A DNA stretch of 64,000 nucleotides from a virus (taxonomy: Duplodnaviria; Caudoviricetes). Numbering within the stretch: the stretch's first letter is position 1; the number at the start of each line of letters is the position of its first letter. A program made the position numbers and the translations under genes. Below the pieces are notes generated by a model. It ran no database searches. It was not told the origin of the DNA and saw only the letters and a list, made by a program, of their open reading frames with translations. The stretch is taken from positions 1 through 64,000 of the IMG/VR virus record IMGVR_UViG_3300014208_000026; one strand, written 5' to 3'. Shown here piece after piece: positions 1 through 64,000 of this stretch.

Positions 1-1
1 A

Positions 2-571
2 CTAGAGACGGTCGGCCCAACGCCGTGCTTGACGGACCAGGAACCCGCGGTAATCCTCAGCCGTCATGGCGCCCCACTTGGAGAACGTCGGGACGGTTTC
101 AATGTACGAAACGTTGCCGATCAGCCAGTCCTTGAGAGACTTTCCGAATTCAGTTGCCAAACCGGCCTGAACCTGGAGCCAATCCTGGTCATTAAGGAAA
201 GCGGTGTGCCAGAAATCGGCGTCTCGCAGAATCCCTTGCTCTGGCGTCAGAACCATGCCATCAGGCAACGGAAATTGCGTGCCTCGAATCAACTCTGCCG
301 CCCGTTCCAGGTCTACGCCCTCTCTTTTGGGTAGAGACATGACCTTGGCACAAGTTCGTTCGATATTCTTACCGTCGTCTCCCATCGTTCCAGGGTGTCC
401 CCAGTCGTGAAACAAGGCTGCGACGATGAAGGTCGGATCCTCTTTCAAGGTCCTGGAGACAGTGTCAGCCACTCGCAGGGCATGGGACAGGTTGTGGTAA
501 GGGTTGACCAACCAAGCCCCACCCAACTTGACGAGAGCAGTCAGATAGAAATCCCGGTCCGTAAGGCTCAT
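2..571 (-). CDS. HD-domain phosphohydrolase, cyclic-nucleotide PDE-like
   Basis: Motifs PYHNLSHA, ALFHDWGHPG and ILRDADF. Confidence 0.75.
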   Translation of the reverse strand: MSLTDRDFYLTALVKLGGAWLVNPYHNLSHALRVADTVSRTLKEDPTFIVAALFHDWGHPGTMGDDGKNIERTCAKVMSLPKREGVDLERAAELIRGTQFPLPDGMVLTPEQGILRDADFWHTAFLNDQDWLQVQAGLATEFGKSLKDWLIGNVSYIETVPTFSKWGAMTAEDYRGFLVRQARRWADRL

Positions 572-585
572 ACATTACCCCCGGC

Positions 586-1035
586 TTAGAAATGCCACTC
601 TCGACAAAAAGGGAACCCGTTCATATCCACCGAGCACTCTTGAAAAACGTCCTTGAGCCCGAAGACCCTCTTGATGTCCTTCACCATAGTACCGATGAAG
701 TGCTCCCTCTCAGCCTCGGGAGTGAAGTGCAGTTGGCAGTGGATCTGGAGAACTGTCGAGCACACCTGCCACGTCTTGGTCAGGTCCAGCTCTTCGTGGT
801 TCTCGCAGTGCGTGGCCAGGACGGCCAGATCGATCAATCTCTGGTCGGGAAGGGCGGTTTCCTTGCCCTCTTCGTGAGCCTGTCGGATCACCTCTGGCAG
901 TAGGCGAACGGCCTTTTCGCGAATGCCCCTGCAGGAACCGCTACCGTTGTAGAAGCCGTAATGGCAGCCCAAGCCAATCTCGCTCATGAGCTTCTGTTCC
1001 AGTTCGGTAGCCATGCCCGTCTCCGAGAGTTTCAT
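586..1035 (-). CDS. hypothetical protein
   Basis: 149-aa ORF directly downstream of a class I promoter motif. Confidence 0.6.
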   Translation of the reverse strand: MKLSETGMATELEQKLMSEIGLGCHYGFYNGSGSCRGIREKAVRLLPEVIRQAHEEGKETALPDQRLIDLAVLATHCENHEELDLTKTWQVCSTVLQIHCQLHFTPEAEREHFIGTMVKDIKRVFGLKDVFQECSVDMNGFPFCREWHF

Positions 1036-1051
1036 TCCTCACAGCCCTATG

Positions 1052-1079
1052 TATACGCCAGGACGGGGCAGAATGAAAC
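1052..1079 (-). promoter_or_regulatory. class I phage promoter motif GTTTCATT-N12-GGCGTATA
   Basis: One of 7 copies with identical 12-nt spacing, all upstream of genes. Confidence 0.8.
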
Positions 1080-1087
1080 TGAAATCG

Positions 1088-1462
1088 TCAGGTCTTAGCC
1101 TGCCCTTTTTTGACCAAGGTCTTCAGCCTTGGGATGTTGAGCCGCTTACGAATCCGGTCCAGGTCTGTCCTGTAAGCTGCTTCCGTAGGGCCAGGGGCTG
1201 CGAACCATCCAGGGTCCTGAAGAACGCGAGGTTCTGACTTTGTAATTCTTTTCAGGTACAGGCGAGCCTCTCGAATCTGAAGTTCCAAGGGGACGTGCTC
1301 GGGAATCCAACCTAAAGCACAAGCCACTTCAGGCCATAGCCAACAACGGTCTTTCTCGAAAAGGTCATAGTTTTTGCGGTTGTTCATACCTTTAGGGCCG
1401 GAGATTTCAACCCCTCGAAACAGGCACCATCGAATTGAGATGGTCGGAGTCTGGTAAATCAT
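1088..1462 (-). CDS. hypothetical protein
   Basis: 124-aa ORF with GGAGG RBS. Confidence 0.55.
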   Translation of the reverse strand: MIYQTPTISIRWCLFRGVEISGPKGMNNRKNYDLFEKDRCWLWPEVACALGWIPEHVPLELQIREARLYLKRITKSEPRVLQDPGWFAAPGPTEAAYRTDLDRIRKRLNIPRLKTLVKKGQAKT

Positions 1463-1484
1463 CCAGGGGTACCTCCCTGGATCA

Positions 1485-1514
1485 AGAATAGCATATCAGG
1501 AACCACGTCGTCAA
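1485..1514 (-). promoter_or_regulatory. sigma70-like promoter TTGACG-N18-TATTCT
   Basis: Consensus-like hexamers in the intergenic gap above 1462. Confidence 0.5.
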
Positions 1515-1518
1515 CAAA

Positions 1519-1977
1519 CTATGATCCAGCCCCAGGAGCAGCGGCCCTGAAACCCGAGATCATAACCAGCCCCCCTTGGCCCATTTGAAGGGCCTCTGTC
1601 CCCTTGAATCCGAAAACCTCTGGGACCACGACCCTCCACAATCCAAGAACCTGCCCTACCGCAAAAAGCTGTAAGGCAGAGTCTGTGCTCCCTAAGATCT
1701 TACCAACCCCCAGGTAGTTAGGGCCCTTGGCTAGGTTCTCCAGATCAGGGTACTGGTACAGGAGGGACACCAACTCCGCTCGGTGCTTCTCTGCTAAGTC
1801 CGTATTCACTACAACCCAACGAAGGCAAACATAGATTGTCTGGACCCCCTTCGGGTTTCCAGACAGCCCAACCCCGTCGTCGAGGAGTTGCTTCACGTTC
1901 AGATCCCTTCCAACAGGGAGCAACGACTCTCCGCCTGCCACTTCATCCAGAATTTCCCGCATTCTTTCTACGTTCAT
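1519..1977 (-). CDS. hypothetical phage-type protein
   Basis: 152-aa ORF, translationally coupled to its neighbour. Confidence 0.65.
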   Translation of the reverse strand: MNVERMREILDEVAGGESLLPVGRDLNVKQLLDDGVGLSGNPKGVQTIYVCLRWVVVNTDLAEKHRAELVSLLYQYPDLENLAKGPNYLGVGKILGSTDSALQLFAVGQVLGLWRVVVPEVFGFKGTEALQMGQGGLVMISGFRAAAPGAGS

Positions 1978-2249
1978 TTTTCGAACCTTTCCGTAGAGGG
2001 CAAAGCCAGGGTTGCTTTGTAGTCATTGACCATGAGAATCGGAGAAGAGTCACGACTCACGAACTGAACCTCTTCCAACGGAACAGTGGCAGACACAGCC
2101 AGCCCGTTTGGACCGGACACAAGAAGCACGACGTGTTGCTCCCTGAAGCCCAAGGTGTATTTGAAGTCCCCGAACTTCTTCACGAGAAGGTTTCCGGTCG
2201 GGCCTTCGGTTTTCCAACCTAGAGTTTCGAGTTCCTCTCGGGCACTCAT
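1974..2249 (-). CDS. hypothetical protein
   Basis: ATGA overlap with the upstream gene stop at 2246-2249. Confidence 0.55.
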   Translation of the reverse strand: MSAREELETLGWKTEGPTGNLLVKKFGDFKYTLGFREQHVVLLVSGPNGLAVSATVPLEEVQFVSRDSSPILMVNDYKATLALPSTERFEK

Positions 2250-2989
2250 AGGCGGTGTCCCCAAATCTGTTTGATAGCCTGCCCGATGCGATAGGTGTTC
2301 ACGGGGGATACGCCCCGAACCATCTCCGTGGCGCGGTTCGTAAGTCTGGCAGTATCCTCCCCTGTAGGAACTAAAACCCAGTCCCCGTGAATATCCTGCC
2401 AGGAGAAACCCGCCTCAGTCTCGCGGGCTTTGATCTTCTTCACCTTGAGGTACAGTCGCAAAGCTTCTACGGTCTGAGGGTGGGAGGAAAGCCACTCCGG
2501 TTTTCCCCGTCGCTTCGCGTTTACAGGGGGTTCGACCGGAGGGGGCGCAATTTGAGAAGTAGTGTTCTGGACAACTGCCCCCTCGTTGTCGACGATCACG
2601 GCTCTAGGGTGTTTCTTGTCTTTGCTCTTGAGCTGGACCAGTTTCTTCTGTTGTGCCTTACGAGGCCGTTTAGGCCAGTCAATCTGGGTGTCATGAACCC
2701 ACACAAAATGATTAGAGCCTAAATCCAGCAACCAAACCATCAAGGATCCCGCAAGAAGCTTCGTCGCCCCCATGAGAGCCCGCTGTTTTGCCTCCTCCTC
2801 TGGAGTAACTACACGGTAATCTGGGGGCCACGGTATTTCAGCGGGGAGGGGTCGCTTGCCTTTTTTTGGTTTGAAATATACCTTCAGGCGACTTCCGGTC
2901 TTGCTCTGTGACAGAACGGGTATCTCCCCTGTGGGGAAATACTTCTCCAAGATCCTGTTTTTCTCGTTCGGAGTTTCTTCGGGCGCCAT
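2246..2989 (-). CDS. hypothetical basic protein
   Basis: 247-aa ORF in a tightly packed minus-strand run. Confidence 0.6.
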   Translation of the reverse strand: MAPEETPNEKNRILEKYFPTGEIPVLSQSKTGSRLKVYFKPKKGKRPLPAEIPWPPDYRVVTPEEEAKQRALMGATKLLAGSLMVWLLDLGSNHFVWVHDTQIDWPKRPRKAQQKKLVQLKSKDKKHPRAVIVDNEGAVVQNTTSQIAPPPVEPPVNAKRRGKPEWLSSHPQTVEALRLYLKVKKIKARETEAGFSWQDIHGDWVLVPTGEDTARLTNRATEMVRGVSPVNTYRIGQAIKQIWGHRL

Positions 2990-3008
2990 CGGGTGGGCCG
3001 TCCTACGT

Positions 3009-3908
3009 CTAAGACTGCTTCAGCACGCCGGAGCCCTTGCAGTGCGGGCAGACGTTCCAAGCGCCGATATCTACGCTCGCTGCAAGCTGGGAGCAGTAGT
3101 CGTCGATAGTGGCTTGAAGATCCGTGAAGTTCTCAGCCCTCAGTTCAGGCAGACGTACTGCATCAGGGGAGGCTTGGTTGTATTTGCCGACAAGCTCCAA
3201 CAGCTTGGATTCGCGGTATTGTTCGAGTTTGGTACACCACTTCTCCCGACGTCCCTTCGTGACAGTATAGTTGATCGTAGACGAGAACGGTACGGCCAGT
3301 TTGATGTTCACCGTCATGGTCTGTATGCTGTCGTAGTCCCGCACGATATACCGATCAGGGTACTTCGCTACGACGTCAAGGACTGCTTTTCGAGCAAAGG
3401 GCCACAGATTCTCCGGAGAGATCCGGCACGAATATGCGTGCCACAGGTAAGGAGCATACTCCAGGCGATAGGGGAAATCGACTTGGCACCAACTCGGGAT
3501 TTCCCGAGGTTCGGCTACAGCTTGAAAGACCTCAAACTCCAGAGGACTCTCGACGGGCGGATCGGGGGTGAAAATTGGATGATAGAATTGGACGTTCTCT
3601 CCTACCCAAAGACCGTCCCCGTCCTCATCCCGCCAAAACGTTGCAGGGGGAACGCTTTCAACCAATCCTGCCGCACGGGCTACTTTGGCGGTTTCGGGAA
3701 CCAACTCAAAATGAGACAGAGTGCGCCCGCCGGAAACCAAGGCTACGACACTAACTACATCCCCCTCTACGATCGCCCAGTTCCTATCCCCCGGGGAAAC
3801 TACGACGGGGGTGCCGTTGATCAGGAGACTACTTCGACCAAGGGCATAACCCACGTTCACGTAGGAACGGCCGTTTGGAGCCTTGATGACGTGCATCTTG
3901 TTTCCCAT
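3009..3908 (-). CDS. hypothetical protein with C-terminal CxxCxGxG zinc finger
   Basis: Ends in CPHCKGSG; ATG at 3908. Confidence 0.65.
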   Translation of the reverse strand: MGNKMHVIKAPNGRSYVNVGYALGRSSLLINGTPVVVSPGDRNWAIVEGDVVSVVALVSGGRTLSHFELVPETAKVARAAGLVESVPPATFWRDEDGDGLWVGENVQFYHPIFTPDPPVESPLEFEVFQAVAEPREIPSWCQVDFPYRLEYAPYLWHAYSCRISPENLWPFARKAVLDVVAKYPDRYIVRDYDSIQTMTVNIKLAVPFSSTINYTVTKGRREKWCTKLEQYRESKLLELVGKYNQASPDAVRLPELRAENFTDLQATIDDYCSQLAASVDIGAWNVCPHCKGSGVLKQS

Positions 3909-3946
3909 GGTCTTCTGCCCCCAGACTGCGAGCCCTGTTCGGAACA

Positions 3947-3975
3947 CAACTATCTGAAACAGGGCTCTTTGTCAA
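3947..3975 (-). promoter_or_regulatory. possible sigma70 promoter TTGACA-N17-TAGTTG
   Basis: Perfect -35, weak -10, intergenic. Confidence 0.35.
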
Positions 3976-3982
3976 GAAACTT

Positions 3983-4267
3983 CTAGGCACTCGCCTGGGT
4001 AGGTTTCTTGGCTTGAATCGACGCTTGCTTCTTCAGGTAGGCAAGGGCCTTGCGCACCCAGGGATCTGCCTCCCGCTTCGGGAGCCTAGCCCAGCGCCGA
4101 ATCCCCTCGTACTCGATGGTAGAGGGGCTTCCTTGGGTATCGTCATCCGTCGACAGAACATAGGGCTCGTAGTCCTTGTCGAATTCGTCGTCGTTGTAGA
4201 CGAACGAACCCTGTTGCAACCGAACGACAATGAACCCCTCACGGCACTTCAGCACGTCGCAGTACAC
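3983..4267 (-). CDS. hypothetical protein
   Basis: 94-aa ORF with AAGGAG RBS. Confidence 0.55.
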   Translation of the reverse strand: MYCDVLKCREGFIVVRLQQGSFVYNDDEFDKDYEPYVLSTDDDTQGSPSTIEYEGIRRWARLPKREADPWVRKALAYLKKQASIQAKKPTQASA

Positions 4268-4338
4268 TTCCGGACTCCTTTTCTATTGAGGACAGCATGA
4301 ACAACACACGGTTTTGATAGGGAAAGAAACGACATTCT

Positions 4339-4923
4339 CTAACCAACCATCTGGACGGCCATTTTCAGGTGCTCGACAACTCTTTGAGTCAGGGCAGGAT
4401 CCTGCTGCCTGAGAAGATACGCCGGATGGTACGTAGGCAAGACCGTGAAGCTAACTTTGGTTGCGGGGTTCGTGTGGGTTCGCGGAATGCCGACCAATTC
4501 GGCCATTGACAGTTGCGTGCCACAAAGCAGATTCCCCGCAAAGCGTCCCAGGGCCACTACCACGACAGGCTGCAACAGGAACAGCTTGGCGTGGAGGTAC
4601 TTCGCACAGCACTTGATTTCTTCGGGGGTCGGGTCTCGGTTATCCGGAGGTCGACAGCACAAGACGTTGGTAATGAACACGTCCTGCCGTTTCAAACCCG
4701 CTTGCTGAAGCATATCGACGAGAAGCGTCCCCGCCCGTCCAACAAAAGGACGGCCCTGGAGGTCTTCATTTCGGCCTGGGGCTTCCCCTACCAGGGCAAT
4801 CTTCGTTTCGTGGGAGCCTTCCCCGAACACCACCCTCTTACGATCGGTGTGCAACCCACACTGAGTGCAAGCTTCGATTTTGGCGTGAAGATAGGCCAGC
4901 CGGTCAGGAACGTTCGAGTTCAT
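4339..4923 (-). CDS. udg: uracil-DNA glycosylase, family 4 (Fe-S)
   Basis: CTQC, GEAPGRNEDLQGRPFVG, CCRPPDNR and HPAYLLR motifs. Confidence 0.92.
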   Translation of the reverse strand: MNSNVPDRLAYLHAKIEACTQCGLHTDRKRVVFGEGSHETKIALVGEAPGRNEDLQGRPFVGRAGTLLVDMLQQAGLKRQDVFITNVLCCRPPDNRDPTPEEIKCCAKYLHAKLFLLQPVVVVALGRFAGNLLCGTQLSMAELVGIPRTHTNPATKVSFTVLPTYHPAYLLRQQDPALTQRVVEHLKMAVQMVG

Positions 4924-5168
4924 TGGCGATACAGCTCTGCGGCGGAGTCAAGGTCAAGGCAGTTCAGCAAAGCAATGGGCAATGCCCGCCACTCTCTAGT
5001 CCCCCGATCTGAAGTCCAAAGCTGTTCAAGCTTGTCCCCCACAGCGAGACGTGGAGAGGAATCTTTTTCAGTCGGCCTGCCGATATGAGGCCGTACAATT
5101 CTAAGCTGTGCCGTAGCACTCCAGGTTAAACCAGTAGACCCATCCACAGTACTCAACGTCGTTTCCAT
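4920..5168 (-). CDS. hypothetical protein
   Basis: ATGA-coupled to the vWA gene stop. Confidence 0.5.
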   Translation of the reverse strand: METTLSTVDGSTGLTWSATAQLRIVRPHIGRPTEKDSSPRLAVGDKLEQLWTSDRGTREWRALPIALLNCLDLDSAAELYRQ

Positions 5169-7201
5169 CAGCCCCTCCGCTTGTCGGCGTCTAGCAAATC
5201 TCCCACCACACGAAGGCATTCTACAGGCAATTCCTCAAAAGAGGAAGCCCAAATATGCCCTGGCAAGATTCTACCCCCATACTCGAAATCGGAAAACAGA
5301 ATTTTCAGATATTCCGTGTGAGGGCCCGCCCCAACCCCGACAACATGAACTCCTTGCTTGCGGGCTTTCCGCAGCAACCAACGAACCACGTCCGCCCGAT
5401 CCGGTTCCCCGTCAGTAACCACGAACATCACGCGGTATTTCTCCCTGCGGGGGCGCAAGCAACTCAACGCAAAATGCATCCCATCGGCAAGGGGCGTAGA
5501 CCCCGTGGCCTCTGTGTTGGCAAATCGCCATTGGACGGTAGTCAGCTTCTCCTCGAACGTCTTGAACACGTCCAGGAGCACCCCATCCAATCGGTGATAG
5601 TGCTCCGGAAGGTCAGGGTTTTCCTTCAACAAGACTGATGCGTCAGGACAAGGTTTTCCATTCTGAACGCCTACGGCCATGACCGGACAACCCAAAGAAT
5701 CAAAAGTGTCCGTCAAGGCCAGGGTGATTTGGGCCAGGAGGGTCTGTATCTTGCTCCAGGCTACAGAACTGCTTTCGTCGAGCACCACGACTGCGGCAAG
5801 GCTTTCGTCCAGGGCCGCACCCTTCTTCTTGAAAGCCCTCTTCGGAACCTCCCCATCTCGTAAGGAAATATAGGAGTCAACAAGATACCGTTCGGAAAGG
5901 TCTGTCCCGTGAGGCAGTCCGTGAGCCACCGAAACCAATTCCATAGCCCGTACTTTGTTGCGGAGGCGGGCTCTGAGGAAAGCAACGGCTTTCCGAGTGG
6001 CTACGACCAACTCTCTCGCCCTGGCCTGATCCTCCTCCTTCCCGCGCCGAGAGGGTCGCACCTCTTGTATCTTGTCGAGGCTCTGGTCGTAGGGCGCCCA
6101 AGGGAACTCCCCTTCCAGCATTCCCGTGAACTGTTGGCCTGAAATAAACTGAAGGGCCGCTTCCACGGCTTGTTGGACGTCTCCGTAGTTCGGCAGGTCC
6201 GGAAGGGTCAGTATCTCTTCCAGAATGTTTGCAGCGGCCTCTGTAAAGTCCTGCTCAGGTTCCTCATTCTCAGGCGTTTCGGGTTCGGGCTCTTTTCCCT
6301 CGGGTTCGGGTTCCTTTTCCTCGGGCTCGGGCTCAAGCTCCGGAGGAGGCGGGGGGTCTTCCTGAGCAAGCTGATAGACCTCTGCCACGAGGTCCATGGC
6401 AATACGGAAAACTTGAATGCCCTCTCCCGCCCCGAGGGAAGCGGCTTGTTCTAGCAGAGGGGCCAGGGGGCCCGTACGAACCAGGGCGACCTCTATGGGA
6501 AAAGCCTTCTCGTATTCCTCTATGTTTCGGAGTACCTTCGGGGTATGGTGCCCTGCCCCCAGGAAGTACATAGCCTTCAGAACAGCTTCCAGGGCGGTAG
6601 GGCCGGTGTAGCCAGGATTCTTTCTCTGGTTCTCGGCGTTCTGGTCAATCGCGAAATCAAACAGATCGTGCCTGTCCTGGATAGTCCCGGGGTAATCGCG
6701 GCTGCCGTTCCGCTCTATGAAAATGTCGTCCACGAGATTCATGATCAGCAGGAAAAACTTAGCTAGCACCCCCCATTTGGGGACGCGGGACCAGCGGGGC
6801 AGGATGATCGCTGCCATCTCCTCTGTGGAGAGAGCCCGCCTGGGGCTGTAGAGAGTGTGGAAAGCTTCATGGGCGGCCCCACCCATGAGGGCTCTTGCCA
6901 GAGGTGGCGGGAGGGACTCAGGGGTGTTGGCGATCACGATATGGGGGTTTGGGGCGTCCTTCTCGTTGGCCGCGAGTACCCAAGCAGCTACGTGTTGAAT
7001 ATCGGGCTCTGCGTCAGGGTTCTGCAAAGCCCACTGGCACATCTCGGCCGCCAGGATACGAAGGGTCCAGCGGTCTACGTTGTAAAAGGAAGCCCCTCGG
7101 GAGAACACCTTTCGACGCAACCGTGTCCGTGCCAGGATGGAATCCACGGCGTGTTGGTACGTGAGCCTATAGCGCTCGCCCTGTAGAAGTAACTGAGTCA
7201 C
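5168..7201 (-). CDS. CobT-like vWA protein: HExxH N-domain, acidic Pro/Glu linker, C-terminal vWA
   Basis: HEAFH; EP-rich linker; MIDAS residues LDESSS, GSTP and VTDG; GTG start at 7201 with AAGGAG RBS. Confidence 0.8.
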   Translation of the reverse strand: MTQLLLQGERYRLTYQHAVDSILARTRLRRKVFSRGASFYNVDRWTLRILAAEMCQWALQNPDAEPDIQHVAAWVLAANEKDAPNPHIVIANTPESLPPPLARALMGGAAHEAFHTLYSPRRALSTEEMAAIILPRWSRVPKWGVLAKFFLLIMNLVDDIFIERNGSRDYPGTIQDRHDLFDFAIDQNAENQRKNPGYTGPTALEAVLKAMYFLGAGHHTPKVLRNIEEYEKAFPIEVALVRTGPLAPLLEQAASLGAGEGIQVFRIAMDLVAEVYQLAQEDPPPPPELEPEPEEKEPEPEGKEPEPETPENEEPEQDFTEAAANILEEILTLPDLPNYGDVQQAVEAALQFISGQQFTGMLEGEFPWAPYDQSLDKIQEVRPSRRGKEEDQARARELVVATRKAVAFLRARLRNKVRAMELVSVAHGLPHGTDLSERYLVDSYISLRDGEVPKRAFKKKGAALDESLAAVVVLDESSSVAWSKIQTLLAQITLALTDTFDSLGCPVMAVGVQNGKPCPDASVLLKENPDLPEHYHRLDGVLLDVFKTFEEKLTTVQWRFANTEATGSTPLADGMHFALSCLRPRREKYRVMFVVTDGEPDRADVVRWLLRKARKQGVHVVGVGAGPHTEYLKILFSDFEYGGRILPGHIWASSFEELPVECLRVVGDLLDADKRRG

Positions 7202-7224
7202 TCGGGAACTCCTTCTGTCCCCTA

Positions 7225-7252
7225 TATACACCAGAGAGGGGCAGAATGAAAC
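7225..7252 (-). promoter_or_regulatory. class I promoter, leftward
   Basis: GTTTCATT-N12-GGTGTATA on the minus strand. Confidence 0.82.
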
Positions 7253-7253
7253 T

Positions 7254-7281
7254 GTTTCATTTTCGGTCCGGACGGTGTATA
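7254..7281 (+). promoter_or_regulatory. class I promoter, rightward
   Basis: GTTTCATT-N12-GGTGTATA; forms the inverted repeat AATGAAAC-T-GTTTCATT with the leftward copy. Confidence 0.82.
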
Positions 7282-7310
7282 CAGGGGGTGTGATTGAGGA
7301 GGGGTGCCTT

Positions 7311-8507
7311 TTGAAGGCTGTCTGCCGAGAATGCGGGTTCGAGGATCACTACCTGGGGAGCCACGTGCTTTGTGCACACGGCTCGTCCCTGGACGAATAC
7401 CAGAGGAAGTACCCTGACGGTCAAGTCCTTTCGGAACAGGCGTTTAACCGGTATGCAGAGCATGCCGCAGAGGTGCCACATCGCCTTCCCGTGCAAGCTA
7501 CGCCGGGGTCTCCCGTCTTCACAAGCATCGCCGGAGTTCGAGTTCAAGTGAACACCGACGTCCTCGTAGAAGACTGCCTGCCCCTGCCCAACAACTACCG
7601 CCTGCCTCAGTATGGCAAGACCAGCGAGAAGTTGTTTCACGTGGCTCTGTCCCTCCACAACCGGCGGCATACCTACATATGGGGACAGCCCGGGGCGGGT
7701 AAGGACGCCTTTGTGCACGCATGGTCTTGGCTGACCCGAACTCCCGCCCTCATCCTGCAAATCCGCCCAGGAGAGGATCTCCAGTCCTGGCTCTACACCC
7801 GCTCCTTTGACAAGTCCGGAACCCGTTGGGACGAAGGGGCTCTCCTGAAGGCTGTCCGAGACGGATATACAACAACTTCTGGACGGAAGATCCCGTACCT
7901 TGTTCTTATCACGGACTTCGACAGAGCCACACCAGAGCAGGGAGAAATCCTGCGTCTCATCCTGGACTCAATCTCGGGCCGAATCCAGGGACCTGAGGGA
8001 CAGATTTTCGACGTGCTCCCTGGAACCTTGATTGTCGCCACGGGAAACACCGCGGGCGGGGGAGATCCTAGGGGCCGCAACATTTCGGCCAACCCTATCG
8101 ACGCTTCCCTGTTCGATCGTTTCAAGAGGAAATTCGAATTCGGATACCTCGACCGGAGGGATGAGGAACCTGTAGTCAAGGCCAAGTTCCCCCTCCTGGT
8201 CCAGCGGTCTCCCTGGGTTTTTAACGAGGCCATGCAGTCCACGGAATCGATCCGAACGGCTATTGAGAACGAGACGATCTACTGGGACTTCGGGCACCGC
8301 ACTCTTTGTGACTGGCTCGAACATGCCGAAGACTACGTCCGGTGTCTGGCGGACGAAAAAGAGGTGCCGGATAACCTGTTGCGTCTTGCCCTGTGTGCAA
8401 TCGTCGACGGAGGGCCAGACCCCGAGACGAGAGACGCCATTCGAGCTAGTCTGAGAATTCACCTTGGCGGCACAGATCCCGCAATCTTGGGGACTACGAC
8501 ACCATGA
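7311..8507 (+). CDS. MoxR/CbbQ/CobS-like AAA+ ATPase with N-terminal C2H2-like zinc finger
   Basis: CRECG...H...H; Walker A GQPGAGKD; ATGNT; DASLFDRF; TTG start after GAGGAGG. Confidence 0.82.
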   Translation: MKAVCRECGFEDHYLGSHVLCAHGSSLDEYQRKYPDGQVLSEQAFNRYAEHAAEVPHRLPVQATPGSPVFTSIAGVRVQVNTDVLVEDCLPLPNNYRLPQYGKTSEKLFHVALSLHNRRHTYIWGQPGAGKDAFVHAWSWLTRTPALILQIRPGEDLQSWLYTRSFDKSGTRWDEGALLKAVRDGYTTTSGRKIPYLVLITDFDRATPEQGEILRLILDSISGRIQGPEGQIFDVLPGTLIVATGNTAGGGDPRGRNISANPIDASLFDRFKRKFEFGYLDRRDEEPVVKAKFPLLVQRSPWVFNEAMQSTESIRTAIENETIYWDFGHRTLCDWLEHAEDYVRCLADEKEVPDNLLRLALCAIVDGGPDPETRDAIRASLRIHLGGTDPAILGTTTP

Positions 8508-8947
8508 AACCAGATTTTCCCCCTCGCCCGACCAACCCAGGCCCGCCGTTCGAACAGGACCCCTATTTGATGGGGCTGAGGCTCGCTGTTGTTCCGTGCT
8601 TTGGCCATTACTGGTCCGAAAGCCCTGCCTGTCCTGGCTGTCAGGTGGCGGGGGTCTGCTGGGACAAGACGGCAGAGGGATTGACCGGCTTCGGGGCTCT
8701 TTGTAGTGCGGGAGAAACCACCGGAACAGAGGTCCCTTCCACGGGTCCTGCCTCCGATCCCGATATCTCTTACCTGCAAATACAGGGCATAGCCCACTCC
8801 GTAATGAATGCAGCCCTCGAAGGATCCTGTTTGAAATGCACAGGCGTAATCCCCAAGGGGGCTCCGGTCATTTTCATAAACGGGCGCGGGTTGTATCATC
8901 GGGCATGCCCTCCCTCTGAAGAAGAAGTGCGGGACTTGCGGCACTGA
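8504..8947 (+). CDS. small Cys/His-rich, probably zinc-binding protein
   Basis: CFGHY...CPGC...C and CLKC...HRAC; ATGA-coupled to the AAA gene. Confidence 0.6.
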   Translation: MKPDFPPRPTNPGPPFEQDPYLMGLRLAVVPCFGHYWSESPACPGCQVAGVCWDKTAEGLTGFGALCSAGETTGTEVPSTGPASDPDISYLQIQGIAHSVMNAALEGSCLKCTGVIPKGAPVIFINGRGLYHRACPPSEEEVRDLRH

Positions 8948-8984
8948 TTGGGGTATATAGAGGGCGAGCGGACCTTCAAGGGGC

Positions 8985-9455
8985 TTGCCTGTGGCCGACA
9001 CTCCCGTTCGTGATGCTCTCCGGCTCTTTCAGCAATCCATTCAGCAACTCCACCAAGACGCCGAAAAGGGCGGAGTCCCCGCCAAAGTCGCAGCAGGGTT
9101 CTTCTACTGGAACCTGATCGAGTCAGCAACGGCTGCTTTGGAAGCCTTGAAACCCGCACTCAGGAAAGAAGCACTGCGGAGTAGACAGAAAAATACTGTC
9201 CTGAAAGGGTCCGAGGATACCGCCTGTTCTGTCTGTTCTCCAGGGCCCGTTCTCGAACTGGACCCCAAAGTCAACATAGAGGAACTCAAAGAGAGGTTGG
9301 GGGACCAGTTCTCAATCTACTTTGAAACGACAATCAGACTCCGCAAGGATATTGAAAGTCGTCTCATGGATACGGATCTCGACCCCGCGATGAAGTCTAA
9401 GGTGCTACAGGTGCTGGTGCAGAGAGATCAGACACCGAGGGTGGCGTTCAGGTAA
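8985..9455 (+). CDS. hypothetical protein
   Basis: 156-aa ORF after a GGGTATATAG motif. Confidence 0.6.
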   Translation: MPVADTPVRDALRLFQQSIQQLHQDAEKGGVPAKVAAGFFYWNLIESATAALEALKPALRKEALRSRQKNTVLKGSEDTACSVCSPGPVLELDPKVNIEELKERLGDQFSIYFETTIRLRKDIESRLMDTDLDPAMKSKVLQVLVQRDQTPRVAFR

Positions 9456-9487
9456 GACAAAAGGTTTTCTGTGCTGTGGATAGCTTG

Positions 9488-9579
9488 GCAGAGTCCCCGT
9501 GTAGACGGGGTTTGCGTGTCCGCTTCTGCGGCCTTCACGTACTGGACCGGTGAACCCCCGCGTAAGCGGGGTCAACTGC
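9488..9579. ncRNA. multi-hairpin structured element (ncRNA or bidirectional terminator)
   Basis: Four hairpins enclosed by GCAG/CTGC between convergent genes. Confidence 0.35.
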
Positions 9580-9653
9580 GTCAATAGCTTTACCCAGAGG
9601 ACGAACTCCCCCTGGAACCACTTGCTATTGGTTTTCAAAGAACAAAGTAAAAA

Positions 9654-11105
9654 TCACCAACTGCGAGCGGAACGGCTCTTCGTCAGCGACTTCTTCTCAG
9701 GCTCCTTCTTCTCCTCCGGAACCACGGGAGCCTTCACGTTCTGAGCGGAACCAGGGTCCCCTGCCGCCTGAGAGAAACTAGCCGCCGTGGCAGAACGCAC
9801 GGCATTTCTCTTCGACTTCGAAGCACCCCACTCGCCCGTGTAACTCTGCCGATTGAGGGAAGAGGTGTAGTTTGCCATGTTCGCGGCACCTCCTGCAGAG
9901 AGGTACTGCACTCGATTTTCCAGGCTCTCCCCCAACTTCAAAGCGTCGTCGACGAGATTTGTGACGAAAGCATCGTCATGGGAGGCAGAGCCTCTCAAGT
10001 TGTCGACACAGAACGCCATGATTCCGCGGGCCCCGACGAAATCTCCCGCTTCGGCCTTCTCCTTTGCCGCCTTGGAAGCATTCGCTACCTTGATGCGGTT
10101 GATCTGAGCATCCACCTCGACGTCCGGAACTTTGTCTGCCTCGGCGGCCTTGGTGTACAACACCCTAGCCTTCGCGGTAACCGACTGGCTCTTCCCTTCC
10201 GGATCAACCCAGGAGAGCGCGAGATCACACACCGTAACCGGACGGGCCGCCACGGCCTTGGTCGCTGCGGGAAGCTTGACCTTGATCAGACAATGCTTCT
10301 TGTCCTCGGCCAGAATATCATCGAGGGAGATCAGCACCTTCCCGCCGGTCTTCTCCTCCACGGCCACGTCGTCCAGAACTTCCAGAATCGTGACCCCGTT
10401 GTTGGGGGTCACTTCGAGCTTGAGGCTCTGGCCTACAACCGTGAGCAGGCTCCCAAACTCGTCGCCGAAAGCCGCTGCGATCTTCTCGGGGTCGTTGACA
10501 AAATGGTAGTTGCCGCCACCGACCTTGGCCAGCGTGGCCAGGAGATCCCCGTCATGGTCGGCGCCGTACCCGAAGAAAGAGGCACGGACGTTCGGAGTTG
10601 TTTCACGAAGGCCCGCCAGGAAAACCGTAAGGCCGGAGCCGTCGCGGATACCCGAATTGGCCTGCCCGTCCGTGAACACCAGCACTGCACTCGTAGCCGA
10701 AGAGGTGTCTGTATCCTTCAGGCAGGAGAACCCATCCGAAATACCGCCGGAAAGGTTGGTACTCGCCTGTGCGTGCATGGCGTGAATGGCATTTTTCACG
10801 TCTTGCTTCTTCCCGCCCATGAGCTTCGTGAGGGGCATGACTACGCGGGACTCTGAGGTGAACTCCACGACTGCGATGGAGTCCTTCTCGGTCATGTTGT
10901 CGATCATAACGTCACACGAGGTCTTGACGTGCTCCAGCTTCTGTCCCGACATAGACCCGCTCACGTCGATAACGGCGACAATGTTGAGGGGCTTACGCTC
11001 CACGCCCTTCTTCGCCGCGGGGGCGGTGATAGTAGCCAGAACCGTGACTTCGTTTTCCTTGTCGCGGTCCACCTTCGCAAAATCGAGCTTTGTATTGAGC
11101 TGCAT
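9654..11105 (-). CDS. vWA-domain protein (YfbK/ITIH-like)
   Basis: MIDAS residues DVSGSMS, TNLSGG and FTDGQAN. Confidence 0.85.
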   Translation of the reverse strand: MQLNTKLDFAKVDRDKENEVTVLATITAPAAKKGVERKPLNIVAVIDVSGSMSGQKLEHVKTSCDVMIDNMTEKDSIAVVEFTSESRVVMPLTKLMGGKKQDVKNAIHAMHAQASTNLSGGISDGFSCLKDTDTSSATSAVLVFTDGQANSGIRDGSGLTVFLAGLRETTPNVRASFFGYGADHDGDLLATLAKVGGGNYHFVNDPEKIAAAFGDEFGSLLTVVGQSLKLEVTPNNGVTILEVLDDVAVEEKTGGKVLISLDDILAEDKKHCLIKVKLPAATKAVAARPVTVCDLALSWVDPEGKSQSVTAKARVLYTKAAEADKVPDVEVDAQINRIKVANASKAAKEKAEAGDFVGARGIMAFCVDNLRGSASHDDAFVTNLVDDALKLGESLENRVQYLSAGGAANMANYTSSLNRQSYTGEWGASKSKRNAVRSATAASFSQAAGDPGSAQNVKAPVVPEEKKEPEKKSLTKSRSARSW

Positions 11106-11292
11106 GACTTTGGATTCCTTCTCTCAAGTCGTCGCACAACAACTTTGTTGCACGACAGGTTTGTTTCAACGCACACAAGTACCCGTTTCCGTGCTTTATC
11201 GAAGCGGCTTCTGAAAAGCCCTGTTCGGTCAAGCACACCCACGCAAACGACCAGACTGTAAATGGGACGGCGGAAGATGGTTTCCCTACGTC

Positions 11293-11649
11293 ATGATCAC
11301 ACCCGATTTGGCTGGCTACCGGCGGGCACTGTCCTTTTCAAAACGGAGCCCCTGCGATCCTCAGCACCACGAAGTCACTATACTCGAAACCGCTGGGGGA
11401 ATGCAAGAACTTTTTGCAATCCGGCGCCGACTGTGTTATCCTGTGCGGTGTTGGTGGAGATGCACATGGATAGGTTTTGCTGCAGAGAAATTTCCGGAGG
11501 ACCCGTTTTTGGGTGCCTGTCTCGTGTTGTGTCTATCCATTCTGAGCCTTGTCATCTACAGAAAAGCTTGCCCGTTTTGTCTCTCGGCTTTCCCGAGAAA
11601 AGGAAAACCTTGCCCGCGTTGCAGGTGCCGCGCTTCTACCGGTCAGTAG
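11293..11649 (+). CDS. possible membrane protein with C-terminal CxxC pair
   Basis: Hydrophobic segment followed by CPFC...CPRC. Confidence 0.4.
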   Translation: MITPDLAGYRRALSFSKRSPCDPQHHEVTILETAGGMQELFAIRRRLCYPVRCWWRCTWIGFAAEKFPEDPFLGACLVLCLSILSLVIYRKACPFCLSAFPRKGKPCPRCRCRASTGQ

Positions 11650-11676
11650 AATTCTACTTGGCAGTAGAGTAGACCT

Positions 11677-13197
11677 ATGGAAAACACCTTCCGCGAATCC
11701 ATGCTCCGTGGGGCTCTGAAACTGGCCCGAGCGGTATCCCTTACCTACGGCCCCTGCGGGCGTCGGGTCATACTGGAACGTCCAGGAGGACTCCTCTCCA
11801 CCCGAGACGGCGCTACCGTTGCCCGAGATCTTCACCTCGCCGACCGGACCGAGAACCTTGCCTGTCAGCTACTGAAACAAGCTTCCCTCACGGTCGACTC
11901 AGAAGTAGGGGACGGGACTACCACCACCGTCATTCTGGCGGCCAAGCTTCTGCGGGAAGGGCACAAACAGATCGTCGGCGGAACGGACCTCAATGATCTC
12001 CTTTCCGAGATCAAAGAAGGAACAGCCCTTGTTGTCGAATCTCTGAGACAAGGTTCGCAGAAAGCCGCTGAGCGGGAAATCCATCGGGTTGCCGAAATCT
12101 CCAGTGACGGAGACACGGCCATTGCCACGGCAGTTGCCGAGGCTGTTCTCTCCGTGGGGAAGTACGGAACCGTGACTGTAGAGGACGGGAAAACCCTGGA
12201 AATTCAGGTCGAGTACAAAGACGGGATGGAAATCCCCAAGGGCTTTGTCTCCTCCGACTTGGCCCCCGAGGAAACCCTAGAGGGACCCCTCGTGGCAGTT
12301 GTAAACCGAGAGTTGAGAACTTTCGAAGACGTGTCCTCTATCATGGAGGAAGCTTCCCAGTGGCCGAACAACCCCTTGCTTATCATCGCTCCGGCCATAT
12401 CGGGGGATGCTCTCGCCACGCTAATCATGAATCGACAGAAGAAGGTTCTAATCTCGACGGCGGTTGAACTGCCGACCCCTCTATATATGGATCTCCTGGA
12501 GGACGTCGCGGCCATAGCCTCTGCGACTCTCGTAGACCCCGCTGCGGGCATGGACGTTCGAGCTTTCAAACCGGAGTGGTTTGGCTTCTTTCGGTATGCA
12601 ACGCTCCGTAAGGAATCCAGCACTTTCATCTCGTACCCTGAAGCCCAGGAATCCATTCAGCAGCGTATTGCCACGCTGTCCCACCAGAAAGACACGACCT
12701 CCTTCGACTATGACAAGGACCGCTTACAGGAGCGCATCGCCAAGCTGTCCGAGGGGCTTTGCATTCTGAAGGTAGGCGGAAACACTGAAACGGAAATCCG
12801 TGAGCGCCGTACTCGGGTGGAAGACACCCTGAGTGCTGTTCGAACAGCCATGGAAAGCGGCGTCCTCCCTGGCGGGGGGCTGGCATACATTCAGGCTATT
12901 TCATGCTTGGATAGGAACATGCCAGGGCACCGTGTTCTGGCTGAAGCCCTCAAAGAACCTTTCCGTGTGTTGGTACAGAACAGCGGGAAAGAACCCGAGC
13001 CCCTTCTCCCTCAGATCGAGGTAGGAAGTAACGTAGGGTGGGACGTCATGCAGGGGCGGTTCAGGGACTTTATCCAGGAAGAGCCTCTGCTCATTGACCC
13101 GACCGGCGTTCTAGTCTCCGCCCTTCGGTCCGCCGTGTCGACCGCCTGCCTCATTCTCTCTTCTGAAACTGCCGTGCTTTGTAAGTCTAGAAAGTAG
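11677..13197 (+). CDS. groEL: divergent chaperonin GroEL/Cpn60
   Basis: TYGPCGR, TRDGATVA, VGDGTTT, RLQERIAKL and VLPGGG; no GGM tail. Confidence 0.9.
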   Translation: MENTFRESMLRGALKLARAVSLTYGPCGRRVILERPGGLLSTRDGATVARDLHLADRTENLACQLLKQASLTVDSEVGDGTTTTVILAAKLLREGHKQIVGGTDLNDLLSEIKEGTALVVESLRQGSQKAAEREIHRVAEISSDGDTAIATAVAEAVLSVGKYGTVTVEDGKTLEIQVEYKDGMEIPKGFVSSDLAPEETLEGPLVAVVNRELRTFEDVSSIMEEASQWPNNPLLIIAPAISGDALATLIMNRQKKVLISTAVELPTPLYMDLLEDVAAIASATLVDPAAGMDVRAFKPEWFGFFRYATLRKESSTFISYPEAQESIQQRIATLSHQKDTTSFDYDKDRLQERIAKLSEGLCILKVGGNTETEIRERRTRVEDTLSAVRTAMESGVLPGGGLAYIQAISCLDRNMPGHRVLAEALKEPFRVLVQNSGKEPEPLLPQIEVGSNVGWDVMQGRFRDFIQEEPLLIDPTGVLVSALRSAVSTACLILSSETAVLCKSRK

Positions 13198-13224
13198 TTT
13201 CATTTCACTCGACCTCGGTGTATA
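13197..13224 (+). promoter_or_regulatory. class I promoter
   Basis: GTTTCATT-N12-GGTGTATA. Confidence 0.82.
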
Positions 13225-13246
13225 TAGTGGGCGAGGGAGATGAAAA

Positions 13247-13864
13247 ATGCGAGTCCGGATTCACTGGCCGTTCTGCTTGTCCCTGCTGCTCTGGTGGGTT
13301 TTCTACGGAGCGGTGATGGCAAGCCTCATGGTAAACTCACCATCGTGGTTGAAAGACACGGCGGGCTGGACGGCAATTCTCTCCCCTCTCGTGAATATCT
13401 TCTTCACGGCTTGGGGGGCAGTAATCCTGCTCAAGTTCGTGGCTAGCCTCTTCCCACAGAAGGTGCCCCAACCTGCTGTTGAAGAACCTCTCGTAATCGA
13501 ACAAGAGGACGCGGCAGAGATTCTGAGTCTCGTTCAGGAAGCTTTCGAGGGAATGGCCCCCAACGAATGCTTAGCGGAGGATCCTCGGGTCACGGGCTCG
13601 GTCCTGGGAGCCATGAAACGCCTCGACCTGTACTTGACGGGCTCGACGGACTCCCGCAACGAACAGGACGAAAATCAGGTCAAGGAACTGTTGACCAACG
13701 GAGAAACCTGGACCGTCCCTCTTTCGGACGGGATCAGTGTCCTTTCCCTGAGATGGCCTACCGAGAACGATTCCCGCACCCTTTTCCTGGCTCCTCCCCT
13801 CGGCACCGCTCCCATCAGCTTCTCTGTCCGTCAACGCTGGAACAGTATCGCTTCCGCAGCCTAA
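13247..13864 (+). CDS. membrane protein with two N-terminal TM segments
   Basis: Two hydrophobic stretches followed by a soluble domain. Confidence 0.6.
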   Translation: MRVRIHWPFCLSLLLWWVFYGAVMASLMVNSPSWLKDTAGWTAILSPLVNIFFTAWGAVILLKFVASLFPQKVPQPAVEEPLVIEQEDAAEILSLVQEAFEGMAPNECLAEDPRVTGSVLGAMKRLDLYLTGSTDSRNEQDENQVKELLTNGETWTVPLSDGISVLSLRWPTENDSRTLFLAPPLGTAPISFSVRQRWNSIASAA

Positions 13865-13878
13865 AAATCACGCTCCGT

Positions 13879-13892
13879 TTTTCTGCTTATAG
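13879..13892 (+). promoter_or_regulatory. class III motif TTTTC-N3-TTATAG
   Basis: Similar motifs at 31127 and 62242, each ahead of genes with linker motifs. Confidence 0.5.
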
Positions 13893-13928
13893 TTTCCGGT
13901 AGGCAGAGTACCTTTCCTGGTGTCTGCC

Positions 13929-15191
13929 ATGCCCTTGATGACTTACGACGAACTCCCCGACGAGAAGAAACAACTCCTAAAGAGAGAGTTACGTAAGCTT
14001 TTCCTCACGGATTTCGGATTCGACGACAAAGAGTTGGGGCGGGCCGTAGTTACTCTGGACCAGTCAGCCAGAGCAGAGTTTGCTCGAAAGTACCGCCTCA
14101 AAGATGCTGATGAAGTGAACAAAGCCCTGGCCCAGATCAGCGGGAATCGCAGGGTGCCCAAATATGCTAAACGAATTGATCGCTTCTTCGTAGTGACCAA
14201 CCCAACGAAAAAAGACGAGTATGGCGACTTTGTTTTCCTGGCCGATTCGATCGAGCTTGGAGATATTGTCGTTGGAACCGGAGCCTCCGAATGGCGTCGT
14301 AGTCGTCCCGCTTTCTATGACACCGGCATGGATGCAGAAGCCGATGCCAACAAAAGACTGGACAAACTTTGGGACGGCGAGATTCCGGAATGGGTCTATG
14401 CAAATAGGTCCGCTGGCAACAGCACGGGTAAAAGGGCTGCATTCTGGAACCGACAAAAACCAACCGGCCCCACCGCTCCCGAAGGTCCCGTGGTGAAATG
14501 GTTCAATCGTTTTGCTGAGGTAAATGAGGCTTTCATCGAGAAACTACAGCAGAAAGCTCGCAAGGTATTCAAACGCGCTCCCGGGGGCTTCTCCCTGCCG
14601 ACCCAGGATGACGAGGATGCTTTTTTCTTCAAGCCCCTGCACGACCTGGAAGGTTGGTTTAGGGTGCTGTTCCCTGCGGGATACGGATCCGACTTCCTGG
14701 ATCTCGCTCGCAATCTAGGGGTAGAAGTCGTAAGATCCCACGGCATGATTGCATCCGACTTGAACCGCTGGGCTGTGAAAAAGGCTATGAGCAGGGTTTC
14801 CGGCGTGCAGTACGCCCGTATCGGGGACGCTGCAGACACCACAGGAAACCCCAAGTACAAAGGCACCTCCGCCGAAATCTGGTACGTGTTGCCCGCTTAC
14901 CACCGGCACTTCGGGATGGGATCGGGTTACGCCGAAACCCAGTATGGGCTGGCCCCGACCGTAGAAACCCTGGTAGACACCCACGTCAAGTTGGGCACTA
15001 TCGGGGAAAGGGACCTGGAAGCCCTCTTCGAAATGATGCAGGGCGAAGTCTGGAGTCCCGAAGGGGAAGCCAGGAGTTTGATCCTGAAGTCGGGAGCTAA
15101 GCACACTAGCATGTCCGTAGGAGACGTTGCTGTTGTGGCCGGACAGGCTTACATGGTCGAGCCTGCGGGCTTTAAGAAGTTGAAGGGTTAG
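13929..15191 (+). CDS. multidomain protein with C-terminal YodL-like domain
   Basis: C-terminal KHTSMSVGDVAV motif. Confidence 0.6.
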   Translation: MPLMTYDELPDEKKQLLKRELRKLFLTDFGFDDKELGRAVVTLDQSARAEFARKYRLKDADEVNKALAQISGNRRVPKYAKRIDRFFVVTNPTKKDEYGDFVFLADSIELGDIVVGTGASEWRRSRPAFYDTGMDAEADANKRLDKLWDGEIPEWVYANRSAGNSTGKRAAFWNRQKPTGPTAPEGPVVKWFNRFAEVNEAFIEKLQQKARKVFKRAPGGFSLPTQDDEDAFFFKPLHDLEGWFRVLFPAGYGSDFLDLARNLGVEVVRSHGMIASDLNRWAVKKAMSRVSGVQYARIGDAADTTGNPKYKGTSAEIWYVLPAYHRHFGMGSGYAETQYGLAPTVETLVDTHVKLGTIGERDLEALFEMMQGEVWSPEGEARSLILKSGAKHTSMSVGDVAVVAGQAYMVEPAGFKKLKG

Positions 15192-15196
15192 AGATT

Positions 15197-16051
15197 ATGA
15201 AAAAGAGTGCAAAAGCAAATGTAACACCGAGACGTCAACCTTCGCAGTACTCGTGCTGCACAGTAAGTCTCGCTATGTGCCTTAAAGCCCTGGGATTTCC
15301 TGACCCTGAATGCCAGATTGACCGTGTGAACGAGGTTCTGGGTGCAATGCCTTTACGGGGTGCTTCTTGGGATCAAGTAGCGGGTGCTGCTTCTCATTTT
15401 GGTTGTCGAGCTACTTTGATTATCCCTTGCACATTGAATAAAGTCAGAGAATGGACAGATAAAGGTACTCCGGTTATCATCGCTTGGAATTTGGGTAATG
15501 ATTGGGGACATGCCTCGGTTATCTACCATGTAACAGATAGTGAAGTTGAGATTGCTGATCCCAATTGCCCTGATCCGGAGCAAACTGTACGTGTATTAAC
15601 CCACGCTGAGTTCTATGAGAAGTGGTGGGAGAAGTCCTCCCAAGGATACAAGATCCGCAGACCCGCAATGGCAATTGAACGGGAAATCACCCCGGACGGG
15701 AGACAAGTCATGGCTAGCAAAAAGACCGCAGTAACCCTCGACATGACCGCTAGGCTGGCGCAACGCTATGCAGAGCAGCAGAAGACCGCAGTCTCCCCCG
15801 ACCAGTGGGAAGCGGCTGCTGAAGCTATCGAGGGAGGATTCAACAAGTTCCCTCTGAAGAACGTTTCGGACGTGTATGAACGTCTGACCGAGCGACTCGC
15901 CGAGGAACAAAAAATCCTCATTCGGCAGAAGCAAGTGGGCATGGGTCGTACGGCCGCCCCCGATATGCTGCTGGGCATGGTCCCGATCCTGGAGGAACTC
16001 GCCAAGATGGCTCTCCACACTGCCAAGGTCATTGAACAAAGGATGGGCTAA
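15197..16051 (+). CDS. C39-like cysteine peptidase fused to a linker-rich C-terminal region
   Basis: QPSQYSC (Q/C), WGHA (H) and IADP (D). Confidence 0.78.
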   Translation: MKKSAKANVTPRRQPSQYSCCTVSLAMCLKALGFPDPECQIDRVNEVLGAMPLRGASWDQVAGAASHFGCRATLIIPCTLNKVREWTDKGTPVIIAWNLGNDWGHASVIYHVTDSEVEIADPNCPDPEQTVRVLTHAEFYEKWWEKSSQGYKIRRPAMAIEREITPDGRQVMASKKTAVTLDMTARLAQRYAEQQKTAVSPDQWEAAAEAIEGGFNKFPLKNVSDVYERLTERLAEEQKILIRQKQVGMGRTAAPDMLLGMVPILEELAKMALHTAKVIEQRMG

Positions 16052-17340
16052 TGAAACGGTTTGCCTACGAAAATTGGTATGTTGATAAAAATGGGTATGC
16101 CCACGATGACGAGGGCAACCGTTGGTACGTCGGCCTGGAGGAAGGGTACTACCGTCCCGGGAGCATCCCTTCTGAGGATGTAGGGGGGTATTCCAGACCT
16201 CCGGTACACCACGCTCCAACGGTGCCCGCACAGAGCCCACAGCTCAAAGCTTTCGATGCTCTTTTGGCTAAAAGGCCGAACGATACTTTCCTCAAGTCAT
16301 TGCGTCATCAACTCGCCAGTGGCAGAGCCTTGAGTGACCCGCAGAAGAAAGCCCTGCGTAGAAATTTCCACCAGTATCGCATGGAAACAGAAGCGGTCTT
16401 GTTCCGGGCGGCTTCTGTCAAGTCGGCAAAACCCACCTCCTATCATCCCGGAGAAAGTGTCGAAATATGGCATCAGTTTCCAATAGACAACGATAAACCG
16501 GTTTCGAGAGGTGCCAAAGGCACTGTCTTGGAAGTCTCGAAGGGCTGGACCCGATACGGGCCAGACCCTGTCATAGACTATTTGACAGTGCAGTTTGAGG
16601 ACGGTAGAGTAATTAAGGATATCTCAGCCAACTATTTCTCCTTCAAAAACGTAGAACCCCGAGACTTTACAGAGGACACTTTCAAGGGTCTCATCAAAGC
16701 TCTTTCTAAGTTCGGTGGTAAACGGGAGAAGTCCTACGATCGATATGGGAGAAGCTGGGAATTCCCGTGGGGTAAGAGGCCCTCTGAGGATGATGTAATT
16801 GAGGTTATAAAACGTCTCCCGAATCTGGTATCTATGGATGGCCACAAAGCAATAGTTGAAGCCCTGAAAGGCCCGCCTAAGGACCCTGTTCTGTTCGAGG
16901 TGTATGTGTCATCGGACCAGGGGGGCATAGCACGCTCGGTGGGTTTGTCTCCTGTTTACAAAGGGGTCAAAATGTCTACTCACAAACCGAAACTCCCGAC
17001 CGTTCCGATTGGGCACTTTGTGGTCGACGTCTCCACCGTCCCTAACCACGATTTCCCTTCCGGGGATCAGGCCAGGGAAGTTCCGCAGAAAACGGAGTTC
17101 GTCAAGGTACGGAGTATGTCCGAAGCCCAAAAAGTGTACCGGTCTTATGCTCAGGGAATGGGCTCAGGGAACATGGCGGGCGGAAACGTGTATGCTCACA
17201 CCGGAAAACTCGTGGCACACATTTCTTACAACGGACGGGTCTGGGAAGTCGACGCTCAAGGAAACCCGACCAAGCAGGAGCTGAAATTTGCAGCCCAAAG
17301 GGTCGCGGCCCGTTTCCTGAAAACTCGCATCGAGGTCTAA
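16051..17340 (+). CDS. modular hypothetical protein with SH3-like and other small domains
   Basis: Domains separated by RAAS/KFAA; ends in RVAARFL. Confidence 0.65.
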   Translation: MKRFAYENWYVDKNGYAHDDEGNRWYVGLEEGYYRPGSIPSEDVGGYSRPPVHHAPTVPAQSPQLKAFDALLAKRPNDTFLKSLRHQLASGRALSDPQKKALRRNFHQYRMETEAVLFRAASVKSAKPTSYHPGESVEIWHQFPIDNDKPVSRGAKGTVLEVSKGWTRYGPDPVIDYLTVQFEDGRVIKDISANYFSFKNVEPRDFTEDTFKGLIKALSKFGGKREKSYDRYGRSWEFPWGKRPSEDDVIEVIKRLPNLVSMDGHKAIVEALKGPPKDPVLFEVYVSSDQGGIARSVGLSPVYKGVKMSTHKPKLPTVPIGHFVVDVSTVPNHDFPSGDQAREVPQKTEFVKVRSMSEAQKVYRSYAQGMGSGNMAGGNVYAHTGKLVAHISYNGRVWEVDAQGNPTKQELKFAAQRVAARFLKTRIEV

Positions 17341-17343
17341 AAC

Positions 17344-18234
17344 ATGAAAACGCGGGAACTAGAAATCCGCCTTGCCGCGTCTCGCATCAAGGCGGCCCTG
17401 ACTCCTGTCGGGAAAATCATCCTGGACCAAATGGGCGGAGCAGGGCGCGTGAGCGCTATGCTAGGCCTGAATGGAAAACAGTACTCCATTACTTCTACTC
17501 TGCACGGGGACGGTATTCGTATTCGATTCCCCCAGAGGAACCCCTCCAAGGGCAACGTCGTGGATATTGTTTACAACAAGGGCCAGGATCTGTACGACGT
17601 GACGTTCTACAAGCTTTCCGGCGTGAGCATGAACAAAATCCGCGAGGAGTCGGGTGTCTACTCCGATATGCTCAAGGATATGTTCGAACGGCAAACCGGC
17701 CTGTACCTCCGTATGGCCTCTATCAAGGTCGAGAACCTGAAAAAGGCCCTGGACGAAGAATGGGACTCTCTCGGCTCGAAGGCCCAGAGTAAGACAGCCA
17801 CGTCCAGGATCACGGACAAACTGTTGCTGAAAACCTTCCCCGAGTTGACTCCTGTCGAGGCCGCCAAGTATGCCCAGGCTTTCGGGTCCACTCACAACAC
17901 ACGCTCGGCAGAGAAACTGCTTGACCAGTTCTCCTCGTCTATCGGGGGCTACGGTGTTGAATCTCTCACCGAACAGGGACATTACAATGACGTGTCCGCT
18001 CTCTATGTGAATCGCGGGGATACCTACGACGCAACGATGATATATGACGCCGACGTGGGCGCTTTCCTTCTCCAGGCCTGGGGCGATTGGGTAGAAGAAG
18101 CTGAGGAGAGGGGCCGAACCATGACGGCCTCTGCCAAACCCATCCGAAAACAGTTTGCAAATCGTGCTAGGCAAAACTCTATCGTTGCTAAGTTCCCCAC
18201 TTCGGTCAAAAGCTGGCTCCGCTGGGAGAATTAA
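17344..18234 (+). CDS. two-domain hypothetical protein
   Basis: Domains joined at RMAS; N-terminal RLAASRIKAA. Confidence 0.65.
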   Translation: MKTRELEIRLAASRIKAALTPVGKIILDQMGGAGRVSAMLGLNGKQYSITSTLHGDGIRIRFPQRNPSKGNVVDIVYNKGQDLYDVTFYKLSGVSMNKIREESGVYSDMLKDMFERQTGLYLRMASIKVENLKKALDEEWDSLGSKAQSKTATSRITDKLLLKTFPELTPVEAAKYAQAFGSTHNTRSAEKLLDQFSSSIGGYGVESLTEQGHYNDVSALYVNRGDTYDATMIYDADVGAFLLQAWGDWVEEAEERGRTMTASAKPIRKQFANRARQNSIVAKFPTSVKSWLRWEN

Positions 18235-18237
18235 AAA

Positions 18238-27043: not shown

Positions 27044-27853
27044 TTAATTCCCTTGCCATCTCACCGTGTGAATTTTATCACAGTCAGCTTCTGAGAAGCT
27101 GAACTCCAGGATTGTCCCTATCGACAGATCACTGGCGTCTATAGTAGAGTCTAGAATATCGTCTTCAGCTCCAATTGCATATGCCTTGACATAGTTAATG
27201 CCCTGCAAACCGCCCATAACTTCGAAGTTGAGAACACAGCCCTTTCCGCGAAAACCAGGGCGACTCCCTCTAGAGGCCAATTCAAGAGGTGTCGCCGTAG
27301 GAGTCACTACCTTGTCCCCACGAGAGTCTTCTAACAATTGTGCATCACGCGCAAGCGCGTCGCCGCCTGACCACACGTCAGGCAGCTTCTCCAAGCACTC
27401 AAGGGGGCTCAGGGAGTCGACCATACGGTCAATCATGACGCCGCCCAGAGAAAGCCCAAGAGCAGCAAACGGGCTCTCGTTTTGCATCAAGCGCTGAGTG
27501 AGCTTACGCTGCAGGGACCCCTTCAAAACCCCGCAGGGCGTAGCACTCCCGAACAGAACCAGGAAAGTTGTCGGAGGAACCACGACGAAGACGCTCGCTA
27601 ACACAATAGCGATTCGGGTGATTGAGGACTGACGGCGCCACCATGACTGTTCGGTTCCGGTTTGGGTTCTGATTAGCATGCTCACATCCTTTCTCATGTT
27701 CTTGATCTGTGGAGTGACCATTCGGAGTGCCCATAGAGCAAAGGCCACTGTCAGAAGTACTCCTATGATACCGAAGGTTTCTGGGACAAGGAGGCCGAGC
27801 GCAATAGTCAGGCACACGATCCCGAATCCTACCAGCAAAGTGTTCCGGTTCAT
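27044..27853 (-). CDS. membrane protein
   Basis: Three hydrophobic segments; ATG at 27853. Confidence 0.6.
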   Translation of the reverse strand: MNRNTLLVGFGIVCLTIALGLLVPETFGIIGVLLTVAFALWALRMVTPQIKNMRKDVSMLIRTQTGTEQSWWRRQSSITRIAIVLASVFVVVPPTTFLVLFGSATPCGVLKGSLQRKLTQRLMQNESPFAALGLSLGGVMIDRMVDSLSPLECLEKLPDVWSGGDALARDAQLLEDSRGDKVVTPTATPLELASRGSRPGFRGKGCVLNFEVMGGLQGINYVKAYAIGAEDDILDSTIDASDLSIGTILEFSFSEADCDKIHTVRWQGN

Positions 27854-27858
27854 TGTGT

Positions 27859-28029
27859 TTACTCCGGCTGCTGGAGGCATATAGGGCAGATGGCTCTGCA
27901 AAGCTCTGACGTAGGGTCATTGAGCTTTGCGAGGGTCTCTGCAGGAATAGGAGCCCGTGCAAGAAGCACTAAGGCCAGCAGGATACCCGCCACCGCAAAT
28001 ACTGTCCGCAGGGTCCGGTTCATCTCCAT
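27859..28029 (-). CDS. 56-aa membrane-anchored or secreted peptide with CxxxCxxC (not in ORF track)
   Basis: MEMNRTLRTVFAVAGILLALVLLARAP...LCRAICPICLQQPE; first gene after a class I promoter. Confidence 0.55.
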   Translation of the reverse strand: MEMNRTLRTVFAVAGILLALVLLARAPIPAETLAKLNDPTSELCRAICPICLQQPE

Positions 28030-28066
28030 TCTCCTTCCCAGGGCATCATCGCCCTTGCATTTACTG

Positions 28067-28094
28067 TATACACCATCGGGAGAGGGAATGAAAC
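28067..28094 (-). promoter_or_regulatory. class I promoter
   Basis: GTTTCATT-N12-GGTGTATA. Confidence 0.82.
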
Positions 28095-28146
28095 TGAAAT
28101 CGAACGAGGGGAGGAGGGCAGAGAGGCGTCAGGGTTCCTGTGGGGG

Positions 28147-28578
28147 TTAATCCCCTTCCCACCCAGAATTAATTTCACAGGAGATACGGTGAGGGGGTTC
28201 TCCCCAACCAGAGATGGTGGCTAGTTCTCTTCCATCGAAGAAGTCTAGCGACGCTTGAATCTCTTGAGTTTTCCCTTCTGGGTCTTTTTCAGCAATCAGG
28301 CGTGGGGATTCGCTTCGGACCTTTTTCTCAAAGGCAAGTACGCGGGACAGGTCTTTCTGAACGAGGTGCCGAATCAGTATGTCCCGTCCGGTTTTTTGCT
28401 GTTCCTCAGTAACCCCTGGAGCAGCGAGCACTCGGGGGGTTCGGATTGCTTCATAGTAGGCTGTTCCGACAGTTTCATACGTCCCGTTCTGATGGGAGGG
28501 ATTCTTCGCTTTCTGTAGCTCATCCCTCCAGTAGTTCACGAGGTCTTCTTGGAAGTTTGCTTGAAAGGGTAGAGACAT
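28147..28578 (-). CDS. hypothetical protein
   Basis: 143-aa ORF. Confidence 0.55.
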   Translation of the reverse strand: MSLPFQANFQEDLVNYWRDELQKAKNPSHQNGTYETVGTAYYEAIRTPRVLAAPGVTEEQQKTGRDILIRHLVQKDLSRVLAFEKKVRSESPRLIAEKDPEGKTQEIQASLDFFDGRELATISGWGEPPHRISCEINSGWEGD

Positions 28579-28727
28579 CTTTTCAAAACAGATAGTGGGT
28601 ACCCCGATACAATACCCGAACGCGAGGGTTACCTAAAGGTCGAATGACCAGGAACCCCCCTTTCTCCCGAACATACCCTATGCAAGAGGGGTTTCTGCCA
28701 TATATATTCTCAGAGTACAGATTTATG

Positions 28728-28756
28728 TTGACAACTGCACCTAGCCACCATATATT
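28728..28756 (+). promoter_or_regulatory. sigma70 promoter TTGACA-N17-TATATT
   Basis: Near-consensus, in an AT-rich intergenic region. Confidence 0.75.
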
Positions 28757-28783
28757 ACATCGTATGGGGGCTAGGAGGTGCCT

Positions 28784-28885
28784 GTGAGGAATTTCGTTTT
28801 CGGTATGCTGACGACTCTGGTGGTTTTAAAGTTCATAAAAGAGGTCGAAAATCTGAGGAGTCGGGTTTATAAGATGTCTTCATAA
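28784..28885 (+). CDS. 33-aa single-helix peptide (not in ORF track)
   Basis: GGAGG RBS and GTG start; MRNFVFGMLTTLVVLKFIKEVENLRSRVYKMSS. Confidence 0.55.
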   Translation: MRNFVFGMLTTLVVLKFIKEVENLRSRVYKMSS

Positions 28886-28921
28886 TCTTGTCCCCAGAAG
28901 GTTCCCGGATATCTTTTACCC

Positions 28922-29176
28922 TCAGTCAACCGGCTCGTTCACGGACTTCTGCACCAGTCTCCAGGCACACTTGTAAGCCGCTGCTTTTGCGGCGCCCAAG
29001 TTCATCGGGCCGCCCTCTCCTACGCTGTCCTCATAGCGGTCGCTGGTCGTCACGTACCACTTCCAGCCGAGGAAATTGAAATGGACGACACAGTCGTAGG
29101 CACCTATCGTTCTCGTGTAGGTTTTGTCGAAAGGCGCTTTGGCGTGATGCTCATGTACCGTCCACTCTCGGTTCAT
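28922..29176 (-). CDS. hypothetical protein
   Basis: 84-aa ORF adjacent to the nucleotidyltransferase. Confidence 0.5.
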   Translation of the reverse strand: MNREWTVHEHHAKAPFDKTYTRTIGAYDCVVHFNFLGWKWYVTTSDRYEDSVGEGGPMNLGAAKAAAYKCAWRLVQKSVNEPVD

Positions 29177-29179
29177 TAC

Positions 29180-30280
29180 CTACAGTTTCCCCTTCAACGC
29201 TTCGCCCATCATCTCGATGCACAACTCCCGAATCTTCGTTCGCTGAGGCTCCTTCGGGAGCGGGCAATTTCCGGCGTTGTAGAGAGCCGCGATCTTCGTT
29301 TCCATCCCCTCGGCCCACTCAATCAGCTTGTCGTAGGCCCAGCGACCCTCGCGGACTTCGAGAATCTCCTCCCTGTCAATCCCCCCACGCCAAACGTGAA
29401 CCTGCCCCGTCTCCATGATTTCGGTTCCCATCTTCATGAGGCGGACAAGGTGACCGGCGTTCTTGGCATCATAACCACATTTAGCCTCTAGCTCCGAACG
29501 GACCTGATTCCGCGTGACAAGCCACTCCTCGTACCCGCGGTAGTCCTTCAGAGCCAGGGCGTACTTCACCTCTTGCTTGAGAAGATTCAACCCCTCCTCG
29601 GAGATCCCCAAAACTTCCAGGGCCTCAGCCGAGAGCGTAGAGATGGTGTTCGCCTTCTCGTACCGGATCGTCGAGAACATTTCGCTCGCGACCCCCAAGT
29701 CCGTCAGGGTCCGGTCCGTGAGGTTCATCAGGGATATCAACTGCCCTGCCTTCACGGTCTTGTGGTGCTCAGGGAGCCCGAACTCGGCCCGAGTTGGCTT
29801 GTGGTCGGGGTAGTTGCCAAACAGGAACGCACGGTGCCGCTTCATCCTCTGCAACTGCGAGACAGCATAGCCCGTGAACGTGAAACGAGCCTTCGTCGAC
29901 AAGAAGAGGTCGCGGTTCTCCCGCAGCTTCCTGCCCAGCGGCGTGCAGATCCGCACCTCCTCTTCACGGCAATACAGCAAGTCGAGGATGTTCGGGTTAT
30001 TCTCCGTCGCCAGAGAAATGAACTTCATGAGCCCGTAGACAACCCCCTCTAGTTTCGTCTCCGTCGCGACCTTGATCTCTGCCGGATAGAGAAATCCCAG
30101 ATAGGGGGACACGTCCTCGGTCTGGTCGAACCTGTCGAAGGGGCAGAAAAAGGTTCGCTCCTCAGGCACGAGAATGCCCTTCAGGTCAACGTCAGACCCT
30201 GGACGGTGAATCCCATAGGCCCGAGAGCCAGCGATGGTTAGGAGAATGGTCTTGGTCTCTTTGAAGTTGGGTCCGGGCAT
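29180..30280 (-). CDS. Pol-beta-superfamily nucleotidyltransferase (RlaP/YcgL-like)
   Basis: IAGSRAYG...SDVDLKG, NNPNILDLL and YDAKNAGHLVRL. Confidence 0.8.
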   Translation of the reverse strand: MPGPNFKETKTILLTIAGSRAYGIHRPGSDVDLKGILVPEERTFFCPFDRFDQTEDVSPYLGFLYPAEIKVATETKLEGVVYGLMKFISLATENNPNILDLLYCREEEVRICTPLGRKLRENRDLFLSTKARFTFTGYAVSQLQRMKRHRAFLFGNYPDHKPTRAEFGLPEHHKTVKAGQLISLMNLTDRTLTDLGVASEMFSTIRYEKANTISTLSAEALEVLGISEEGLNLLKQEVKYALALKDYRGYEEWLVTRNQVRSELEAKCGYDAKNAGHLVRLMKMGTEIMETGQVHVWRGGIDREEILEVREGRWAYDKLIEWAEGMETKIAALYNAGNCPLPKEPQRTKIRELCIEMMGEALKGKL

Positions 30281-30287
30281 TTTCAGT

Positions 30288-30662
30288 CTACTCCTTCAGC
30301 AAGTCGTCGACGGACTCCAGAAGTTCTTCCATGTTCTGCAAGTGTACCACGCGATGTCCACGATACCACGGCAGAGCCGGAGGCTTTCCCGTGGAATCCA
30401 CCGTCCTGGACTTCTGGTTTTGGTACACTTCGTCCGACACAAGGCAACAGAGGCCGATTTTGATCGCCACGTCCAGAACTGCGGCCCGATGTTCGTGACT
30501 CCAAGAGTCCTTCTCGTCGCAGTCCTCGTAGGCCGCTGCAAAGGCGTCTACCACGTCTTGCTCCCCGTCCCGCTCCCAAACGTAGTCTTCAAGGACGCGA
30601 AGCAGCGTAGGGGGTGCCTTGGCCCGAATTAGGGCCTCTATGCTGGCACGGGAAGGTTTCAT
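30288..30662 (-). CDS. hypothetical protein
   Basis: 124-aa coupled ORF. Confidence 0.55.
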   Translation of the reverse strand: MKPSRASIEALIRAKAPPTLLRVLEDYVWERDGEQDVVDAFAAAYEDCDEKDSWSHEHRAAVLDVAIKIGLCCLVSDEVYQNQKSRTVDSTGKPPALPWYRGHRVVHLQNMEELLESVDDLLKE

Positions 30663-31039
30663 TCCTTCACCGCTCCTTGTGTCTTGTCCAACGCCTCGAT
30701 CACGGCGGCCAGAACTTCATCGGGCTGCTCATACCATACCGTGTCCCGAAGGCGGTGGATACTTTCCCGCCGGAACTTCTCGGTCTTTTCCTCTTGCAGG
30801 ATTTCGGCTTCCTCTTCTGCCGTGATCATGCGGATGAAACGGGGACTCTTGAAACCGCTTTCCCCCACCTTGTAACCTCGGATGGTGTAAGGTTCTTCCG
30901 CTTCCCCGGGCCCATCCATGAGAACACGAATCTGAGTCTTGCCGACCTTCTTGATGGTCCCGAACGTCCATGTAGGATGGAACCCACCGCGATTCTGTAC
31001 CACGCGCCCGTTCAACAGCCAGTCCGATTTCCAGTCCAT
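30659..31039 (-). CDS. hypothetical protein
   Basis: First gene after a class I promoter. Confidence 0.6.
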   Translation of the reverse strand: MDWKSDWLLNGRVVQNRGGFHPTWTFGTIKKVGKTQIRVLMDGPGEAEEPYTIRGYKVGESGFKSPRFIRMITAEEEAEILQEEKTEKFRRESIHRLRDTVWYEQPDEVLAAVIEALDKTQGAVKE

Positions 31040-31074
31040 GATCCTAGTCTCCCTGAATCAAGTCTCTAATCCTC

Positions 31075-31102
31075 TATACACCGACCCACCCTAAAATGAA
31101 AC
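31075..31102 (-). promoter_or_regulatory. class I promoter
   Basis: GTTTCATT-N12-GGTGTATA. Confidence 0.82.
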
Positions 31103-31126
31103 CAGAATCGACCCGCCCTCCCACAA

Positions 31127-31140
31127 TTTTCCGGCTATAG
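31127..31140 (+). promoter_or_regulatory. class III motif TTTTC-N3-CTATAG
   Basis: Matches the 13879 and 62242 motifs. Confidence 0.5.
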
Positions 31141-31180
31141 GTTCCTTTCAAGTAGGGAATATGAACGAGGCTACCCCGCT

Positions 31181-32275
31181 ATGAGCACGATTCAGGATCT
31201 TCAAGTACTGACCGCGCACCTCCACAAGCTGAAGAGGCAGGCTTCGGCCAATCCGAGGTCAATCCATCTAAGGGTAGCAGCCCAGTTCATGGACCAGTCC
31301 CTCATGAAGCAGCTTGATATGGTTGCTCGCCTTCAAGTCCTTGAGGGCGTGGCAGGGGTGTCTGAGGGCCTTTGGTCCAACAAGAGCCCTGTGTCAGGCC
31401 TCGCGTCAGCCAAGAAGCACTTTATCGAGAAGCCCATCTCTGAGGAGTGGTTCCTCCCCAAGGACACGGGGCTCTACAAGAGGGCGGCTTTCACCTTCGC
31501 GAAGGTCTTGGACAAGATCAACACCACCTCTACAGAGGAACTTCTTCAAGGGCTCATGGCAGGCGTGGGTCCCTCAGGTGAGAAGGTGGATCGGATGTTC
31601 AACGCCATCGGGGAATTCCTCAAGGACCGTATCCTCAGCGGTAAGGCTACGATCATCGAAGCAGCCAACCGAGCAGCGGAGTTCGTCAGGCGTCGAGCTT
31701 GGGGGGTGTTGAAGAGTCTAAAGACGGAGAAGCACTCCGGTCCAGGTAACAGGGGTGAATGGAACGTGAACAAGCCCATCCTCCATGTGCCAGATAATGA
31801 GGACCACCCTAAGGGTCAGAACGGTCGAACGGATGTAGCTACCTTTGAGGGCATGGGGGCTAGTACTCAGCAGGATATCCTCTCCCATATCATGGACGAT
31901 GCAGCGGACCCTGAGATGGTCCAGATCCGTACAGCTATCCTCCAAGCCCTCCTGAAACGGGCTAAGACCGAACTCCAGCAGACCATCATTCGGGAACTGC
32001 TTGACACTCTCTCGGATAACGAGATATCTAAGGGGCGTGTTCGCTACGAGGTAGCTGAGCGGACAGGGGTGACCTATGCTTACGTTCGACAGCTAGAGGA
32101 CAAGATGCTCTCCGTAGTCCCCAAGATCATCGCCAACGATCCTCACCTCCAGAAGCTCATCAACAGAGTGCTCGACCGTTCTGAGATCGAAGCCATGACC
32201 TCCGGCTACAAGACAGCCAAGAAAAGATCCTTGGCTTTCCAGCGGATCACTGCCTCCGATCCAGTTCCCTTCTAA
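31181..32275 (+). CDS. sigma-factor-like / C-terminal HTH protein with terminal linker motifs
   Basis: AAEFVRRRAWGVLK; HTH RYEVAERTGVTYAYVRQLEDK; N-terminal KRQAS...RVAAQF. Confidence 0.5.
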   Translation: MSTIQDLQVLTAHLHKLKRQASANPRSIHLRVAAQFMDQSLMKQLDMVARLQVLEGVAGVSEGLWSNKSPVSGLASAKKHFIEKPISEEWFLPKDTGLYKRAAFTFAKVLDKINTTSTEELLQGLMAGVGPSGEKVDRMFNAIGEFLKDRILSGKATIIEAANRAAEFVRRRAWGVLKSLKTEKHSGPGNRGEWNVNKPILHVPDNEDHPKGQNGRTDVATFEGMGASTQQDILSHIMDDAADPEMVQIRTAILQALLKRAKTELQQTIIRELLDTLSDNEISKGRVRYEVAERTGVTYAYVRQLEDKMLSVVPKIIANDPHLQKLINRVLDRSEIEAMTSGYKTAKKRSLAFQRITASDPVPF

Positions 32276-32282
32276 TTTCTTC

Positions 32283-32311
32283 TTGACAGCATCCCAGGTT
32301 CCCGCTATAAA
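32283..32311 (+). promoter_or_regulatory. sigma70 promoter TTGACA-N17-TATAAA
   Basis: Near-consensus; no ORF downstream. Confidence 0.75.
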
Positions 32312-32317
32312 GGGGCT

Positions 32318-32525
32318 TGTGTCTATTTGTTCTTTGAGCGTGGTCCTCCTGAGCTGTTCTCCCCGAGGCTTACACGGGAGACTTGAGGAGGTCCAAGAGA
32401 TTGGGACAGAAGCCGTTGCGACTCTCCTTTAACGAGGGGGAGGTTCGGACTGGGAACCTTGATGTAGGACCCAGTATGCTGAGGGATCGCTGTCCACGCT
32501 CAAACAGTACCCATGATGGGGTACG
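32318..32525 (+). ncRNA. candidate structured ncRNA of about 200 nt
   Basis: 11-bp closing stem 32333-32343/32494-32504 enclosing several hairpins, then a GTACCC/GGGTAC hairpin. Confidence 0.6.
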
Positions 32526-32607
32526 GGTTCTTTGACATAAAAGGATTCCCCCGTAGCAAATCTCCCTAACCCAAAAGGTGGGAGGTGGCTCGGAGCCGAC
32601 TAAGACG

Positions 32608-32823
32608 GATCCCCTGAGCAGAGATCCTCCGGCAGCCGAGTAAGTCCCGAGTGGTGAGACCTAAGAAAGCGTCCCTTACGTAAGTAGAGGACAGGTTGAA
32701 GACCCACTAACCCCTGAGAACAGATCCTCTAGAACATAGGTTCAGGATCTCTCAGGATCCTAAGGCCCTAGGATCTTAGGTTCTTGAACCCTCAGATCGG
32801 GATCTCAAAATTCAGAAGTGATC
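32608..32823. repeat. GATC cluster and iteron-like repeats (candidate origin)
   Basis: 9 GATC in 216 bp; CCCCTGAGnAnAGATCCTC at 32611 and 32711. Confidence 0.65.
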
Positions 32824-32923
32824 TAAGAGTCCGTGTTCGAGTCCTGATGCTGGTTCTAAGGATGCTGGTGCTGATGGTCTGAGTCCTGGTCTGAGTCCTG
32901 GTGATGATGGTCCTAAGGGTTCT
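32822..32923 (+). repeat. period-3 NNT low-complexity tract, left part
   Basis: cct gat gct ggt tct ... gct gat ggt ... cct ggt gat gat ggt. Confidence 0.6.
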
Positions 32924-33018
32924 CAACAGTCCCCATAGGTAGCCTATAATGTGCCCTGATTGGTAACATTTAACCCGGGTGAAAGAGTCAGCGTTCATTT
33001 CGGGTCTCCGAAGTGGAT

Positions 33019-33047
33019 TTGACTCCCTCCAATATTTCCCCTATACT
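33019..33047 (+). promoter_or_regulatory. sigma70 promoter TTGACT-N17-TATACT for tnpB
   Basis: Followed by GGAGG RBS and ATG at 33072. Confidence 0.75.
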
Positions 33048-33071
33048 TCCCCTTAGTGGAGGCTCGATTTC

Positions 33072-34496
33072 ATGAAGTCCAAGAAGTCGCGATTCTTTTT
33101 TCTCCACCCAGACACCAACCCCATTAAGCGCTCAAAGGTCGAGGATCTCTACGCCGAGTTTCTATCCTATCGTACCCTCTGTGTCAAGACCCTTCTGGGG
33201 AATCGAAAGCTCAGCCTCTCCCGTAAGGAGATGAAAGCCTTTTTCCCGGGATCTGACGTCCTCACTTCCCAAATCCAAAAGAACGCTCAGGATGAAGCAG
33301 TGGTTACCGTCAGGTCTTGGGCTGCTGCAACTTACTCTCGTAAGATCAAAAAACAGATAACTTTGTTAAAGAAAGAGGGAGCAATAACAGAGGATGAGGC
33401 TCGACAACTTTACGCCGTGGGTAAGTACTCCGTAAGTAAACCCTCAGCTACTATCTCTCAAGAAGCAATCGACTTTTACTGGGATCTGTTGGATACCTTT
33501 GGCGGTAAGAAACCCGAGGTCCGTTATGGATCCCCCATGTACCTCACGGAGATGACCTCTAAACTAACGGATCCAGAAGAGACGATTATAGCTGACTATT
33601 GGTTGAAAATTTCTACTCTTGAACCAAGAAAAACAGTTTGGTTACCGTTAGTCGGGAATCCTTACGTAGCTCATGCCGATGAAGTCTCCAAGACGATTCA
33701 GTGTCAACCGACAACGAACGGTCGTTGGCGGTTCATGGTCGTAGAGAAAAAGGAATACGAGATCCCTGAGGTTGATCTGGATGCTCCTAGGTTGGGTTTA
33801 GACGTAGGATTAAACGTCCTGGCAGCTACCTCTTCGGGAGACTTGTACGGGGAGGACGTTAAGCCCAAATTCGACAAGAAATGGGAACAAATCAAGAAAC
33901 TTAGGGCTAACCGCCAGAGGCAAGGGCTCAAAGAAGATTCTCTCAGGTTGAAAACCCTGGAGTCGAAGCTGTCGGGGTTAGTTAAAACAGAGACCGGACG
34001 AATAGTTAACCTGCTTGTAGCTAAGCATCCTGGAACGGTCTTTGTCCTTGAGGACCTCGACCTTTCCGGATGCGCAGGCCAGAAACGGTTTGCTTACAGA
34101 GCACTCCAGCACAGCCTTGAGACCAAGGCTCCCTGTATAAAGATCAATCCTGCGTATACTTCGCAGGAATGTCCCTCCTGCGGCTATATCTCGCGTAAGA
34201 ATCGCACGGGGACGAAGTTCCATTGTCGCTTTTGCGGACGTGTCGCGCATGCTGACTGGGTCGGCTCAACTGGTATCCTGAGACGTTCTCAAGATGTCGA
34301 GATCAGTTTAGCCATGGATCCAGAAAGCGTGAAAGAGGTGCTGATCGGTAGATTCCTTCTTGCACAAAGAGGGATTCACCTATCGGGATTTCTTCGGAAC
34401 GAAAAGGAGCCCCCACCGTTGGGCCCCGGGCTTACTACCGAGGGATCTGGGTTAAGCCTAGACGTCGGCACAGCTCTAGAGTCAAGACCTATTTAA
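33072..34496 (+). mobile_element. tnpB: TnpB RNA-guided endonuclease (IS200/IS605-type, no tnpA in window)
   Basis: RuvC LGLDVG, VLEDL and HAD; YTSQECPSCG...FHCRFC zinc ribbon. Confidence 0.9.
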
Positions 34497-34507
34497 GTAG
34501 GTCTTGA
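34482..34507 (+). other. perfect 10-bp hairpin, probable right end / reRNA terminus of the TnpB element
   Basis: TCAAGACCTA-TTTAAG-TAGGTCTTGA overlapping the tnpB stop. Confidence 0.65.
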
Positions 34508-34512
34508 TGAAC

Positions 34513-34620
34513 GGTGCTGATGTTGAGAGTGCTGGTTCAAGTTCAAGTCCTGATGCTAGTGCTGGTCCTGTAGGTAGTAAAGAAGCTGTACTGGTTCCTT
34601 CGGATGGTGAGTGCTGGATC
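34513..34620 (+). repeat. period-3 NNT low-complexity tract, right part
   Basis: Shares AGTCCTGATGCT and GGTGCTGATG with the tract left of tnpB. Confidence 0.6.
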
Positions 34621-34729
34621 CTGGTTCTTTGAAATCCTGGTGAACGGATCCTCTCAAAGAGACAGATCCGTTCCTGAGCCTATAGAACTCCCTCTGGTAG
34701 AGGGACGAACAGAAAAGAAGCTCAGGAAC

Positions 34730-35068
34730 ATGAACCTCTCAGAGAATCTAGCTCTCGCCTGTTTGTACGTGATGGGGGGTAGAGCCCAACCGTTCTTCCC
34801 AGGGACAGATCGCTGTGCCCCCTCCTTCATCGTAAGGGTGTTACTAACCCTTCCCGCTCCCTATAGGGAATCGGATCGGTGTAGGTTCCCCATGGATATC
34901 AAATGGGATCTATGGGAACTGATGGTGCCTCTGATAGAATCTGAAACATACAGTCCTAAGCTTCCTGTGAACCAACACCTGTTAAGAGCCACGGATTTCG
35001 ATCAGCTAGTCCTCTTGATGACGGGTAGAGTCGAGGAGGCTCTAAGAGAAGCTGGAAGGATCCCATAA
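34730..35068 (+). CDS. hypothetical protein
   Basis: ATG at 34730 in ORF 34604-35068. Confidence 0.4.
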   Translation: MNLSENLALACLYVMGGRAQPFFPGTDRCAPSFIVRVLLTLPAPYRESDRCRFPMDIKWDLWELMVPLIESETYSPKLPVNQHLLRATDFDQLVLLMTGRVEEALREAGRIP

Positions 35069-35073
35069 AGAAA

Positions 35074-35280
35074 ATGGCTGAACAAAGAAAGCTTACCATT
35101 GCCAAGGACAAAACTCCCGTTTGGATCCACTGTCGAGCTAGGAAGACCTGCCCAGGGAACATGGCGGAACCGGTGTTCGACCAAGAGTCCCCGGGAGGGG
35201 GTGGGATCGTGAAGCGATACCGCTGTCTCACCTGTAAAGGGACTTTCCACATTACTGTAGGGTCCCAGTTCAAGGGCTGA
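35074..35280 (+). CDS. small zinc-ribbon protein
   Basis: CRARKTC...YRCLTC. Confidence 0.6.
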   Translation: MAEQRKLTIAKDKTPVWIHCRARKTCPGNMAEPVFDQESPGGGGIVKRYRCLTCKGTFHITVGSQFKG

Positions 35281-35288
35281 TCTCGCTG

Positions 35289-35299
35289 GATCGGGTATA
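35289..35299 (+). promoter_or_regulatory. class II motif GATCGGGTATA
   Basis: One of 5 RATMGRGTATA copies ahead of replication genes. Confidence 0.65.
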
Positions 35300-35338
35300 T
35301 AAGAGGACTAGGAATCCTGTCGGGAGCCCTGTCCTCAA

Positions 35339-35995
35339 ATGCCACGACTCAGTTCTCTCCTCTACTATGGTCCAGGTGCCAGGGACAAGGCCATCGAAGA
35401 AGCCCTGTCGAGAGGCAGGCTCCTGTGCCCCCCGATCGGGGATCAAGGACTAAAGGTGGATGATGCGAGAGCCGTCGCAGAACTCCTGCAAGGCTCCGCT
35501 GTAGGGGATGCTCTCGGGGCTGTAGTGATCGGCCCTATGGACTGGGCCTCCAAAGAAGCACCTGACGTATTGCTGAAGTCTATAGAAGACACCTCAGAGT
35601 GGGTCTACCCCGTCCTGTGGGCTTTCGACATCGGAGAGGTAAGGGATACCATTATCTCCCGCTGTCTGGCCCACTGGGCCCCCGCAGAAGACGGTAAATG
35701 GGATCTGAACCAAAGGTCGGAACGGGTTGCTAACACCCTGTTGGAGTCCATCAAGGATAACGACACCATGACCGTCCTGACGATCGTCCGGGATCTCATG
35801 AAGAAAGACGCCAAGGATAAAGAACGGGAAGAGGACCACGATATCGGGGTCGAGCTGCTGGTCTCCCTGGTTCAAAGGTTGGACCCCGAGCGTACTGAGG
35901 ACTTGGAACTCTGGTTGCGGATTCGGAGGGCTATGAGGGTGTCTCACCCCTCCCCTGCCGAGATCCTAGATGCTCTCCTACCTGCGGTTAAATAG
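35339..35995 (+). CDS. holB: DNA Pol III delta'-like clamp-loader subunit (short)
   Basis: LKVDDAR, LLKSIED and TIISRC; no functional Walker A. Confidence 0.7.
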   Translation: MPRLSSLLYYGPGARDKAIEEALSRGRLLCPPIGDQGLKVDDARAVAELLQGSAVGDALGAVVIGPMDWASKEAPDVLLKSIEDTSEWVYPVLWAFDIGEVRDTIISRCLAHWAPAEDGKWDLNQRSERVANTLLESIKDNDTMTVLTIVRDLMKKDAKDKEREEDHDIGVELLVSLVQRLDPERTEDLELWLRIRRAMRVSHPSPAEILDALLPAVK

Positions 35996-36007
35996 TGAGG
36001 TCACTCC

Positions 36008-37003
36008 ATGGCTAAGTCCCTCCAGATTTTCTACGGGTCGAACACCTACCTGCGGGATCGGAACTGCCGAGAGGCTTTGTTCAAGGCCAGGAAGGCAGGC
36101 TATGAGGTGAACGAGGTAGCTGGGGATGATGTGATCGGGTTGGCGGCTCAACTCTCGGGCATTTCCGATCTCTTCGGGACGGGAAAGCCAAAGAAGAAGC
36201 TGGTCTATATTAACGACGAGGATAGCAAGCTGCTTTTAGCTCCTGTGAAGCGGTACCTGGAGGATGACACCACGACCGGTTTCATGCTCATTAAAGGCCC
36301 TGCGAAGCCGAAGGCCAAGTCGGGTTTGGCTCAGTTGATCCTGGAGCACCCCAAGCAGGCTCGGGAGTTTGTTGCCCCTCCTCCCTATAAGGCGGAGGAT
36401 GAAGCCATTCAGTTCAGCATCCATGAAGCCGGACTCCATTCCAAGAACATGACCCAGAAGACGGCGGCGGCTTTGGTCAAGGTGATCGGCACCGACCTGG
36501 TGATGCTCGCCTTTGAGATCATGAAGGCCAGCCTGTACCTGGATTCCCTCGGGGACAAGAACGAGATCACGGTCGAGTCCCTCCGGAAGACCTGGGCCCC
36601 GTTCGCTGAGGTAGAGGTGTTCCCGCTGGCGAATGCCCTCATCGACAAGGGAGCTAAGGAAGTTGCTCTCCTCCTGCGACGCATCGAAGACACTCACTCG
36701 GAGGATGCAAGCGGTCGGACCATCAAGGTGTGTAGACAGGTTGGGTCGAACATCATGACCTGGATGTCCATCCTCCACCTGCATGAACTGGGGGTTCGTC
36801 CGAAGGACGCCGCCGAGCGGATGGGGATGAACGCCTACCGCTATGAAAAAATTCTCCTGCCTGAAGCCAAGAAGGCCGGGAAAGTTTTTCTTCGAAAAGT
36901 CCTCGGGGTGCTTGCAGAATCCGAGAAAGGGGTCCGGAGAGGCGAGTTGAACCCCTGGATCGGACTGCAAACGCGCATCCTTCGGATGTTACTGAGAGAT
37001 TGA
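36008..37003 (+). CDS. holA: DNA Pol III delta-like clamp-loader subunit
   Basis: GTDLVMLAFEIMKASLY, VFPLANAL and ESEKGVRRG; typical size. Confidence 0.72.
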   Translation: MAKSLQIFYGSNTYLRDRNCREALFKARKAGYEVNEVAGDDVIGLAAQLSGISDLFGTGKPKKKLVYINDEDSKLLLAPVKRYLEDDTTTGFMLIKGPAKPKAKSGLAQLILEHPKQAREFVAPPPYKAEDEAIQFSIHEAGLHSKNMTQKTAAALVKVIGTDLVMLAFEIMKASLYLDSLGDKNEITVESLRKTWAPFAEVEVFPLANALIDKGAKEVALLLRRIEDTHSEDASGRTIKVCRQVGSNIMTWMSILHLHELGVRPKDAAERMGMNAYRYEKILLPEAKKAGKVFLRKVLGVLAESEKGVRRGELNPWIGLQTRILRMLLRD

Positions 37004-37140
37004 GATTCTGGAGGTAAAAAGCCTTGTTTTGCCAGGGCTCGTAGAGGCCGGGGCGGTACAGTAATAAGGCTATCGCGCTCGCTTAGAGGGTCGGATGTTT
37101 GTGGCCGACCCTCCCTGTCATAACCGCTTCGGAGCAAAGC

Positions 37141-40100
37141 ATGTTTGTCGGCGCCCAGCAGGATCGAAAAGTTCGCATCTTCTCCCTCAAGCCCGAGTTT
37201 GTTGCTCAGTACAAGGACAAGCAGCCGCCTTGGGGTCCTTTGGGATATTTCGTGTATAAGAGGACCTACAGTAGGCCTTTGTTTGCTAATAATCCTGATG
37301 GACCAACAGAAGAGTGGTATCAGACCTGTCAGAGAGTTGTAGAGGGTGTTTACAACATTCAGAAGCATCACTGTAGGGGCATGGGTCTGGAGTGGAAAGA
37401 AGAGAAGGCTCAGATTTCAGCCAAAGAGATGTATGACCGTATGTTCAACTTCAAGTTCCTTCCCCCTGGACGCGGTTTGTGGTCCATGGGTACGGATGCA
37501 GTAATGATCAAGGGCGGGGCAATTTTGAACAATTGTTTCGCAGGAGAGACAGAGATCCTCACTGCCGATGGGGTGAAGAAGATCAGAGACGTCGCTGGAA
37601 CCATACAGACTCTTCTGGTCCATGACGGGACGTGGGCCGAAGCCCCTGTCCGGTCGTTCGGTATTCAGAAGCTGGTCAAACTTACCGTGGAGAGAGGGGG
37701 GGCCTATAAGACTGTTTTCTGTACTGCGAATCATCGGTGGTTAGTGAGTGTTGATCCCACCTACCCAATCTGCAACATTAGTCATTATGGGTCGCCTGTG
37801 GTACTGAATGGTATTGAGGCACGAGAGGTTGAGACCACGCTGCTTGCCGAAGGGGTTCCTCTTTACAGCGTACTCCCCGGAGTTGGGGTAGGGCCTGACG
37901 TTGAACCTTGGTTCGTAGTCAGTGTAAAGGAAACGGGTCGCGAAGAAGAAGTGTTCTGCGCTACCGTCCCTCAGTACGGAAACTTCACTCTGGCAGATGG
38001 TTTACTCACGGGAAATTGCGGGTTCACGTCGACCGAAAACATCAAAGAAGACTTTGCCGATCCTTTCACGTTTCTGATGGATATGTCGATGCTGGGCGTC
38101 GGAGTCGGCGGGGATATGCTCGGGGCAGGGAAGGTGAAGATCCTTACCCCCAGGATCAAGGACGAGACTTTCGTAGTGGAGGACAGTCGCGAAGGCTGGG
38201 TCGAGCTGGTCGGGACGGTGTTGAACAGCTTTGTCCACAAGGGCTACATGCCTGCCAACATCGACTACACGAAGGTTCGTCCTCGTGGGGCGCCGCTCAA
38301 GGGCTTCGGTGGAACCGCTTCGGGTCCGGGGCCTTTGATGGATCTCATTGACAGTATTAAGAAGGTTCTCACGCCTCCGGAAGGTGTGGAGTCCTATTGG
38401 ATCACCTCACGACACATTTCAGATATCATCAACATGATTGGGCGGTGTGTTGTAGCTGGCGGGATCCGCAGAAGTTCCACTATTTTGTTCGGGGATCCTG
38501 CCGACGAAGAGTTCCAGAATCTCAAGGACCCGACTGAGCGCGATGCTCTTCGACGGGAATTGACCCTTCTGCGTGAGACGGAAGCAAGCAAAGTCCCCTC
38601 CGTGCGAAGTCTGCGGGACTCTATCGAGACGCTGGCGGCACAAGAGCGGAACGCTTGGTTCCTGCCGCTTCAGGAAGAAGTCCAGAAGTGCATGGAGGGA
38701 GGGAACCATACAAAGGCAACCGAACTCCTGAAGAAGAAGCAGCCGGAAGAGACTGTTCGGCTGCGGGAGTTGCGGGCGGAACTGAAGCGTCTCGTGAAGG
38801 AAGAATCGGATAAATCAACTTCCGTTCAGGAACTTGAGGGGAGGTTGTACTCTCTCCCCCTGGAGGCGTGGCGTTGGTCGAGTAACAACAGCCTCGTGGC
38901 TACTGTGGGAATGGACTACACGAAGGCGGCAGAGTCCATCGCTAAGAACGGAGAGCCTGGACTGTTCTGGTTGGACAACGCTCGGGCTTTCTCTCGCATG
39001 GGTCGAAAGCCCGACTGGAAGGACAAGCGGGCCAAGGGTTGCAATCCCTGTTTTGCTGGGGACACCTTGATTGCTGTCGCGGATGGTCGAGGGGCTGTTC
39101 CTATCAAGGATTTGGCAGAGACTGGAAACGACGTTCCGGTCTATGCTATGAATCCTGAGACTGGAGAGGTGGCTGTTCAGCGTGCGTGGCGTCCCAGGAA
39201 GACTCGTTCGGGTGCAGAACTTCTGGAGATCCAGTTCGAGGGAGGCGGATCTCTGCGGGTTACCCCCGATCACGGGATGCTCACTATGGACGGGAGGAAG
39301 ATTCCGGCCAGTGAGATCCGGCAGGGGTTCATGGTTCCGTATTCCCAGGAAGACCTTCGTGTAGAGCACCCTTTTGAGACTTTCGAGTGCGACAGTGTTG
39401 TCAAGCCCTGTGAAGTGTGCGGGAGAGCCCTGGAGGTTCCTTTTGGCCGTCGTGAGGAGTCTTGTTGTTCCCCTGAGTGTTTCGACAAGCTGGCCGCTCG
39501 GGAACAGCAGGGGAAGGTGTGGGGTGAGGGGGTAGAGGCACGCAGGGTGTCCGCTGTAGTGAAAGTCCGAGAGTTGGAGGATGTGTACAATCTGACTGTC
39601 AAAGACTTTCATACTGTGGGCATTGCTCTAGACAACAATGTTAGTTGTTGTTCTATTGTTTTTACGGAAAATTGCAGCGAGCAAACGCTGAACTCGATGG
39701 AATTATGTACCCTTGTTGAGACTTTCCCTGCTAACCATGATTCTTTTGATGACTTTGCCAAGACATTGAAGTTCGCATATCTCTATGCAAAGACCGTAAC
39801 TCTTGTCATGACACACAATCAAAAGACGAACAATGTTATGGCTCACAACCGTCGTATTGGTTGTTCGATGTCTGGCATTGTGCAGGCCGTGCATAAGCAT
39901 GGGCGTTCGGAGTTTAGAAATTGGTGTAAGGAAGGCTATAAGGAACTGTTGAGGTGGGACGAAACATATAGTGAATGGCTTGGAATACCTAAAAGCATAA
40001 AGATAACGTCTGTCAAACCCTCGGGCACAGTTTCGCTGCTCTGCAATGCTACTCCTGGTATCCATTTCCCCCACAGTCAGTTCTACATTCGTAATATCCG

Positions 40101-41970
40101 TGTACAGAATACCTCTCCCCTGGTTCAACTGTACAGGGATGCGGGCTATCCTGTCGAGAAGGACCGCGGGGCTCCGGACACCAGCGTGATTTCTTTCCCT
40201 GTGGAGGAGCCGAACTTCTGGAAGTCCAAGTCCGACGTTTCTATGTGGGAGCAACTGGCTCTGGTTGAGGACCTTCAGTGGTATTGGGCCGATAATCAGG
40301 TGTCCTGTCTGACAGGGAGCACCCTGGTTAGAACTAGCCAGGGTTGGCTCAGGATGTCCGAGTTGTCTAATTCTATGTTTGGGGAGGACCGCCCAGTTGG
40401 GGCTTATCCTTACTCGGGACCCTTGCAAGCACTCAACGCCGACAATGAGTGGTCTCCGATTTCCGCTCTGGTAGTGAATGAGCCTAAGCCTTTGGTGCGG
40501 GTGGTATGTGAAGGGGGGCAGATTCTTACCGGTACTCCTGAGCACCAGCTTCGGGTGATCGGTCCGGATTTGGAATTTCAGTGGAAGCCTTTGAGTGAGA
40601 TAGGGGTTAACGACTATCTCGTAGAGGTGATCAACCATAAGGGTTACAACTCCACGAACCAGATCGTTCAGCGTAGGTTAGAGAAGTTCCAGTTCTCCGG
40701 AAGGTCGGATGCAGACCGTAATTTCAAGGCTCCTACGTGCATGACAAGAGAATTGGGTGAGCTTTTGGGCTTCATAGTCTCTGATGGGCATATTCACCTA
40801 AGCACAGACCAGGGATTCGGTCTGACTCAGAGATCTTCTGCGACTGCTGTTGTAGACAGGTTTCACGAAATAGTTCCTGAGTTGTTCGGTTCAAAGGTCT
40901 GTACAATTGTTAATGCCCGATTTAACAAGGAGGACCCCGTTCTGTCTCTCGCTGTTAATTCTAAAAAGGGAGCTTTGTGGTTAAGGTGGTTGGGTGTATA
41001 CGACGAGAAAAAGCTGAAACGAGTGCCTTGGCCTGTTATGATGGCTGGAGAAGGGGTTATTAAGGCTTTTTTGCGCGGGGTTACCCTTGACGGGCATTTC
41101 TCTAATACTAATGGGCGTATTTACGTCATGACAACTAACTCTTATAAATTAGCGGAAGAATTGTGTGTGTTACTTAAGCATGTAGGTTTTCAGCCAGCTC
41201 TTTTACCAGCACAGGGCACTGATCACACCATGAAGTCTCCTTATAACGGTAAGGTTTACAACTGTGACCCCACTTGGACTGTCTCTCTGTCTACTGCACA
41301 GTCTGCCCGTTTCATGAGAATGATCGGTTTCGCTGAGGATCACAAGAATGAGGCTTATGCGGAACGCGGGGATAAGCATCGGCACAATCTGTTTGGTGGA
41401 GTTCCCGATTTTGGTCTCAGGGACCGGATGCGGACTCTTGAACATCGGTGTCAGAGTCGTTTCTTGAATGACCATTGGCACGGGGCTTCTTGTCATCCTG
41501 ATAAGGAAGTTTCGAGGGAAACCCTTCTTCAAATGAGGGATATGGGAGAAAGCATTCCGGAGAAACTGCTTCAGGACGATTTTGTGTTCCGTCGTGTTCT
41601 TGCGGTGGAGCCTGCAGAACCCGAAGTGACGTATGATCTCACTGTGACAAATGGGCACAGCTATATTGCGAATGGTTTTGCCTCGCACAACTGCACTGTA
41701 ACTTTCAAACCCGAGGAAGCCAAGGACATCAAGTCGGCTCTCGAAACCTACGAAACCCGTTTGAAGTCCGTGTCTTTCCTGCCTCTCAGGGACCACGGCT
41801 ACGACCAAGCCCCCTACATCGAGATCGACGAGGCTACCTACCGCCAGATGGTGGCTGCAATCAGCCCTGTCGACCTCTCTGTACTTGGCCATGACCAGGA
41901 GGATAAGGGGTGTGACGGGGAAGCTTGCCTCATCAAAGCCCAGGCTATGGCCGCTGAGCAGTCTGCTTAG
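37141..41970 (+). CDS. nrdJ: class II (B12-dependent) ribonucleotide reductase with three inteins
   Basis: FLPPGRGLW, N|CGF, GGIRRS, GEPG, NP|CSEQ, VKPSGTVS and C-terminal GCDGEAC. Confidence 0.92.
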   Translation: MFVGAQQDRKVRIFSLKPEFVAQYKDKQPPWGPLGYFVYKRTYSRPLFANNPDGPTEEWYQTCQRVVEGVYNIQKHHCRGMGLEWKEEKAQISAKEMYDRMFNFKFLPPGRGLWSMGTDAVMIKGGAILNNCFAGETEILTADGVKKIRDVAGTIQTLLVHDGTWAEAPVRSFGIQKLVKLTVERGGAYKTVFCTANHRWLVSVDPTYPICNISHYGSPVVLNGIEAREVETTLLAEGVPLYSVLPGVGVGPDVEPWFVVSVKETGREEEVFCATVPQYGNFTLADGLLTGNCGFTSTENIKEDFADPFTFLMDMSMLGVGVGGDMLGAGKVKILTPRIKDETFVVEDSREGWVELVGTVLNSFVHKGYMPANIDYTKVRPRGAPLKGFGGTASGPGPLMDLIDSIKKVLTPPEGVESYWITSRHISDIINMIGRCVVAGGIRRSSTILFGDPADEEFQNLKDPTERDALRRELTLLRETEASKVPSVRSLRDSIETLAAQERNAWFLPLQEEVQKCMEGGNHTKATELLKKKQPEETVRLRELRAELKRLVKEESDKSTSVQELEGRLYSLPLEAWRWSSNNSLVATVGMDYTKAAESIAKNGEPGLFWLDNARAFSRMGRKPDWKDKRAKGCNPCFAGDTLIAVADGRGAVPIKDLAETGNDVPVYAMNPETGEVAVQRAWRPRKTRSGAELLEIQFEGGGSLRVTPDHGMLTMDGRKIPASEIRQGFMVPYSQEDLRVEHPFETFECDSVVKPCEVCGRALEVPFGRREESCCSPECFDKLAAREQQGKVWGEGVEARRVSAVVKVRELEDVYNLTVKDFHTVGIALDNNVSCCSIVFTENCSEQTLNSMELCTLVETFPANHDSFDDFAKTLKFAYLYAKTVTLVMTHNQKTNNVMAHNRRIGCSMSGIVQAVHKHGRSEFRNWCKEGYKELLRWDETYSEWLGIPKSIKITSVKPSGTVSLLCNATPGIHFPHSQFYIRNIRVQNTSPLVQLYRDAGYPVEKDRGAPDTSVISFPVEEPNFWKSKSDVSMWEQLALVEDLQWYWADNQVSCLTGSTLVRTSQGWLRMSELSNSMFGEDRPVGAYPYSGPLQALNADNEWSPISALVVNEPKPLVRVVCEGGQILTGTPEHQLRVIGPDLEFQWKPLSEIGVNDYLVEVINHKGYNSTNQIVQRRLEKFQFSGRSDADRNFKAPTCMTRELGELLGFIVSDGHIHLSTDQGFGLTQRSSATAVVDRFHEIVPELFGSKVCTIVNARFNKEDPVLSLAVNSKKGALWLRWLGVYDEKKLKRVPWPVMMAGEGVIKAFLRGVTLDGHFSNTNGRIYVMTTNSYKLAEELCVLLKHVGFQPALLPAQGTDHTMKSPYNGKVYNCDPTWTVSLSTAQSARFMRMIGFAEDHKNEAYAERGDKHRHNLFGGVPDFGLRDRMRTLEHRCQSRFLNDHWHGASCHPDKEVSRETLLQMRDMGESIPEKLLQDDFVFRRVLAVEPAEPEVTYDLTVTNGHSYIANGFASHNCTVTFKPEEAKDIKSALETYETRLKSVSFLPLRDHGYDQAPYIEIDEATYRQMVAAISPVDLSVLGHDQEDKGCDGEACLIKAQAMAAEQSA
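37534..38016 (+). mobile_element. mini-intein 1 in nrdJ, 161 aa
   Basis: CFAGETEIL ... GLLTGN before C. Confidence 0.88.
39049..39672 (+). mobile_element. mini-intein 2 in nrdJ, 208 aa, with internal Cys-rich domain
   Basis: CFAGDTLI, VTPDH ... VFTEN before C of NPC. Confidence 0.88.
40306..41691 (+). mobile_element. intein 3 in nrdJ with LAGLIDADG endonuclease, 462 aa
   Basis: CLTGSTLV, GTPEH, LLGFIVSDG, FLRGVTLDG ... FASHN before C. Confidence 0.92.
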
Positions 41971-41977
41971 AAGCCCA

Positions 41978-41988
41978 GATCGGGTATA
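41978..41988 (+). promoter_or_regulatory. class II motif GATCGGGTATA
   Basis: Upstream of recD2. Confidence 0.65.
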
Positions 41989-42019
41989 TAGACGCACGAC
42001 CTTTTGACAGAGGGCCTTT

Positions 42020-44362
42020 GTGACCTCCCCTACTCCTACCTACTACTCCGGCAGAATTAACACCGTCCTCTTCTCCAATCCGGCGAAGTCCTTCTACGTG
42101 TTCAAGATGATGCCTGATGGCCGCTCGGAAACCGTGGCAGTCAGGGGTCAAGTGGTTGGCCTGGATATTGAAGTTGGCACGTGGTTTGGTTTCGAGGCTC
42201 ACTGGGAGAACCACCCCAAGCACGGGCGCCAGTTGGTTATCGACAAAGCCCCCGTGTTCAAGAACGGGTGGGACGCGGACACGGTAGTCCAGTTGTTGAT
42301 TTCCAGTGGGGTAGGGGAGGGCGTGGCTCATTCCCTCAAGAAGACTTTTGGATCTAACCTCCCCCAGGCACTCCTGGATGCTGAAACCCTACAGTCCAGC
42401 CCTGGCATTTCGAAGTTCACGGCTCAGCTTATCTCGTCCAAGTGGGATTCCATCCGAGCCTATCACGAGACCTTGAACTTCCTTCTCAAGATCGGCGTCC
42501 CCCAGGGGCAGATTCGTTCCCTGTGGTCCATGTACCGAGAGAAAGCGGAAGAGGTGATGAGTCGCAATCCGTGGGCTCTCACCCGCATTGACGGGATCAG
42601 TTTCGAAGTAGCTGACGAGATTGCCAGTCGTTTGAATATCCCCCTCGACTGTCCTGAGAGAGTTCAGGGAGCGGTGCTCTACGTAAACCGGTCCCAGAAG
42701 GAGTCTGGTCACCTCTATTTGAGTTCGGGAGATATCCTGAATGCCGTACGGAGGTATATCCCTGGAGTGACCCCGAAGGCAATCGGTGAGGCTCTGGTTA
42801 CTGCGAGTAAGGAGAAGTTGTTGGTACTCGACCGAGAAACCCGTCCTGGGTTGACGGCTGTATACGAGCCTTGGGGGTACAGGGTAGAGAATGAGTGCGC
42901 CCGTCTCCTGCATGACCGCGTTCGAACTGCGGGGGTCGGGGATCCTGTAGCCTATGCGGAGGCCCTCACCTCTTTGGGGGTTGTAGTTGAGCGGAAGTCG
43001 GAAGATACCTTGAAGCAAACGGTCGACAAGGTTGTAGATGGTTGGGGGAAGGTGTTGGGGTTGCAGCTTTCCCCCGACCAGATTCGAGGGGTAAGAAACG
43101 CCCTGATTGAGCCCGTGTCGATTATCAACGGTCTGCCCGGGACAGGAAAGACGGCTTCTCTGAAAGTCGTCGTCAAGATCCTTCAGGCTATCGGGGAGCC
43201 TTACCTACTCGTTGCACCTACGGGGATTGCAGCGAAGAGGTTGGAGGCTTTGACAGGCGCCAAGGCTGCTACGATCCATCGGGCGTTCGGGGCCCAGAAC
43301 GTCAGTTCGGATGAAGGAAGAGAAGCCACGTACGAGGGCATTGTTGGAACGGGGACCGGAGCCAAGACGGACGCGGAGGGGGAAGTTTGGGAGTACGGGG
43401 ACGGAAACACACATACTGCCAGGGTTATAGTCGGAGATGAGTTCAGCATGGCAGACCAGCACCTTCTGTACCGTATTTTATCATGTACTTCCGATAAATG
43501 CCGTTTGGTGTTTGTTGGAGATGCAGCGCAGCTTCCGAGTGTTGGCCCGGGGAATGTACTGAGGGATTTGGCTGGAAGCCAGAAGTTCCCTGTGGTGGCC
43601 CTCACCCAGATTTTCCGACAGGACCACACGAGCGGGATTGTTCCGGCGGCTCATGCGATCGTCCACGGAGAATTCCCCAAGACGGGTTGCGGAGCAGAAG
43701 ATGATTTTGTGTTGTTGGAGCGTGAGGGTGAGGCGGAGGTTTACAACACGATCCTGGGTTTGGCGGATCGGATGTACCGGCAGAGGATTCAGTTTCAGAT
43801 TCTCAGCCCGAAGCATGATGGGCCGGTAGGAGTCACGGCGTTGAATGCGGGGCTGAGGGAACTGCTCAATCCCGCAGCCGAAGGGCTCTTGGAAACTCGC
43901 ATGGGGCGGAACATCGTGCGGGAAGGGGACCGCGTCATGGTCGTCAAGAACAACTACAAGCTGGGGGTCTATAACGGGGACATCGGGAAGGTGAACCGCA
44001 TCAACCGGAAGACCGAGGAGATCGAAGTCAAGATTTTCGGGAATCCGGTACTATTTGTACCATTTAAGTTCAGTGAGTTTGCTGTTTATGTACGAATGGC
44101 GTTTGCCTGCAGCATTCATAAGAGCCAATCGCAGGAATTTGATAGGGTGATTGTACCTCTGGTCGACTCATTCAAGCACCAGCTACAGAGAAACCTGCTT
44201 TATACGGCGGTTACGCGAGCCAAGAAGAAGGTTTACCTTGTGGGGACGAAGACCGCTCTGGCTCGGGCCGTGGAGAATGACCGCGAGGATCGGCGGAACA
44301 CCTTGTTTCGGGATCGTTTGGAGAAAGCTTTCCAGAAGGGAACCGACAAAGATGAAGCCTGA
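42020..44362 (+). CDS. recD2: RecD2-like SF1B helicase
   Basis: HhH region, GLPGTGKT, DEFSM, GDAAQLPSV and HKSQSQEF. Confidence 0.9.
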   Translation: MTSPTPTYYSGRINTVLFSNPAKSFYVFKMMPDGRSETVAVRGQVVGLDIEVGTWFGFEAHWENHPKHGRQLVIDKAPVFKNGWDADTVVQLLISSGVGEGVAHSLKKTFGSNLPQALLDAETLQSSPGISKFTAQLISSKWDSIRAYHETLNFLLKIGVPQGQIRSLWSMYREKAEEVMSRNPWALTRIDGISFEVADEIASRLNIPLDCPERVQGAVLYVNRSQKESGHLYLSSGDILNAVRRYIPGVTPKAIGEALVTASKEKLLVLDRETRPGLTAVYEPWGYRVENECARLLHDRVRTAGVGDPVAYAEALTSLGVVVERKSEDTLKQTVDKVVDGWGKVLGLQLSPDQIRGVRNALIEPVSIINGLPGTGKTASLKVVVKILQAIGEPYLLVAPTGIAAKRLEALTGAKAATIHRAFGAQNVSSDEGREATYEGIVGTGTGAKTDAEGEVWEYGDGNTHTARVIVGDEFSMADQHLLYRILSCTSDKCRLVFVGDAAQLPSVGPGNVLRDLAGSQKFPVVALTQIFRQDHTSGIVPAAHAIVHGEFPKTGCGAEDDFVLLEREGEAEVYNTILGLADRMYRQRIQFQILSPKHDGPVGVTALNAGLRELLNPAAEGLLETRMGRNIVREGDRVMVVKNNYKLGVYNGDIGKVNRINRKTEEIEVKIFGNPVLFVPFKFSEFAVYVRMAFACSIHKSQSQEFDRVIVPLVDSFKHQLQRNLLYTAVTRAKKKVYLVGTKTALARAVENDREDRRNTLFRDRLEKAFQKGTDKDEA

Positions 44363-45734
44363 GATTTTGATCCTTCCCGTAGGGGACAATCCGCCGAAGG
44401 CTACTCTGTACTACGGACAGCACGTTTTGGACGTTCTGAAGGAGTTGCCGGACGAGAGTGTTCATGCGATCGTGACAAGCCCGCCTTACTATTCTTTGAG
44501 GCGGTACGGAACAGAGCCGGTGATTTTCGGGGGAGATTCGGAGTGTATTCACGAGTGGTCCGGTTCAGAGGAAGAAGGTCAGTGGACGTGTTCTAAGTGT
44601 GGGGCTTGGAAGGGGGAGTTAGGGCAAGAGCCCTCCCCCGAACTTTTTGTTTTGCATCTCGTCGAGATCCTCCATGAAGCGAAGCGGGTTCTTCGGTCGG
44701 ACGGCCAACTTTGGCTTAACCTCGGGGATAGCTTTGCTAACGACACGAAGTGGGGCGGGTCGAGCGGAGGGAAACACGTCAAGGCCCTTCACGGGGATAC
44801 AGGGATTGGGCGAGATAAGAAGTCGACGGGACTAATGCCGAAGAGCCTCATTGGAATTCCTTGGCGGGTAGCTCTGGCTCTCCAAGAAGATGGCTGGTGT
44901 CTTCGCAACGACAATATTTGGGCAAAGAAAAATTCTATGCCATCACCCGTTTCAGACAGGTTCTCTTGTAAGCACGAACACATTTTCCTGTTGACCAAGG
45001 AACCGCACTATTTCTTTGACCTGGAAGCTGTGCGGGTGCCTTTCGAGTCAGGCAGTTATGACGAGGACGGGAATCACTGTCCTTCTCAAAACTGGTTTGA
45101 GAAGAATGAGGGGGAGCGGAAGATTGACAACATAGAGGCGAACCTGGGGGATATGTCGGGGCCTCCCCGTAGAGTTGGGCGAGGGCTTTTCAATCCAGGA
45201 GGGAAGAATCCCGGGGATGTGTGGCACTTAGCTACCCACCCGTACCCCAAGGCTCATTTTGCTTGTTGGCCACCCGCTATCCCCGAACGTTGTATCAAAG
45301 CCGGTACCAGTGAGCGTGGGTATTGCCCTGTCTGCGGTGCTCCGTGGATTCGACAGGTAGAGAAAGAGAAGATTCCGGACCGACCCAATCGAGTGCAGGG
45401 TAGGGAGGGGGACACGCTCGGGGAGGCCCACGGAAAGGACGGGAGGTCCGGTTCTCGATGTAGCCTGTCCGTTCGTACTTTGGGTTGGGAGCCTTCGTGT
45501 GATTGTGGGTCAGACCTGCCCCTTACCCGTGCTGTGGTGCTTGACCTCTTTAGTGGGTCAGGCACTACAGGCATGGTCGCTCTTCAGTTGGGTAGGGACT
45601 ACATCGGAATCGACCGGTCCGAGAAATACTTGCCGATGGCCAAGGAACGGATTTCGGGTATAGAGGAGGCTCCTGAGAGCCCTGTCTCACAGGACGGGAC
45701 GCAGCCTAGCATCACCGACCTTTTCGGCCGATAG
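44352..45734 (+). CDS. beta-class N4-C/N6-A DNA methyltransferase with Cys-rich insertions
   Basis: TSPPYY, HFACWP and VLDLFSGSGTTG. Confidence 0.88.
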   Translation: MKPEILILPVGDNPPKATLYYGQHVLDVLKELPDESVHAIVTSPPYYSLRRYGTEPVIFGGDSECIHEWSGSEEEGQWTCSKCGAWKGELGQEPSPELFVLHLVEILHEAKRVLRSDGQLWLNLGDSFANDTKWGGSSGGKHVKALHGDTGIGRDKKSTGLMPKSLIGIPWRVALALQEDGWCLRNDNIWAKKNSMPSPVSDRFSCKHEHIFLLTKEPHYFFDLEAVRVPFESGSYDEDGNHCPSQNWFEKNEGERKIDNIEANLGDMSGPPRRVGRGLFNPGGKNPGDVWHLATHPYPKAHFACWPPAIPERCIKAGTSERGYCPVCGAPWIRQVEKEKIPDRPNRVQGREGDTLGEAHGKDGRSGSRCSLSVRTLGWEPSCDCGSDLPLTRAVVLDLFSGSGTTGMVALQLGRDYIGIDRSEKYLPMAKERISGIEEAPESPVSQDGTQPSITDLFGR

Positions 45735-45740
45735 GGTATA
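45730..45740 (+). promoter_or_regulatory. class II motif GATAGGGTATA
   Basis: Upstream of 45775. Confidence 0.6.
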
Positions 45741-45774
45741 GTAGGGTCGTCACTGCTTTCTGCATGAGGCCCCT

Positions 45775-47112
45775 ATGCCAGATACCACCACCACTTCAAT
45801 CCAGTCGTTCGAGGATCTCGTCAGCGTCTCCGATATCGAGAAGACTTACCGCAGTCTGGCTCCGATGGAAGTCGAGCTGGACGATGACCCCCTGGCTTAT
45901 GGCCCGAAGCGGTTGAACCTCAAGACCTCTGAGGTTCGTCGCTGTCTATCCCAGTTGGAGCGTTCCTTTTCAGAGTGGAGCCGCCAGCGGGCTACTTTGA
46001 ATCGGAGGGTTATCAAGATCAGTGCTCTCATTGAGCAGAAGATGCAAGACCTCATGGAGAACGACCCCTTGGTCCGTTCCGGTTCTTCCCGTCTCGACAG
46101 GGAGGACAGGGCGAATCGGCGGATGCGGGAGGAAGTCTCGGAGAAGACGCGGCTGGAAGAAGCCATTAATGAGATTGACAGTCTGCTTGTGGTGATCAAA
46201 GCCAAGCGGGCGGACTTGAAGGATGTTTCCGGTCGAATCAAGGACCAACTGAAGATATGCCAGGAAGAGTTAGGCCTGGGGGCTCGTTGGGGGTCCAGAC
46301 TGCCAGCGAACGCCGCTTCTATTGAGTTGGTCCCAGGTCTCGGGGCTGGAATGCTCGACACGGCTCAGGATTTGGATTCTGAATTGGAGTCTTTGATTGC
46401 CGTAGAGGAATCTGACGAGAGGAGTCGGAACACCACTCCGGCGTGGATGGATGAGGAACCTGTAGCCGAAGAGGTAGAGGAGGCCGTCGAGACGTCCGAA
46501 GAAGAGGAGCCTGAGATTCTGGTGAGCCAAGAGGTTCTGGGGGATGGAGAAAGCCCCCAGGCCATTGAGGCTGAGGTTGAGTGTTTGGCGGACGAGGTTG
46601 GTGCTCTTGTCTCAGAGCCGGAAGTGCTCGTTCAGGACAGCGGTCCGGTCGAACCAGAGGTAGTCGTTCCGGTTGAAGTGAAGGAAGAGCCCAAGCTGGA
46701 CTTGGATTTTGATCTAGGGGCTCTGCTCTCGGATGAACCTCCTGCTGTCCAGGAAGAGGAAGCCGTCGTTGAGGTTACTGTCCCTGCCCCAGAGGAGAAG
46801 GAGGAATGCTTTCCGATTCCTGAGGTAACAGAGCCCGAGGCGATTGTTTTGGAAGAACCTCCCGTTCTTGTCGCGGATACCGCCCCTGTTACCGAAGCGC
46901 CTCTTTCTCCTGCGGCTGAGGTAGAGGCTCTGTTCCTGGGGGTTTCGATCCCTTCTGGGGATTTCGATAGTGTCCAGGACCATCCTTTGGACTCCTTGCT
47001 GGCTGGAATCACCGAATCCAAGAGCACGGACAAGGTTGCCAGTGCCGTGGATTCCTTTGGTCTTCTCGTCACGCACGACGAAGAGATCATCAACGCCCTG
47101 ACCAACGACTGA
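45775..47112 (+). CDS. N-terminal coiled coil (possibly UvsY-like) plus long acidic Glu/Pro/Val-rich region
   Basis: Composition; position ahead of SSB, RuvC and RecA. Confidence 0.55.
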   Translation: MPDTTTTSIQSFEDLVSVSDIEKTYRSLAPMEVELDDDPLAYGPKRLNLKTSEVRRCLSQLERSFSEWSRQRATLNRRVIKISALIEQKMQDLMENDPLVRSGSSRLDREDRANRRMREEVSEKTRLEEAINEIDSLLVVIKAKRADLKDVSGRIKDQLKICQEELGLGARWGSRLPANAASIELVPGLGAGMLDTAQDLDSELESLIAVEESDERSRNTTPAWMDEEPVAEEVEEAVETSEEEEPEILVSQEVLGDGESPQAIEAEVECLADEVGALVSEPEVLVQDSGPVEPEVVVPVEVKEEPKLDLDFDLGALLSDEPPAVQEEEAVVEVTVPAPEEKEECFPIPEVTEPEAIVLEEPPVLVADTAPVTEAPLSPAAEVEALFLGVSIPSGDFDSVQDHPLDSLLAGITESKSTDKVASAVDSFGLLVTHDEEIINALTND

Positions 47113-47155
47113 AAAATGACCCTGTTTGTCGTTTTCCCCGAAGAGACGGGACGCC

Positions 47156-47166
47156 GATAGAGTATA
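47156..47166 (+). promoter_or_regulatory. class II motif GATAGAGTATA
   Basis: Upstream of the SSB gene. Confidence 0.62.
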
Positions 47167-47249
47167 TATAAGATCGGCTGGTCAAGCGACCTGTGGGAAC
47201 CTGTCAAAGACCGAGCCGAGAACAACCACTGTGAGAAGAGGTAAAAGAG

Positions 47250-48023
47250 ATGAGTGACCAAGAACTGCTGCAAGAGATCGGAGCGATGGAGTTCGGGATC
47301 GATTCGGGCGACGATGACGTTGGTCGGAAGCACAATCGTTGGAGCCCGAAGGAAGGCGTGTTCCGTGTTTCGTTCTTCTGGTGGAACGGCATGGACAAGG
47401 GCACGATTGACCCGTCGGCTCTGGAGGCCAAGTCTCCGAAGTTCGTCCAGGTCAAGACGTTGTTCGACGACGCCATTGGGACCAACTTCTTTGCCAAGGG
47501 CCCTGAGTACCTGAAGCTCTGCCCTGGCAAGCAGGTCAAGGAGTACATCGGCTCGATCATCGTTGTGTGGCCGATCCAGGCTGACGGTGAGATCGATATG
47601 GTTGCCGTCAAGGCGGGCAAGGCCAAGGTCTACGTTTGGCGCATGCCTCCCGACAAATATGACCAGATCAAGTCCCAGCACCGCAAGTTCCACCTGGGGG
47701 CTTCGGACGTGGAAGTGACGGTCACGGACGCCACCTACCAGAAGATGACGTTCCAGCCCTACGGCAAGTCGTTCCTCAAGCAGCTTGTCGCTAAGTATGA
47801 GGAGCCGGGGATCAAGACCGTTCTCCAGCCGCTGCTGGACAAGGCCAAGAGCCTGATCGAAGTCGGCGTGGCTTCGGAGCTGGCCCTGAACCTGTCTCTG
47901 GACGAGCTTCGTGAGCGTATGGGCAAGGGCTCTCCGGCCACTGCCACGGCGCATGCGACTGCTTCCAGCGGTGAAGTGGACGCCGAACTCGACGGTCTGA
48001 TCGATCCCACGAGCAACGACTAG
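47250..48023 (+). CDS. phage single-stranded DNA-binding protein (gp32-like)
   Basis: Aromatic-rich core, acidic tail VDAELDGLID, recombination context. Confidence 0.6.
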   Translation: MSDQELLQEIGAMEFGIDSGDDDVGRKHNRWSPKEGVFRVSFFWWNGMDKGTIDPSALEAKSPKFVQVKTLFDDAIGTNFFAKGPEYLKLCPGKQVKEYIGSIIVVWPIQADGEIDMVAVKAGKAKVYVWRMPPDKYDQIKSQHRKFHLGASDVEVTVTDATYQKMTFQPYGKSFLKQLVAKYEEPGIKTVLQPLLDKAKSLIEVGVASELALNLSLDELRERMGKGSPATATAHATASSGEVDAELDGLIDPTSND

Positions 48024-48047
48024 TCCCAGATTGCGAGGGGTCGAGAC

Positions 48048-48707
48048 ATGAGAGTTCTCGGTCTTGACCCCTCGCTTTCTCAGTTCGGTTGGGCACTCGT
48101 CGAGCTTTCCGGTCCTGAAGGCTATGCTCAGTGCCTGAGTCGTGGAAGGTTGAGGGCGCCTGCTCGCAATTTTCCTGCTTTCGTCCAGCGATACCTCCAC
48201 CAGCGGGACGAGTTGAGAACTGTGATTCAAGAACAGAAACCCGACAAAGTGTCTATCGAGTCCCCCATCTTTGGGGAAATGTACTCGGAGGGCATGTACG
48301 GGCTGTTTCTCTATTGTCACGAGGCTTTGTTGCTGGAAGGTATGGACGCCGTGCATTTCTCTCCTGGACAGACCAAAGCTTGTGCTCGGGAATGCATTCC
48401 GCGTCCTCCGAAGTGGAAGATGGAGAAAGAGGATATGGTCGAGGCCGCCAAAACCGTATCCGGTATCAAGAAGTCCTGGAATCACAACGAGGCGGATGCT
48501 TACTGGGCGGCTCACTTGGGGGCTAGGTTCTGGCTCCTTCGGGAAGGGGCAATCCAGGAAGAACACCTGGGAGCCAGGGAGCGGGATCTCTTCCTGGAGA
48601 TCCACAAGTATATGAAGGGTAAGAAGGCGGGGCAGACGGAGTATTCCGGTCTGCTCTATCGGGAAGACGATCGTTTCTTCCTGTGGTCACAACTGAAGGA
48701 GGCGTAA
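48048..48707 (+). CDS. ruvC: RuvC-like Holliday junction resolvase
   Basis: VLGLDPS, VSIESP and NHNEADAY. Confidence 0.78.
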   Translation: MRVLGLDPSLSQFGWALVELSGPEGYAQCLSRGRLRAPARNFPAFVQRYLHQRDELRTVIQEQKPDKVSIESPIFGEMYSEGMYGLFLYCHEALLLEGMDAVHFSPGQTKACARECIPRPPKWKMEKEDMVEAAKTVSGIKKSWNHNEADAYWAAHLGARFWLLREGAIQEEHLGARERDLFLEIHKYMKGKKAGQTEYSGLLYREDDRFFLWSQLKEA

Positions 48708-48708
48708 C

Positions 48709-50067
48709 ATGCCAAAAGGCATTCCTAACAAGAAGCGGATTGCTCCCGTAGAGGATCCGGATCAGGGCGAGATCGAAGAGGGTGTTGTCGAAGTCGTCGA
48801 GAAGAATGAAACCCCCAAGGCTTCTATTTCAGGAAAGCCGCCCACGGCCCTGAAGCTGGCCCTGGAGGACCTGAAGAAGGACACCAAGGGCAAAGAAGGT
48901 AGCTACGTGGTGCTGGACCCGAAGCTGCTCACTCAGTCTTTCCCTCACTGGGGGACTGGTTCGATTACTGCCGATTACTACATCGGCGGGGAGCCCAACG
49001 AGAAGGGGGTTGCACCCTGCCCGGGATTGCCCAAGGGGCGTGTGACCCTGCTGTACGGTAGAGAGTCCTCGGGCAAGACCACCCTCGCCCTTACAATGGC
49101 TGCGGCCGTGTGTAAGGCGGGGGGTACTTGCTGTTACATCGACTACGAGCAGGAAGTGAACCTGTCGTGGGCTGAGACTCTGGGGGTGCCGGTCAAGGAC
49201 GAGGCTCGGTTCCAGCTTCACCAGCCGGACAACCTTGACGCAGGGGCCTTCGTAGCTTTGAAGATGATTCAGCGGGGCGTTTCCCTGGTCATTTTCGACT
49301 CGGTCGGAGCTTCTCAGACCAAGGCGGAGAGCCTGAAGGCTCTCGACGAGGCTGCTCGCGTAGGTGCTAACGCTGGGTTCTGGAGTCGAGTGGCTCCCAC
49401 GCTGAAGAACGCCTGCAACAAGTACGGGTCCTCTTTGCTGGCTATTTCCCAGGTTCGTACGAAGGTGGACACTTCGGGCGGTAAGGCCAAGGGGGATCCT
49501 GAGAAGCCCCAGGGCGGGAACATTTGGATGCACGTCCCGAGCGTTCGTATCAAGCTTGTCCGCATCGGCGCTCTGAAGGAAGGGGTTTTCGATCCGTTCC
49601 AGAACAAGATCGAAGACGCCGTGGTCGGCCTGATCGGCAAGATGAAGATCGAGAAGTGCAAGGTCAGCCAGAACATGGGACGTGAGGGGATCTATCACCT
49701 GCGTTCCGGTTTCGGGTTCGACAATCCTACGACGATCATCGAGCTTTGTTCCAAGCACCGTATTGTCCGCAAGGACGGGTCTTGGTTCACGGTCGAAGGT
49801 CCGGACGGGAATGAGTGCCGTGCTCAGGGTCTTCGCGGTTTCCGAGAGAAGGTTCTGAAGGACGAAGCTCTGTTCAAGTTCCTTTGGAGGAAGACCGTTG
49901 AGGCGCTTTCCGCCCACGCCGCTTCTCCCGTAGAGGAAGAAGAGGTGGAGATGGTCGAGGGGGACGACGAAGCAGAAGCTCTGCTGGCGGAACTCTCTGG
50001 GGAGAAGGGTCTGTCCACGGACGGGTCTGAGATCGATGACGACGAAGGCGGGATCGAGGGCGAATAG
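48709..50067 (+). CDS. recA: RecA/UvsX recombinase
   Basis: GRESSGKTT, YIDYE, VIFDSVG, ISQVR and PQGG. Confidence 0.9.
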   Translation: MPKGIPNKKRIAPVEDPDQGEIEEGVVEVVEKNETPKASISGKPPTALKLALEDLKKDTKGKEGSYVVLDPKLLTQSFPHWGTGSITADYYIGGEPNEKGVAPCPGLPKGRVTLLYGRESSGKTTLALTMAAAVCKAGGTCCYIDYEQEVNLSWAETLGVPVKDEARFQLHQPDNLDAGAFVALKMIQRGVSLVIFDSVGASQTKAESLKALDEAARVGANAGFWSRVAPTLKNACNKYGSSLLAISQVRTKVDTSGGKAKGDPEKPQGGNIWMHVPSVRIKLVRIGALKEGVFDPFQNKIEDAVVGLIGKMKIEKCKVSQNMGREGIYHLRSGFGFDNPTTIIELCSKHRIVRKDGSWFTVEGPDGNECRAQGLRGFREKVLKDEALFKFLWRKTVEALSAHAASPVEEEEVEMVEGDDEAEALLAELSGEKGLSTDGSEIDDDEGGIEGE

Positions 50068-50081
50068 ATAGGGGGCCCTAA

Positions 50082-51467
50082 ATGGCTGTCAAAGTCCGCA
50101 TCAAAAATTTCCAGTCACTCAAGGACATCTCCTTTGAAATCAAAGGGATGACGACCATCACGGGCCAGAACAACTCTGGTAAGACCGCTATCATGCGGGC
50201 CCTGCGGGGTGTCTGGGAAAACACGGCTTGTGAGTCCTACATTCGTTCCGGAGAAGCCTATTTCTCGGTTTCGATGGATTTCGAGGACGGGCAGTCCGTG
50301 CTTTGGGAGAAGGGGACTGAGAAGCCAAACGGGAAGGGCGGGACCATCAACCGCTACGTGATCAACGGTGTCACGTACAATGACGTCGGGCAGGGGGTTC
50401 CGGAGGCTCTGGACGCACTCAAAATCACGTCCGTCCAGGCCTCCGGACACACCCTCTGGCCTCAGATCGCCACACAGTTCCCCGACACGCAGCACTCCTC
50501 CCAGGTGTTCCTGCTCGACAAGACGGGTCCGGTGATCGCAGAGGCAATCGCGGACGTGGAAAAGGTCGGGTTGTTGAACAGAGCTTTGAAGGAGTCTGAG
50601 ACTGACCGCAGGACCGCCAACGCCGAACTGAAGACTCGACGTAAGGATGAATCCGAGGTCGCAAAGGGCCTGGAGCGGTTCGAGGGCTTGGAAGAGGTCG
50701 ACGTAGAGGTCATTCGACTTGAAGAGAAGTCGGCCGAGTTGGAGGAAGCCCGTAAAGGGTTGTTGCTCCATATGCTGCTCAGGGAGAAGGTGCAGAAGGC
50801 GGCGGGGGAAGTCTCTCGACTCCTCCCTGTGGAAAAGGTAGCTGTTCCGAGTACCGAGCGGGTTGCAGAACTGGAGGGCGCCCAGAAGAATCTGGCCCTC
50901 CACACCACGTTGCGGGATAGGGTTGTGAGAACCGACAAGGAAGTCTCTCGGCTCCTGCCTATCGAGAAGGTTCTTATCCCTGGGGCCGAGCAAACCGACA
51001 AGCTGCAGAAGTACCAGAAAGCGCTTACCACGGCTTCTAGGCTGAAGGGCTCTCTTGCACAGGCTGCGGCGGAGGTTTCCCGCCTGGGGGGTGTCGAGCA
51101 AGCTATTATCCCTGACGAACCGGTTTCCGTACAAGACCTCGGGGCACAGTTGCGGCAAGCCCACGAGATCCAAGCGGCCATTAAGAAGGCGGCGGGGGAC
51201 GTGGAACGGTACTCCGCGATTGAGGGGGTTGAATTCCCCTCCTCCGATCGGCTCCTGAAGATTCAGAAGACTCTGGGGGAAGCCCTGGACTTCAAGAAGC
51301 GGTTGTCGGGGACTGCCACGGAGGTGGCTTCCCTGACGGGGCAGTTGGAGACCGCTGAGAAGGGGTATATTGCAGCAGGGGTTGAAGTCGACTCCCTGAA
51401 GGCAGAACTGGGAAGCTGTCCTCTCTGCGGAGAGGTTTTCGGTGAAGGACACTTGCATGGATCCTAA
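50082..51467 (+). CDS. SbcC/Rad50 N-terminal half: Walker A, coiled coil, zinc hook
   Basis: GQNNSGKT, IATQF and terminal CPLC; no Walker B. Confidence 0.82.
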   Translation: MAVKVRIKNFQSLKDISFEIKGMTTITGQNNSGKTAIMRALRGVWENTACESYIRSGEAYFSVSMDFEDGQSVLWEKGTEKPNGKGGTINRYVINGVTYNDVGQGVPEALDALKITSVQASGHTLWPQIATQFPDTQHSSQVFLLDKTGPVIAEAIADVEKVGLLNRALKESETDRRTANAELKTRRKDESEVAKGLERFEGLEEVDVEVIRLEEKSAELEEARKGLLLHMLLREKVQKAAGEVSRLLPVEKVAVPSTERVAELEGAQKNLALHTTLRDRVVRTDKEVSRLLPIEKVLIPGAEQTDKLQKYQKALTTASRLKGSLAQAAAEVSRLGGVEQAIIPDEPVSVQDLGAQLRQAHEIQAAIKKAAGDVERYSAIEGVEFPSSDRLLKIQKTLGEALDFKKRLSGTATEVASLTGQLETAEKGYIAAGVEVDSLKAELGSCPLCGEVFGEGHLHGS

Positions 51468-52770
51468 AATCCTGAAGGCCGCTATTGGGGATAGCCCTGG
51501 TGTCGCCTCGTTGTACTACGGACAGGACGTGCTTGAGACTCTGAAGCAGTTACCGGACCAGTCCGTTCATATGGTGGCAACTTCGCCTCCCTATTTCAAC
51601 TTGCGTTCATATTTGCCCGAAGGGCACCCTGACAAGGCACGTGAAATAGGAGTCGAGGAAACCCCAGAGGAGTACGTCGAGAAGCTGGTTGTGGTGTTCC
51701 GTGAAATCTGGAGAGTGTTACACAACTCGGGTGTGATTTGGATTAATATCGCAGATAGCTATGTGGGTGGCGGGGGCTTTTCCCCTAATGCCCCGTCAAA
51801 TCTGGCAGGTTCTAAGCAGGCTACGCAGGGCGGGGCTAAGCCTGGGGGCGTTAAGCCCTGCGGTAAGCTGAAGCCTAAAGACCTCGTTGGTATCCCCTGG
51901 CTGGTAGCCCTGGCTTTGCGGGATGATGGCTGGTATTTGAGATCCGACTGTATCTGGCATCGGATCAATAGCATGCCAGAGAGCGTTTCGGACCGCTGTA
52001 CTAGAACCCATGAGTACATTTTCATGCTGACCAAGAAGCCTAAGTATTTCTTTGACGCAGAGGCGATCAAAGAAAAGACGGCTGCGGAGACTAGAGACCC
52101 CAGTACGACGGGGGTTACGGATTTTTTCGGATCAAATGAGGACACTTCTGATTCTGTTGATATTGATGTAACGAGAAATCATAGAACAATTTGGTCTTTT
52201 TATTCTCGTCCATATAAAGGCGCTCATTTTGCTACTTTTTGCGAGGAGCTTCCTGAGACCATGATCAAGGCAGGTTCCAGCTCATGGGGTTGTTGCCCTC
52301 GCTGTCTAGCCCCTTGGAAGAGAGTATCGGGGAAGCCCTGCGAGAAGTGCGGCGCTTTCGTCAGAACGGCTGCTGTCAAGTGCCCAGGTTGCGGTCACGT
52401 TCGGGATTGGAAGAAAGGCCGTATGGCCAAGGAAGAACTTCTAGCCGGGAATTTTGATTCCGGGTCGGGAAAGCACGTTCCCAGGTTCCCGGGCAATTAC
52501 AAGAACAACACGGTCTTTGGGGAGTGGGTTCCTACCTGTAACTGTCCGGCCCATGAGCCGGTTCCATGTACCGTGCTGGACCCTTTCAGCGGGTCTGGGA
52601 CTACGGGCAGGGTAGCCCTCCGGCTGAAGCGTAACTACATCGGGATCGATTTGAACAAAGAGTACGAGGCCATGGCCGTCAAGCGAATTGACGGGGTTAC
52701 GGAGCCCGAGGTTTCTACTGACGGAATTCTGGAGCAAGGGACGCTCGTTGTTTTTGGAGCCTCAAAATGA
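51457..52770 (+). CDS. second beta-class N4-C/N6-A DNA methyltransferase
   Basis: TSPPYF, HFATF and VLDPFSGSGTTG; CPRC, CEKC and CPGC insertion. Confidence 0.88.
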   Translation: MDPKILKAAIGDSPGVASLYYGQDVLETLKQLPDQSVHMVATSPPYFNLRSYLPEGHPDKAREIGVEETPEEYVEKLVVVFREIWRVLHNSGVIWINIADSYVGGGGFSPNAPSNLAGSKQATQGGAKPGGVKPCGKLKPKDLVGIPWLVALALRDDGWYLRSDCIWHRINSMPESVSDRCTRTHEYIFMLTKKPKYFFDAEAIKEKTAAETRDPSTTGVTDFFGSNEDTSDSVDIDVTRNHRTIWSFYSRPYKGAHFATFCEELPETMIKAGSSSWGCCPRCLAPWKRVSGKPCEKCGAFVRTAAVKCPGCGHVRDWKKGRMAKEELLAGNFDSGSGKHVPRFPGNYKNNTVFGEWVPTCNCPAHEPVPCTVLDPFSGSGTTGRVALRLKRNYIGIDLNKEYEAMAVKRIDGVTEPEVSTDGILEQGTLVVFGASK

Positions 52771-53732
52771 TCAAGCTAGTTTACCGTAAAGACGCTCATC
52801 TTGCCGGACAGTCTCCGCAGTCCCGTAAGGATGACTACGCCGAGTCCATTCTCGCCAAGCTTCGACAGACTGTTGAAATCGCAGAGGAAGAGAACGCGGA
52901 CGCCCTGTTGGACGGTGGGGACCTTTTCCACGTCAAGGCACCGACGAGGAATCCCCACTATCTGACTACCCGTTTGATTGAGGCCCACTACTCCAGGGTT
53001 CGTACGTACCTGACTCCCGGGAACCACGACGTGGTGTACGGGGATATGCAGCACCTCGCCCAACAGCCCCTTGAAGTGTTGTTTGCCTCTGGGGCGATTC
53101 GACGCTTGTACGGAGAGCATGAGGCGGTGTTCGAGCGGGACGGTTTGAAGGTGCGTGTTGTCGGGGTAGCTTATCCTGGCAGGGAGTACGACAAGAGCAT
53201 TCTCGATATCAAGAAGAAGGACGAGGACTACCTCGTTGTGTCCGCACACCTCCTGGCCAGCAGCGAGGGCGGGTCTATGTTCGAGAATGAAGATATCATC
53301 TCCTACAGTGACCTCAAAGGGCTGGATGCTTCGGTCGTGCTGTTTAGTCACTGGCATAAGAACCAGGGCATTGTAGAATTTGCCCCTGGGAAGTGGGTCG
53401 TGAATATCGGGGCTCTCTCCCGAGGGTCTTTGATTCAGGACAACGTGGAGCGCACTCCCTCGGTGGCGGTTCTCTCGTTTACCAAAGAGGGCATTCAGGT
53501 TGTGGAACGGCCTCTGAAGGTTCTGCCTGCGGACGAGGTTTTCGATTTGCAGGGTAGAGTACGAGCGGAAGCCCGTACCATGACCATCGAGGATTTCGTG
53601 ACCCACGTCGATGAAATGCTGTCTCCTACGGTCACGCAATCGTTGGCTGAGACGGTGCGAAACCTGCCTGATATTCCGGAAGCTGTGCGGGAGAAGACTC
53701 TCGATTACATTGAACGAGCTAAGGTAGTCTGA
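52767..53732 (+). CDS. sbcD: SbcD/Mre11 metallophosphoesterase nuclease
   Basis: DAH, GGDLFH, GNHD and SHWH. Confidence 0.85.
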   Translation: MIKLVYRKDAHLAGQSPQSRKDDYAESILAKLRQTVEIAEEENADALLDGGDLFHVKAPTRNPHYLTTRLIEAHYSRVRTYLTPGNHDVVYGDMQHLAQQPLEVLFASGAIRRLYGEHEAVFERDGLKVRVVGVAYPGREYDKSILDIKKKDEDYLVVSAHLLASSEGGSMFENEDIISYSDLKGLDASVVLFSHWHKNQGIVEFAPGKWVVNIGALSRGSLIQDNVERTPSVAVLSFTKEGIQVVERPLKVLPADEVFDLQGRVRAEARTMTIEDFVTHVDEMLSPTVTQSLAETVRNLPDIPEAVREKTLDYIERAKVV

Positions 53733-53734
53733 CG

Positions 53735-54673
53735 ATGGAACAGCAGAAGATTCTCTATTGGACGGGGTTCGACCGTTACGAAAACTGCCCTCAGCAGTAC
53801 CTATGGTACTACGGCTGGCCCGGAATCGACGTGGGGGGAGGTCCTGGGAAAAAGAAGCCCGTCCCGAAGCAGCGGTCCGAGCACCACCTCCTCATGGGGA
53901 CTGTGATTCAGGCTGTCGTCGAGTGGATGTATCTAACCGAAGCATGGAAGAATCCGGTTACTCTGCGATCTTCCGCTCGGGAGACCCTGGACAAGCGGTT
54001 CGAGCGGGAGTTGGCTCGACGTTTTGTCGACTGGCACGAGGTTACCCGTCAGGAGATTTACGATATCTGCCTGAGCGGGGTAATGGGCTATCTGGATACG
54101 ATGGTTGCCAACCGGTTGGTTGGGGACGTGATGCGGCCCGAGATTGAGTTCATCGGTTGCCTGAAGCAAGACAGCTACCCTATTGCGGTTCGAGCGGACC
54201 TTGTGATTGTTCGCAAGAACACGAACGTTCTGCCTGGGGTGACCGTTCTAGACGGGAAGAATTCCAAGCACAAAGACAAGTACACGAATCCAGATCAGTT
54301 GAGGTGGACCGCCCTTTGCCATTATCTGCGTCAGGGGACTTTGCCAGACCGGTTGGGGTGGTGTTACTACCGATACCCTGCGGGCACTCCCATTCCTGGG
54401 ACGGATCAAGTAGAGACAGGGATTGACTGGGTGTCCTACACTCTGGACGAAGTCAAGGGTCTGGCGGCACGGGCCATCGAGGCTCACGACGGATTGTTGG
54501 CACAGAATTTCGATCCGCATCCGGTTCCGAAGGTCTGCAAGTTCTGTGATTACGAGCCCGTGTGTGAGGCTCGGCAGACTACCAAGAGGCGCCGGAAGCC
54601 CAAGCCAAGTTTGTTTGGGGATGGGGAGGATTGGTCCCCCCGTGAGGTCGAGATCGAGGGAGAGCCTGAATAG
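53735..54673 (+). CDS. PD-(D/E)XK exonuclease, AddB/Cas4-like Fe-S
   Basis: YENCPQQY, RADLV, LDGKNS and CKFCDYEPVC. Confidence 0.82.
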   Translation: MEQQKILYWTGFDRYENCPQQYLWYYGWPGIDVGGGPGKKKPVPKQRSEHHLLMGTVIQAVVEWMYLTEAWKNPVTLRSSARETLDKRFERELARRFVDWHEVTRQEIYDICLSGVMGYLDTMVANRLVGDVMRPEIEFIGCLKQDSYPIAVRADLVIVRKNTNVLPGVTVLDGKNSKHKDKYTNPDQLRWTALCHYLRQGTLPDRLGWCYYRYPAGTPIPGTDQVETGIDWVSYTLDEVKGLAARAIEAHDGLLAQNFDPHPVPKVCKFCDYEPVCEARQTTKRRRKPKPSLFGDGEDWSPREVEIEGEPE

Positions 54674-54679
54674 AGTATA
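54669..54679 (+). promoter_or_regulatory. class II motif AATAGAGTATA
   Basis: Upstream of the clamp operon. Confidence 0.6.
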
Positions 54680-54721
54680 TAGGGGACTGACGAGTTCACC
54701 GGACTGAGAGGTAAAAAGAAA

Positions 54722-54994
54722 ATGCCGGATCCTACGATGCAGTTGGAAGCCGCTCTCAAGAAGCGGGAGACGCTCTCGAACCTGAAGGAGCGGTTGACAG
54801 GTACTTTGGAAGCCGCTAAGAAGCGTCAGGAAGAGGCTCGGGCGGAATGCCAGAAGCGGGGGATCGACCCCGACAATCTGGACAACGTGATCAAGAAGTT
54901 GGAGACGGCCTTCTCCGAGGGCGTTTCCAAGTTCAGTGCAGATTTGGAAGTTGCGGAAACCAACCTCAAGCCGTTTGCAGGAGAACAAGGATGA
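54722..54994 (+). CDS. small coiled-coil protein
   Basis: 90 aa, heptad-rich. Confidence 0.65.
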   Translation: MPDPTMQLEAALKKRETLSNLKERLTGTLEAAKKRQEEARAECQKRGIDPDNLDNVIKKLETAFSEGVSKFSADLEVAETNLKPFAGEQG

Positions 54995-56142
54995 AGATTC
55001 AGGTTGCCAGCCAGGACCTCAAGGCCGCGTTCAAGGTTGCGTCGTGCGCCGTGGGTAGTGAGGGCGAAGACGTCCAGACCCATTTCGTGTTCAGGGCTTC
55101 GGACAAGGGGAAGGTGGAGATCCTGTCCTATTCCCAGCGTATCTTCGCCAGTTCCCCTCTGGTCTGCACGGTAGAGGGCGGGCCTTTCTCGTTCACGATG
55201 CGTGCAAAGGATATCCAGAAGTGGGTGCGGGCTCTGCCGGATGAGCTGTTGACGTTGGAATTCGACCAGGGTACCGCCAACGTGGTGGCCAAGGCCAGCA
55301 ATGCCACTGTCCCGTTCGGATCCCTGGATCCGGCCAGTTTCCCCTACTGGGACGGCGAACTGAAGGACGCCAAGGAGATTTCAGAGATTCCGGCCGGTGC
55401 CTATCGTGAGGCCCTGATCTATGCTCGCGGGTTTGCTTCGAAGGAAGACACGCAGCAGCCCGCTCTGTGTGTTGTGCGAGTGCAGGATGGTGTGTGCATG
55501 GCGACGGACCAGACCGGCGTGGTCAAGGTCACTATCCCTTCCCTGAAGGGCACCTCTACCCTGGCCCACACCAAGTACCTCAAGGGTCTGACCGACTACC
55601 TGGGGGGCTTGGGGACGAAGCCGGTCAAGGTGCTCACTCATCCCCGTATGACTGTGTACGTGGGTCCGGATGGGGAATATTTCGGGGAGAGCGCTCACGG
55701 GCTCATGTTCCCCGACCTTTCGATTGACGGGAATATCCAGGACCAGAACTGGTGGGAGTTCAACGTCAAATCGATGCAGTCGGCTATCGAGGCTCTGGGG
55801 GCTACGGCCAAGGACGATGATCAGAAGATCAAGTTCCGTCTCGACCCGCAGGCCAACAAGATCATGATGTCAATGGCTACTCGAACGGGCGGAGAGAGCC
55901 GTTTCGAAGTTCCCTGCCTGGGTTACGGGAAAGAGCCGGACTTCGATATCTACACCGACACTTTCACTTTGGGGAAGGGCCACCTTCTCACGATCCTGGG
56001 CCTGTATACGGACGCCACTGCCCGTCTCGGGGTGAACTACCCTGGAGCCAAGACGAAGACCGGTTGGGTTCGTCAGCGTCGTGTTGTCGCCAGCCCTGAG
56101 GGCGATTGCGAGTTCCTGGCAATCCTTCTCTGGCTGTTCTAG
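54991..56142 (+). CDS. dnaN: DNA Pol III beta sliding clamp
   Basis: About 383 aa, repeated beta-rich domains, DPASFP and MATDQ; ATG at 54991. Confidence 0.75.
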   Translation: MKIQVASQDLKAAFKVASCAVGSEGEDVQTHFVFRASDKGKVEILSYSQRIFASSPLVCTVEGGPFSFTMRAKDIQKWVRALPDELLTLEFDQGTANVVAKASNATVPFGSLDPASFPYWDGELKDAKEISEIPAGAYREALIYARGFASKEDTQQPALCVVRVQDGVCMATDQTGVVKVTIPSLKGTSTLAHTKYLKGLTDYLGGLGTKPVKVLTHPRMTVYVGPDGEYFGESAHGLMFPDLSIDGNIQDQNWWEFNVKSMQSAIEALGATAKDDDQKIKFRLDPQANKIMMSMATRTGGESRFEVPCLGYGKEPDFDIYTDTFTLGKGHLLTILGLYTDATARLGVNYPGAKTKTGWVRQRRVVASPEGDCEFLAILLWLF

Positions 56143-56153
56143 GAGACAAGACT

Positions 56154-56567
56154 TTGGAACCTCTAGTCTTATACTTGAGCAGACAGTTGGGGTTGGGGGT
56201 TTCCTGCAACGCTCTATGCCAGGAGTTGCTGGACGACCAGTCTTTGCTGGGGCGGGCCTATCCCCGGGTGTGTCGCAGTCGCGTAGCGGCACAGCTTAGG
56301 GCCCAGACAAAAATCCGCAAAGCTCTGGATTGTTCTTTCAAGCCTCTATTTGCGTGGTTCCTGGAACGCAAAGCGGGCCAGACCTGGGACGTGGTCAGTA
56401 AGCAGGTTGTTTTGGCGGGTAGTGTGAAGGAGGCTCGCGTGTTGGCTTCTGAAAAGGCCGGAGAAGAAGGGGCTCGGTGTTGGTTGTCGGGGCGACGGTC
56501 TACATGCACCCGACTCCCCTCTGTGGAAGGGCCTGCTCGTGCTCTTGTCAACAATTACGCAGGCTAG
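56154..56567 (+). CDS. hypothetical protein
   Basis: AGGAG RBS and TTG start. Confidence 0.4.
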   Translation: MEPLVLYLSRQLGLGVSCNALCQELLDDQSLLGRAYPRVCRSRVAAQLRAQTKIRKALDCSFKPLFAWFLERKAGQTWDVVSKQVVLAGSVKEARVLASEKAGEEGARCWLSGRRSTCTRLPSVEGPARALVNNYAG

Positions 56568-56575
56568 GCTTTAAG

Positions 56576-57220
56576 ATGGAACCTCTTCTGGCTGTCCCCG
56601 CGATTACACCCCTTCGCTCAAAGCTGGAGAGGGTGAAGGGAGTTCGAGACGGCGAGCAGCTTCGTCTCTCTACCCTCCAGAAAGCTATCAAGAAGTTGGA
56701 AGAGGACGAAGAACTTCTGAGTCTGGTTTCCGCCCTCCTGCGTTCCCTGATTGATAAGGAAGTGGAAGCAGGGAAGCAGGTCATCGAACGTTTGCAGACC
56801 GAGGCGTTGCAGGCGGTGTTCGATGATCAGGATATTTCCCTGCGAGCGGAACTTTCCATCCAGAGGAACAAGGTAGCCGTCGAGTTGGTGACTGTCCAGA
56901 AGCAAGAGGACGGCACGGTGAATCAAGGTATCAGTTCGGACGCTTTCGGCGGGGCTGTGACTACGGTAGAATCCGTGCTGATGCGTATCGTCGTGATCCT
57001 GCGCCGAGAGCTTCGTAGGATTCTGTTGTTGGACGAGAGCCTTCCGGCGTTCGATCCCAACTACGTGACGAACATGGCGAAGTTCCTCTCCCTGTTGTGT
57101 GCTAAGCTGGGCTTGGATATTTTGCTCATTAGTCACAACCCCGTTCTGATTGAAGGGAGCGATAGCGCCCTCACACTGGTCAAGAAGGGCAATTTCGCCA
57201 AACTGACAAGGCTTCGTTAA
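56576..57220 (+). CDS. SbcC/Rad50 C-terminal half: signature, Walker B, H-loop
   Basis: Short coiled coil, AFGG, LLLDESLPAFD and LLISHN; no Walker A. Confidence 0.8.
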   Translation: MEPLLAVPAITPLRSKLERVKGVRDGEQLRLSTLQKAIKKLEEDEELLSLVSALLRSLIDKEVEAGKQVIERLQTEALQAVFDDQDISLRAELSIQRNKVAVELVTVQKQEDGTVNQGISSDAFGGAVTTVESVLMRIVVILRRELRRILLLDESLPAFDPNYVTNMAKFLSLLCAKLGLDILLISHNPVLIEGSDSALTLVKKGNFAKLTRLR

Positions 57221-57221
57221 A

Positions 57222-57800
57222 ATGAGCACTGCTCAACGTACCGGAATGAAGCGTCGGAAGGAAGTTGAACAGAAGCTCCGACAGGTACGTTTCCGGCACT
57301 TGAAGGTCTATTTGAACGAGAAGCTGAAGCGAGCCGCCTGTAACTGTGAGTTTTCGGGCTGCTACCCCCAGGGAACAGAGGCCACTTGTGCTCATGCAGC
57401 CCTCCTTGACGTCCCCTATCGTATCTGCGATTCCAGGTTCGGAGGGGATAAGATCGCTCAGGTGTGTCCTCATTTCCAGGCCAAGCTGGGGGTCGAGCAG
57501 TACAAGGAAGAGTTCCGGCAACTCATGACCCGCAGTCGGGCTGAGATTGCTCAACGGTATCCTGATATCGCGGCTCTCATGTGGGTGCTCGGTGAGGATT
57601 TCGTGCAGGATATTCAATTGGAGGCTGATGATGTCTGGTCTGAAACCGAAACCCCGCAAGATTCTGGCTCTGCACCTGGACCAGATGACGAAGCCTGTAC
57701 CCGAGCGGGCCTCGGAGAAGGCGCCGACCTCACCGGCAGAGTGCCCGAAGGTGCCTCGCAAGAACCACGACCTTCTGGGGCGGGGGACACTGCCTCTTAA
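57222..57800 (+). CDS. Cys-rich hypothetical protein
   Basis: CNC...C...CAH...ICD...CPHF. Confidence 0.6.
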   Translation: MSTAQRTGMKRRKEVEQKLRQVRFRHLKVYLNEKLKRAACNCEFSGCYPQGTEATCAHAALLDVPYRICDSRFGGDKIAQVCPHFQAKLGVEQYKEEFRQLMTRSRAEIAQRYPDIAALMWVLGEDFVQDIQLEADDVWSETETPQDSGSAPGPDDEACTRAGLGEGADLTGRVPEGASQEPRPSGAGDTAS

Positions 57801-58341
57801 AGAAGGGACCCTGCTCGTAGAGTTTCCTGTTCACCCTGGACTCGCTCCTTACTTGGTTACAGGGGCTTCGAAGCCCCATCTTTGGATTGAGCGGGCTTTT
57901 GGCAAGGGCGGTAGGGGTGCTTACGTCCGTCTCGCGGTGAAGTCCCAGGAAAAGGATCTCGGAGCCTACTACTGGTCCATGGTGGAGACTTTGAGTCAGC
58001 GGAGTGATCAGTCCGGATGGGGGAGCATATTCAAGGCCACTCCGGAGGTGCCTTTTGAGGAAACCATCCGTAAGGCTCTCCAGTATGTTCTCTCGTTCGA
58101 TATCAGCGAGGTCGAGGTGTTGGTCCATCCCGACTGTGCAGATTCTGCCATGAAGGCCGTGGCTCCTGAATTTGTGACTCCGGTTACGTGGTTCAAGACC
58201 CCTTGTTGCGTGGTGGTGCCCAGGGATCGCGATTTCCTGGGGGCTCTCCTGGCCGTGTCCCCTGGAAGGTTTGTGGGGATCGTCCACAATGCCAGTCGTG
58301 GTTTTGCAATGGCTGTCCCGACTGCGGGGGTCGCGGTTTGA
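57685..58341 (+). CDS. hypothetical protein
   Basis: ATG at 57685; coupled to the primase gene. Confidence 0.6.
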   Translation: MTKPVPERASEKAPTSPAECPKVPRKNHDLLGRGTLPLKEGTLLVEFPVHPGLAPYLVTGASKPHLWIERAFGKGGRGAYVRLAVKSQEKDLGAYYWSMVETLSQRSDQSGWGSIFKATPEVPFEETIRKALQYVLSFDISEVEVLVHPDCADSAMKAVAPEFVTPVTWFKTPCCVVVPRDRDFLGALLAVSPGRFVGIVHNASRGFAMAVPTAGVAV

Positions 58342-59036
58342 GAGCGTGGCTTGAAGAGGCTCTGTCGAATACTGAGTTGCCGGAGGACGCAATAGGGTAT
58401 CTATTACGGCGTGGCGCCAAACCCGAGACCTACACGAAGATGGGGGTTACAGTTTGGCAGGCTCCGGAAGCGGTAGCGCCGGACCAGAGCCGCAAAGACC
58501 GGTATGGCCCCAGGTGGGAGAAGCTTCAGGGACGGCTTGCTATCCCGCTAGTATCCCCCGCAGGTAAGGTAATTGGGGTCGAGTTTCGAGGGATGGAGCA
58601 GAAGAAGTTGGATCGGTATCTGCTCCCCGAGGCGGAGTGGAATCCGGTCTGGCATATGATTCCAGGGTCCGTGGAGGCTCTGTGGGCTGGACGTCCTGCG
58701 TGGTTGGTTGAGGGGGCTTTCGATATGTACGCCATGGAATGGGCGGCCCCTGGAGACGGTATTTTCGCAGTGCTGAGGGCGGCTCTTTCCAGGAAGCAAA
58801 TTGAGTTCCTGAGGCGGTTTGCCTCTTTCGTGAATGTTTGTTTCGACAGGGATAAGCCCGGGTTGGAAGGCATGCATGGAGGAAAGGACAAGACCGGTAA
58901 GTTTCATCCTGGGGCGTTGTACCTCCTCAGGAAGGCCGAGATCGCGTGTGCAGAGGTTGTTTTCCGGGGGGGTAAAGACCCCGGTGAATTGTGGGATGCA
59001 AGGGGTCGGGACATGACGGCATGTTTCGGTCGCTAG
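58338..59036 (+). CDS. DnaG-type primase catalytic (TOPRIM) core lacking zinc-binding domain
   Basis: YLLRRG, IGVEFR, WLVEGAFD, CFDRDKPG and KDPGE. Confidence 0.8.
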   Translation: MRAWLEEALSNTELPEDAIGYLLRRGAKPETYTKMGVTVWQAPEAVAPDQSRKDRYGPRWEKLQGRLAIPLVSPAGKVIGVEFRGMEQKKLDRYLLPEAEWNPVWHMIPGSVEALWAGRPAWLVEGAFDMYAMEWAAPGDGIFAVLRAALSRKQIEFLRRFASFVNVCFDRDKPGLEGMHGGKDKTGKFHPGALYLLRKAEIACAEVVFRGGKDPGELWDARGRDMTACFGR

Positions 59037-59061
59037 CACCATCGACAAGAGGAGAGAAGAA

Positions 59062-59580
59062 ATGGAGTACTGGCTGGCACCGGAAGAGGAACTGAAGCGG
59101 ATCCAGGAGATGGCGGACAAGTACGAGCGCCTGAATCAGGTCGCTCTCGTCTCGGATGAGATCGCCATCGTGTTTCGTGAGAAGGCGTCGAAGTCGGGCG
59201 GCAAGGTTTCGCTCGGGAAGACCCTGAAGACGAGTCCGATGCAGACAGCTTTGTCGGCAAAGGATTGGAAGTTCGTCCTTCAGGTCGGGCATGATGAGTG
59301 GGTGAAGCTTGACGCCACCCAGCGGGAGGCCCTGCTGTTCCACCTGCTGTGTGGTTGCGGCGTCAAGGAAGATGAAGAGGCGGGCGGGGATCTCGCGTTC
59401 ACCGTCATTCCTCCGGATATCCAGGCGTACCGCGAGGAACTTGAGATTTTCGGTGTCTGGCAACCCAAGGGTGAGGACGAAGAAGAAGCCTCGTCCGCCT
59501 CTGTCGAGGCTCTGTTCTCGAAGAAGGAACTGGACAAGGGCAAGGGCGTCGACGCTGCGGAAGAAGAGGATTCGGAATAG
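59062..59580 (+). CDS. phage metallopeptidase-like protein with degenerate HExxH
   Basis: WVKLDATQREALLFHLLCG...PPDIQAYREELEIFG. Confidence 0.55.
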   Translation: MEYWLAPEEELKRIQEMADKYERLNQVALVSDEIAIVFREKASKSGGKVSLGKTLKTSPMQTALSAKDWKFVLQVGHDEWVKLDATQREALLFHLLCGCGVKEDEEAGGDLAFTVIPPDIQAYREELEIFGVWQPKGEDEEEASSASVEALFSKKELDKGKGVDAAEEEDSE

Positions 59581-59624
59581 TCTCTGGACCGTTCTAGCTT
59601 GATGATCTCCCGAAGAGGTGCTGA

Positions 59625-61064
59625 GTGAGTTACGATACTTCGTTCCGGCCTCGAACCTACGATGAAGTGTTGGGGCAGGAAGCTATCATTCGAGTCCTTC
59701 GGGAGATCATCAAGCAAGGTCGGGGGTTTCAACAGTCCTACGTGTTTGCGGGTCTGTGGGGCGGCGGAAAAACCACGTTGGGTAGAATCTTCGCCAGAGC
59801 CCTTCTCTGTCAGCATCCGAAGGATACGGGAGATCCTTGTGATGAGTGTCTTTCTTGCAGGTCTTTCCTGGAGAAGGGAGTCAGCGAAGATTTTACAGAG
59901 GTAGACGCCGGAGCGACGTCCAAAGTAGAAGATGTGCGTAAGATTCTTGATCTTTTACAGTTCCAAACATTCTCCGGTAAACAACGGATATACTTGATCG
60001 ATGAGAGTCATCGTCTAAGTTCGGCCTCCAGAACAGCACTTCTTAAGTCTTTAGAGGATGAGGTTAAACCCGGCTCTAAAGATAAGCAGCTTGTTTGCAT
60101 ATTCTGTACTACAGAGCCAGAATCAATGCACCCAACGATCTTTTCTCGCTGTGCCCCTATCTTTAGAGTTCAAGCAGTGGCTCCCGAGATCCTTGCCAAG
60201 CGGCTGGCTTTCGTGTGTGAGCAGGAGAAGGTCCCGTACGACAGGGAGGCTCTGGTTCTAGTCTCCGAGATCGTGGAGTGCCATATCCGTGACGCCCTGA
60301 AAGCCATAGAAGGGATAGCCCTTCTGGGGGCCGTCAACTTGGAAAACACTCGGTCCTACCTGCACCTGGATTTGCAGGATACCTACCTGTCCATCATCGA
60401 GAACCTCGGAACGGACCTGCAAGGAGTCTTGTCCCGTACGGACGAAATGTTCCTTCAGATTTCTCCTGCGACGTTCTACGAGAAGCTGGCCGAGATTGCT
60501 TTGCTGGCCTACCGGCTCTTTCTTGGGATCCCCCCGCAAGGTTCTCACTGGGACAAGGTTCGGTTGCAGGCGGTGGGGCAGAGATTCGGGGAGAAGCTTA
60601 TCGACGTGGCATCTTGGCTGTCCCAGCGTCCGGTACGGCCTTCCCCCGCTATGGTGCATTGTGATCTGGCGATTCTGCATCGTGTAGTGTCTGGCGTGCA
60701 AGCTTTGCCCGCGACAAATCCCGACCCTGTTGTTTTCATGGCAAGTTCTGCCCCGCCCGTCGCGCACCCTATTAGCAATATGCCTCTTCCCGCACTTTCT
60801 TCTCCGACACCGATAGTTTCTCAGCCCCAGGCTGTTTCTGCAACTTCGGTATCTACAAATGGGAAGACTTCTGGTACTATATCGATGGTAACAGCAGGTG
60901 GGCGTTTCGATGCTGATCCACGAGGGTATCGAAGACCTGATTCTGTTGAAACAAAAAAGAACCCTGCGATCATGGAACCTGCCGATTTCGGACGGTTCCT
61001 GTATCAACACTTTTTGAGTATTGCCGATGGACAAACGGGACAATCCAACATGGGTGGTAGTTGA
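59625..61064 (+). CDS. dnaX: DNA Pol III gamma/tau
   Basis: YRP-like FRPRTYDEVLGQ, GGGKTT, CDECLSC, IDESH and SRC. Confidence 0.92.
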   Translation: MSYDTSFRPRTYDEVLGQEAIIRVLREIIKQGRGFQQSYVFAGLWGGGKTTLGRIFARALLCQHPKDTGDPCDECLSCRSFLEKGVSEDFTEVDAGATSKVEDVRKILDLLQFQTFSGKQRIYLIDESHRLSSASRTALLKSLEDEVKPGSKDKQLVCIFCTTEPESMHPTIFSRCAPIFRVQAVAPEILAKRLAFVCEQEKVPYDREALVLVSEIVECHIRDALKAIEGIALLGAVNLENTRSYLHLDLQDTYLSIIENLGTDLQGVLSRTDEMFLQISPATFYEKLAEIALLAYRLFLGIPPQGSHWDKVRLQAVGQRFGEKLIDVASWLSQRPVRPSPAMVHCDLAILHRVVSGVQALPATNPDPVVFMASSAPPVAHPISNMPLPALSSPTPIVSQPQAVSATSVSTNGKTSGTISMVTAGGRFDADPRGYRRPDSVETKKNPAIMEPADFGRFLYQHFLSIADGQTGQSNMGGS

Positions 61065-61656
61065 ACTCAACCGGACCGGAGAGGTCAAGGTTGAGGAAGG
61101 TACCTTAGAAGAGTCCCTTCGGCGTGACCTGGATGCTGATCTTCCCCTTTTCATTCCAGCTAAGACCTACATGAAGGGCAATAAGCCCGTTACCGTACAG
61201 TTGATGCAGGGGTACGCTTTTGTTGGGGCGGGGCTCGACGAAGTTTCCTACTTCGCTTTGGAGAAGCGCCCTTACGTCAGTCGAGTTCTCTCTTCAAAGA
61301 ATGCAAGCAAGATGCGGGTTCTGCAGGTCGTCTCAGACGAGAAGGTCAAAGAGCTTCGTAGAAAGCTGCGGGAGGCGATAGCTTCCGATATCGAGATCGG
61401 GGCTCACGTTACGATTACGGAAGGGCAGTACGCCAAGCTAGACGGGAAAGTGGTCGGACTGGAAGAAGACAATGCCTTTGTCTACGTTGTGCTGCGATCT
61501 TTGAAGATCGTTGCGTCCGTGCCGGTGGTCTTTCTTGAGACCGTCGAATGCGGGGCAGATTGTGCTGTGTGTCTTGGACTGGGCGACGGCGAGAGAAGCC
61601 GCAACACCTGGGGAGATGCAGCATGGCACAATTTTGGTCCGGACATCAAGTCGTAG
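61027..61656 (+). CDS. nusG: NusG-family transcription factor (NGN + KOW)
   Basis: WVVV, LMQGYAFV and IGAHVTITEGQYAKLDGKV. Confidence 0.8.
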   Translation: MDKRDNPTWVVVELNRTGEVKVEEGTLEESLRRDLDADLPLFIPAKTYMKGNKPVTVQLMQGYAFVGAGLDEVSYFALEKRPYVSRVLSSKNASKMRVLQVVSDEKVKELRRKLREAIASDIEIGAHVTITEGQYAKLDGKVVGLEEDNAFVYVVLRSLKIVASVPVVFLETVECGADCAVCLGLGDGERSRNTWGDAAWHNFGPDIKS

Positions 61657-62228
61657 ACCCAACTGAGTTGGAAGCAAGGTTCTCCAATGAGGACGGGATA
61701 GGCTACCTGGAGTCCATTACCGAAGAGCCTTCAGAAGAGGCTCTAGAGAAGATCAAGAAGGTTCGGGTCATAATGGAGACGCTTCCGGACAGGGAAGCGG
61801 ACTTCGTCGACCTGTATTTCTTCAAACAGATTCGGCAGACTGGCATTGCCGATATTTTCAAGGTCAGTCAGCCGACCGTTTGTTACCGGCTCCAGAGAGC
61901 GACGGCTCGAATACGATTCCTGCTGGAACTGCCCGCCTTGATCTGGGAAGATTTCCAGCGGGATGTGGCTGTGGCTTTGCCTGATTTTCTTGACCGACGG
62001 ATCATGTTCCTTATGTATGGGACGGCTTGTCAGAGTGAGGTAGCCAAGATTCTGAAGGTGTCCCAGGGGTTGGTTCGGCACCGGTTCATCCGTTCCATCG
62101 TGCGTTTGAGGGATCACGCGGATATGGGCCTCTATGCCAAGTTGTTCGAAGCTATTGCCAGCAACCTGAATATCCGTAGGGAAGTCCAGCGTTCTTGGGA
62201 AGGCCGCGTCTCCTGCGTTGTTGCCTAA
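61623..62228 (+). CDS. protein with two tandem sigma70 region-4 HTH domains
   Basis: LPDREADFVDLYF..QTGIADIFKVSQPTV and LPDFLDRRIM..QSEVAKILKVSQGLV. Confidence 0.7.
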   Translation: MAQFWSGHQVVDPTELEARFSNEDGIGYLESITEEPSEEALEKIKKVRVIMETLPDREADFVDLYFFKQIRQTGIADIFKVSQPTVCYRLQRATARIRFLLELPALIWEDFQRDVAVALPDFLDRRIMFLMYGTACQSEVAKILKVSQGLVRHRFIRSIVRLRDHADMGLYAKLFEAIASNLNIRREVQRSWEGRVSCVVA

Positions 62229-62241
62229 TCTGGCACTTTCG

Positions 62242-62256
62242 TTTTCCTGTCTATAG
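62242..62256 (+). promoter_or_regulatory. class III motif TTTTC-N4-CTATAG
   Basis: Ahead of genes with linker/leader motifs. Confidence 0.5.
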
Positions 62257-62340
62257 CCTTCTTCTAGTAGAGCAGTGTCGGGAGTGGCGATGTCAAAAAG
62301 TTCGGTCCAAACAGAGTCGAAAGGCACCCAGCGAGTCGTG

Positions 62341-62616
62341 ATGTCACACAAGGTGGCCTCTCGTTGGCTAGAGCAGGCGGCTCAGCCTGAGTACCGCATG
62401 CGAGTGTTTGTGGGGTCCGACTATGAGAACCTCCCTAACCTCCTGCGATCGTTCCGTGACGGCAAAGTGGCGTTGAAGAAAGTGGCTTCTATTCCAGACC
62501 TGGGGATTGAAGTCCAGGCCGATTACGTGTCGGTGTGGTCGAAGAACAGGACCGCGTTGCTCACGCTCCGGAAGTGGTGCGAGGATCGAAAGTTGGAAAC
62601 CTCGGGAATCTGGTAA
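62341..62616 (+). CDS. small protein starting KVASRWL
   Basis: ATG at 62341. Confidence 0.6.
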   Translation: MSHKVASRWLEQAAQPEYRMRVFVGSDYENLPNLLRSFRDGKVALKKVASIPDLGIEVQADYVSVWSKNRTALLTLRKWCEDRKLETSGIW

Positions 62617-62627
62617 GGAATAAGACC

Positions 62628-63296
62628 ATGAGCACACTCAGGAAGGCTGCGATTCAGTTGGCCCATGGGAACCCCAAGGTTCGTCCATATCTGTTGCCTC
62701 TACTGGCCCGTACGGCGGCGGGAGGAAAGTGGATTCAGGACGCCATTAAGCAGCCTGGGGCTCTCCATGAGCACTTTGGAATCCCGAAGGATGAAACTAT
62801 CCCCCCTGAAAAGATCGACGCCGAGATTGCCCGCGTGAAGTCGAAGAAGAAGCCTTCTGCGGGGGATGCAACCCTGCTCAAGCAGTTGAACCTCGCCAAG
62901 ACCCTCCGAGGGTTCGGGAAGAAAGCGGGGATGGTGGGGGACACAGAGCCTGTGCTGGGCACCGCTTTGGACTACTTCTCGCGAGATCGGGCCAAGAACC
63001 TTGTGAACAAGCTGCTGGCGAAGTACACGAATGGTATTTTCAGGGACACTTCTTGGAAGCCTCTGGGGGATATCCGACGGGCTTTCGAGCAGGCTAATAT
63101 CCCCCTGATCATTTCGGGCGGGACTTATGGCCACAACGATGAGGGCACGCCGACCAACAAGAGCTGGCACCTGGAGGTCCCCTTCATTAACCAGGGCGGG
63201 AAGCCCACATGGCTGATCGGTACTTGTGTGGCGTCGGGAGCAGGTTCCGTTAAGGACCCTCTGGAACGCTATGATCTCGTAGCATACGTGAGCTAG
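62628..63296 (+). CDS. modular protein with LAHxxPxxRxxLLPL leader
   Basis: MSTLRKAAIQLAHGNPKVRPYLLPLLARTAA then KWIQDAIKQPGALH. Confidence 0.7.
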   Translation: MSTLRKAAIQLAHGNPKVRPYLLPLLARTAAGGKWIQDAIKQPGALHEHFGIPKDETIPPEKIDAEIARVKSKKKPSAGDATLLKQLNLAKTLRGFGKKAGMVGDTEPVLGTALDYFSRDRAKNLVNKLLAKYTNGIFRDTSWKPLGDIRRAFEQANIPLIISGGTYGHNDEGTPTNKSWHLEVPFINQGGKPTWLIGTCVASGAGSVKDPLERYDLVAYVS

Positions 63297-63308
63297 GGGG
63301 TTAGGGCC

Positions 63309-64000
63309 ATGGATGACAAGCAACTCCGAAAAACTTTGGTGCGGTTGGCTCACCAGAAGCCCGAGCTTCGTGGGAGGCTTCTGCCCCTGATCCGTACCGC
63401 GGCAGTGAAGCGTCCGGAAGAGTTCAAGCACCTCAAACGTTACACCTCTTCTGATCTGCGGGAGTTCTGTGACTCTCTGTACACGAAGAATTTCCTCCGG
63501 ATGAAAACCCACGACGCCTGGAAAACAGGGATGCTCCTCTCCTCTCCTATGTACGCTCTGGGTTCGGGGTTGTTGGGTTCGTTTGGCGGGCCAGTGGGCA
63601 AGGCGATCCGTGAACGTTCATTGAAACCGATTCTTGCAGGGGCTGCGGACCCAGGCGGGAAGATTCTGGACGGTATCCTGCGTACGATTGGGCCGGACAA
63701 CGTTTTGGAACTGATGTCAGGGGAAAAATACGCTTTCATCACCTGGATTACGGACAACGGGGAAAACGTTGTGTCGGTGTCTTTCCTCCCTGACAAAGAG
63801 AAGAAGGCCCCTGGCGTTGGAATGAAAGTTTTTGAAATCACGGACTACCTTCAGGCTCATGGTCTGATTCCGTCCGGCGGTGGTTCCCAGTGGAATTACT
63901 ATGGTCTGGAAAGCAAACCTGGGGAGGGACCCTTCGTTCGTCTTGGGAAGAGGACGATTCGATTGGTGTGGCGTAGTCGGCGTACGGATCAGTGGGCTCC
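63309..64000 (+). CDS. protein with the same leader, runs off the window (not in ORF track)
   Basis: Manual translation: MDDKQLRKTLVRLAHQKPELRGRLLPLIRTAA..., open to the end. Confidence 0.72.
   Translation, partial: MDDKQLRKTLVRLAHQKPELRGRLLPLIRTAAVKRPEEFKHLKRYTSSDLREFCDSLYTKNFLRMKTHDAWKTGMLLSSPMYALGSGLLGSFGGPVGKAIRERSLKPILAGAADPGGKILDGILRTIGPDNVLELMSGEKYAFITWITDNGENVVSVSFLPDKEKKAPGVGMKVFEITDYLQAHGLIPSGGGSQWNYYGLESKPGEGPFVRLGKRTIRLVWRSRRTDQWA

Follow-up and report, generated by a model that had tools for sequence, protein, structure and literature searches.

The window, comprising the first 64,000 nt of a 257,181-bp contig from an uncultured giant phage, changes at 31-36 kb from accessory genes in mixed orientation to a long run of plus-strand genes (Table 1). 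The contig is a genome fragment with an estimated completeness of 49%; its left end is prolonged by the metagenome contig L059, and the left arm runs on past position 1. It was compared with LR745208.1 (485 kb; an IMG/VR copy of this genome is rotated differently and estimated to be 92% complete), G001 (497 kb), G002 (536 kb, estimated 100% complete), the fragment G003, and G004 and G005. A codon-usage gene caller places 19 minus-strand and 11 plus-strand genes left of the flip, including a plus-strand block of 11.5 kb (11677-23177). To the right, the window holds plus-strand genes except for one or two small ones, and 38 minus-strand genes are found beyond it. The gene-orientation switch of the original prediction, with mostly minus-strand genes on the left and only plus-strand genes on the right, agrees only roughly with these gene calls.

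Table 1. Features of the flip zone and its flanks (positions in the window).
Feature	Position	Strand	Details
Left arm	1..31039		Mixed-orientation accessory genes; plus strand C- and A-rich at third codon positions
Divergent intergenic region, 141 nt	31040..31180		Minus-to-plus gene switch; from gene calls
Sigma-factor-like protein, 364 aa	31181..32275	+	C-terminal helix-turn-helix
Non-coding spacer, part 1	32276..32965		Candidate origin DNA; no ORF called
Promoter-like TTGACA-N17-TATAAA	32283..32313	+	11/12 consensus positions, read in sequence
Candidate structured transcript, ~200 nt	32318..32535	+	11-bp closing helix
GATC cluster, 9 sites	32608..32823		AGGATC/AGATCCT motifs and short inverted repeats
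19-mer pair	32611-32629 and 32711-32729	+	Start to start 100 nt
Period-3 low-complexity tract, CTGGTG/CTGATG-like	32835..32930		Left flank of TnpB unit
Solo TnpB/Cas12f-like gene, 474 aa	33072..34496	+	Mobile insertion inside spacer
Non-coding spacer, part 2	34497..35073		8 GATC; hairpin AACGGATC...GATCCGTT
Cys-rich zinc-ribbon-like ORF, 68 aa	35074..35280	+	Precedes clamp-loader genes
Clamp-loader subunit, Pol III gamma/tau/delta'-like	35339..35995	+	PF13177 E=1e-5; PDB Pol III gamma/tau E=3e-6
Clamp-loader subunit, Pol III delta-like	36008..37003	+	Profile vs. B. subtilis Pol III delta structure 3zh9_B E=3e-28
Replication/recombination module (block B)	37099..57220	+	PHROG matches

The divergent region contains a CTATA-type promoter-like motif, read in the sequence. 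The sigma-like protein encoded next to it has no match in Pfam or PHROG; proteins with Sigma70_r4/r2 are among its ESM Atlas neighbours (score 0.94; no more than a lead), and a homolog precedes the spacer at the same place in G002 (BLASTP E=6e-10 to L060:7280-8488). The first part of the spacer is the fourth longest gap of the contig, has a GC content of 0.52 and contains 10 GATC sites. The promoter-like element at its start points rightward into ORF-free DNA and is omitted by a consensus promoter scan because the last base of its -10 hexamer is A; further promoter-like elements lie at 32923 and 33019. A terminator-like hairpin at 32507-32524 would form the end of the candidate transcript, for which no Rfam match was found. 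Fold z-scores of the spacer are modest and alike on both strands (-1.74 for 243 nt; for 513 nt -2.35 on the plus and -1.91 on the minus strand), and the DNA of the GATC cluster scores -1.5.

The low-complexity tract includes a tandem 12-mer (32875-32902) and has a partner at 34500-34640 (direct-repeat families D1-D3). The TnpB gene (PF07282, E=3.8e-12; phrog_12300 'transposase', E=1e-27) is the AT-richest spot of the region and belongs to a mobile unit of ~1.57 kb. It resembles solo TnpB genes of the IS200/IS605 type in its Cas12f1-like TNB zinc-ribbon and OrfB_IS605 signatures and in the occurrence of several copies at unrelated sites in one relative: LR745208.1 has three 45-46% identical copies at other sites, and one 53% copy is found in G001. 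No tnpA was seen beside it. Unlike such elements elsewhere, it rides as a passenger in the spacer, outside the conserved architecture. An ORF of 154 aa at 34604-35068 lacks both codon-usage support and a family match. The Cys-rich ORF has no Pfam match, and ORFs of similar size occupy its place in relatives.

The clamp-loader genes that had been predicted nearby are present at 35339-37003 and encode bacterial-type subunits according to profile matches; the delta-like family comprises 220 cluster representatives at E<=1e-10. Block B encodes a 1623-aa ribonucleotide reductase, a RecD/Dda-like helicase, a RuvC-like resolvase, a UvsX/RecA-like recombinase, SbcCD-like nucleases, a DNA methyltransferase, and a sliding-clamp-like protein, and is collinear with LR745208.1 at 436-459 kb and G001 at 403-426 kb. 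No replicative polymerase was found in this fragment. The UvsX- and gp46/47-like proteins of block B make T4-style recombination-dependent replication possible, a mode that would blur any origin signal.

The nine GATC sites counted in the original prediction at 32608-32823 make up the densest 216-nt window for this motif in the contig (mean 1.08 per window; Poisson probability ~2e-6 per window and ~0.003 contig-wide), and the 3 kb from 32125 are the GATC-richest stretch of this length, with 38 sites vs. ~15 expected. Genome-wide, GATC is not unusual (observed/expected 0.95). AGGATC occurs nine times in the spacer, with 1.3 expected. The reported 19-mer pair exists at the reported spacing of 100 bp, but is imperfect, matching at 17 of 19 positions; the window holds no further copy, and none of 100 shuffles gave two matches. 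This single pair and the scattered AGGATC motifs do not form a regular array, and the term iteron cluster does not fit them. The proposed likeness to oriC also falls short, as the site has neither a DnaA box (<=1 mismatch) nor an AT-rich unwinding element. As regards the methylation control suggested in the original prediction, a search of this fragment gave no Dam-class (D12) methylase.

The flip in strand composition is real. The 60-nt spot counts from which it had been predicted were reproduced (G8/C20 in line 18541, G24/C11 in line 43021), and cumulative GC skew, with a minimum expected at 32-35 kb, has a flat floor at 31,250-33,750, which takes in the first part of the spacer, and a global minimum at 33,288, after which it climbs as far as the contig reaches. 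For the cumulative keto excess, the lowest point is at 34,207. Since the contig represents about half a genome, neither the shortness of its left arm nor the skew maximum at its end bears on a terminus, and theta mode and circularity cannot be judged from it. At third codon positions, the plus-strand G-C skew left of 32 kb is -0.09 in plus-strand and -0.03 in minus-strand genes, compared with +0.09 and +0.14 to the right (P=1e-6 for plus-strand genes, P=2e-9 for minus-strand genes). A single-split scan with an orientation term places the step before 36008, the start of the delta-like gene, which is the first gene with clearly positive third-position skew, and gives near-equal fits back to 32.3 kb; the residual drop is 159.5 vs. 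a maximum of 74 in permutations, none of 2000 reaching the observed step. T-A skew, taken from these sites as well, changes sign in parallel: the position effect is -0.07 left of the step and +0.17 right of it. A leading strand rich in G and T is the classical pattern, to which the parallel flips correspond. In the left arm, visible for 32 kb only, each of the four 8-kb bins has an orientation-corrected third-position G-C skew between -0.05 and -0.08 (pooled counts G 2921 vs. C 3307, P=1e-6), about half the magnitude of the right arm. The composition flip is thus the same in both gene orientations and independent of them.

LR745208.1 and G002 also have a skew step at the syntenic point, upstream of the clamp-loader operon. 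In LR745208.1, the raw cumulative skew is lowest overall at 434-435 kb, and an unbiased two-breakpoint scan locates the step at 433.3-436.2 kb, immediately ahead of the clamp-loader homologs at 436.2 and 438.1 kb; about half-way round, at ~205 kb, the second breakpoint divides the arms 47:53. The same scan of G002 yields a breakpoint at 340.2-344.9 kb, which the clamp loader follows closely at ~345.0 kb. The G003 fragment has a weaker step with a negative zone only ~9 kb long, and in G001, which shares the gene order, skew is uniform and a step is lacking. A low-GC non-coding gap of 1.2-2 kb occupies this place in all four lineages that have a step (the contig itself, LR745208.1, G002 and G003), compared with no gap (G001, G005) or only 0.8 kb (G004) in the three lineages lacking one. 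The gaps of these genomes have no common sequence and contain no DnaA box, AT-rich unwinding element, regular iteron array, or identifiable initiator gene. Third-position skew is set by context and not by the gene. On the coding strand it is ~-0.12 in left-arm plus-strand genes, whereas their G001 homologs, co-oriented in a positive domain, reach +0.06 to +0.14 in four of the five pairs compared; the fifth pair is positive in both genomes.

These comparisons make it very improbable that the flip is a mere by-product of gene orientation and codon choice, arising from divergent genes with G-rich coding strands. The genes on either side of 31040-31180 are indeed divergent, and orientation accounts for part of the raw skew, with a term of ~0.03 in whole-gene skew. 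However, within each orientation class the two arms have different skews at third positions and at four-fold sites, and minus-strand genes right of the flip combine normal first- and second-position coding signatures with a plus-strand-positive third-position skew. Moreover, genes upstream of the G002 clamp loader are co-oriented with it, so that the step falls between co-oriented genes, and the sign changes with context in four of five homologous pairs. The left 32 kb might instead have been recently inverted or misassembled, perhaps via the TnpB element or the low-complexity tracts, and have kept the skew of a former orientation. Conserved gene order renders such a scar or mis-join highly unlikely: the left-arm genes at 15-23 kb have the same order and strand relative to the clamp loader as in G001, and the local succession of a large protein, a small gene, a minus-strand ~370-aa gene, the sigma-like gene and the clamp loader is found in G002 and G003 too. 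A 280,628-bp contig has records of both flanking proteins as well, and the TnpB gene and its flanks are single-copy in the contig, leaving no repeat to mislead an assembler. What would suit a scar is that the flip zone itself harbours a mobile gene and repeated low-complexity tracts, and that block B is inverted in LR745208.1 relative to the contig, with a TnpB copy at the far breakpoint. The original prediction would have been refuted by a missing inflection or by one that coincides with genome termini or an assembly join; the inflection is present and does not fall at a genome terminus, and a join is unlikely given the shared flanking gene order in three other genomes and the single-copy TnpB gene.

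A more serious alternative, itself unlikely, is that the step marks a domain boundary instead of a two-way origin. A long core domain of block B and structural genes would be shaped by a one-directional strand-biased process, either unidirectional or rolling-circle synthesis from the spacer or heavy rightward transcription through embedded opposite-strand genes, and the upstream accessory DNA would be plainly unbiased or scrambled by frequent rearrangement. The promoter-like elements of the spacer that point rightward would agree with this, as would the second arms of LR745208.1 and G002, whose corrected skew is close to zero (+0.014 and -0.013), a strong-versus-flat pattern and no mirror image; strict bidirectionality is therefore not established. 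Uniformly positive G001 would represent the unidirectional type, which Al-Shayeb et al. (2020, Nature 578:425, PMC7162821) report for ~30% of huge phages. On the other hand, the left arm of the contig is significantly reversed in all its 8-kb bins, including the 11.5-kb plus-strand operon, over the whole of which a C-rich coding strand is inexplicable by read-through transcription, and block B and block A have opposite polarity on the two sides of the LR745208.1 gap. A separate question concerns the GATC/AGGATC cluster and the 19-mer pair, which may, somewhat doubtfully, serve transcription control of the sigma-like and clamp-loader genes or form part of a non-coding RNA, whether or not an origin lies nearby. 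The cluster sits between the promoter-like elements at 32283, 32923 and 33019, contains short inverted repeats typical of operators, and has no counterpart in the G003 gap, where GATC enrichment is absent. Against this, it is the densest of the contig and lies on the skew floor, and GATC is again enriched 1.7-2 times in the gaps of LR745208.1 and G002.

The region at 31-36 kb is thus most likely the site where DNA copying starts. The reading that we favour, with slightly better than even confidence, is a bidirectional origin in the ~1.25-kb spacer that separates the sigma-like gene from the clamp-loader operon and was subsequently interrupted by the mobile TnpB gene. For the bidirectional origin of the original prediction speak the orientation-independent flip, the T-A flip that goes with it, its syntenic recurrence in two large relatives and, in one of them, the second breakpoint about half-way round; the flat second arm in two relatives does not agree with it. 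The non-coding gap in the lineages that have a step and the GATC maximum of the contig also favour an origin here. Skew-based origins have been described before: Al-Shayeb et al. (PMC7162821) assign bidirectional-type skew to ~30% and unidirectional-type skew to 30% of huge-phage genomes. The present contig is alike in being an uncultured phage of >200 kb, in the kind of inference and in having an LR74xxxx-type record as nearest relative. The passages searched of that paper name no site or sequence element, whereas the switch described here is orientation-independent and located in a specific spacer upstream of a clamp-loader operon, syntenic in three genomes.

Several known origin types share features with the spacer. 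In E. coli, oriC carries a GATC cluster under SeqA/Dam control. The contig resembles such bacterial origins in its cumulative skew minimum, the G+T-rich leading strand on both sides, nine GATC in 216 nt and the adjoining Pol III-type replisome genes (delta, gamma/delta'-like), but differs in the missing DnaA box and unwinding element; no dnaA was seen near the spacer, and the fragment yielded no Dam-class methylase. Transcript-activated origins include the R-loop origins oriF and oriG of T4, RNA II of ColE1 and the T7 primary origin. A strong promoter-like element reading into ORF-free foldable DNA towards the strongly skewed arm is reminiscent of these, and the module content (UvsX, gp46/47-like proteins, Dda-like helicase, clamp and clamp loader) is similar to that of T4. 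Unlike in these systems, the spacer is unconserved in relatives, and its fold z-scores are modest and lack strand specificity. P1 oriR, which consists of GATC-bearing heptamer repeats, and lambda ori exemplify iteron- or methylation-dependent origins. Five AGGATCT/AGATCCT heptamers and the 19-mer pair within ~220 nt recall this type, but at least three equally spaced repeats in a regular array, an adjacent Rep/O-type initiator gene and DnaA boxes are absent from the contig.

We infer that replication direction causes the composition step and that initiation takes place inside the spacer. In a phage genome of about half a megabase, the origin DNA would be the ~1.25-kb non-coding spacer (32276-35073), into which a TnpB element of ~1.5 kb was probably inserted afterwards. 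One fork would proceed rightward, first across the replication/recombination module and afterwards along 220 kb or more of core genes, and the other leftward through the accessory genes; over time, the strand pointing away from the origin would gain G and T at freely variable sites. Initiation would not be driven by DnaA boxes. Speculatively, a rightward transcript from the promoter at 32283-32313 might act as opener or primer, or the GATC/AGGATC-rich 220 nt with the 19-mer pair might constitute a protein-binding or methylation-sensitive site. A replication origin is an ordinary kind of feature, and the finding would place one at a site to which none had previously been mapped in these phages.

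The plus strand of the contig changes the sign of its G-C skew close to the clamp-loader operon. The 60-nt spot counts on which the original prediction of a composition flip had drawn were exact on recount, and the cumulative G-C curve, expected to reach its minimum near 32-35 kb, has a flat floor at 31,250-33,750 with its lowest point at 33,288, followed by an unbroken rise to the contig end. The accompanying switch in gene orientation applies only approximately: minus-strand genes do prevail in the left 31 kb, which holds 19 of them together with 11 plus-strand genes including an 11.5-kb plus-strand operon, and several minus-strand blocks are found in the contig beyond the window.

Genes were called with a simple caller of our own using a self-trained codon-usage model, and the plus-strand G-C skew was taken at third codon positions with plus- and minus-strand genes kept apart. 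Left and right of 32 kb, this skew is -0.09 and +0.09 for plus-strand genes and -0.03 and +0.14 for minus-strand genes, and the difference between the sides is significant within both orientation classes (P=1e-6 and 2e-9, respectively). The position effect at third-position and four-fold sites is about +/-0.09 in both classes, and a regression with an orientation term attributes +/-0.087 to the arm and merely -0.026 to gene orientation. The best split lies before 36008, with nearly equal fits back to 32.3 kb. Its fit improvement of 159.5 compares with a maximum of 74 in gene-order permutations, and the observed step was reached in none of 2000. On the left, each of the four 8-kb bins has a negative value (-0.05 to -0.08); on the right, every bin but one is positive (mean about +0.11). 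The T-A skew at third positions flips in parallel, with position effects of -0.07 (left) and +0.17 (right), and the cumulative keto excess has its minimum at 34,207. Thus, on either side of the 31-36 kb zone, the strand that points away from it is G+T-rich, in which it resembles the leading strands of bacteria.

The minus-strand genes on the right side have normal first- and second-position signatures and are therefore real genes rather than shadow ORFs. Plus-strand genes of the left arm have a coding-strand skew of about -0.12, and their homologs in G001, a 497-kb relative, lie in a positive domain and have values of +0.06 to +0.14 in four of the five compared pairs; in the fifth pair, the skew is positive in both genomes. 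The skew therefore follows the context rather than the gene.

The window comprises the first 64 kb of one contig of 257,181 bp with a GC content of 54.8%. The record is classified as linear in IMG/VR with a CheckV completeness estimate of 49%, and L059, a metagenome contig of 1663 nt, overlaps window positions 1-123 at 100% and runs 1540 nt further to the left with more minus-strand ORFs; it is not similar to the contig's right end. Accordingly, the contig is a genome fragment whose ends are assembly ends and not termini, and the unequal lengths of its arms and the skew maximum at its end are fragment effects to be noted in curation, not biological features. For the same reasons, a reading of the contig as a complete circle with an arm ratio of 12:88 and a terminus at the contig ends was dropped. 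The complete genome probably comprises about 0.5 Mb. Within the phage collection, it is most closely related to LR745208.1, an uncultured phage of 485 kb, with protein identities of 29-57%. The same clamp-loader and sigma-like proteins are also recorded for a contig of 280,628 bp. No match was obtained by blastn of the flip region against the phage collection or by IMG/VR single-protein scans with the two spacer-flanking proteins and the relatives' proteins P0002 and P0008 as queries.

Features of the spacer zone (window coordinates)
Feature	Position	Remarks
Divergent intergenic region	31040-31180	
Sigma-like gene	31181-32275	Atlas match, a lead only; homolog just before the G002 gap, E=6e-10
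Spacer part 1	32276-32965	TTGACA-N17-TATAAA element, foldable segment, GATC cluster, period-3 tract
Promoter-like TTGACA-N17-TATAAA	32283-32313	
Foldable segment of ~200 nt	within spacer part 1	terminator-like hairpin at its end
Solo TnpB unit	about 32965-34500	mobile passenger
Spacer part 2	34497-35073	eight further GATC sites, matching low-complexity tract
Small Cys-rich ORF	35074-35280	
Clamp-loader genes	from 35339	neighbours downstream are block B genes

The composition flip falls into a zone with a non-coding spacer, which is located between a sigma-like gene and the clamp-loader operon and is interrupted by a TnpB unit. The predicted GATC cluster was recovered with 9 sites in 32608-32823 and represents the contig's densest 216-nt window (Poisson probability about 2e-6 per window). 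The 3 kb around it are the densest 3-kb GATC stretch of the contig, and contig-wide GATC is at expectation (0.95). A 19-mer described as repeated is indeed present as a pair at 32611 and 32711, its two copies matching at 17 of 19 positions and not being identical. Apart from this pair, only short mixed repeats were found and no array of at least three similar 17-22-bp direct repeats, so that the originally proposed iteron cluster is not supported. Further features of known origins were searched for. There is no Rep-type initiator gene beside the spacer, which has the sigma-like gene, TnpB and the clamp loader as neighbours, and no DnaA boxes (TTATCCACA-like) with up to one mismatch were found in 31-36 kb; when up to two mismatches are allowed, this spacer and most of the relatives' gaps contain no more boxes than expected. 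No AT-rich DNA-unwinding element was found, the AT-richest 40-mers of the spacer having only 60-62% AT and the AT-richest 60-mer of the zone falling inside tnpB. With regard to a Dam/SeqA-type control of the GATC cluster, no Dam methylase of the D12 class was found in the contig fragment, which has methylases of the beta class. Folding of the spacer is modestly better than that of shuffled sequences and alike on both strands (z-scores -1.7 to -2.35), and neither Rfam families nor tRNAs were found in the window. A C-rich stretch followed by CTATA(A/T) precedes several genes (31130-31150, 32300-32313, 33040-33050, 34855-34866, 35290-35300) and is probably the mark of a promoter class specific to the phage. 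The 19 nt at 31139-31157 are identical to a site at about 335.85 kb of LR745208.1.

The TnpB protein matches PF07282 with 46.6 bits (cut-off 26.3), and its RuvC/TNB domains together with its multi-copy, site-variable distribution fit a TnpB of the IS200/IS605 type. It is single-copy in this contig, and three copies with a shared unit of ~1.57 kb (76-89% DNA identity) are found at other sites of LR745208.1 and one copy in G001. Low-complexity period-3 tracts (CTGGTG/CTGATG-like, with T at every third base) abut the unit at 32835-32930 and 34500-34640, and it looks as if the element had inserted into one such tract of ~240 nt. The orientation of TnpB was dropped as a marker of fork direction because its copies are too few and inconsistent.

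The predicted clamp-loader genes at 35339-37003 encode bacterial-type subunits according to profile matches. The 331-aa delta-like family, which has ~220 representatives, matches Pol III delta (3zh9_B) with E=3e-28 over residues 5-325, and the 218-aa family matches Pol III gamma/tau with E=3e-6; the respective Pfam matches are just under the cut-off. The downstream replication and recombination module, block B, encodes a ribonucleotide reductase, a RecD/Dda-like helicase, a RuvC-like resolvase, a UvsX-like recombinase, SbcCD-like nucleases, a methyltransferase, and a clamp-like protein. Neither a Pol III alpha subunit nor a family-B polymerase was found in the contig fragment. For eight large downstream proteins, Pfam returned nothing but intein and homing-endonuclease domains, which interrupt long proteins and thereby hide the identity of the host protein; the 1623-aa ribonucleotide reductase (37099-41970 of the window) is probably among them. 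Very long proteins split by Hint, Intein_splicing, and LAGLIDADG domains are encoded at 76628-79834, 103161-106475, and 109867-113667 of G000 (L098, L099). In LR745208.1, a DNA methyltransferase with a DPPF motif is encoded directly left of the spacer (33681-34490 of stretch L001, corresponding to 433.7-434.5 kb) and another methyltransferase between the two clamp-loader genes. The homolog of the latter in the window (442 aa, phrog_67) is located 16 kb downstream at 51442-52770.

Three large relatives (LR745208.1, G002, and G001) were assembled from fetched stretches. The raw cumulative minimum of LR745208.1, whose IMG/VR copy is differently rotated and has a completeness estimate of 92%, lies at 434-435 kb, and its clamp-loader homologs begin at 436.2 kb. 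An unbiased two-breakpoint scan of this genome placed the breakpoints at 433.3-436.2 kb and about 205 kb, which gives arms of 47:53. In G002 (536 kb, completeness estimate 100%), one breakpoint lies at 340.2-344.9 kb and the clamp loader at about 345.0 kb, with the genes upstream of the clamp loader being co-oriented with it. In the 40-kb fragment G003, the step is weak and the negative zone short. G001 (completeness estimate 94%) has the gene order of the contig studied here, a uniformly positive skew and no step; across its whole 497 kb (L034-L058), the third-position asymmetry is +0.07 and +0.13 in the two gene orientations. In this genome, a 394-aa ORF of unknown family takes the place of a non-coding gap before the clamp loader. 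Altogether, the step occurs in four of seven distinct lineages (the contig studied here, LR745208.1, G002, and weakly G003), and all four have a non-coding gap of 1.2-2 kb with lowered GC immediately before the clamp-loader operon. Of the three stepless lineages, G001 and G005 lack the gap, and that of G004 measures just 0.8 kb. A strand asymmetry of two base-pair types that is independent of gene orientation is shown here, as is its recurrence at the syntenic spacer.

Local synteny around the spacer is conserved. Conserved spacer sequence was found neither by nhmmer and blastn against LR745208.1 and G001 nor by blastn among the relatives' gaps. GATC enrichment is 2-3-fold in the spacer studied here, 1.7-2-fold in the LR745208.1 and G002 gaps, and absent from that of G003. 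Each gap contains one pair of 15-19-nt direct repeats, spaced by 100 nt here and by 105 nt in LR745208.1. The LR745208.1 pair (L001 35250-35370, about 435.25-435.37 kb) consists of two exact copies of GGGAGAGTGGATTGAAACA, which are unrelated to the 19-mer of the window; the ATTGAAAC ending of this repeat resembles the ends of CRISPR repeats.

Several explanations of the step have to be weighed. An artefact of gene orientation is very improbable, and a pure orientation cause was rejected on the basis of the third-position tests. An inversion is similarly improbable, and so is a mis-assembly. Inversion of the left arm was rejected because of the synteny with G001, G002, and G003, and the rearrangement that did take place concerns block B (25 kb; window 35339-57220, LR745208.1 436-459 kb). 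In LR745208.1, this block occupies its place in the opposite orientation to that in the contig studied here, G001, and G002, and the skew switch has remained at its upstream end. The distal breakpoint of the block (460.3-462.2 kb; L002, L008) carries one complete TnpB copy together with a TnpB-like fragment, suggesting that the inversion was IS-associated.

The best-supported reading, which we hold to be somewhat favoured, is a replication origin in the spacer from which forks leave in both directions. Replication direction would then cause the asymmetry, and initiation would occur within the spacer. As a speculation, initiation might proceed via a transcript, or via binding to GATC sites and methylation. 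The main rival, a distinctly less probable alternative, regards the spacer as the point where a one-way strand-biased domain begins, not as a two-way origin. It agrees with the second arms of LR745208.1 (+0.014) and G002 (-0.013), which are about flat and not mirror images, and with the stepless, uniformly positive G001, and is less compatible with the left arm of the contig studied here, which is significantly reversed. A more far-reaching and rather unlikely reading would be that a clade of roughly half-megabase phages has a common DnaA-independent origin cassette, composed of the sigma-like gene, a transcribed, fast-evolving spacer that carries a GATC cluster and two ~19-nt sites at a distance of about 100 nt, and the bacterial-type clamp-loader operon. 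A transcript from a phage promoter would open or prime the origin, and DNA methylation would time it. Lineages would change between two-way and one-way replication by gaining or losing the spacer, and G001 having neither gap nor step would be accounted for in this way.

To our knowledge, there is no experimental knowledge of how DNA copying starts in half-megabase phages, and published work says only that many of them show bacterial-like skew. About 30% of huge-phage genomes have been reported to show a bidirectional-type skew and 30% a unidirectional type (Al-Shayeb et al., PMC7162821), so this kind of feature is already known; the passages of that article considered here name no origin site. 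New are that gene orientation has been controlled for, that the flip is assigned to a particular spacer ahead of a Pol III-type clamp-loader operon, and that spacer and step are linked in their occurrence across relatives. If the two-way origin is real, it would lie within a defined 1.2-kb spacer adjoining this operon, at which coverage analysis, methylome reading, and cloning could be aimed directly. The relatives also pose the testable question of what makes one replication arm strongly biased when the other is flat, and of what gives a close relative lacking the spacer its one-way pattern.

Follow-up and report, generated by a model that had tools for sequence, protein, structure and literature searches.

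The Rad50/SbcC-type ATPase of a huge phage and its relatives is encoded in separate pieces cut just past the zinc-hook motif

In the 64,000-nucleotide window analysed here (positions 1 to 64,000 of the 257-kb IMG/VR record IMGVR_UViG_3300014208_000026), a huge phage appears to encode, within its recombination/replication module, a Rad50/SbcC-type ATPase as separate polypeptides, cut just past the zinc-hook CPxC motif, whose lobes would assemble in trans; we put the probability of this reading at about 85%. The split layout itself is real and conserved, occurring in this phage, in hundreds of uncultured relatives and in the cultured Bacillus phage 0305phi8-36. Rad50 is normally one chain that folds back at the hook, and here its N-terminal and C-terminal parts (the N-piece and the C-piece) are encoded 5.1 kb apart with five genes between them (Table 1). 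Our literature search found no paper describing a Rad50 split after the zinc hook in phages.

The N-piece runs from ABC head lobe I, which carries Walker A and the Q-loop, through a helical arm of ~285 residues (161-443) to CPLC at the distal end of the arm, and 12 residues later it stops. It was matched by Pfam AAA_23 (E 3.5e-10) and AAA_15 (E 9e-10) and by phrog_16465 (E 2.9e-15), and its AF2 model (mean pLDDT 76.7) found as its best Foldseek match the Rad50 N segment 1f2u_A (E 4e-5). Alignment of the whole model with VIA-align was informative on residues 1-233 only, the arm matches being generic long helices with very large rmsd. C446, P447 and C449 are invariant among 40 aligned sequences, and the sequence match to the solved hook 1l8d (E 0.22) is below significance.

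The C-piece, whose ATG at 56576 aligns with the starts of its relatives, consists of a single 72-residue helix (residues 10-81) followed by ABC head lobe II. It was matched by phrog_15167 (E 1.1e-19) and, at the profile level, by the Rad50 C segments 3qkr_B and 1f2t_B (E 4e-4), while the best Foldseek matches of its AF2 model (mean pLDDT 82) were C-terminal segments of SMC/Rad50 heads (5h66_B, 8e-8; 3qkr_B, 2e-5; 1f2u_B/D, TMt 0.69). The signature in this family is degenerate, [F/Y/S]-G-G-[A/S] (FGGA here), and since most members lack the canonical serine, the ATP-driven engagement of their heads may depart from the canonical mode. The 433-nt spacer upstream (56143-56575) gave no RNA structure signal (z +1.4), and its ORF has no relatives. 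A preliminary description of this DNA had assigned Walker A, the Q-loop and a coiled coil to the upstream gene, which stops right after CPLC, and a short returning coil, signature, Walker B/D-loop and H-loop to the downstream gene, with SbcD between them and a 90-aa gene at 54722; all of these assignments hold at the positions given in Table 1, with the signature degenerate and the 90-aa ORF real.

Table 1. Positions of the genes and motifs discussed (numbered within the window)
Feature	Nucleotides	Residues	Strand	Basis or remark
N-piece of Rad50/SbcC type, 461 aa	50082..51467		+	Pfam, PHROG, AF2, Foldseek
Walker A, GQNNSGKT (N-piece)	50163-50186	28-35
Q-loop, WPQIATQF (N-piece)	50457-50480	126-133
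Five tandem 44-residue helix-loop modules (N-piece arm)	50748..51407	223-442	+	autocorrelation, AF2
CPLC (N-piece)	51417-51428	446-449
N6/N4 DNA methyltransferase	51442..52770		+	Pfam N6_N4_Mtase E 1.2e-41
SbcD/Mre11-type nuclease, 321 aa	52767..53732		+	Pfam Metallophos E 1.3e-10; phrog_100 SbcD-like E 6e-8
PD-(D/E)XK (Cas4/RecB-like) nuclease	53735..54673		+	Pfam PDDEXK_1 E 5e-7; phrog_69 exonuclease
90-aa two-helix protein, candidate third arm piece	54722..54994		+	conserved in all relatives examined
DnaN-like sliding clamp	54991..56142		+	phrog_947 processivity factor E 5e-24; Pfam DNA_pol3_beta weak
C-piece of Rad50/SbcC type, 214 aa: helix, then ABC head lobe II	56576..57220		+	PHROG, PDB profile, AF2, Foldseek
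Signature position, AFGGAV (C-piece)	56942-56959	123-128
Walker B, ILLLDE (C-piece)	57020-57037	149-154
D-loop, SLPAFD (C-piece)	57038-57055	155-160
H-loop, H187 (C-piece)	57134-57136	187

The methyltransferase that follows the N-piece is an insertion lying outside the complex: it is missing at the equivalent site in relatives, where the N-piece abuts SbcD, and it is a paralogue (37% identical) of a methylase at 44349-45734. SbcD, 46-53% identical among the relatives, matched only P. furiosus Mre11 in the PDB sequence search (E 0.001). The positions of the PD-(D/E)XK nuclease, a conserved member of the module, and of DnaN, between the 90-aa gene and the C-piece, are retained in the relatives.

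Considered against the ABC ATPase families, the two products together carry every motif of a bipartite ABC/SMC head, all conserved and spread over two polypeptides. The single folded-back chain of Rad50/SbcC is replaced by separate genes in all relatives, and the Mre11/SbcD gene expected next to it is present. The predicted fold is that of a Rad50-like head, yet SMC and RecF heads score equally and the fold alone is not specific. SMC proteins proper (Smc/MukB/condensin-like) have an apex hinge domain and a kleisin partner; here the arm ends with CPxC and 12 residues, the neighbour is an Mre11-type nuclease, and Pfam and PHROG searches of the module found no kleisin-like family. ABC ATPases of the OLD/GajA/AriA type (AAA_15/AAA_21) are single chains that lack a hook and have a Toprim or other effector nuclease, either fused to them or as a partner; the N-piece resembles them only around the P-loop (6p74, residues 4-42), and its Mre11-type partner, hook motif and long arm argue against membership of the OLD, Gabija GajA or PARIS AriA groups.

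Complementary motifs, together with predicted folds that match the respective halves of Rad50/SMC heads, make assembly in trans the natural reading, in which the pieces most likely restore a single ABC head and act together with SbcD. The P. furiosus Rad50 heads 1f2t and 1f2u were deposited as separate N and C chains, so a two-chain head is physically viable, as Hopfner et al. reportedly found in 2000. In such an arrangement, the helix of the C-piece would pair in antiparallel fashion with the basal part of the N-piece arm and bring the two lobes into one head, two heads engaged through ATP would bind a dimer of SbcD, and two N-pieces could be joined at their CPxC ends through putatively bound Zn. 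The complex would then act on DNA ends and hairpins, processing them for the RecA/UvsX, RuvC-like and PD-(D/E)XK enzymes encoded nearby. The heteromeric Rad50 proposed in the preliminary description is thus upheld as a probable assembly by the complementary motifs, the predicted folds and the lack of an intact gene in relatives.

The order RecA, N-piece, SbcD, PD-(D/E)XK nuclease, 90-aa protein, DnaN, C-piece was found on 10 distinct IMG/VR contigs and in LR745208.1 at 30-55% identity (the protein alignments left out the LR745208.1 proteins), and the more distant contig L022 keeps the same split and gene order. Each relative with enough flank has both pieces in identical order. The single intact gene that the preliminary description had thought relatives might reveal did not appear, all relatives with sufficient flank carrying two genes and no fused form. 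In homology searches, free-standing C-pieces were ~210 aa long and N-pieces ~360-460 aa, ending at the hook; the best 120 N-piece relatives measured 356-461 aa, bar one 755-aa form with an intein. At E<=0.001 the C-piece family comprises 3,200 representative clusters, of which 1,242 remain at E<=1e-10, and none of the best 150 matches of the exhaustive search is longer than 324 aa. As weaker evidence, none of 8,000 longer candidate proteins contained a fused C-piece at E<=0.001. The C-piece profile matched a single MAG contig in a scan of genome contigs, and no second SMC-like head was found elsewhere in the 257-kb record. There is also a compact three-gene operon, N-piece/Metallophos/C-piece, in which the N-piece ends with CPTC and 11 residues. 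Separately, we observed that inteins and interrupted genes are common in the module of the relatives: RecA carries an intein in L022, the N-piece carries one in P0196, and SbcD and tau are interrupted.

The arm of the N-piece is modular. Autocorrelation peaked at an offset of 44 residues (0.405), all other offsets being negative, and AF2 placed helices at 203-247, 258-291, 302-335, 350-378 and 388-443 with loops of ~10 residues between them; the repeat is visible at the protein level only, no tandem repeat being detected in the DNA of the arm. Family members cluster at lengths of ~363, 405 and 449 aa. While the arm varies in quanta of 44 residues, the C-piece (~211 aa) and the 90-aa protein keep a constant length, which rules out a full-length canonical antiparallel coil in the 4- and 5-module forms, that of this phage among them. 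A simple antiparallel coil with one-to-one pairing is thus excluded for the N-arm. The preliminary description was right that the returning coil is much shorter than the outgoing one (72 against ~285 residues in the AF2 models), but the simple picture of a missing return coil is incomplete, as the return strand stays too short for 4- and 5-module arms even with the 90-aa protein added. A tentative and rather unlikely solution is that the arm is a non-covalent modular assembly in which the N-piece carries 3-5 modules and ends in the hook, with the return strand supplied in trans by the C-piece helix and one or more copies of the 90-aa protein, or with two N-arms paired.

Whether the 90-aa protein belongs to the arm is a finely balanced question; we regard it as a plausible third arm piece at slightly less than even odds. 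Its relatives in the Atlas are viral hypothetical clusters only (~91-93 aa), and hhalign related the family to gp7 of 0305phi8-36 with a probability of 81% (E 1.2e-5). When the N-piece and the 90-aa partner were predicted as a complex, the score was 0.42 compared with 0.00 for the best of 3 controls. Of 80 solved complexes, 58 reach the mark that this score passes, as do 2 of 110 mismatched pairs, but support is weak, as it lies in the band at or below 0.60 that holds just 7 of the 80 solved complexes among those passing, together with both passing mismatches. Runs with the 90-aa protein, in which the 90-aa partner alone was scored, showed at least 97% contact agreement and a partner pLDDT of at least 75, and the score fell to 0.00 when the N-piece was replaced.

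With a chance of about one in two, the enzyme is instead made of the N- and C-pieces only, which form the Rad50-like ATPase. The N-arm would then support itself or pair with that of another N-piece, and the 90-aa protein would be unrelated to the enzyme, acting for instance in regulation or with the clamp and being co-translated with DnaN. In all relatives the 90-aa gene lies directly upstream of dnaN, its stop here overlapping the DnaN start (ATGA), and it may go with the clamp instead; furthermore, the length of its product does not track the number of N-arm modules, and the complex score falls within the weak band. By contrast, in 0305phi8-36 gp7 directly follows the SbcD/N-piece fusion and the stretch from gp7 to the C-piece gene holds no annotated or recognised clamp gene, and the predicted contact of the 90-aa protein is lost on replacement of the N-piece. 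In compact operons without the small gene, the C-piece carries an extra helical N-terminus of 87-101 residues, which by its place in the architecture may be equivalent to the 90-aa protein; a Rosetta-stone comparison by hhalign of these extensions in the C-pieces P0347 and P0381 with the 90-aa family found no similarity, a result favouring the two-piece enzyme, and the match of the 90-aa family to the N-arm (probability 30%) was below significance. The preliminary suggestion of possibly three pieces therefore stands in part: the place of gp7 beside the N-piece and the weak pass in complex prediction favour it, while a return strand that is still too short does not.

Other explanations of the split fare far worse than assembly in trans. 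It is improbable that the pieces serve different machines, the N-piece being a truncated SMC-like protein without lobe II and the C-piece a half-ABC protein for the clamp and clamp-loader genes, as might be thought from the C-piece always following dnaN and preceding primase and tau. The pieces co-occur wherever flanks allow, those of the compact operons flank an Mre11-type gene alone, gp5 hits the C-terminal part of the SbcC-like phrog_77, and, as far as is known, an ABC/SMC lobe I without lobe II is unable to hydrolyse ATP. Very improbable is a joining of the pieces into a canonical chain by a split intein or a trans-splicing intron, even though inteins and interrupted genes are frequent in this module: the 12 residues after CPLC and ~9 before the C-piece helix are too few to hold intein halves on either side, on which ground the split intein was rejected, an Rfam search of 49000-58500 (E<=1) detected neither an intron nor any other RNA family, five genes separate the pieces, and the return strand of a joined chain would still be far too short. 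Finally, breakage of an intact gene by misassembly, frameshift or recent pseudogenisation, for which nothing beyond the unusual layout speaks, is scarcely credible and was rejected on the conservation of the split, which recurs with its gene order and both ORFs intact in independent assemblies at only 30-55% identity, extends to the more than 1,200 C-piece clusters at E<=1e-10, the best 150 of them no longer than 324 aa, and has the same cut in a cultured, completely sequenced phage.

To our knowledge, Rad50/SbcC is universal, and in current models its continuous antiparallel coiled coil mechanically couples the zinc hook to the ATPase head. The phage proteins are a widespread natural variant of this design, with the chain cut exactly at the hook, a return strand that is short or comes from another protein, and an arm whose length varies in 44-residue steps; they offer a ready-made test of the requirement for coil and hook, and their small, separately expressible pieces suit structural work. 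Should the modular non-covalent arm prove true, arm length could shift by gain or loss of modules without a matching covalent change in the return strand, and communication between hook and head would need no continuous folded-back chain. Annotation is corrected as well: phage databases list C-pieces under the generic name 'ATPase' (phrog_15167) or as 'chromosome segregation ATPase', and N-pieces as 'exonuclease' (phrog_16465), labels through which surveys may score these phages as having a truncated SbcC.

Compared with T4 gp46/gp47 and E. coli SbcC/SbcD, the phage system shares Walker A at one end and the signature, Walker B, D-loop and H-loop at the other, the CPxC hook motif, an adjacent Mre11/SbcD phosphoesterase and a place among phage recombination genes (RecA/UvsX, RuvC-like). 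It differs in having the ATPase in at least two genes, cut 12 residues past the hook, an arm of 44-residue helix-loop modules in variable number, a return strand of one 72-residue helix, to which a separate 90-aa protein may add, and a signature serine that is usually absent. The closest parallel is 0305phi8-36, in which gp8, with SbcD fused to the front of the N-piece, ends with CPTC and 19 residues, gp7 beside it is the homologue of the 90-aa protein, and gp5, labelled 'chromosome segregation ATPase' in the record, is a free C-piece homologue (hhalign 98.7%, E 3.4e-16; phrog_15167, E 2e-98). The fusion of SbcD to the N-piece and the near-adjacent genes set it apart from our phage; gp6, between gp7 and gp5, belongs to no recognisable family and has no relative in the PDB. 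Of gp8, Yoshida et al. 2011 (PMC3175470) said no more than that one P-loop NTPase segment 'was not observed'.

In the engineered P. furiosus Rad50 constructs (PDB 1F2T/1F2U/1II8), separate N- and C-segments likewise form one ABC head; both phage pieces have sequence-profile and fold matches to these chains. Those constructs are laboratory truncations without most of the coil and the hook, whereas the two-chain state of the phage proteins is natural and the long arm and hook lie on one chain only. Mre11-Rad50 fusions such as Mimivirus R555 also show genes of the same machine rearranged in large viruses, but there two subunits have been fused, the opposite of the Rad50 fission described here.

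Inspection of motifs and ORFs confirmed all the features that the preliminary description had ascribed, by position, to the two halves of a Rad50/SbcC proposed to be split at the zinc hook, here termed the N-piece and the C-piece. The N-piece carries a Walker A motif (GQNNSGKT, residues 28-35), a Q-loop (WPQIATQF, 126-133) and CPLC at residues 446-449, after which only 12 residues remain to the C-terminus. The C-piece, which has no Pfam match, carries AFGGAV at the signature position (residues 123-128), Walker B (ILLLDE, 149-154), a D-loop (SLPAFD, 155-160) and H187. The signature serine is usually missing, which is a caveat for ATP-driven engagement. The SbcD gene sits between the genes of the two pieces, as had been described. 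These genes belong to a replication/recombination module that occupies the + strand from ~44 kb onward (Table). The source record is 257 kb long and 49% complete by the CheckV estimate, and therefore derives from a huge phage; the window is its first 64 kb.

Table. Replication/recombination module and the positions of its features in the window
Feature	Position	Strand	Remarks
DNA methylase	44349-45734	+	opens module, before RuvC-like gene
RuvC-like gene	48048-48707	+	
RecA/UvsX	48709-50067	+	
N-piece, 461 aa	50082-51467	+	Pfam AAA_23 and AAA_15; phrog_16465
Second methylase	51442-52770	+	between N-piece and SbcD
SbcD	52767-53732	+	Metallophos, E 1.3e-10
PD-(D/E)XK nuclease	53735-54673	+	
90-aa ORF	54722-54994	+	
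DnaN-like clamp	54991-56142	+	
433-nt spacer	56143-56575		between dnaN and C-piece
C-piece, 214 aa	56576-57220	+	phrog_15167, E 1e-19
Toprim primase, then PhageMetallopep protein, then tau-like clamp loader	3' of C-piece	+	

The two methylases are paralogous N6/N4 DNA methyltransferases (37% identity, E 3e-83). The 433-nt spacer is missing in all relatives, whose dnaN and C-piece genes are at most ~35 nt apart; it gave no RNA structure signal (z +1.4), and an ORF overlapping it (56106-56567, TTG start) has no family match and no relatives. Elsewhere in the window, a 1,623-aa product (37099-41970) with two stretches of Intein_splicing domains (E 3e-24) is an intein-bearing class II-like ribonucleotide reductase, and a phage-encoded GroEL-like chaperonin (11677-13197; phrog_5725, E 1e-110) and a transposase (33072-34496; phrog_12300, E 1e-27) were also identified.

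Profiles of both pieces weakly matched PDB sequences of Rad50 catalytic chains, namely 5f3w_B, 3qkr_A and 1f2t_A for the N-piece (E 5e-5 to 3e-4) and 3qkr_B, 1us8_B and 1f2t_B for the C-piece (E ~4e-4). In the AF2 model of the N-piece (mean pLDDT 76.7), residues 1-125 form a head lobe, helices span 161-199, 203-247, 258-291, 302-335, 350-378 and 388-443, and CPLC lies on a short turn. Foldseek ranked the Rad50 N-terminal chain from P. furiosus first (1f2u_A, E 4e-5), followed by RecF, SMC and Gabija heads, and VIA-align agreed with Foldseek over residues 1-233. The C-piece was modeled (mean pLDDT 82) as a single helix (residues 10-81) leading into lobe II, and matched C-terminal chains of SMC/Rad50 heads (5h66_B, 8e-8; 3qkr_B, 2e-5; 1f2u_B/D, TMt 0.69). 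A modeled fold by itself cannot tell Rad50 from SMC or RecF; we assign the pieces to Rad50/SbcC because the arm bears an invariant CPxC at its distal end and lacks a hinge, and because an Mre11/SbcD-type gene lies beside them; the only PDB sequence matches of this gene are to P. furiosus Mre11.

With the C-piece as query, 11 IMG/VR loci (10 distinct) and the GenBank huge phage LR745208.1 were retrieved, and the genes of the window were placed on them by tblastn. Despite identities of only 26-56%, the order RuvC, RecA, N-piece, SbcD, PD-(D/E)XK, 90-aa, DnaN, C-piece, primase, tau recurred in every locus with sufficient flank, and a distant C-piece (P0339, profile E 2e-30) lies on a contig that keeps this order without insertions. 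Relatives otherwise carry insertions of variable size at the N-piece/SbcD and SbcD/nuclease junctions, which are hot spots for 0.3-7 kb of variable genes. The second methylase of the window is one such insertion, and N-piece and SbcD abut in loci L004, L006, L007 and L009. The module also appears to be targeted by mobile inteins or introns in relatives: SbcD of L010 (3896-6016) is in two blocks ~1 kb apart, the gene for the tau-like clamp loader is divided into two blocks with 1.3-1.6 kb between them (L007:9945-12656 and L013:13202-15908), RecA on the contig of P0339 (L022:1-1186) contains an intein with LAGLIDADG, and one N-piece (P0196, 755 aa) contains Hint/LAGLIDADG domains.

The 90-aa gene, put forward earlier as a possible source of part of the returning coil, is real and kept in every relative; its product has two helices, with a conserved G-x-[DE]-P-x-x-L loop between them, and resembles gp7 (92 aa) of the Bacillus phage 0305phi8-36 (hhalign probability 81%, E 1.2e-5). 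The gene is always immediately upstream of dnaN, with an ATGA overlap in the window, and because of this constant position its product may serve the clamp rather than the Rad50 arm. Complex prediction with N-piece, C-piece and the 90-aa protein as partner scored 0.42 ('weak support'; best of three controls 0.00). Of 80 solved complexes, 58 passed the mark of this method, as did 2 of 110 mismatched pairs; passing scores of 0.60 or less came from only 7 of the 80 solved complexes and from both passing mismatches. At least 97% of contacts agreed between runs, the partner had a pLDDT of at least 75, and replacing the N-piece abolished the score; no interface was reported for the prediction with N-piece, C-piece and 90-aa protein. 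We regard the 90-aa protein as the third piece of the split Rad50 with slightly less than even odds.

Arm lengths bear on the same point. The N-arm has a period of 44 residues (BLOSUM autocorrelation 0.405 at offset 44, negative at all other offsets from 10 to 149), in agreement with the AF2 model, where a helix of ~34 residues alternates with a Pro-containing loop of ~10. Lengths in the N-piece family cluster at ~363, ~405 and ~449 aa, and the N-piece of the window has five modules; neither the C-piece (209-216 aa) nor the 90-aa protein (89-108 aa) changes in size with module number. The returning coil is indeed much shorter than the outgoing one, with 72 residues in the C-piece helix vs. ~237 helical residues in the five-module form. 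Counted as helical residues, the C-piece helix together with both helices of the 90-aa protein (~76) roughly balances a three-module arm (~150), and leaves four-module (~194) and five-module arms unbalanced, so that the small protein does not fully make up the difference for the arm encoded here. Extra modules might be accommodated by folding back, by pairing with the arm of another N-piece or by binding of more copies of the small protein.

The split itself is widespread. An exhaustive HMMER search found 3,200 C-piece clusters (50% identity) at E<=0.001 and 1,242 at E<=1e-10, the best 150 of the 3,200 being no longer than 324 aa; free-standing C-pieces formed 837 clusters at 90% identity among word-matched candidates, and none of 8,000 longer candidate proteins reached E<=0.001. 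The best 120 N-piece relatives were 356-461 aa long with AAA_15/AAA_23-type matches only, save one 755-aa member with intein domains. One scan of bacterial contigs with the C-piece profile gave a single match, on a MAG contig, and the 257-kb record has no second SMC-like head elsewhere. Misassembly or recent decay of one intact gene, which relatives might have revealed, is ruled out by the conserved gene order, the large family of free C-pieces and the length range of the N-pieces; every locus reaching far enough has the split order.

Sequence, fold, synteny and distribution are best read as those of a heteromeric Rad50, which would assemble in trans, bind zinc and be active. Lobes I and II would come from different chains, which would associate like the two chains of the engineered P. 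furiosus heads (1F2T/1F2U), with the C-piece helix pairing antiparallel with the base of the N-arm and helping to hold the lobes together. Upon ATP binding two heads would engage, SbcD would bind, and one zinc would be shared by the CPxC ends of two N-pieces. Such a complex would act in recombination-dependent phage replication, opening hairpins and resecting ends on behalf of the RecA/UvsX, RuvC-like and PD-(D/E)XK enzymes encoded alongside it. Our literature search turned up no account of a natural split in Rad50/SbcC: Iyer et al. 2021 report SbcC/SbcD as near-universal in jumbo phages and do not mention a split, and the 'two separate genes' of a 2026 preprint are Mre11 and Rad50, each as its own gene. 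The split is of real interest for work on Rad50/SMC mechanics.

On 20-kb metagenome contigs (L017:6019-8900; also L018 and L019), a distant and compact operon of three genes encodes an N-piece of 302 aa ending in CPTC + 11 residues, a Metallophos protein of 357 aa and a C-piece of 299 aa. The small gene is absent, and the C-piece is extended at its N-terminus by ~87-100 helical residues, in which no similarity to the 90-aa family could be detected. This two-piece form, with arms roughly balanced, fits a return strand that can be either fused or free. The operon adjoins genes for very large proteins (~3,026 and ~765 aa).

The N-piece also matches ORF008 of the cultured phage 0305phi8-36, whose gp8 (769 aa) combines an SbcD-like Metallophos domain and an N-piece (phrog_16465, E 6e-167) in one chain and ends in CPTC + 19 residues, cut as in the N-piece of the window. 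On gp8, Yoshida et al. 2011 (PMC3175470) remarked only that one segment of the P-loop NTPase 'was not observed'. The gp7 gene is immediately 3' of this fusion, and between gp7 and gp5 is encoded gp6 (L001:9588-10301, 238 aa), for which Pfam, PHROG and PDB gave no relative. The gp5 protein (236 aa), annotated as 'chromosome segregation ATPase', is a C-piece (hhalign 98.7%, E 3.4e-16; phrog_15167, E 2e-98); a further match is to SbcC-like phrog_77, at its C-terminal end. Whereas the two-chain head of P. furiosus Rad50 in 1F2T/1F2U was engineered, the phage of the window encodes the two chains naturally.

Follow-up and report, generated by a model that had tools for sequence, protein, structure and literature searches.

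Two adjacent genes of an uncultured huge phage encode otherwise unrelated proteins that begin with the same basic peptide of about 28 residues, and this peptide recurs as a portable module on many unrelated proteins of related phages. There appears to be about an even chance that the module docks proteins to the prohead and is then cut off by the head protease, which would make it comparable to the capsid-targeting sequence (CTS) of phage T4 or the DarB signal of phage P1. The window (the whole stretch of DNA that was analysed, 64,000 nucleotides) is the first 64 kb of a linear IMG/VR virus record of 257,181 bp, which is approximately 49% complete according to CheckV.

The first of the two genes, P0001 (62628-63296, + strand), encodes 222 aa from an ATG at 62628 that has an AAGGA-type ribosome site, and its product carries the leader MSTLRKAAIQLAHGNPKVRPYLLPLLARTAA. 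The second, P0002 (63309-64121, + strand), encodes 270 aa from an ATG at 63309, carries the leader MDDKQLRKTLVRLAHQKPELRGRLLPLIRTAA and runs beyond the window end. Upstream of the tagged genes, and on the same strand, are a clamp-loader-like gene (59625-61064), a weakly supported NusG-like gene (61021-61656) and, upstream of P0001, a gene for a sigma-70 region-4 protein (61548-62228). The leader of P0001 (residues 1-27; 62628-62708, + strand) is modeled as two short helices joined at G-N-P and has a net charge of +5; it is followed by the junction R-T-A-A (residues 28-31; 62709-62720, + strand), a candidate head-protease site. In P0002, the leader occupies residues 1-28 (63309-63392, + strand; net charge +5), the corresponding R-T-A-A, likewise a candidate site, occupies residues 29-32 (63393-63404, + strand), and the remainder is an orphan body (63405-64000, continuing to 64121 beyond the window; + strand).

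The element common to the two proteins is L[RK]xxx[VI][RK]LA[HY]xxPxxRxxLLPL[LI] followed by RTAA, and they share no other likeness. Both peptides are present at the two ATG codons as quoted in the preliminary description, which had reported a leader of about 30 aa on adjacent unrelated proteins. Its statement that the sequences diverge after RTAA is borne out by BLASTP, in which the eight bodies of the genome, compared without their tags, give a best E-value of 0.14. It was also right that the second gene is absent from the list of open reading frames: P0002 is still open at its 3′ limit (63998), its end being reached only at 64121 of the full record, and it was missed because the gene runs off the window end. 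The likeness of the two leaders is far beyond chance. Over a core of 23 residues, 12 residues are shared, only 4 of them encoded by identical codons, and the upstream DNA of the two genes is unrelated; the likeness is therefore one of proteins and does not reflect a recent DNA copy or an RNA element.

Further copies are present elsewhere in the record. A genome-wide count with an HMM of the leader, as proposed in the preliminary description, gave 8 copies when all six frames of the 257-kb record were translated. The E-values are 2e-15 to 3e-20 for six of them and about 2e-6 to 4e-6 for the two that diverge more; the frame ranked next reaches only 0.17. Seven copies are N-terminal and one is C-terminal. 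In addition to P0001 and P0002, N-terminal tags are found in P0003 (start at 64571), P0005 (start at 82362, directly 3′ of the portal gene), P0006 (start at 119924), P0007 (start at 128578) and P0008 (start at 154539, minus strand). In P0004 (67416-68114), the tag forms the C-terminal end of the protein, and R-L-A-S stands just before it.

Within the tag, L13, A14 and R21 are invariant, L6, R7, P18, L24, L25 and P26 are conserved in at least 90% of copies, and the net charge ranges from +1 to +5. Judged by sequence, the conserved hydrophobic and basic positions and the positive charge are as expected for a binding surface. For P0109, a protein with two tags, AF2 predicted helices at residues 6-16/18-29 and 37-50/55-62 (pLDDT 85, pTM 0.63), and for the leader of P0001 it placed helices at residues 3-14 and 19-28 with low confidence. 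In these models, the tag would form a helix-turn-helix of approximately 30 residues, similar to that of scaffolding proteins. A Foldseek search with the two-tag model and an ESM Atlas search with the leader returned helical matches at background level or weak matches only. Complex prediction from alignments of the capsid protein and the tag gave a score of 0.00 in a run without controls, which counts neither for nor against binding.

A 28-column profile built from the eight copies detected 3125 proteins at E <= 1e-3 among 1.84 billion cluster representatives. No family covering the tag was found when the eight proteins and 135 further tagged proteins were scanned with Pfam and PHROG. At the DNA level, a degenerate pattern for AHxNPELRxxLLPL matched 21 stretches on 16 IMG/VR contigs of 28-485 kb, and the same pattern had zero matches among 185,579 prokaryote species represented by one genome each. 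When a protein with four tags was compared by tblastn with 50,697 GenBank phage records, a single uncultured record of 485 kb was detected and no cultured phage. Twelve related viral records contain 4-15 tag copies each, and in nine of them the capsid protein is 82-88% identical to that of the focal phage, which indicates that the tag bearers belong to one clade of huge phages. In the 485-kb relative, the tags are spread over more than 400 kb, including regions far from the head genes. A literature search for such a tag in huge or jumbo phages, which was not exhaustive, yielded only the analogies with T4, P1 and SPN3US.

Two known classes of sequence were considered and rejected. Cross-matches of the profile to leucine-rich-repeat-variant (LRV) or HEAT-type repeats make up 2 of 88 profile hits, both in long bacterial repeat proteins; none of the eight proteins matches the Pfam repeats (PF01816, PF25591), and the module is usually single in the clade. 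A Sec or Tat signal peptide was dismissed by inspection: a Sec signal would need at least 10 hydrophobic residues as a core behind its basic N-region, whereas the longest hydrophobic run here is LLPLL and the charges are spread along the whole length, and the twin arginines of a Tat signal are absent.

The protein bodies attached to the tag are highly diverse. When 55 tagged proteins from five related phages are clustered after masking of the tag, they give 51 unrelated body clusters, and only 3 of 47 bodies have any Pfam hit. The eight tagged bodies of the focal genome are mutually unrelated. The body of P0002 has no relative except itself among 5.8 billion clusters, and neither it nor the body of P0001 has a match in 11 related phage records. 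P0001 is itself modular: the leader is followed by a small helical module (residues 34-99; 62727-62924, + strand) and a putative alpha/beta domain (residues 110-222 plus stop; 62955-63296, + strand; AF2 pLDDT 84-95). The former resembles the Fusellovirus VP2 family (PF25632; E 4.6e-7, 30.6 bits versus a cut-off of 27, i.e., just above it) and also matches phrog_15706 (E 1.3e-8). The latter has no clear fold match in a VIA-align search with the AF2 model (best Z 6.3), and its six homologs (44-53% identity) all lack the leader. One homolog of the P0001 body starts with MNIIQRVAARY, a different tag of the type RVAxR-aromatic, and so this body, judged from its sequence relatives, is an instance of tag swapping, one tag standing in place of the other. 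Since the bodies are unrelated, absent from relatives or found without the leader, the tag is best described as a portable add-on to a rapidly changing gene set.

The position of the tag is also variable. A less biased sample, drawn from four relatives and covering most of their tag matches, comprises 53 copies in 47 reading frames, of which 45 are N-terminal (85%, starting at residues 1-5), 6 internal and 2 C-terminal. The best 150 of the 3125 profile hits, which are by construction multi-copy proteins with 2-6 tags each, contain 118 N-terminal, 177 internal and 59 C-terminal copies. At the extreme, P0109 (63 aa) is made almost only of tags, in the order tag-KTAS-tag. The proposal of a portable leader thus stands with regard to portability and must be widened with regard to position: because C-terminal, internal and multi-copy forms occur, the element is a portable module rather than only a leader.

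The tag is followed by a short conserved junction. After LLPL[LI], K is present in 65% of copies, followed by any residue, A (54%) and then A, G or S. [KR]xA lies within 5 residues in 38 of 52 N-terminal copies, and conservation stops there. In the worldwide set, [KR]xA occurs just after the tag in 70% of cases versus 17.6% of control windows, and [KR]xA[STAG] occurs just before internal or C-terminal copies in 56% versus 6.9% of controls; these enrichments in both flanks indicate that the motif borders the tag wherever it adjoins the remainder of the protein. Across the proteome of the focal phage, [RK]TA[AGST] occurs 45 times versus 13.3 +/- 3.1 expected from shuffled proteins (approximately threefold), and scrambled motifs are at expectation. 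The sites are concentrated in proteins whose genes lie at 62-121 kb, and they tend to be near protein ends, many of them 14-33 residues from the N-terminus or 5-10 from the C-terminus. On the other hand, [KR]xA[AGS] is a low-information motif, which in the tags could simply be the end of helix 2. In a 92%-complete relative (G003), the tags mostly have K-E-A, and the head proteins R-I-A, R-G-A and K-V-A; with this difference, co-variation of the second junction residue is weak, and its comparison between tags and head proteins across four genomes gave mixed results from too few cases.

The same motif is found in proteins of head assembly. In the relatives, a shared gene order upstream of the capsid gene comprises a zinc-ribbon protein, a 470-505-aa protein, an acidic scaffold, a 220-aa decoration-like protein and the capsid protein. 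The 470-505-aa protein is identified as the head maturation protease by a match to phrog_18299 that was obtained via intein-free orthologs only, the focal gene (103161-106475) being interrupted by two inteins. The Pfam prohead-protease models S77 and S78 have no match in the focal genome, and PDB sequence searches with the extein parts of the protease gave none either. The acidic scaffold gene (106491-107873) is located upstream of the capsid gene. The junction motif is conserved in both proteins: 8 of 8 protease orthologs have it at residues 26-29, 6 of 8 scaffold orthologs have it at the N-terminus (residues 10-14), and 8 of 8 scaffold orthologs have it twice just upstream of their conserved C-terminal 22-mer. 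The N-arm of the capsid protein carries a conserved K25-L-A-A-S, to which little weight is attached because the whole protein is 91% conserved. As far as sequence can tell, the distribution of the motif in tag, protease and scaffold is what a prohead-protease site would look like. The tag junction is read as such a site mainly because the motif precedes the terminal anchor peptide of the scaffold, where a maturation protease is expected to act. The earlier suggestion that the leader ends in a cleavage site is thereby partly supported, through the conserved junction and the motif in head protease and scaffold. The scaffold is without a tag, since the tag HMM gives no match to it even at E 10 and its C-terminus is a different conserved 22-mer. 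The C-terminal helix of the protease resembles tag helix 1 over six columns only (hhalign P 0.013), a likeness that is not relied on.

Several features of genomic context also concern head genes. P0001 and P0002 are the first genes of a co-directional block, which extends to the portal gene (80433-82304, + strand; phrog_16240) and the major capsid protein gene (108768-109643, + strand; phrog_2522). In G003, a tagged gene is situated between the scaffold gene and the genes for the decoration-like and capsid proteins. Ahead of P0005-P0008 there are a T-run and a box in two parts (CCTATAG and, about 10 bases later, TAG(G)TAG). This promoter-like box, a pattern defined after seeing the data, has 14 occurrences versus 1.75 expected and also precedes the decoration gene, the capsid gene and the operon leading into the protease. 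The two focal genes, which are without the box, seem to be read through from upstream.

Taken as a mechanism, the preferred reading of a removable docking tag would run as follows. A clade of uncultured huge phages would attach a basic helix-turn-helix of about 28 residues, usually at the N-terminus, to fast-changing small accessory proteins. The tag would bind a conserved prohead component (the capsid protein, the scaffold or the portal), such that tagged proteins become enclosed. The head maturation protease would then cut the [KR]-x-A-[AGS] junction (RTAA in P0001 and P0002), and similar sites in the scaffold and in the protease itself would be processed likewise. The freed bodies would remain inside the head and would presumably be delivered into the host with the DNA. 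Binding, enclosure, cleavage and delivery are what we infer from the module, its portability and distribution, its conserved junction and the recurrence of the motif in protease and scaffold. The scattering of tags over the genomes speaks against a simple version of this reading, and a pure address label leaves tag-only proteins such as P0109 unexplained.

Such proteins are accommodated more readily if the module is a general "sticker", through which tagged proteins would associate mutually or with a non-capsid hub (such as a replication or assembly compartment, a condensate or the phage chaperonin). In this view, proteins with several tags would be cross-linkers, those with one tag clients, and cleavage would be unnecessary. 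Many proteins do carry 2-6 copies with acidic low-complexity spacers between them, some being little more than two tags, and the tags are scattered over the genomes. However, only 6 of the 47 tagged proteins in the four related genomes are multi-copy and 85% of copies there are strictly N-terminal, while a protease-like motif on the body-facing side would be needless for a permanent sticker. The four helices of the P0109 model are compatible with two hairpins packing against each other, which is weak support because AF2 run on a single sequence packs almost any amphipathic helices together. A Cpn60 chaperonin is encoded by 5 of 5 phages tested, tagged genes are often located within a few kb of it, and in another phage a doubly tagged gene follows the chaperonin gene; with one tag per 10-50 kb, however, the distances are not clearly closer than chance. 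An association of this kind is considered unlikely, though deserving of some weight.

Slightly less probable still is a retained functional domain, i.e., a small basic helix-turn-helix with which all these proteins would bind one target of host or phage (DNA, RNA polymerase or the ribosome, for example), with K-x-A being merely the end of the second helix. That nearly all module positions are constrained and that the charge is +1 to +5 would fit its binding surface; P0001 and P0002 follow sigma-like, NusG-like and clamp-loader-like genes, and the profile cross-matches permanent helical repeats (leucine-rich-repeat-variant and HEAT-type) in two bacterial proteins. Such a domain would leave unexplained the enrichment of the tetrapeptide and its conservation at the ends of protease and scaffold, the motif on both sides of internal copies, and the existence of one body that has the leader in one phage and the RVAxR-aromatic tag in another. 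It is very hard to credit, finally, that the shared peptide is a functionless relic of duplication or recombination (a DNA cassette copied between genes) or a nucleotide-level element such as an RNA structure. Two other tagged gene pairs do share upstream DNA (46-51 of 70 upstream bases identical) and tagged genes are often in tandem arrays, but in the focal pair only 4 of 12 conserved residues have the same codon and the upstream DNA is unrelated. Moreover, the peptide is kept in 3125 protein clusters and in phages that have unrelated bodies behind it, which amounts to purifying selection acting on the protein.

If the tag is a removable docking signal as preferred here, its closest known counterparts are found in phages that load proteins into the head. 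In T4, the CTS is an N-terminal peptide of about 10 residues on the internal proteins IPI-III and Alt (Mullaney and Black 1996, cited in PMC9024508 and PMC3012670). The CTS resembles the present tag in being an N-terminal peptide common to otherwise unrelated accessory proteins and followed by a short site of prohead-protease type; the site motif here recurs in scaffold and protease, as gp21 sites do in the core proteins of T4. The two have no sequence likeness, and the present tag, with about 28 residues and two helices, is longer than the T4 peptide. Its junction, [KR]-x-A-[AGS], also differs from the gp21 site (hydrophobic-x-Glu) in having no Glu at the last position. Unlike the CTS, the tag also occurs in C-terminal, internal and multi-copy forms and marks dozens of bodies per genome. 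In phage P1, an N-terminal stretch of about 30 residues of DarB is enough to bring a foreign protein into the head, and the cargo is an anti-restriction protein that is injected with the DNA (PMC9024508). The length and position of that signal are similar to those of the present tag, whereas it is described for one protein, with no shared motif or removal site reported (PMC9024508), and the tag forms a family. It was also reported for the giant phages SPN3US and phiKZ that propeptides of ejection and inner-body proteins are removed by the prohead protease (PMC5694885, PMC10052503, PMC7411985). In these phages, as would be the case here, many head proteins are trimmed at a short consensus site that is also used on scaffold-like proteins. 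Their propeptides, however, constitute no single conserved portable module, their cut-site consensus differs, and they represent a different clade with virion proteomes, the focal clade being known from sequence alone. The tag is accordingly no member of the T4 or P1 families, from which it differs in sequence, length, fold and cut site.

More distant parallels exist in shell assembly. The scaffolding proteins P22 gp8, T7 gp9 and phi29 gp7 have a C-terminal coat-binding helix-turn-helix. By analogy, the present module, which is likewise basic, about 30 residues long and located at a protein end, might attach to the inside of a shell with the HK97 fold; it differs in that the acidic scaffold of the focal phage is without the module and ends in its own 22-mer. 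Encapsulin cargo-loading peptides and microcompartment encapsulation peptides are short, are located at either terminus and load diverse cargo into a protein shell, which in encapsulins shares the HK97 fold. These peptides are not removed and belong to cellular systems; in contrast, the tag is virus-only as far as tested and has a candidate cut site.

The protein content of the heads of huge phages, and the way in which it is selected, is known only from a small number of cultured phages, namely T4, P1 and the phiKZ/SPN3US group. Should one of the rival explanations be right, the tag would still be a module for interactions that has not been described before, restricted to viruses and present in more than 3000 protein clusters. 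If it is an address label, it would provide a sequence-only list of candidate head cargo for a whole uncultured clade, comprising thousands of proteins almost all without known function, as well as a testable protease specificity and a means, already at hand, of bringing foreign proteins into large capsids. That the tag hardly varies while the bodies behind it are unrelated and quickly replaced, an extreme contrast, marks a likely arms-race repertoire. It is suggested tentatively, as a possibility that is on balance doubtful, that the tag and the [KR]-x-A-[AGS] site constitute a general cargo code, not described before, that is used throughout a clade of 250-530 kb phages, and that the second, interchangeable tag of the RVAxR-aromatic type may address a different head site. 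If there is such a code, the proteins that are loaded into the head and delivered into the host would be readable from sequence alone, dozens per genome, and this cargo would nearly all be without known function and turn over fast, as expected for host-takeover or anti-defence effectors.

The two types of N-terminal tag look interchangeable, because one and the same body domain bears the LLPLL-type leader here and an RVAxR-aromatic tag in another phage. The domain in question comprises residues 110-222 of the leader-bearing protein P0001, and its homolog P0279 begins with MNIIQRVAARY, the RVAxR-aromatic tag also present at other sites of this genome, where P0001 has the LLPLL-type leader instead.

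With regard to what follows the leader, the tagged protein P0008 (153583-154539 of the full record, minus strand) contains the segment DPTxxMSPEAKAKWEANKGKIEDIAKKA in duplicate and an 85-residue helical unit in three copies, two of which are directly preceded by K-T-A-G, a polyprotein-like layout. Tiny modules, such as SPEALKKYLKDHPNAD..H.V, KDPSYQDYLDKKKKxGEKPL, GKPADPTENMSPEDAxxW, and AGCEKLPEGPMRDNCxKKK, recur behind the tag in P0008, in two other tagged proteins of this phage (P0005 and P0006), and in many profile matches.

Among the head genes, the acidic scaffold (106491-107873 of the full record, plus strand) has two basic helices, K-T-A-S-LKRRLAKAEAQLRKLAEE and E-V-A-S-LKKRLAKVEALLKKA, each immediately preceded by a motif that resembles a cut site. 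These helices are loosely reminiscent of helix 1 of the tag, and neither was detected by the tag HMM. Long minus-strand reading frames lie over both the scaffold gene (106467-107939) and the gene of the tagged protein P0003 (64142-65026). These antisense frames look spurious, and a gene caller that selects the longest ORF would pick them and thereby mask the real P0003 and scaffold genes. The head maturation protease gene, located outside the window at 103161-106475, carries two inteins, with Hint domains that begin around residues 129 and 673 and adjoin the motifs GGQNF|CEH and TLSMG|C; its orthologs in seven relatives are intein-free proteins of 470-505 aa that match phrog_18299.

In addition, a bipartite promoter-like box, composed of CCTATAG and, about 10 bases on, TAG(G)TAG, often with a run of T ahead, is found upstream of four tagged genes, the decoration gene, and the capsid gene. 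It occurs within the window at 33040 and 34679, and elsewhere in the record at 82316, 93491, 107972, 119874, 121122, 128537, 154582 (minus strand), 130247 (minus strand), 237777, and 245145. The count of 14 sites versus 1.75 expected refers to a pattern drawn up post hoc from data already inspected. The distance to the downstream gene start is 10-93 nt, and in many cases the second half of the box pairs with the ribosome-binding site in a hairpin.

A Cpn60/GroEL-like chaperonin is encoded by 5/5 phages tested (loci in the window and in G002, G003, G004, G005, and L067). In the window, its gene (11722-13173) is immediately upstream of the operon bearing the RVAxR-aromatic tag. Across these loci, tagged genes lie 0.1-3.5 kb from the chaperonin gene in four of six cases, a linkage not clearly above chance.

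Four tagged genes in a row were also observed at 1816-4931 of locus L070 (ENA contig k119_79254), the first of which encodes P0016, with four tag copies. This array indicates that tandem arrays of tagged genes, comparable to that at 62628-65092 of the present phage, recur in distant phages.
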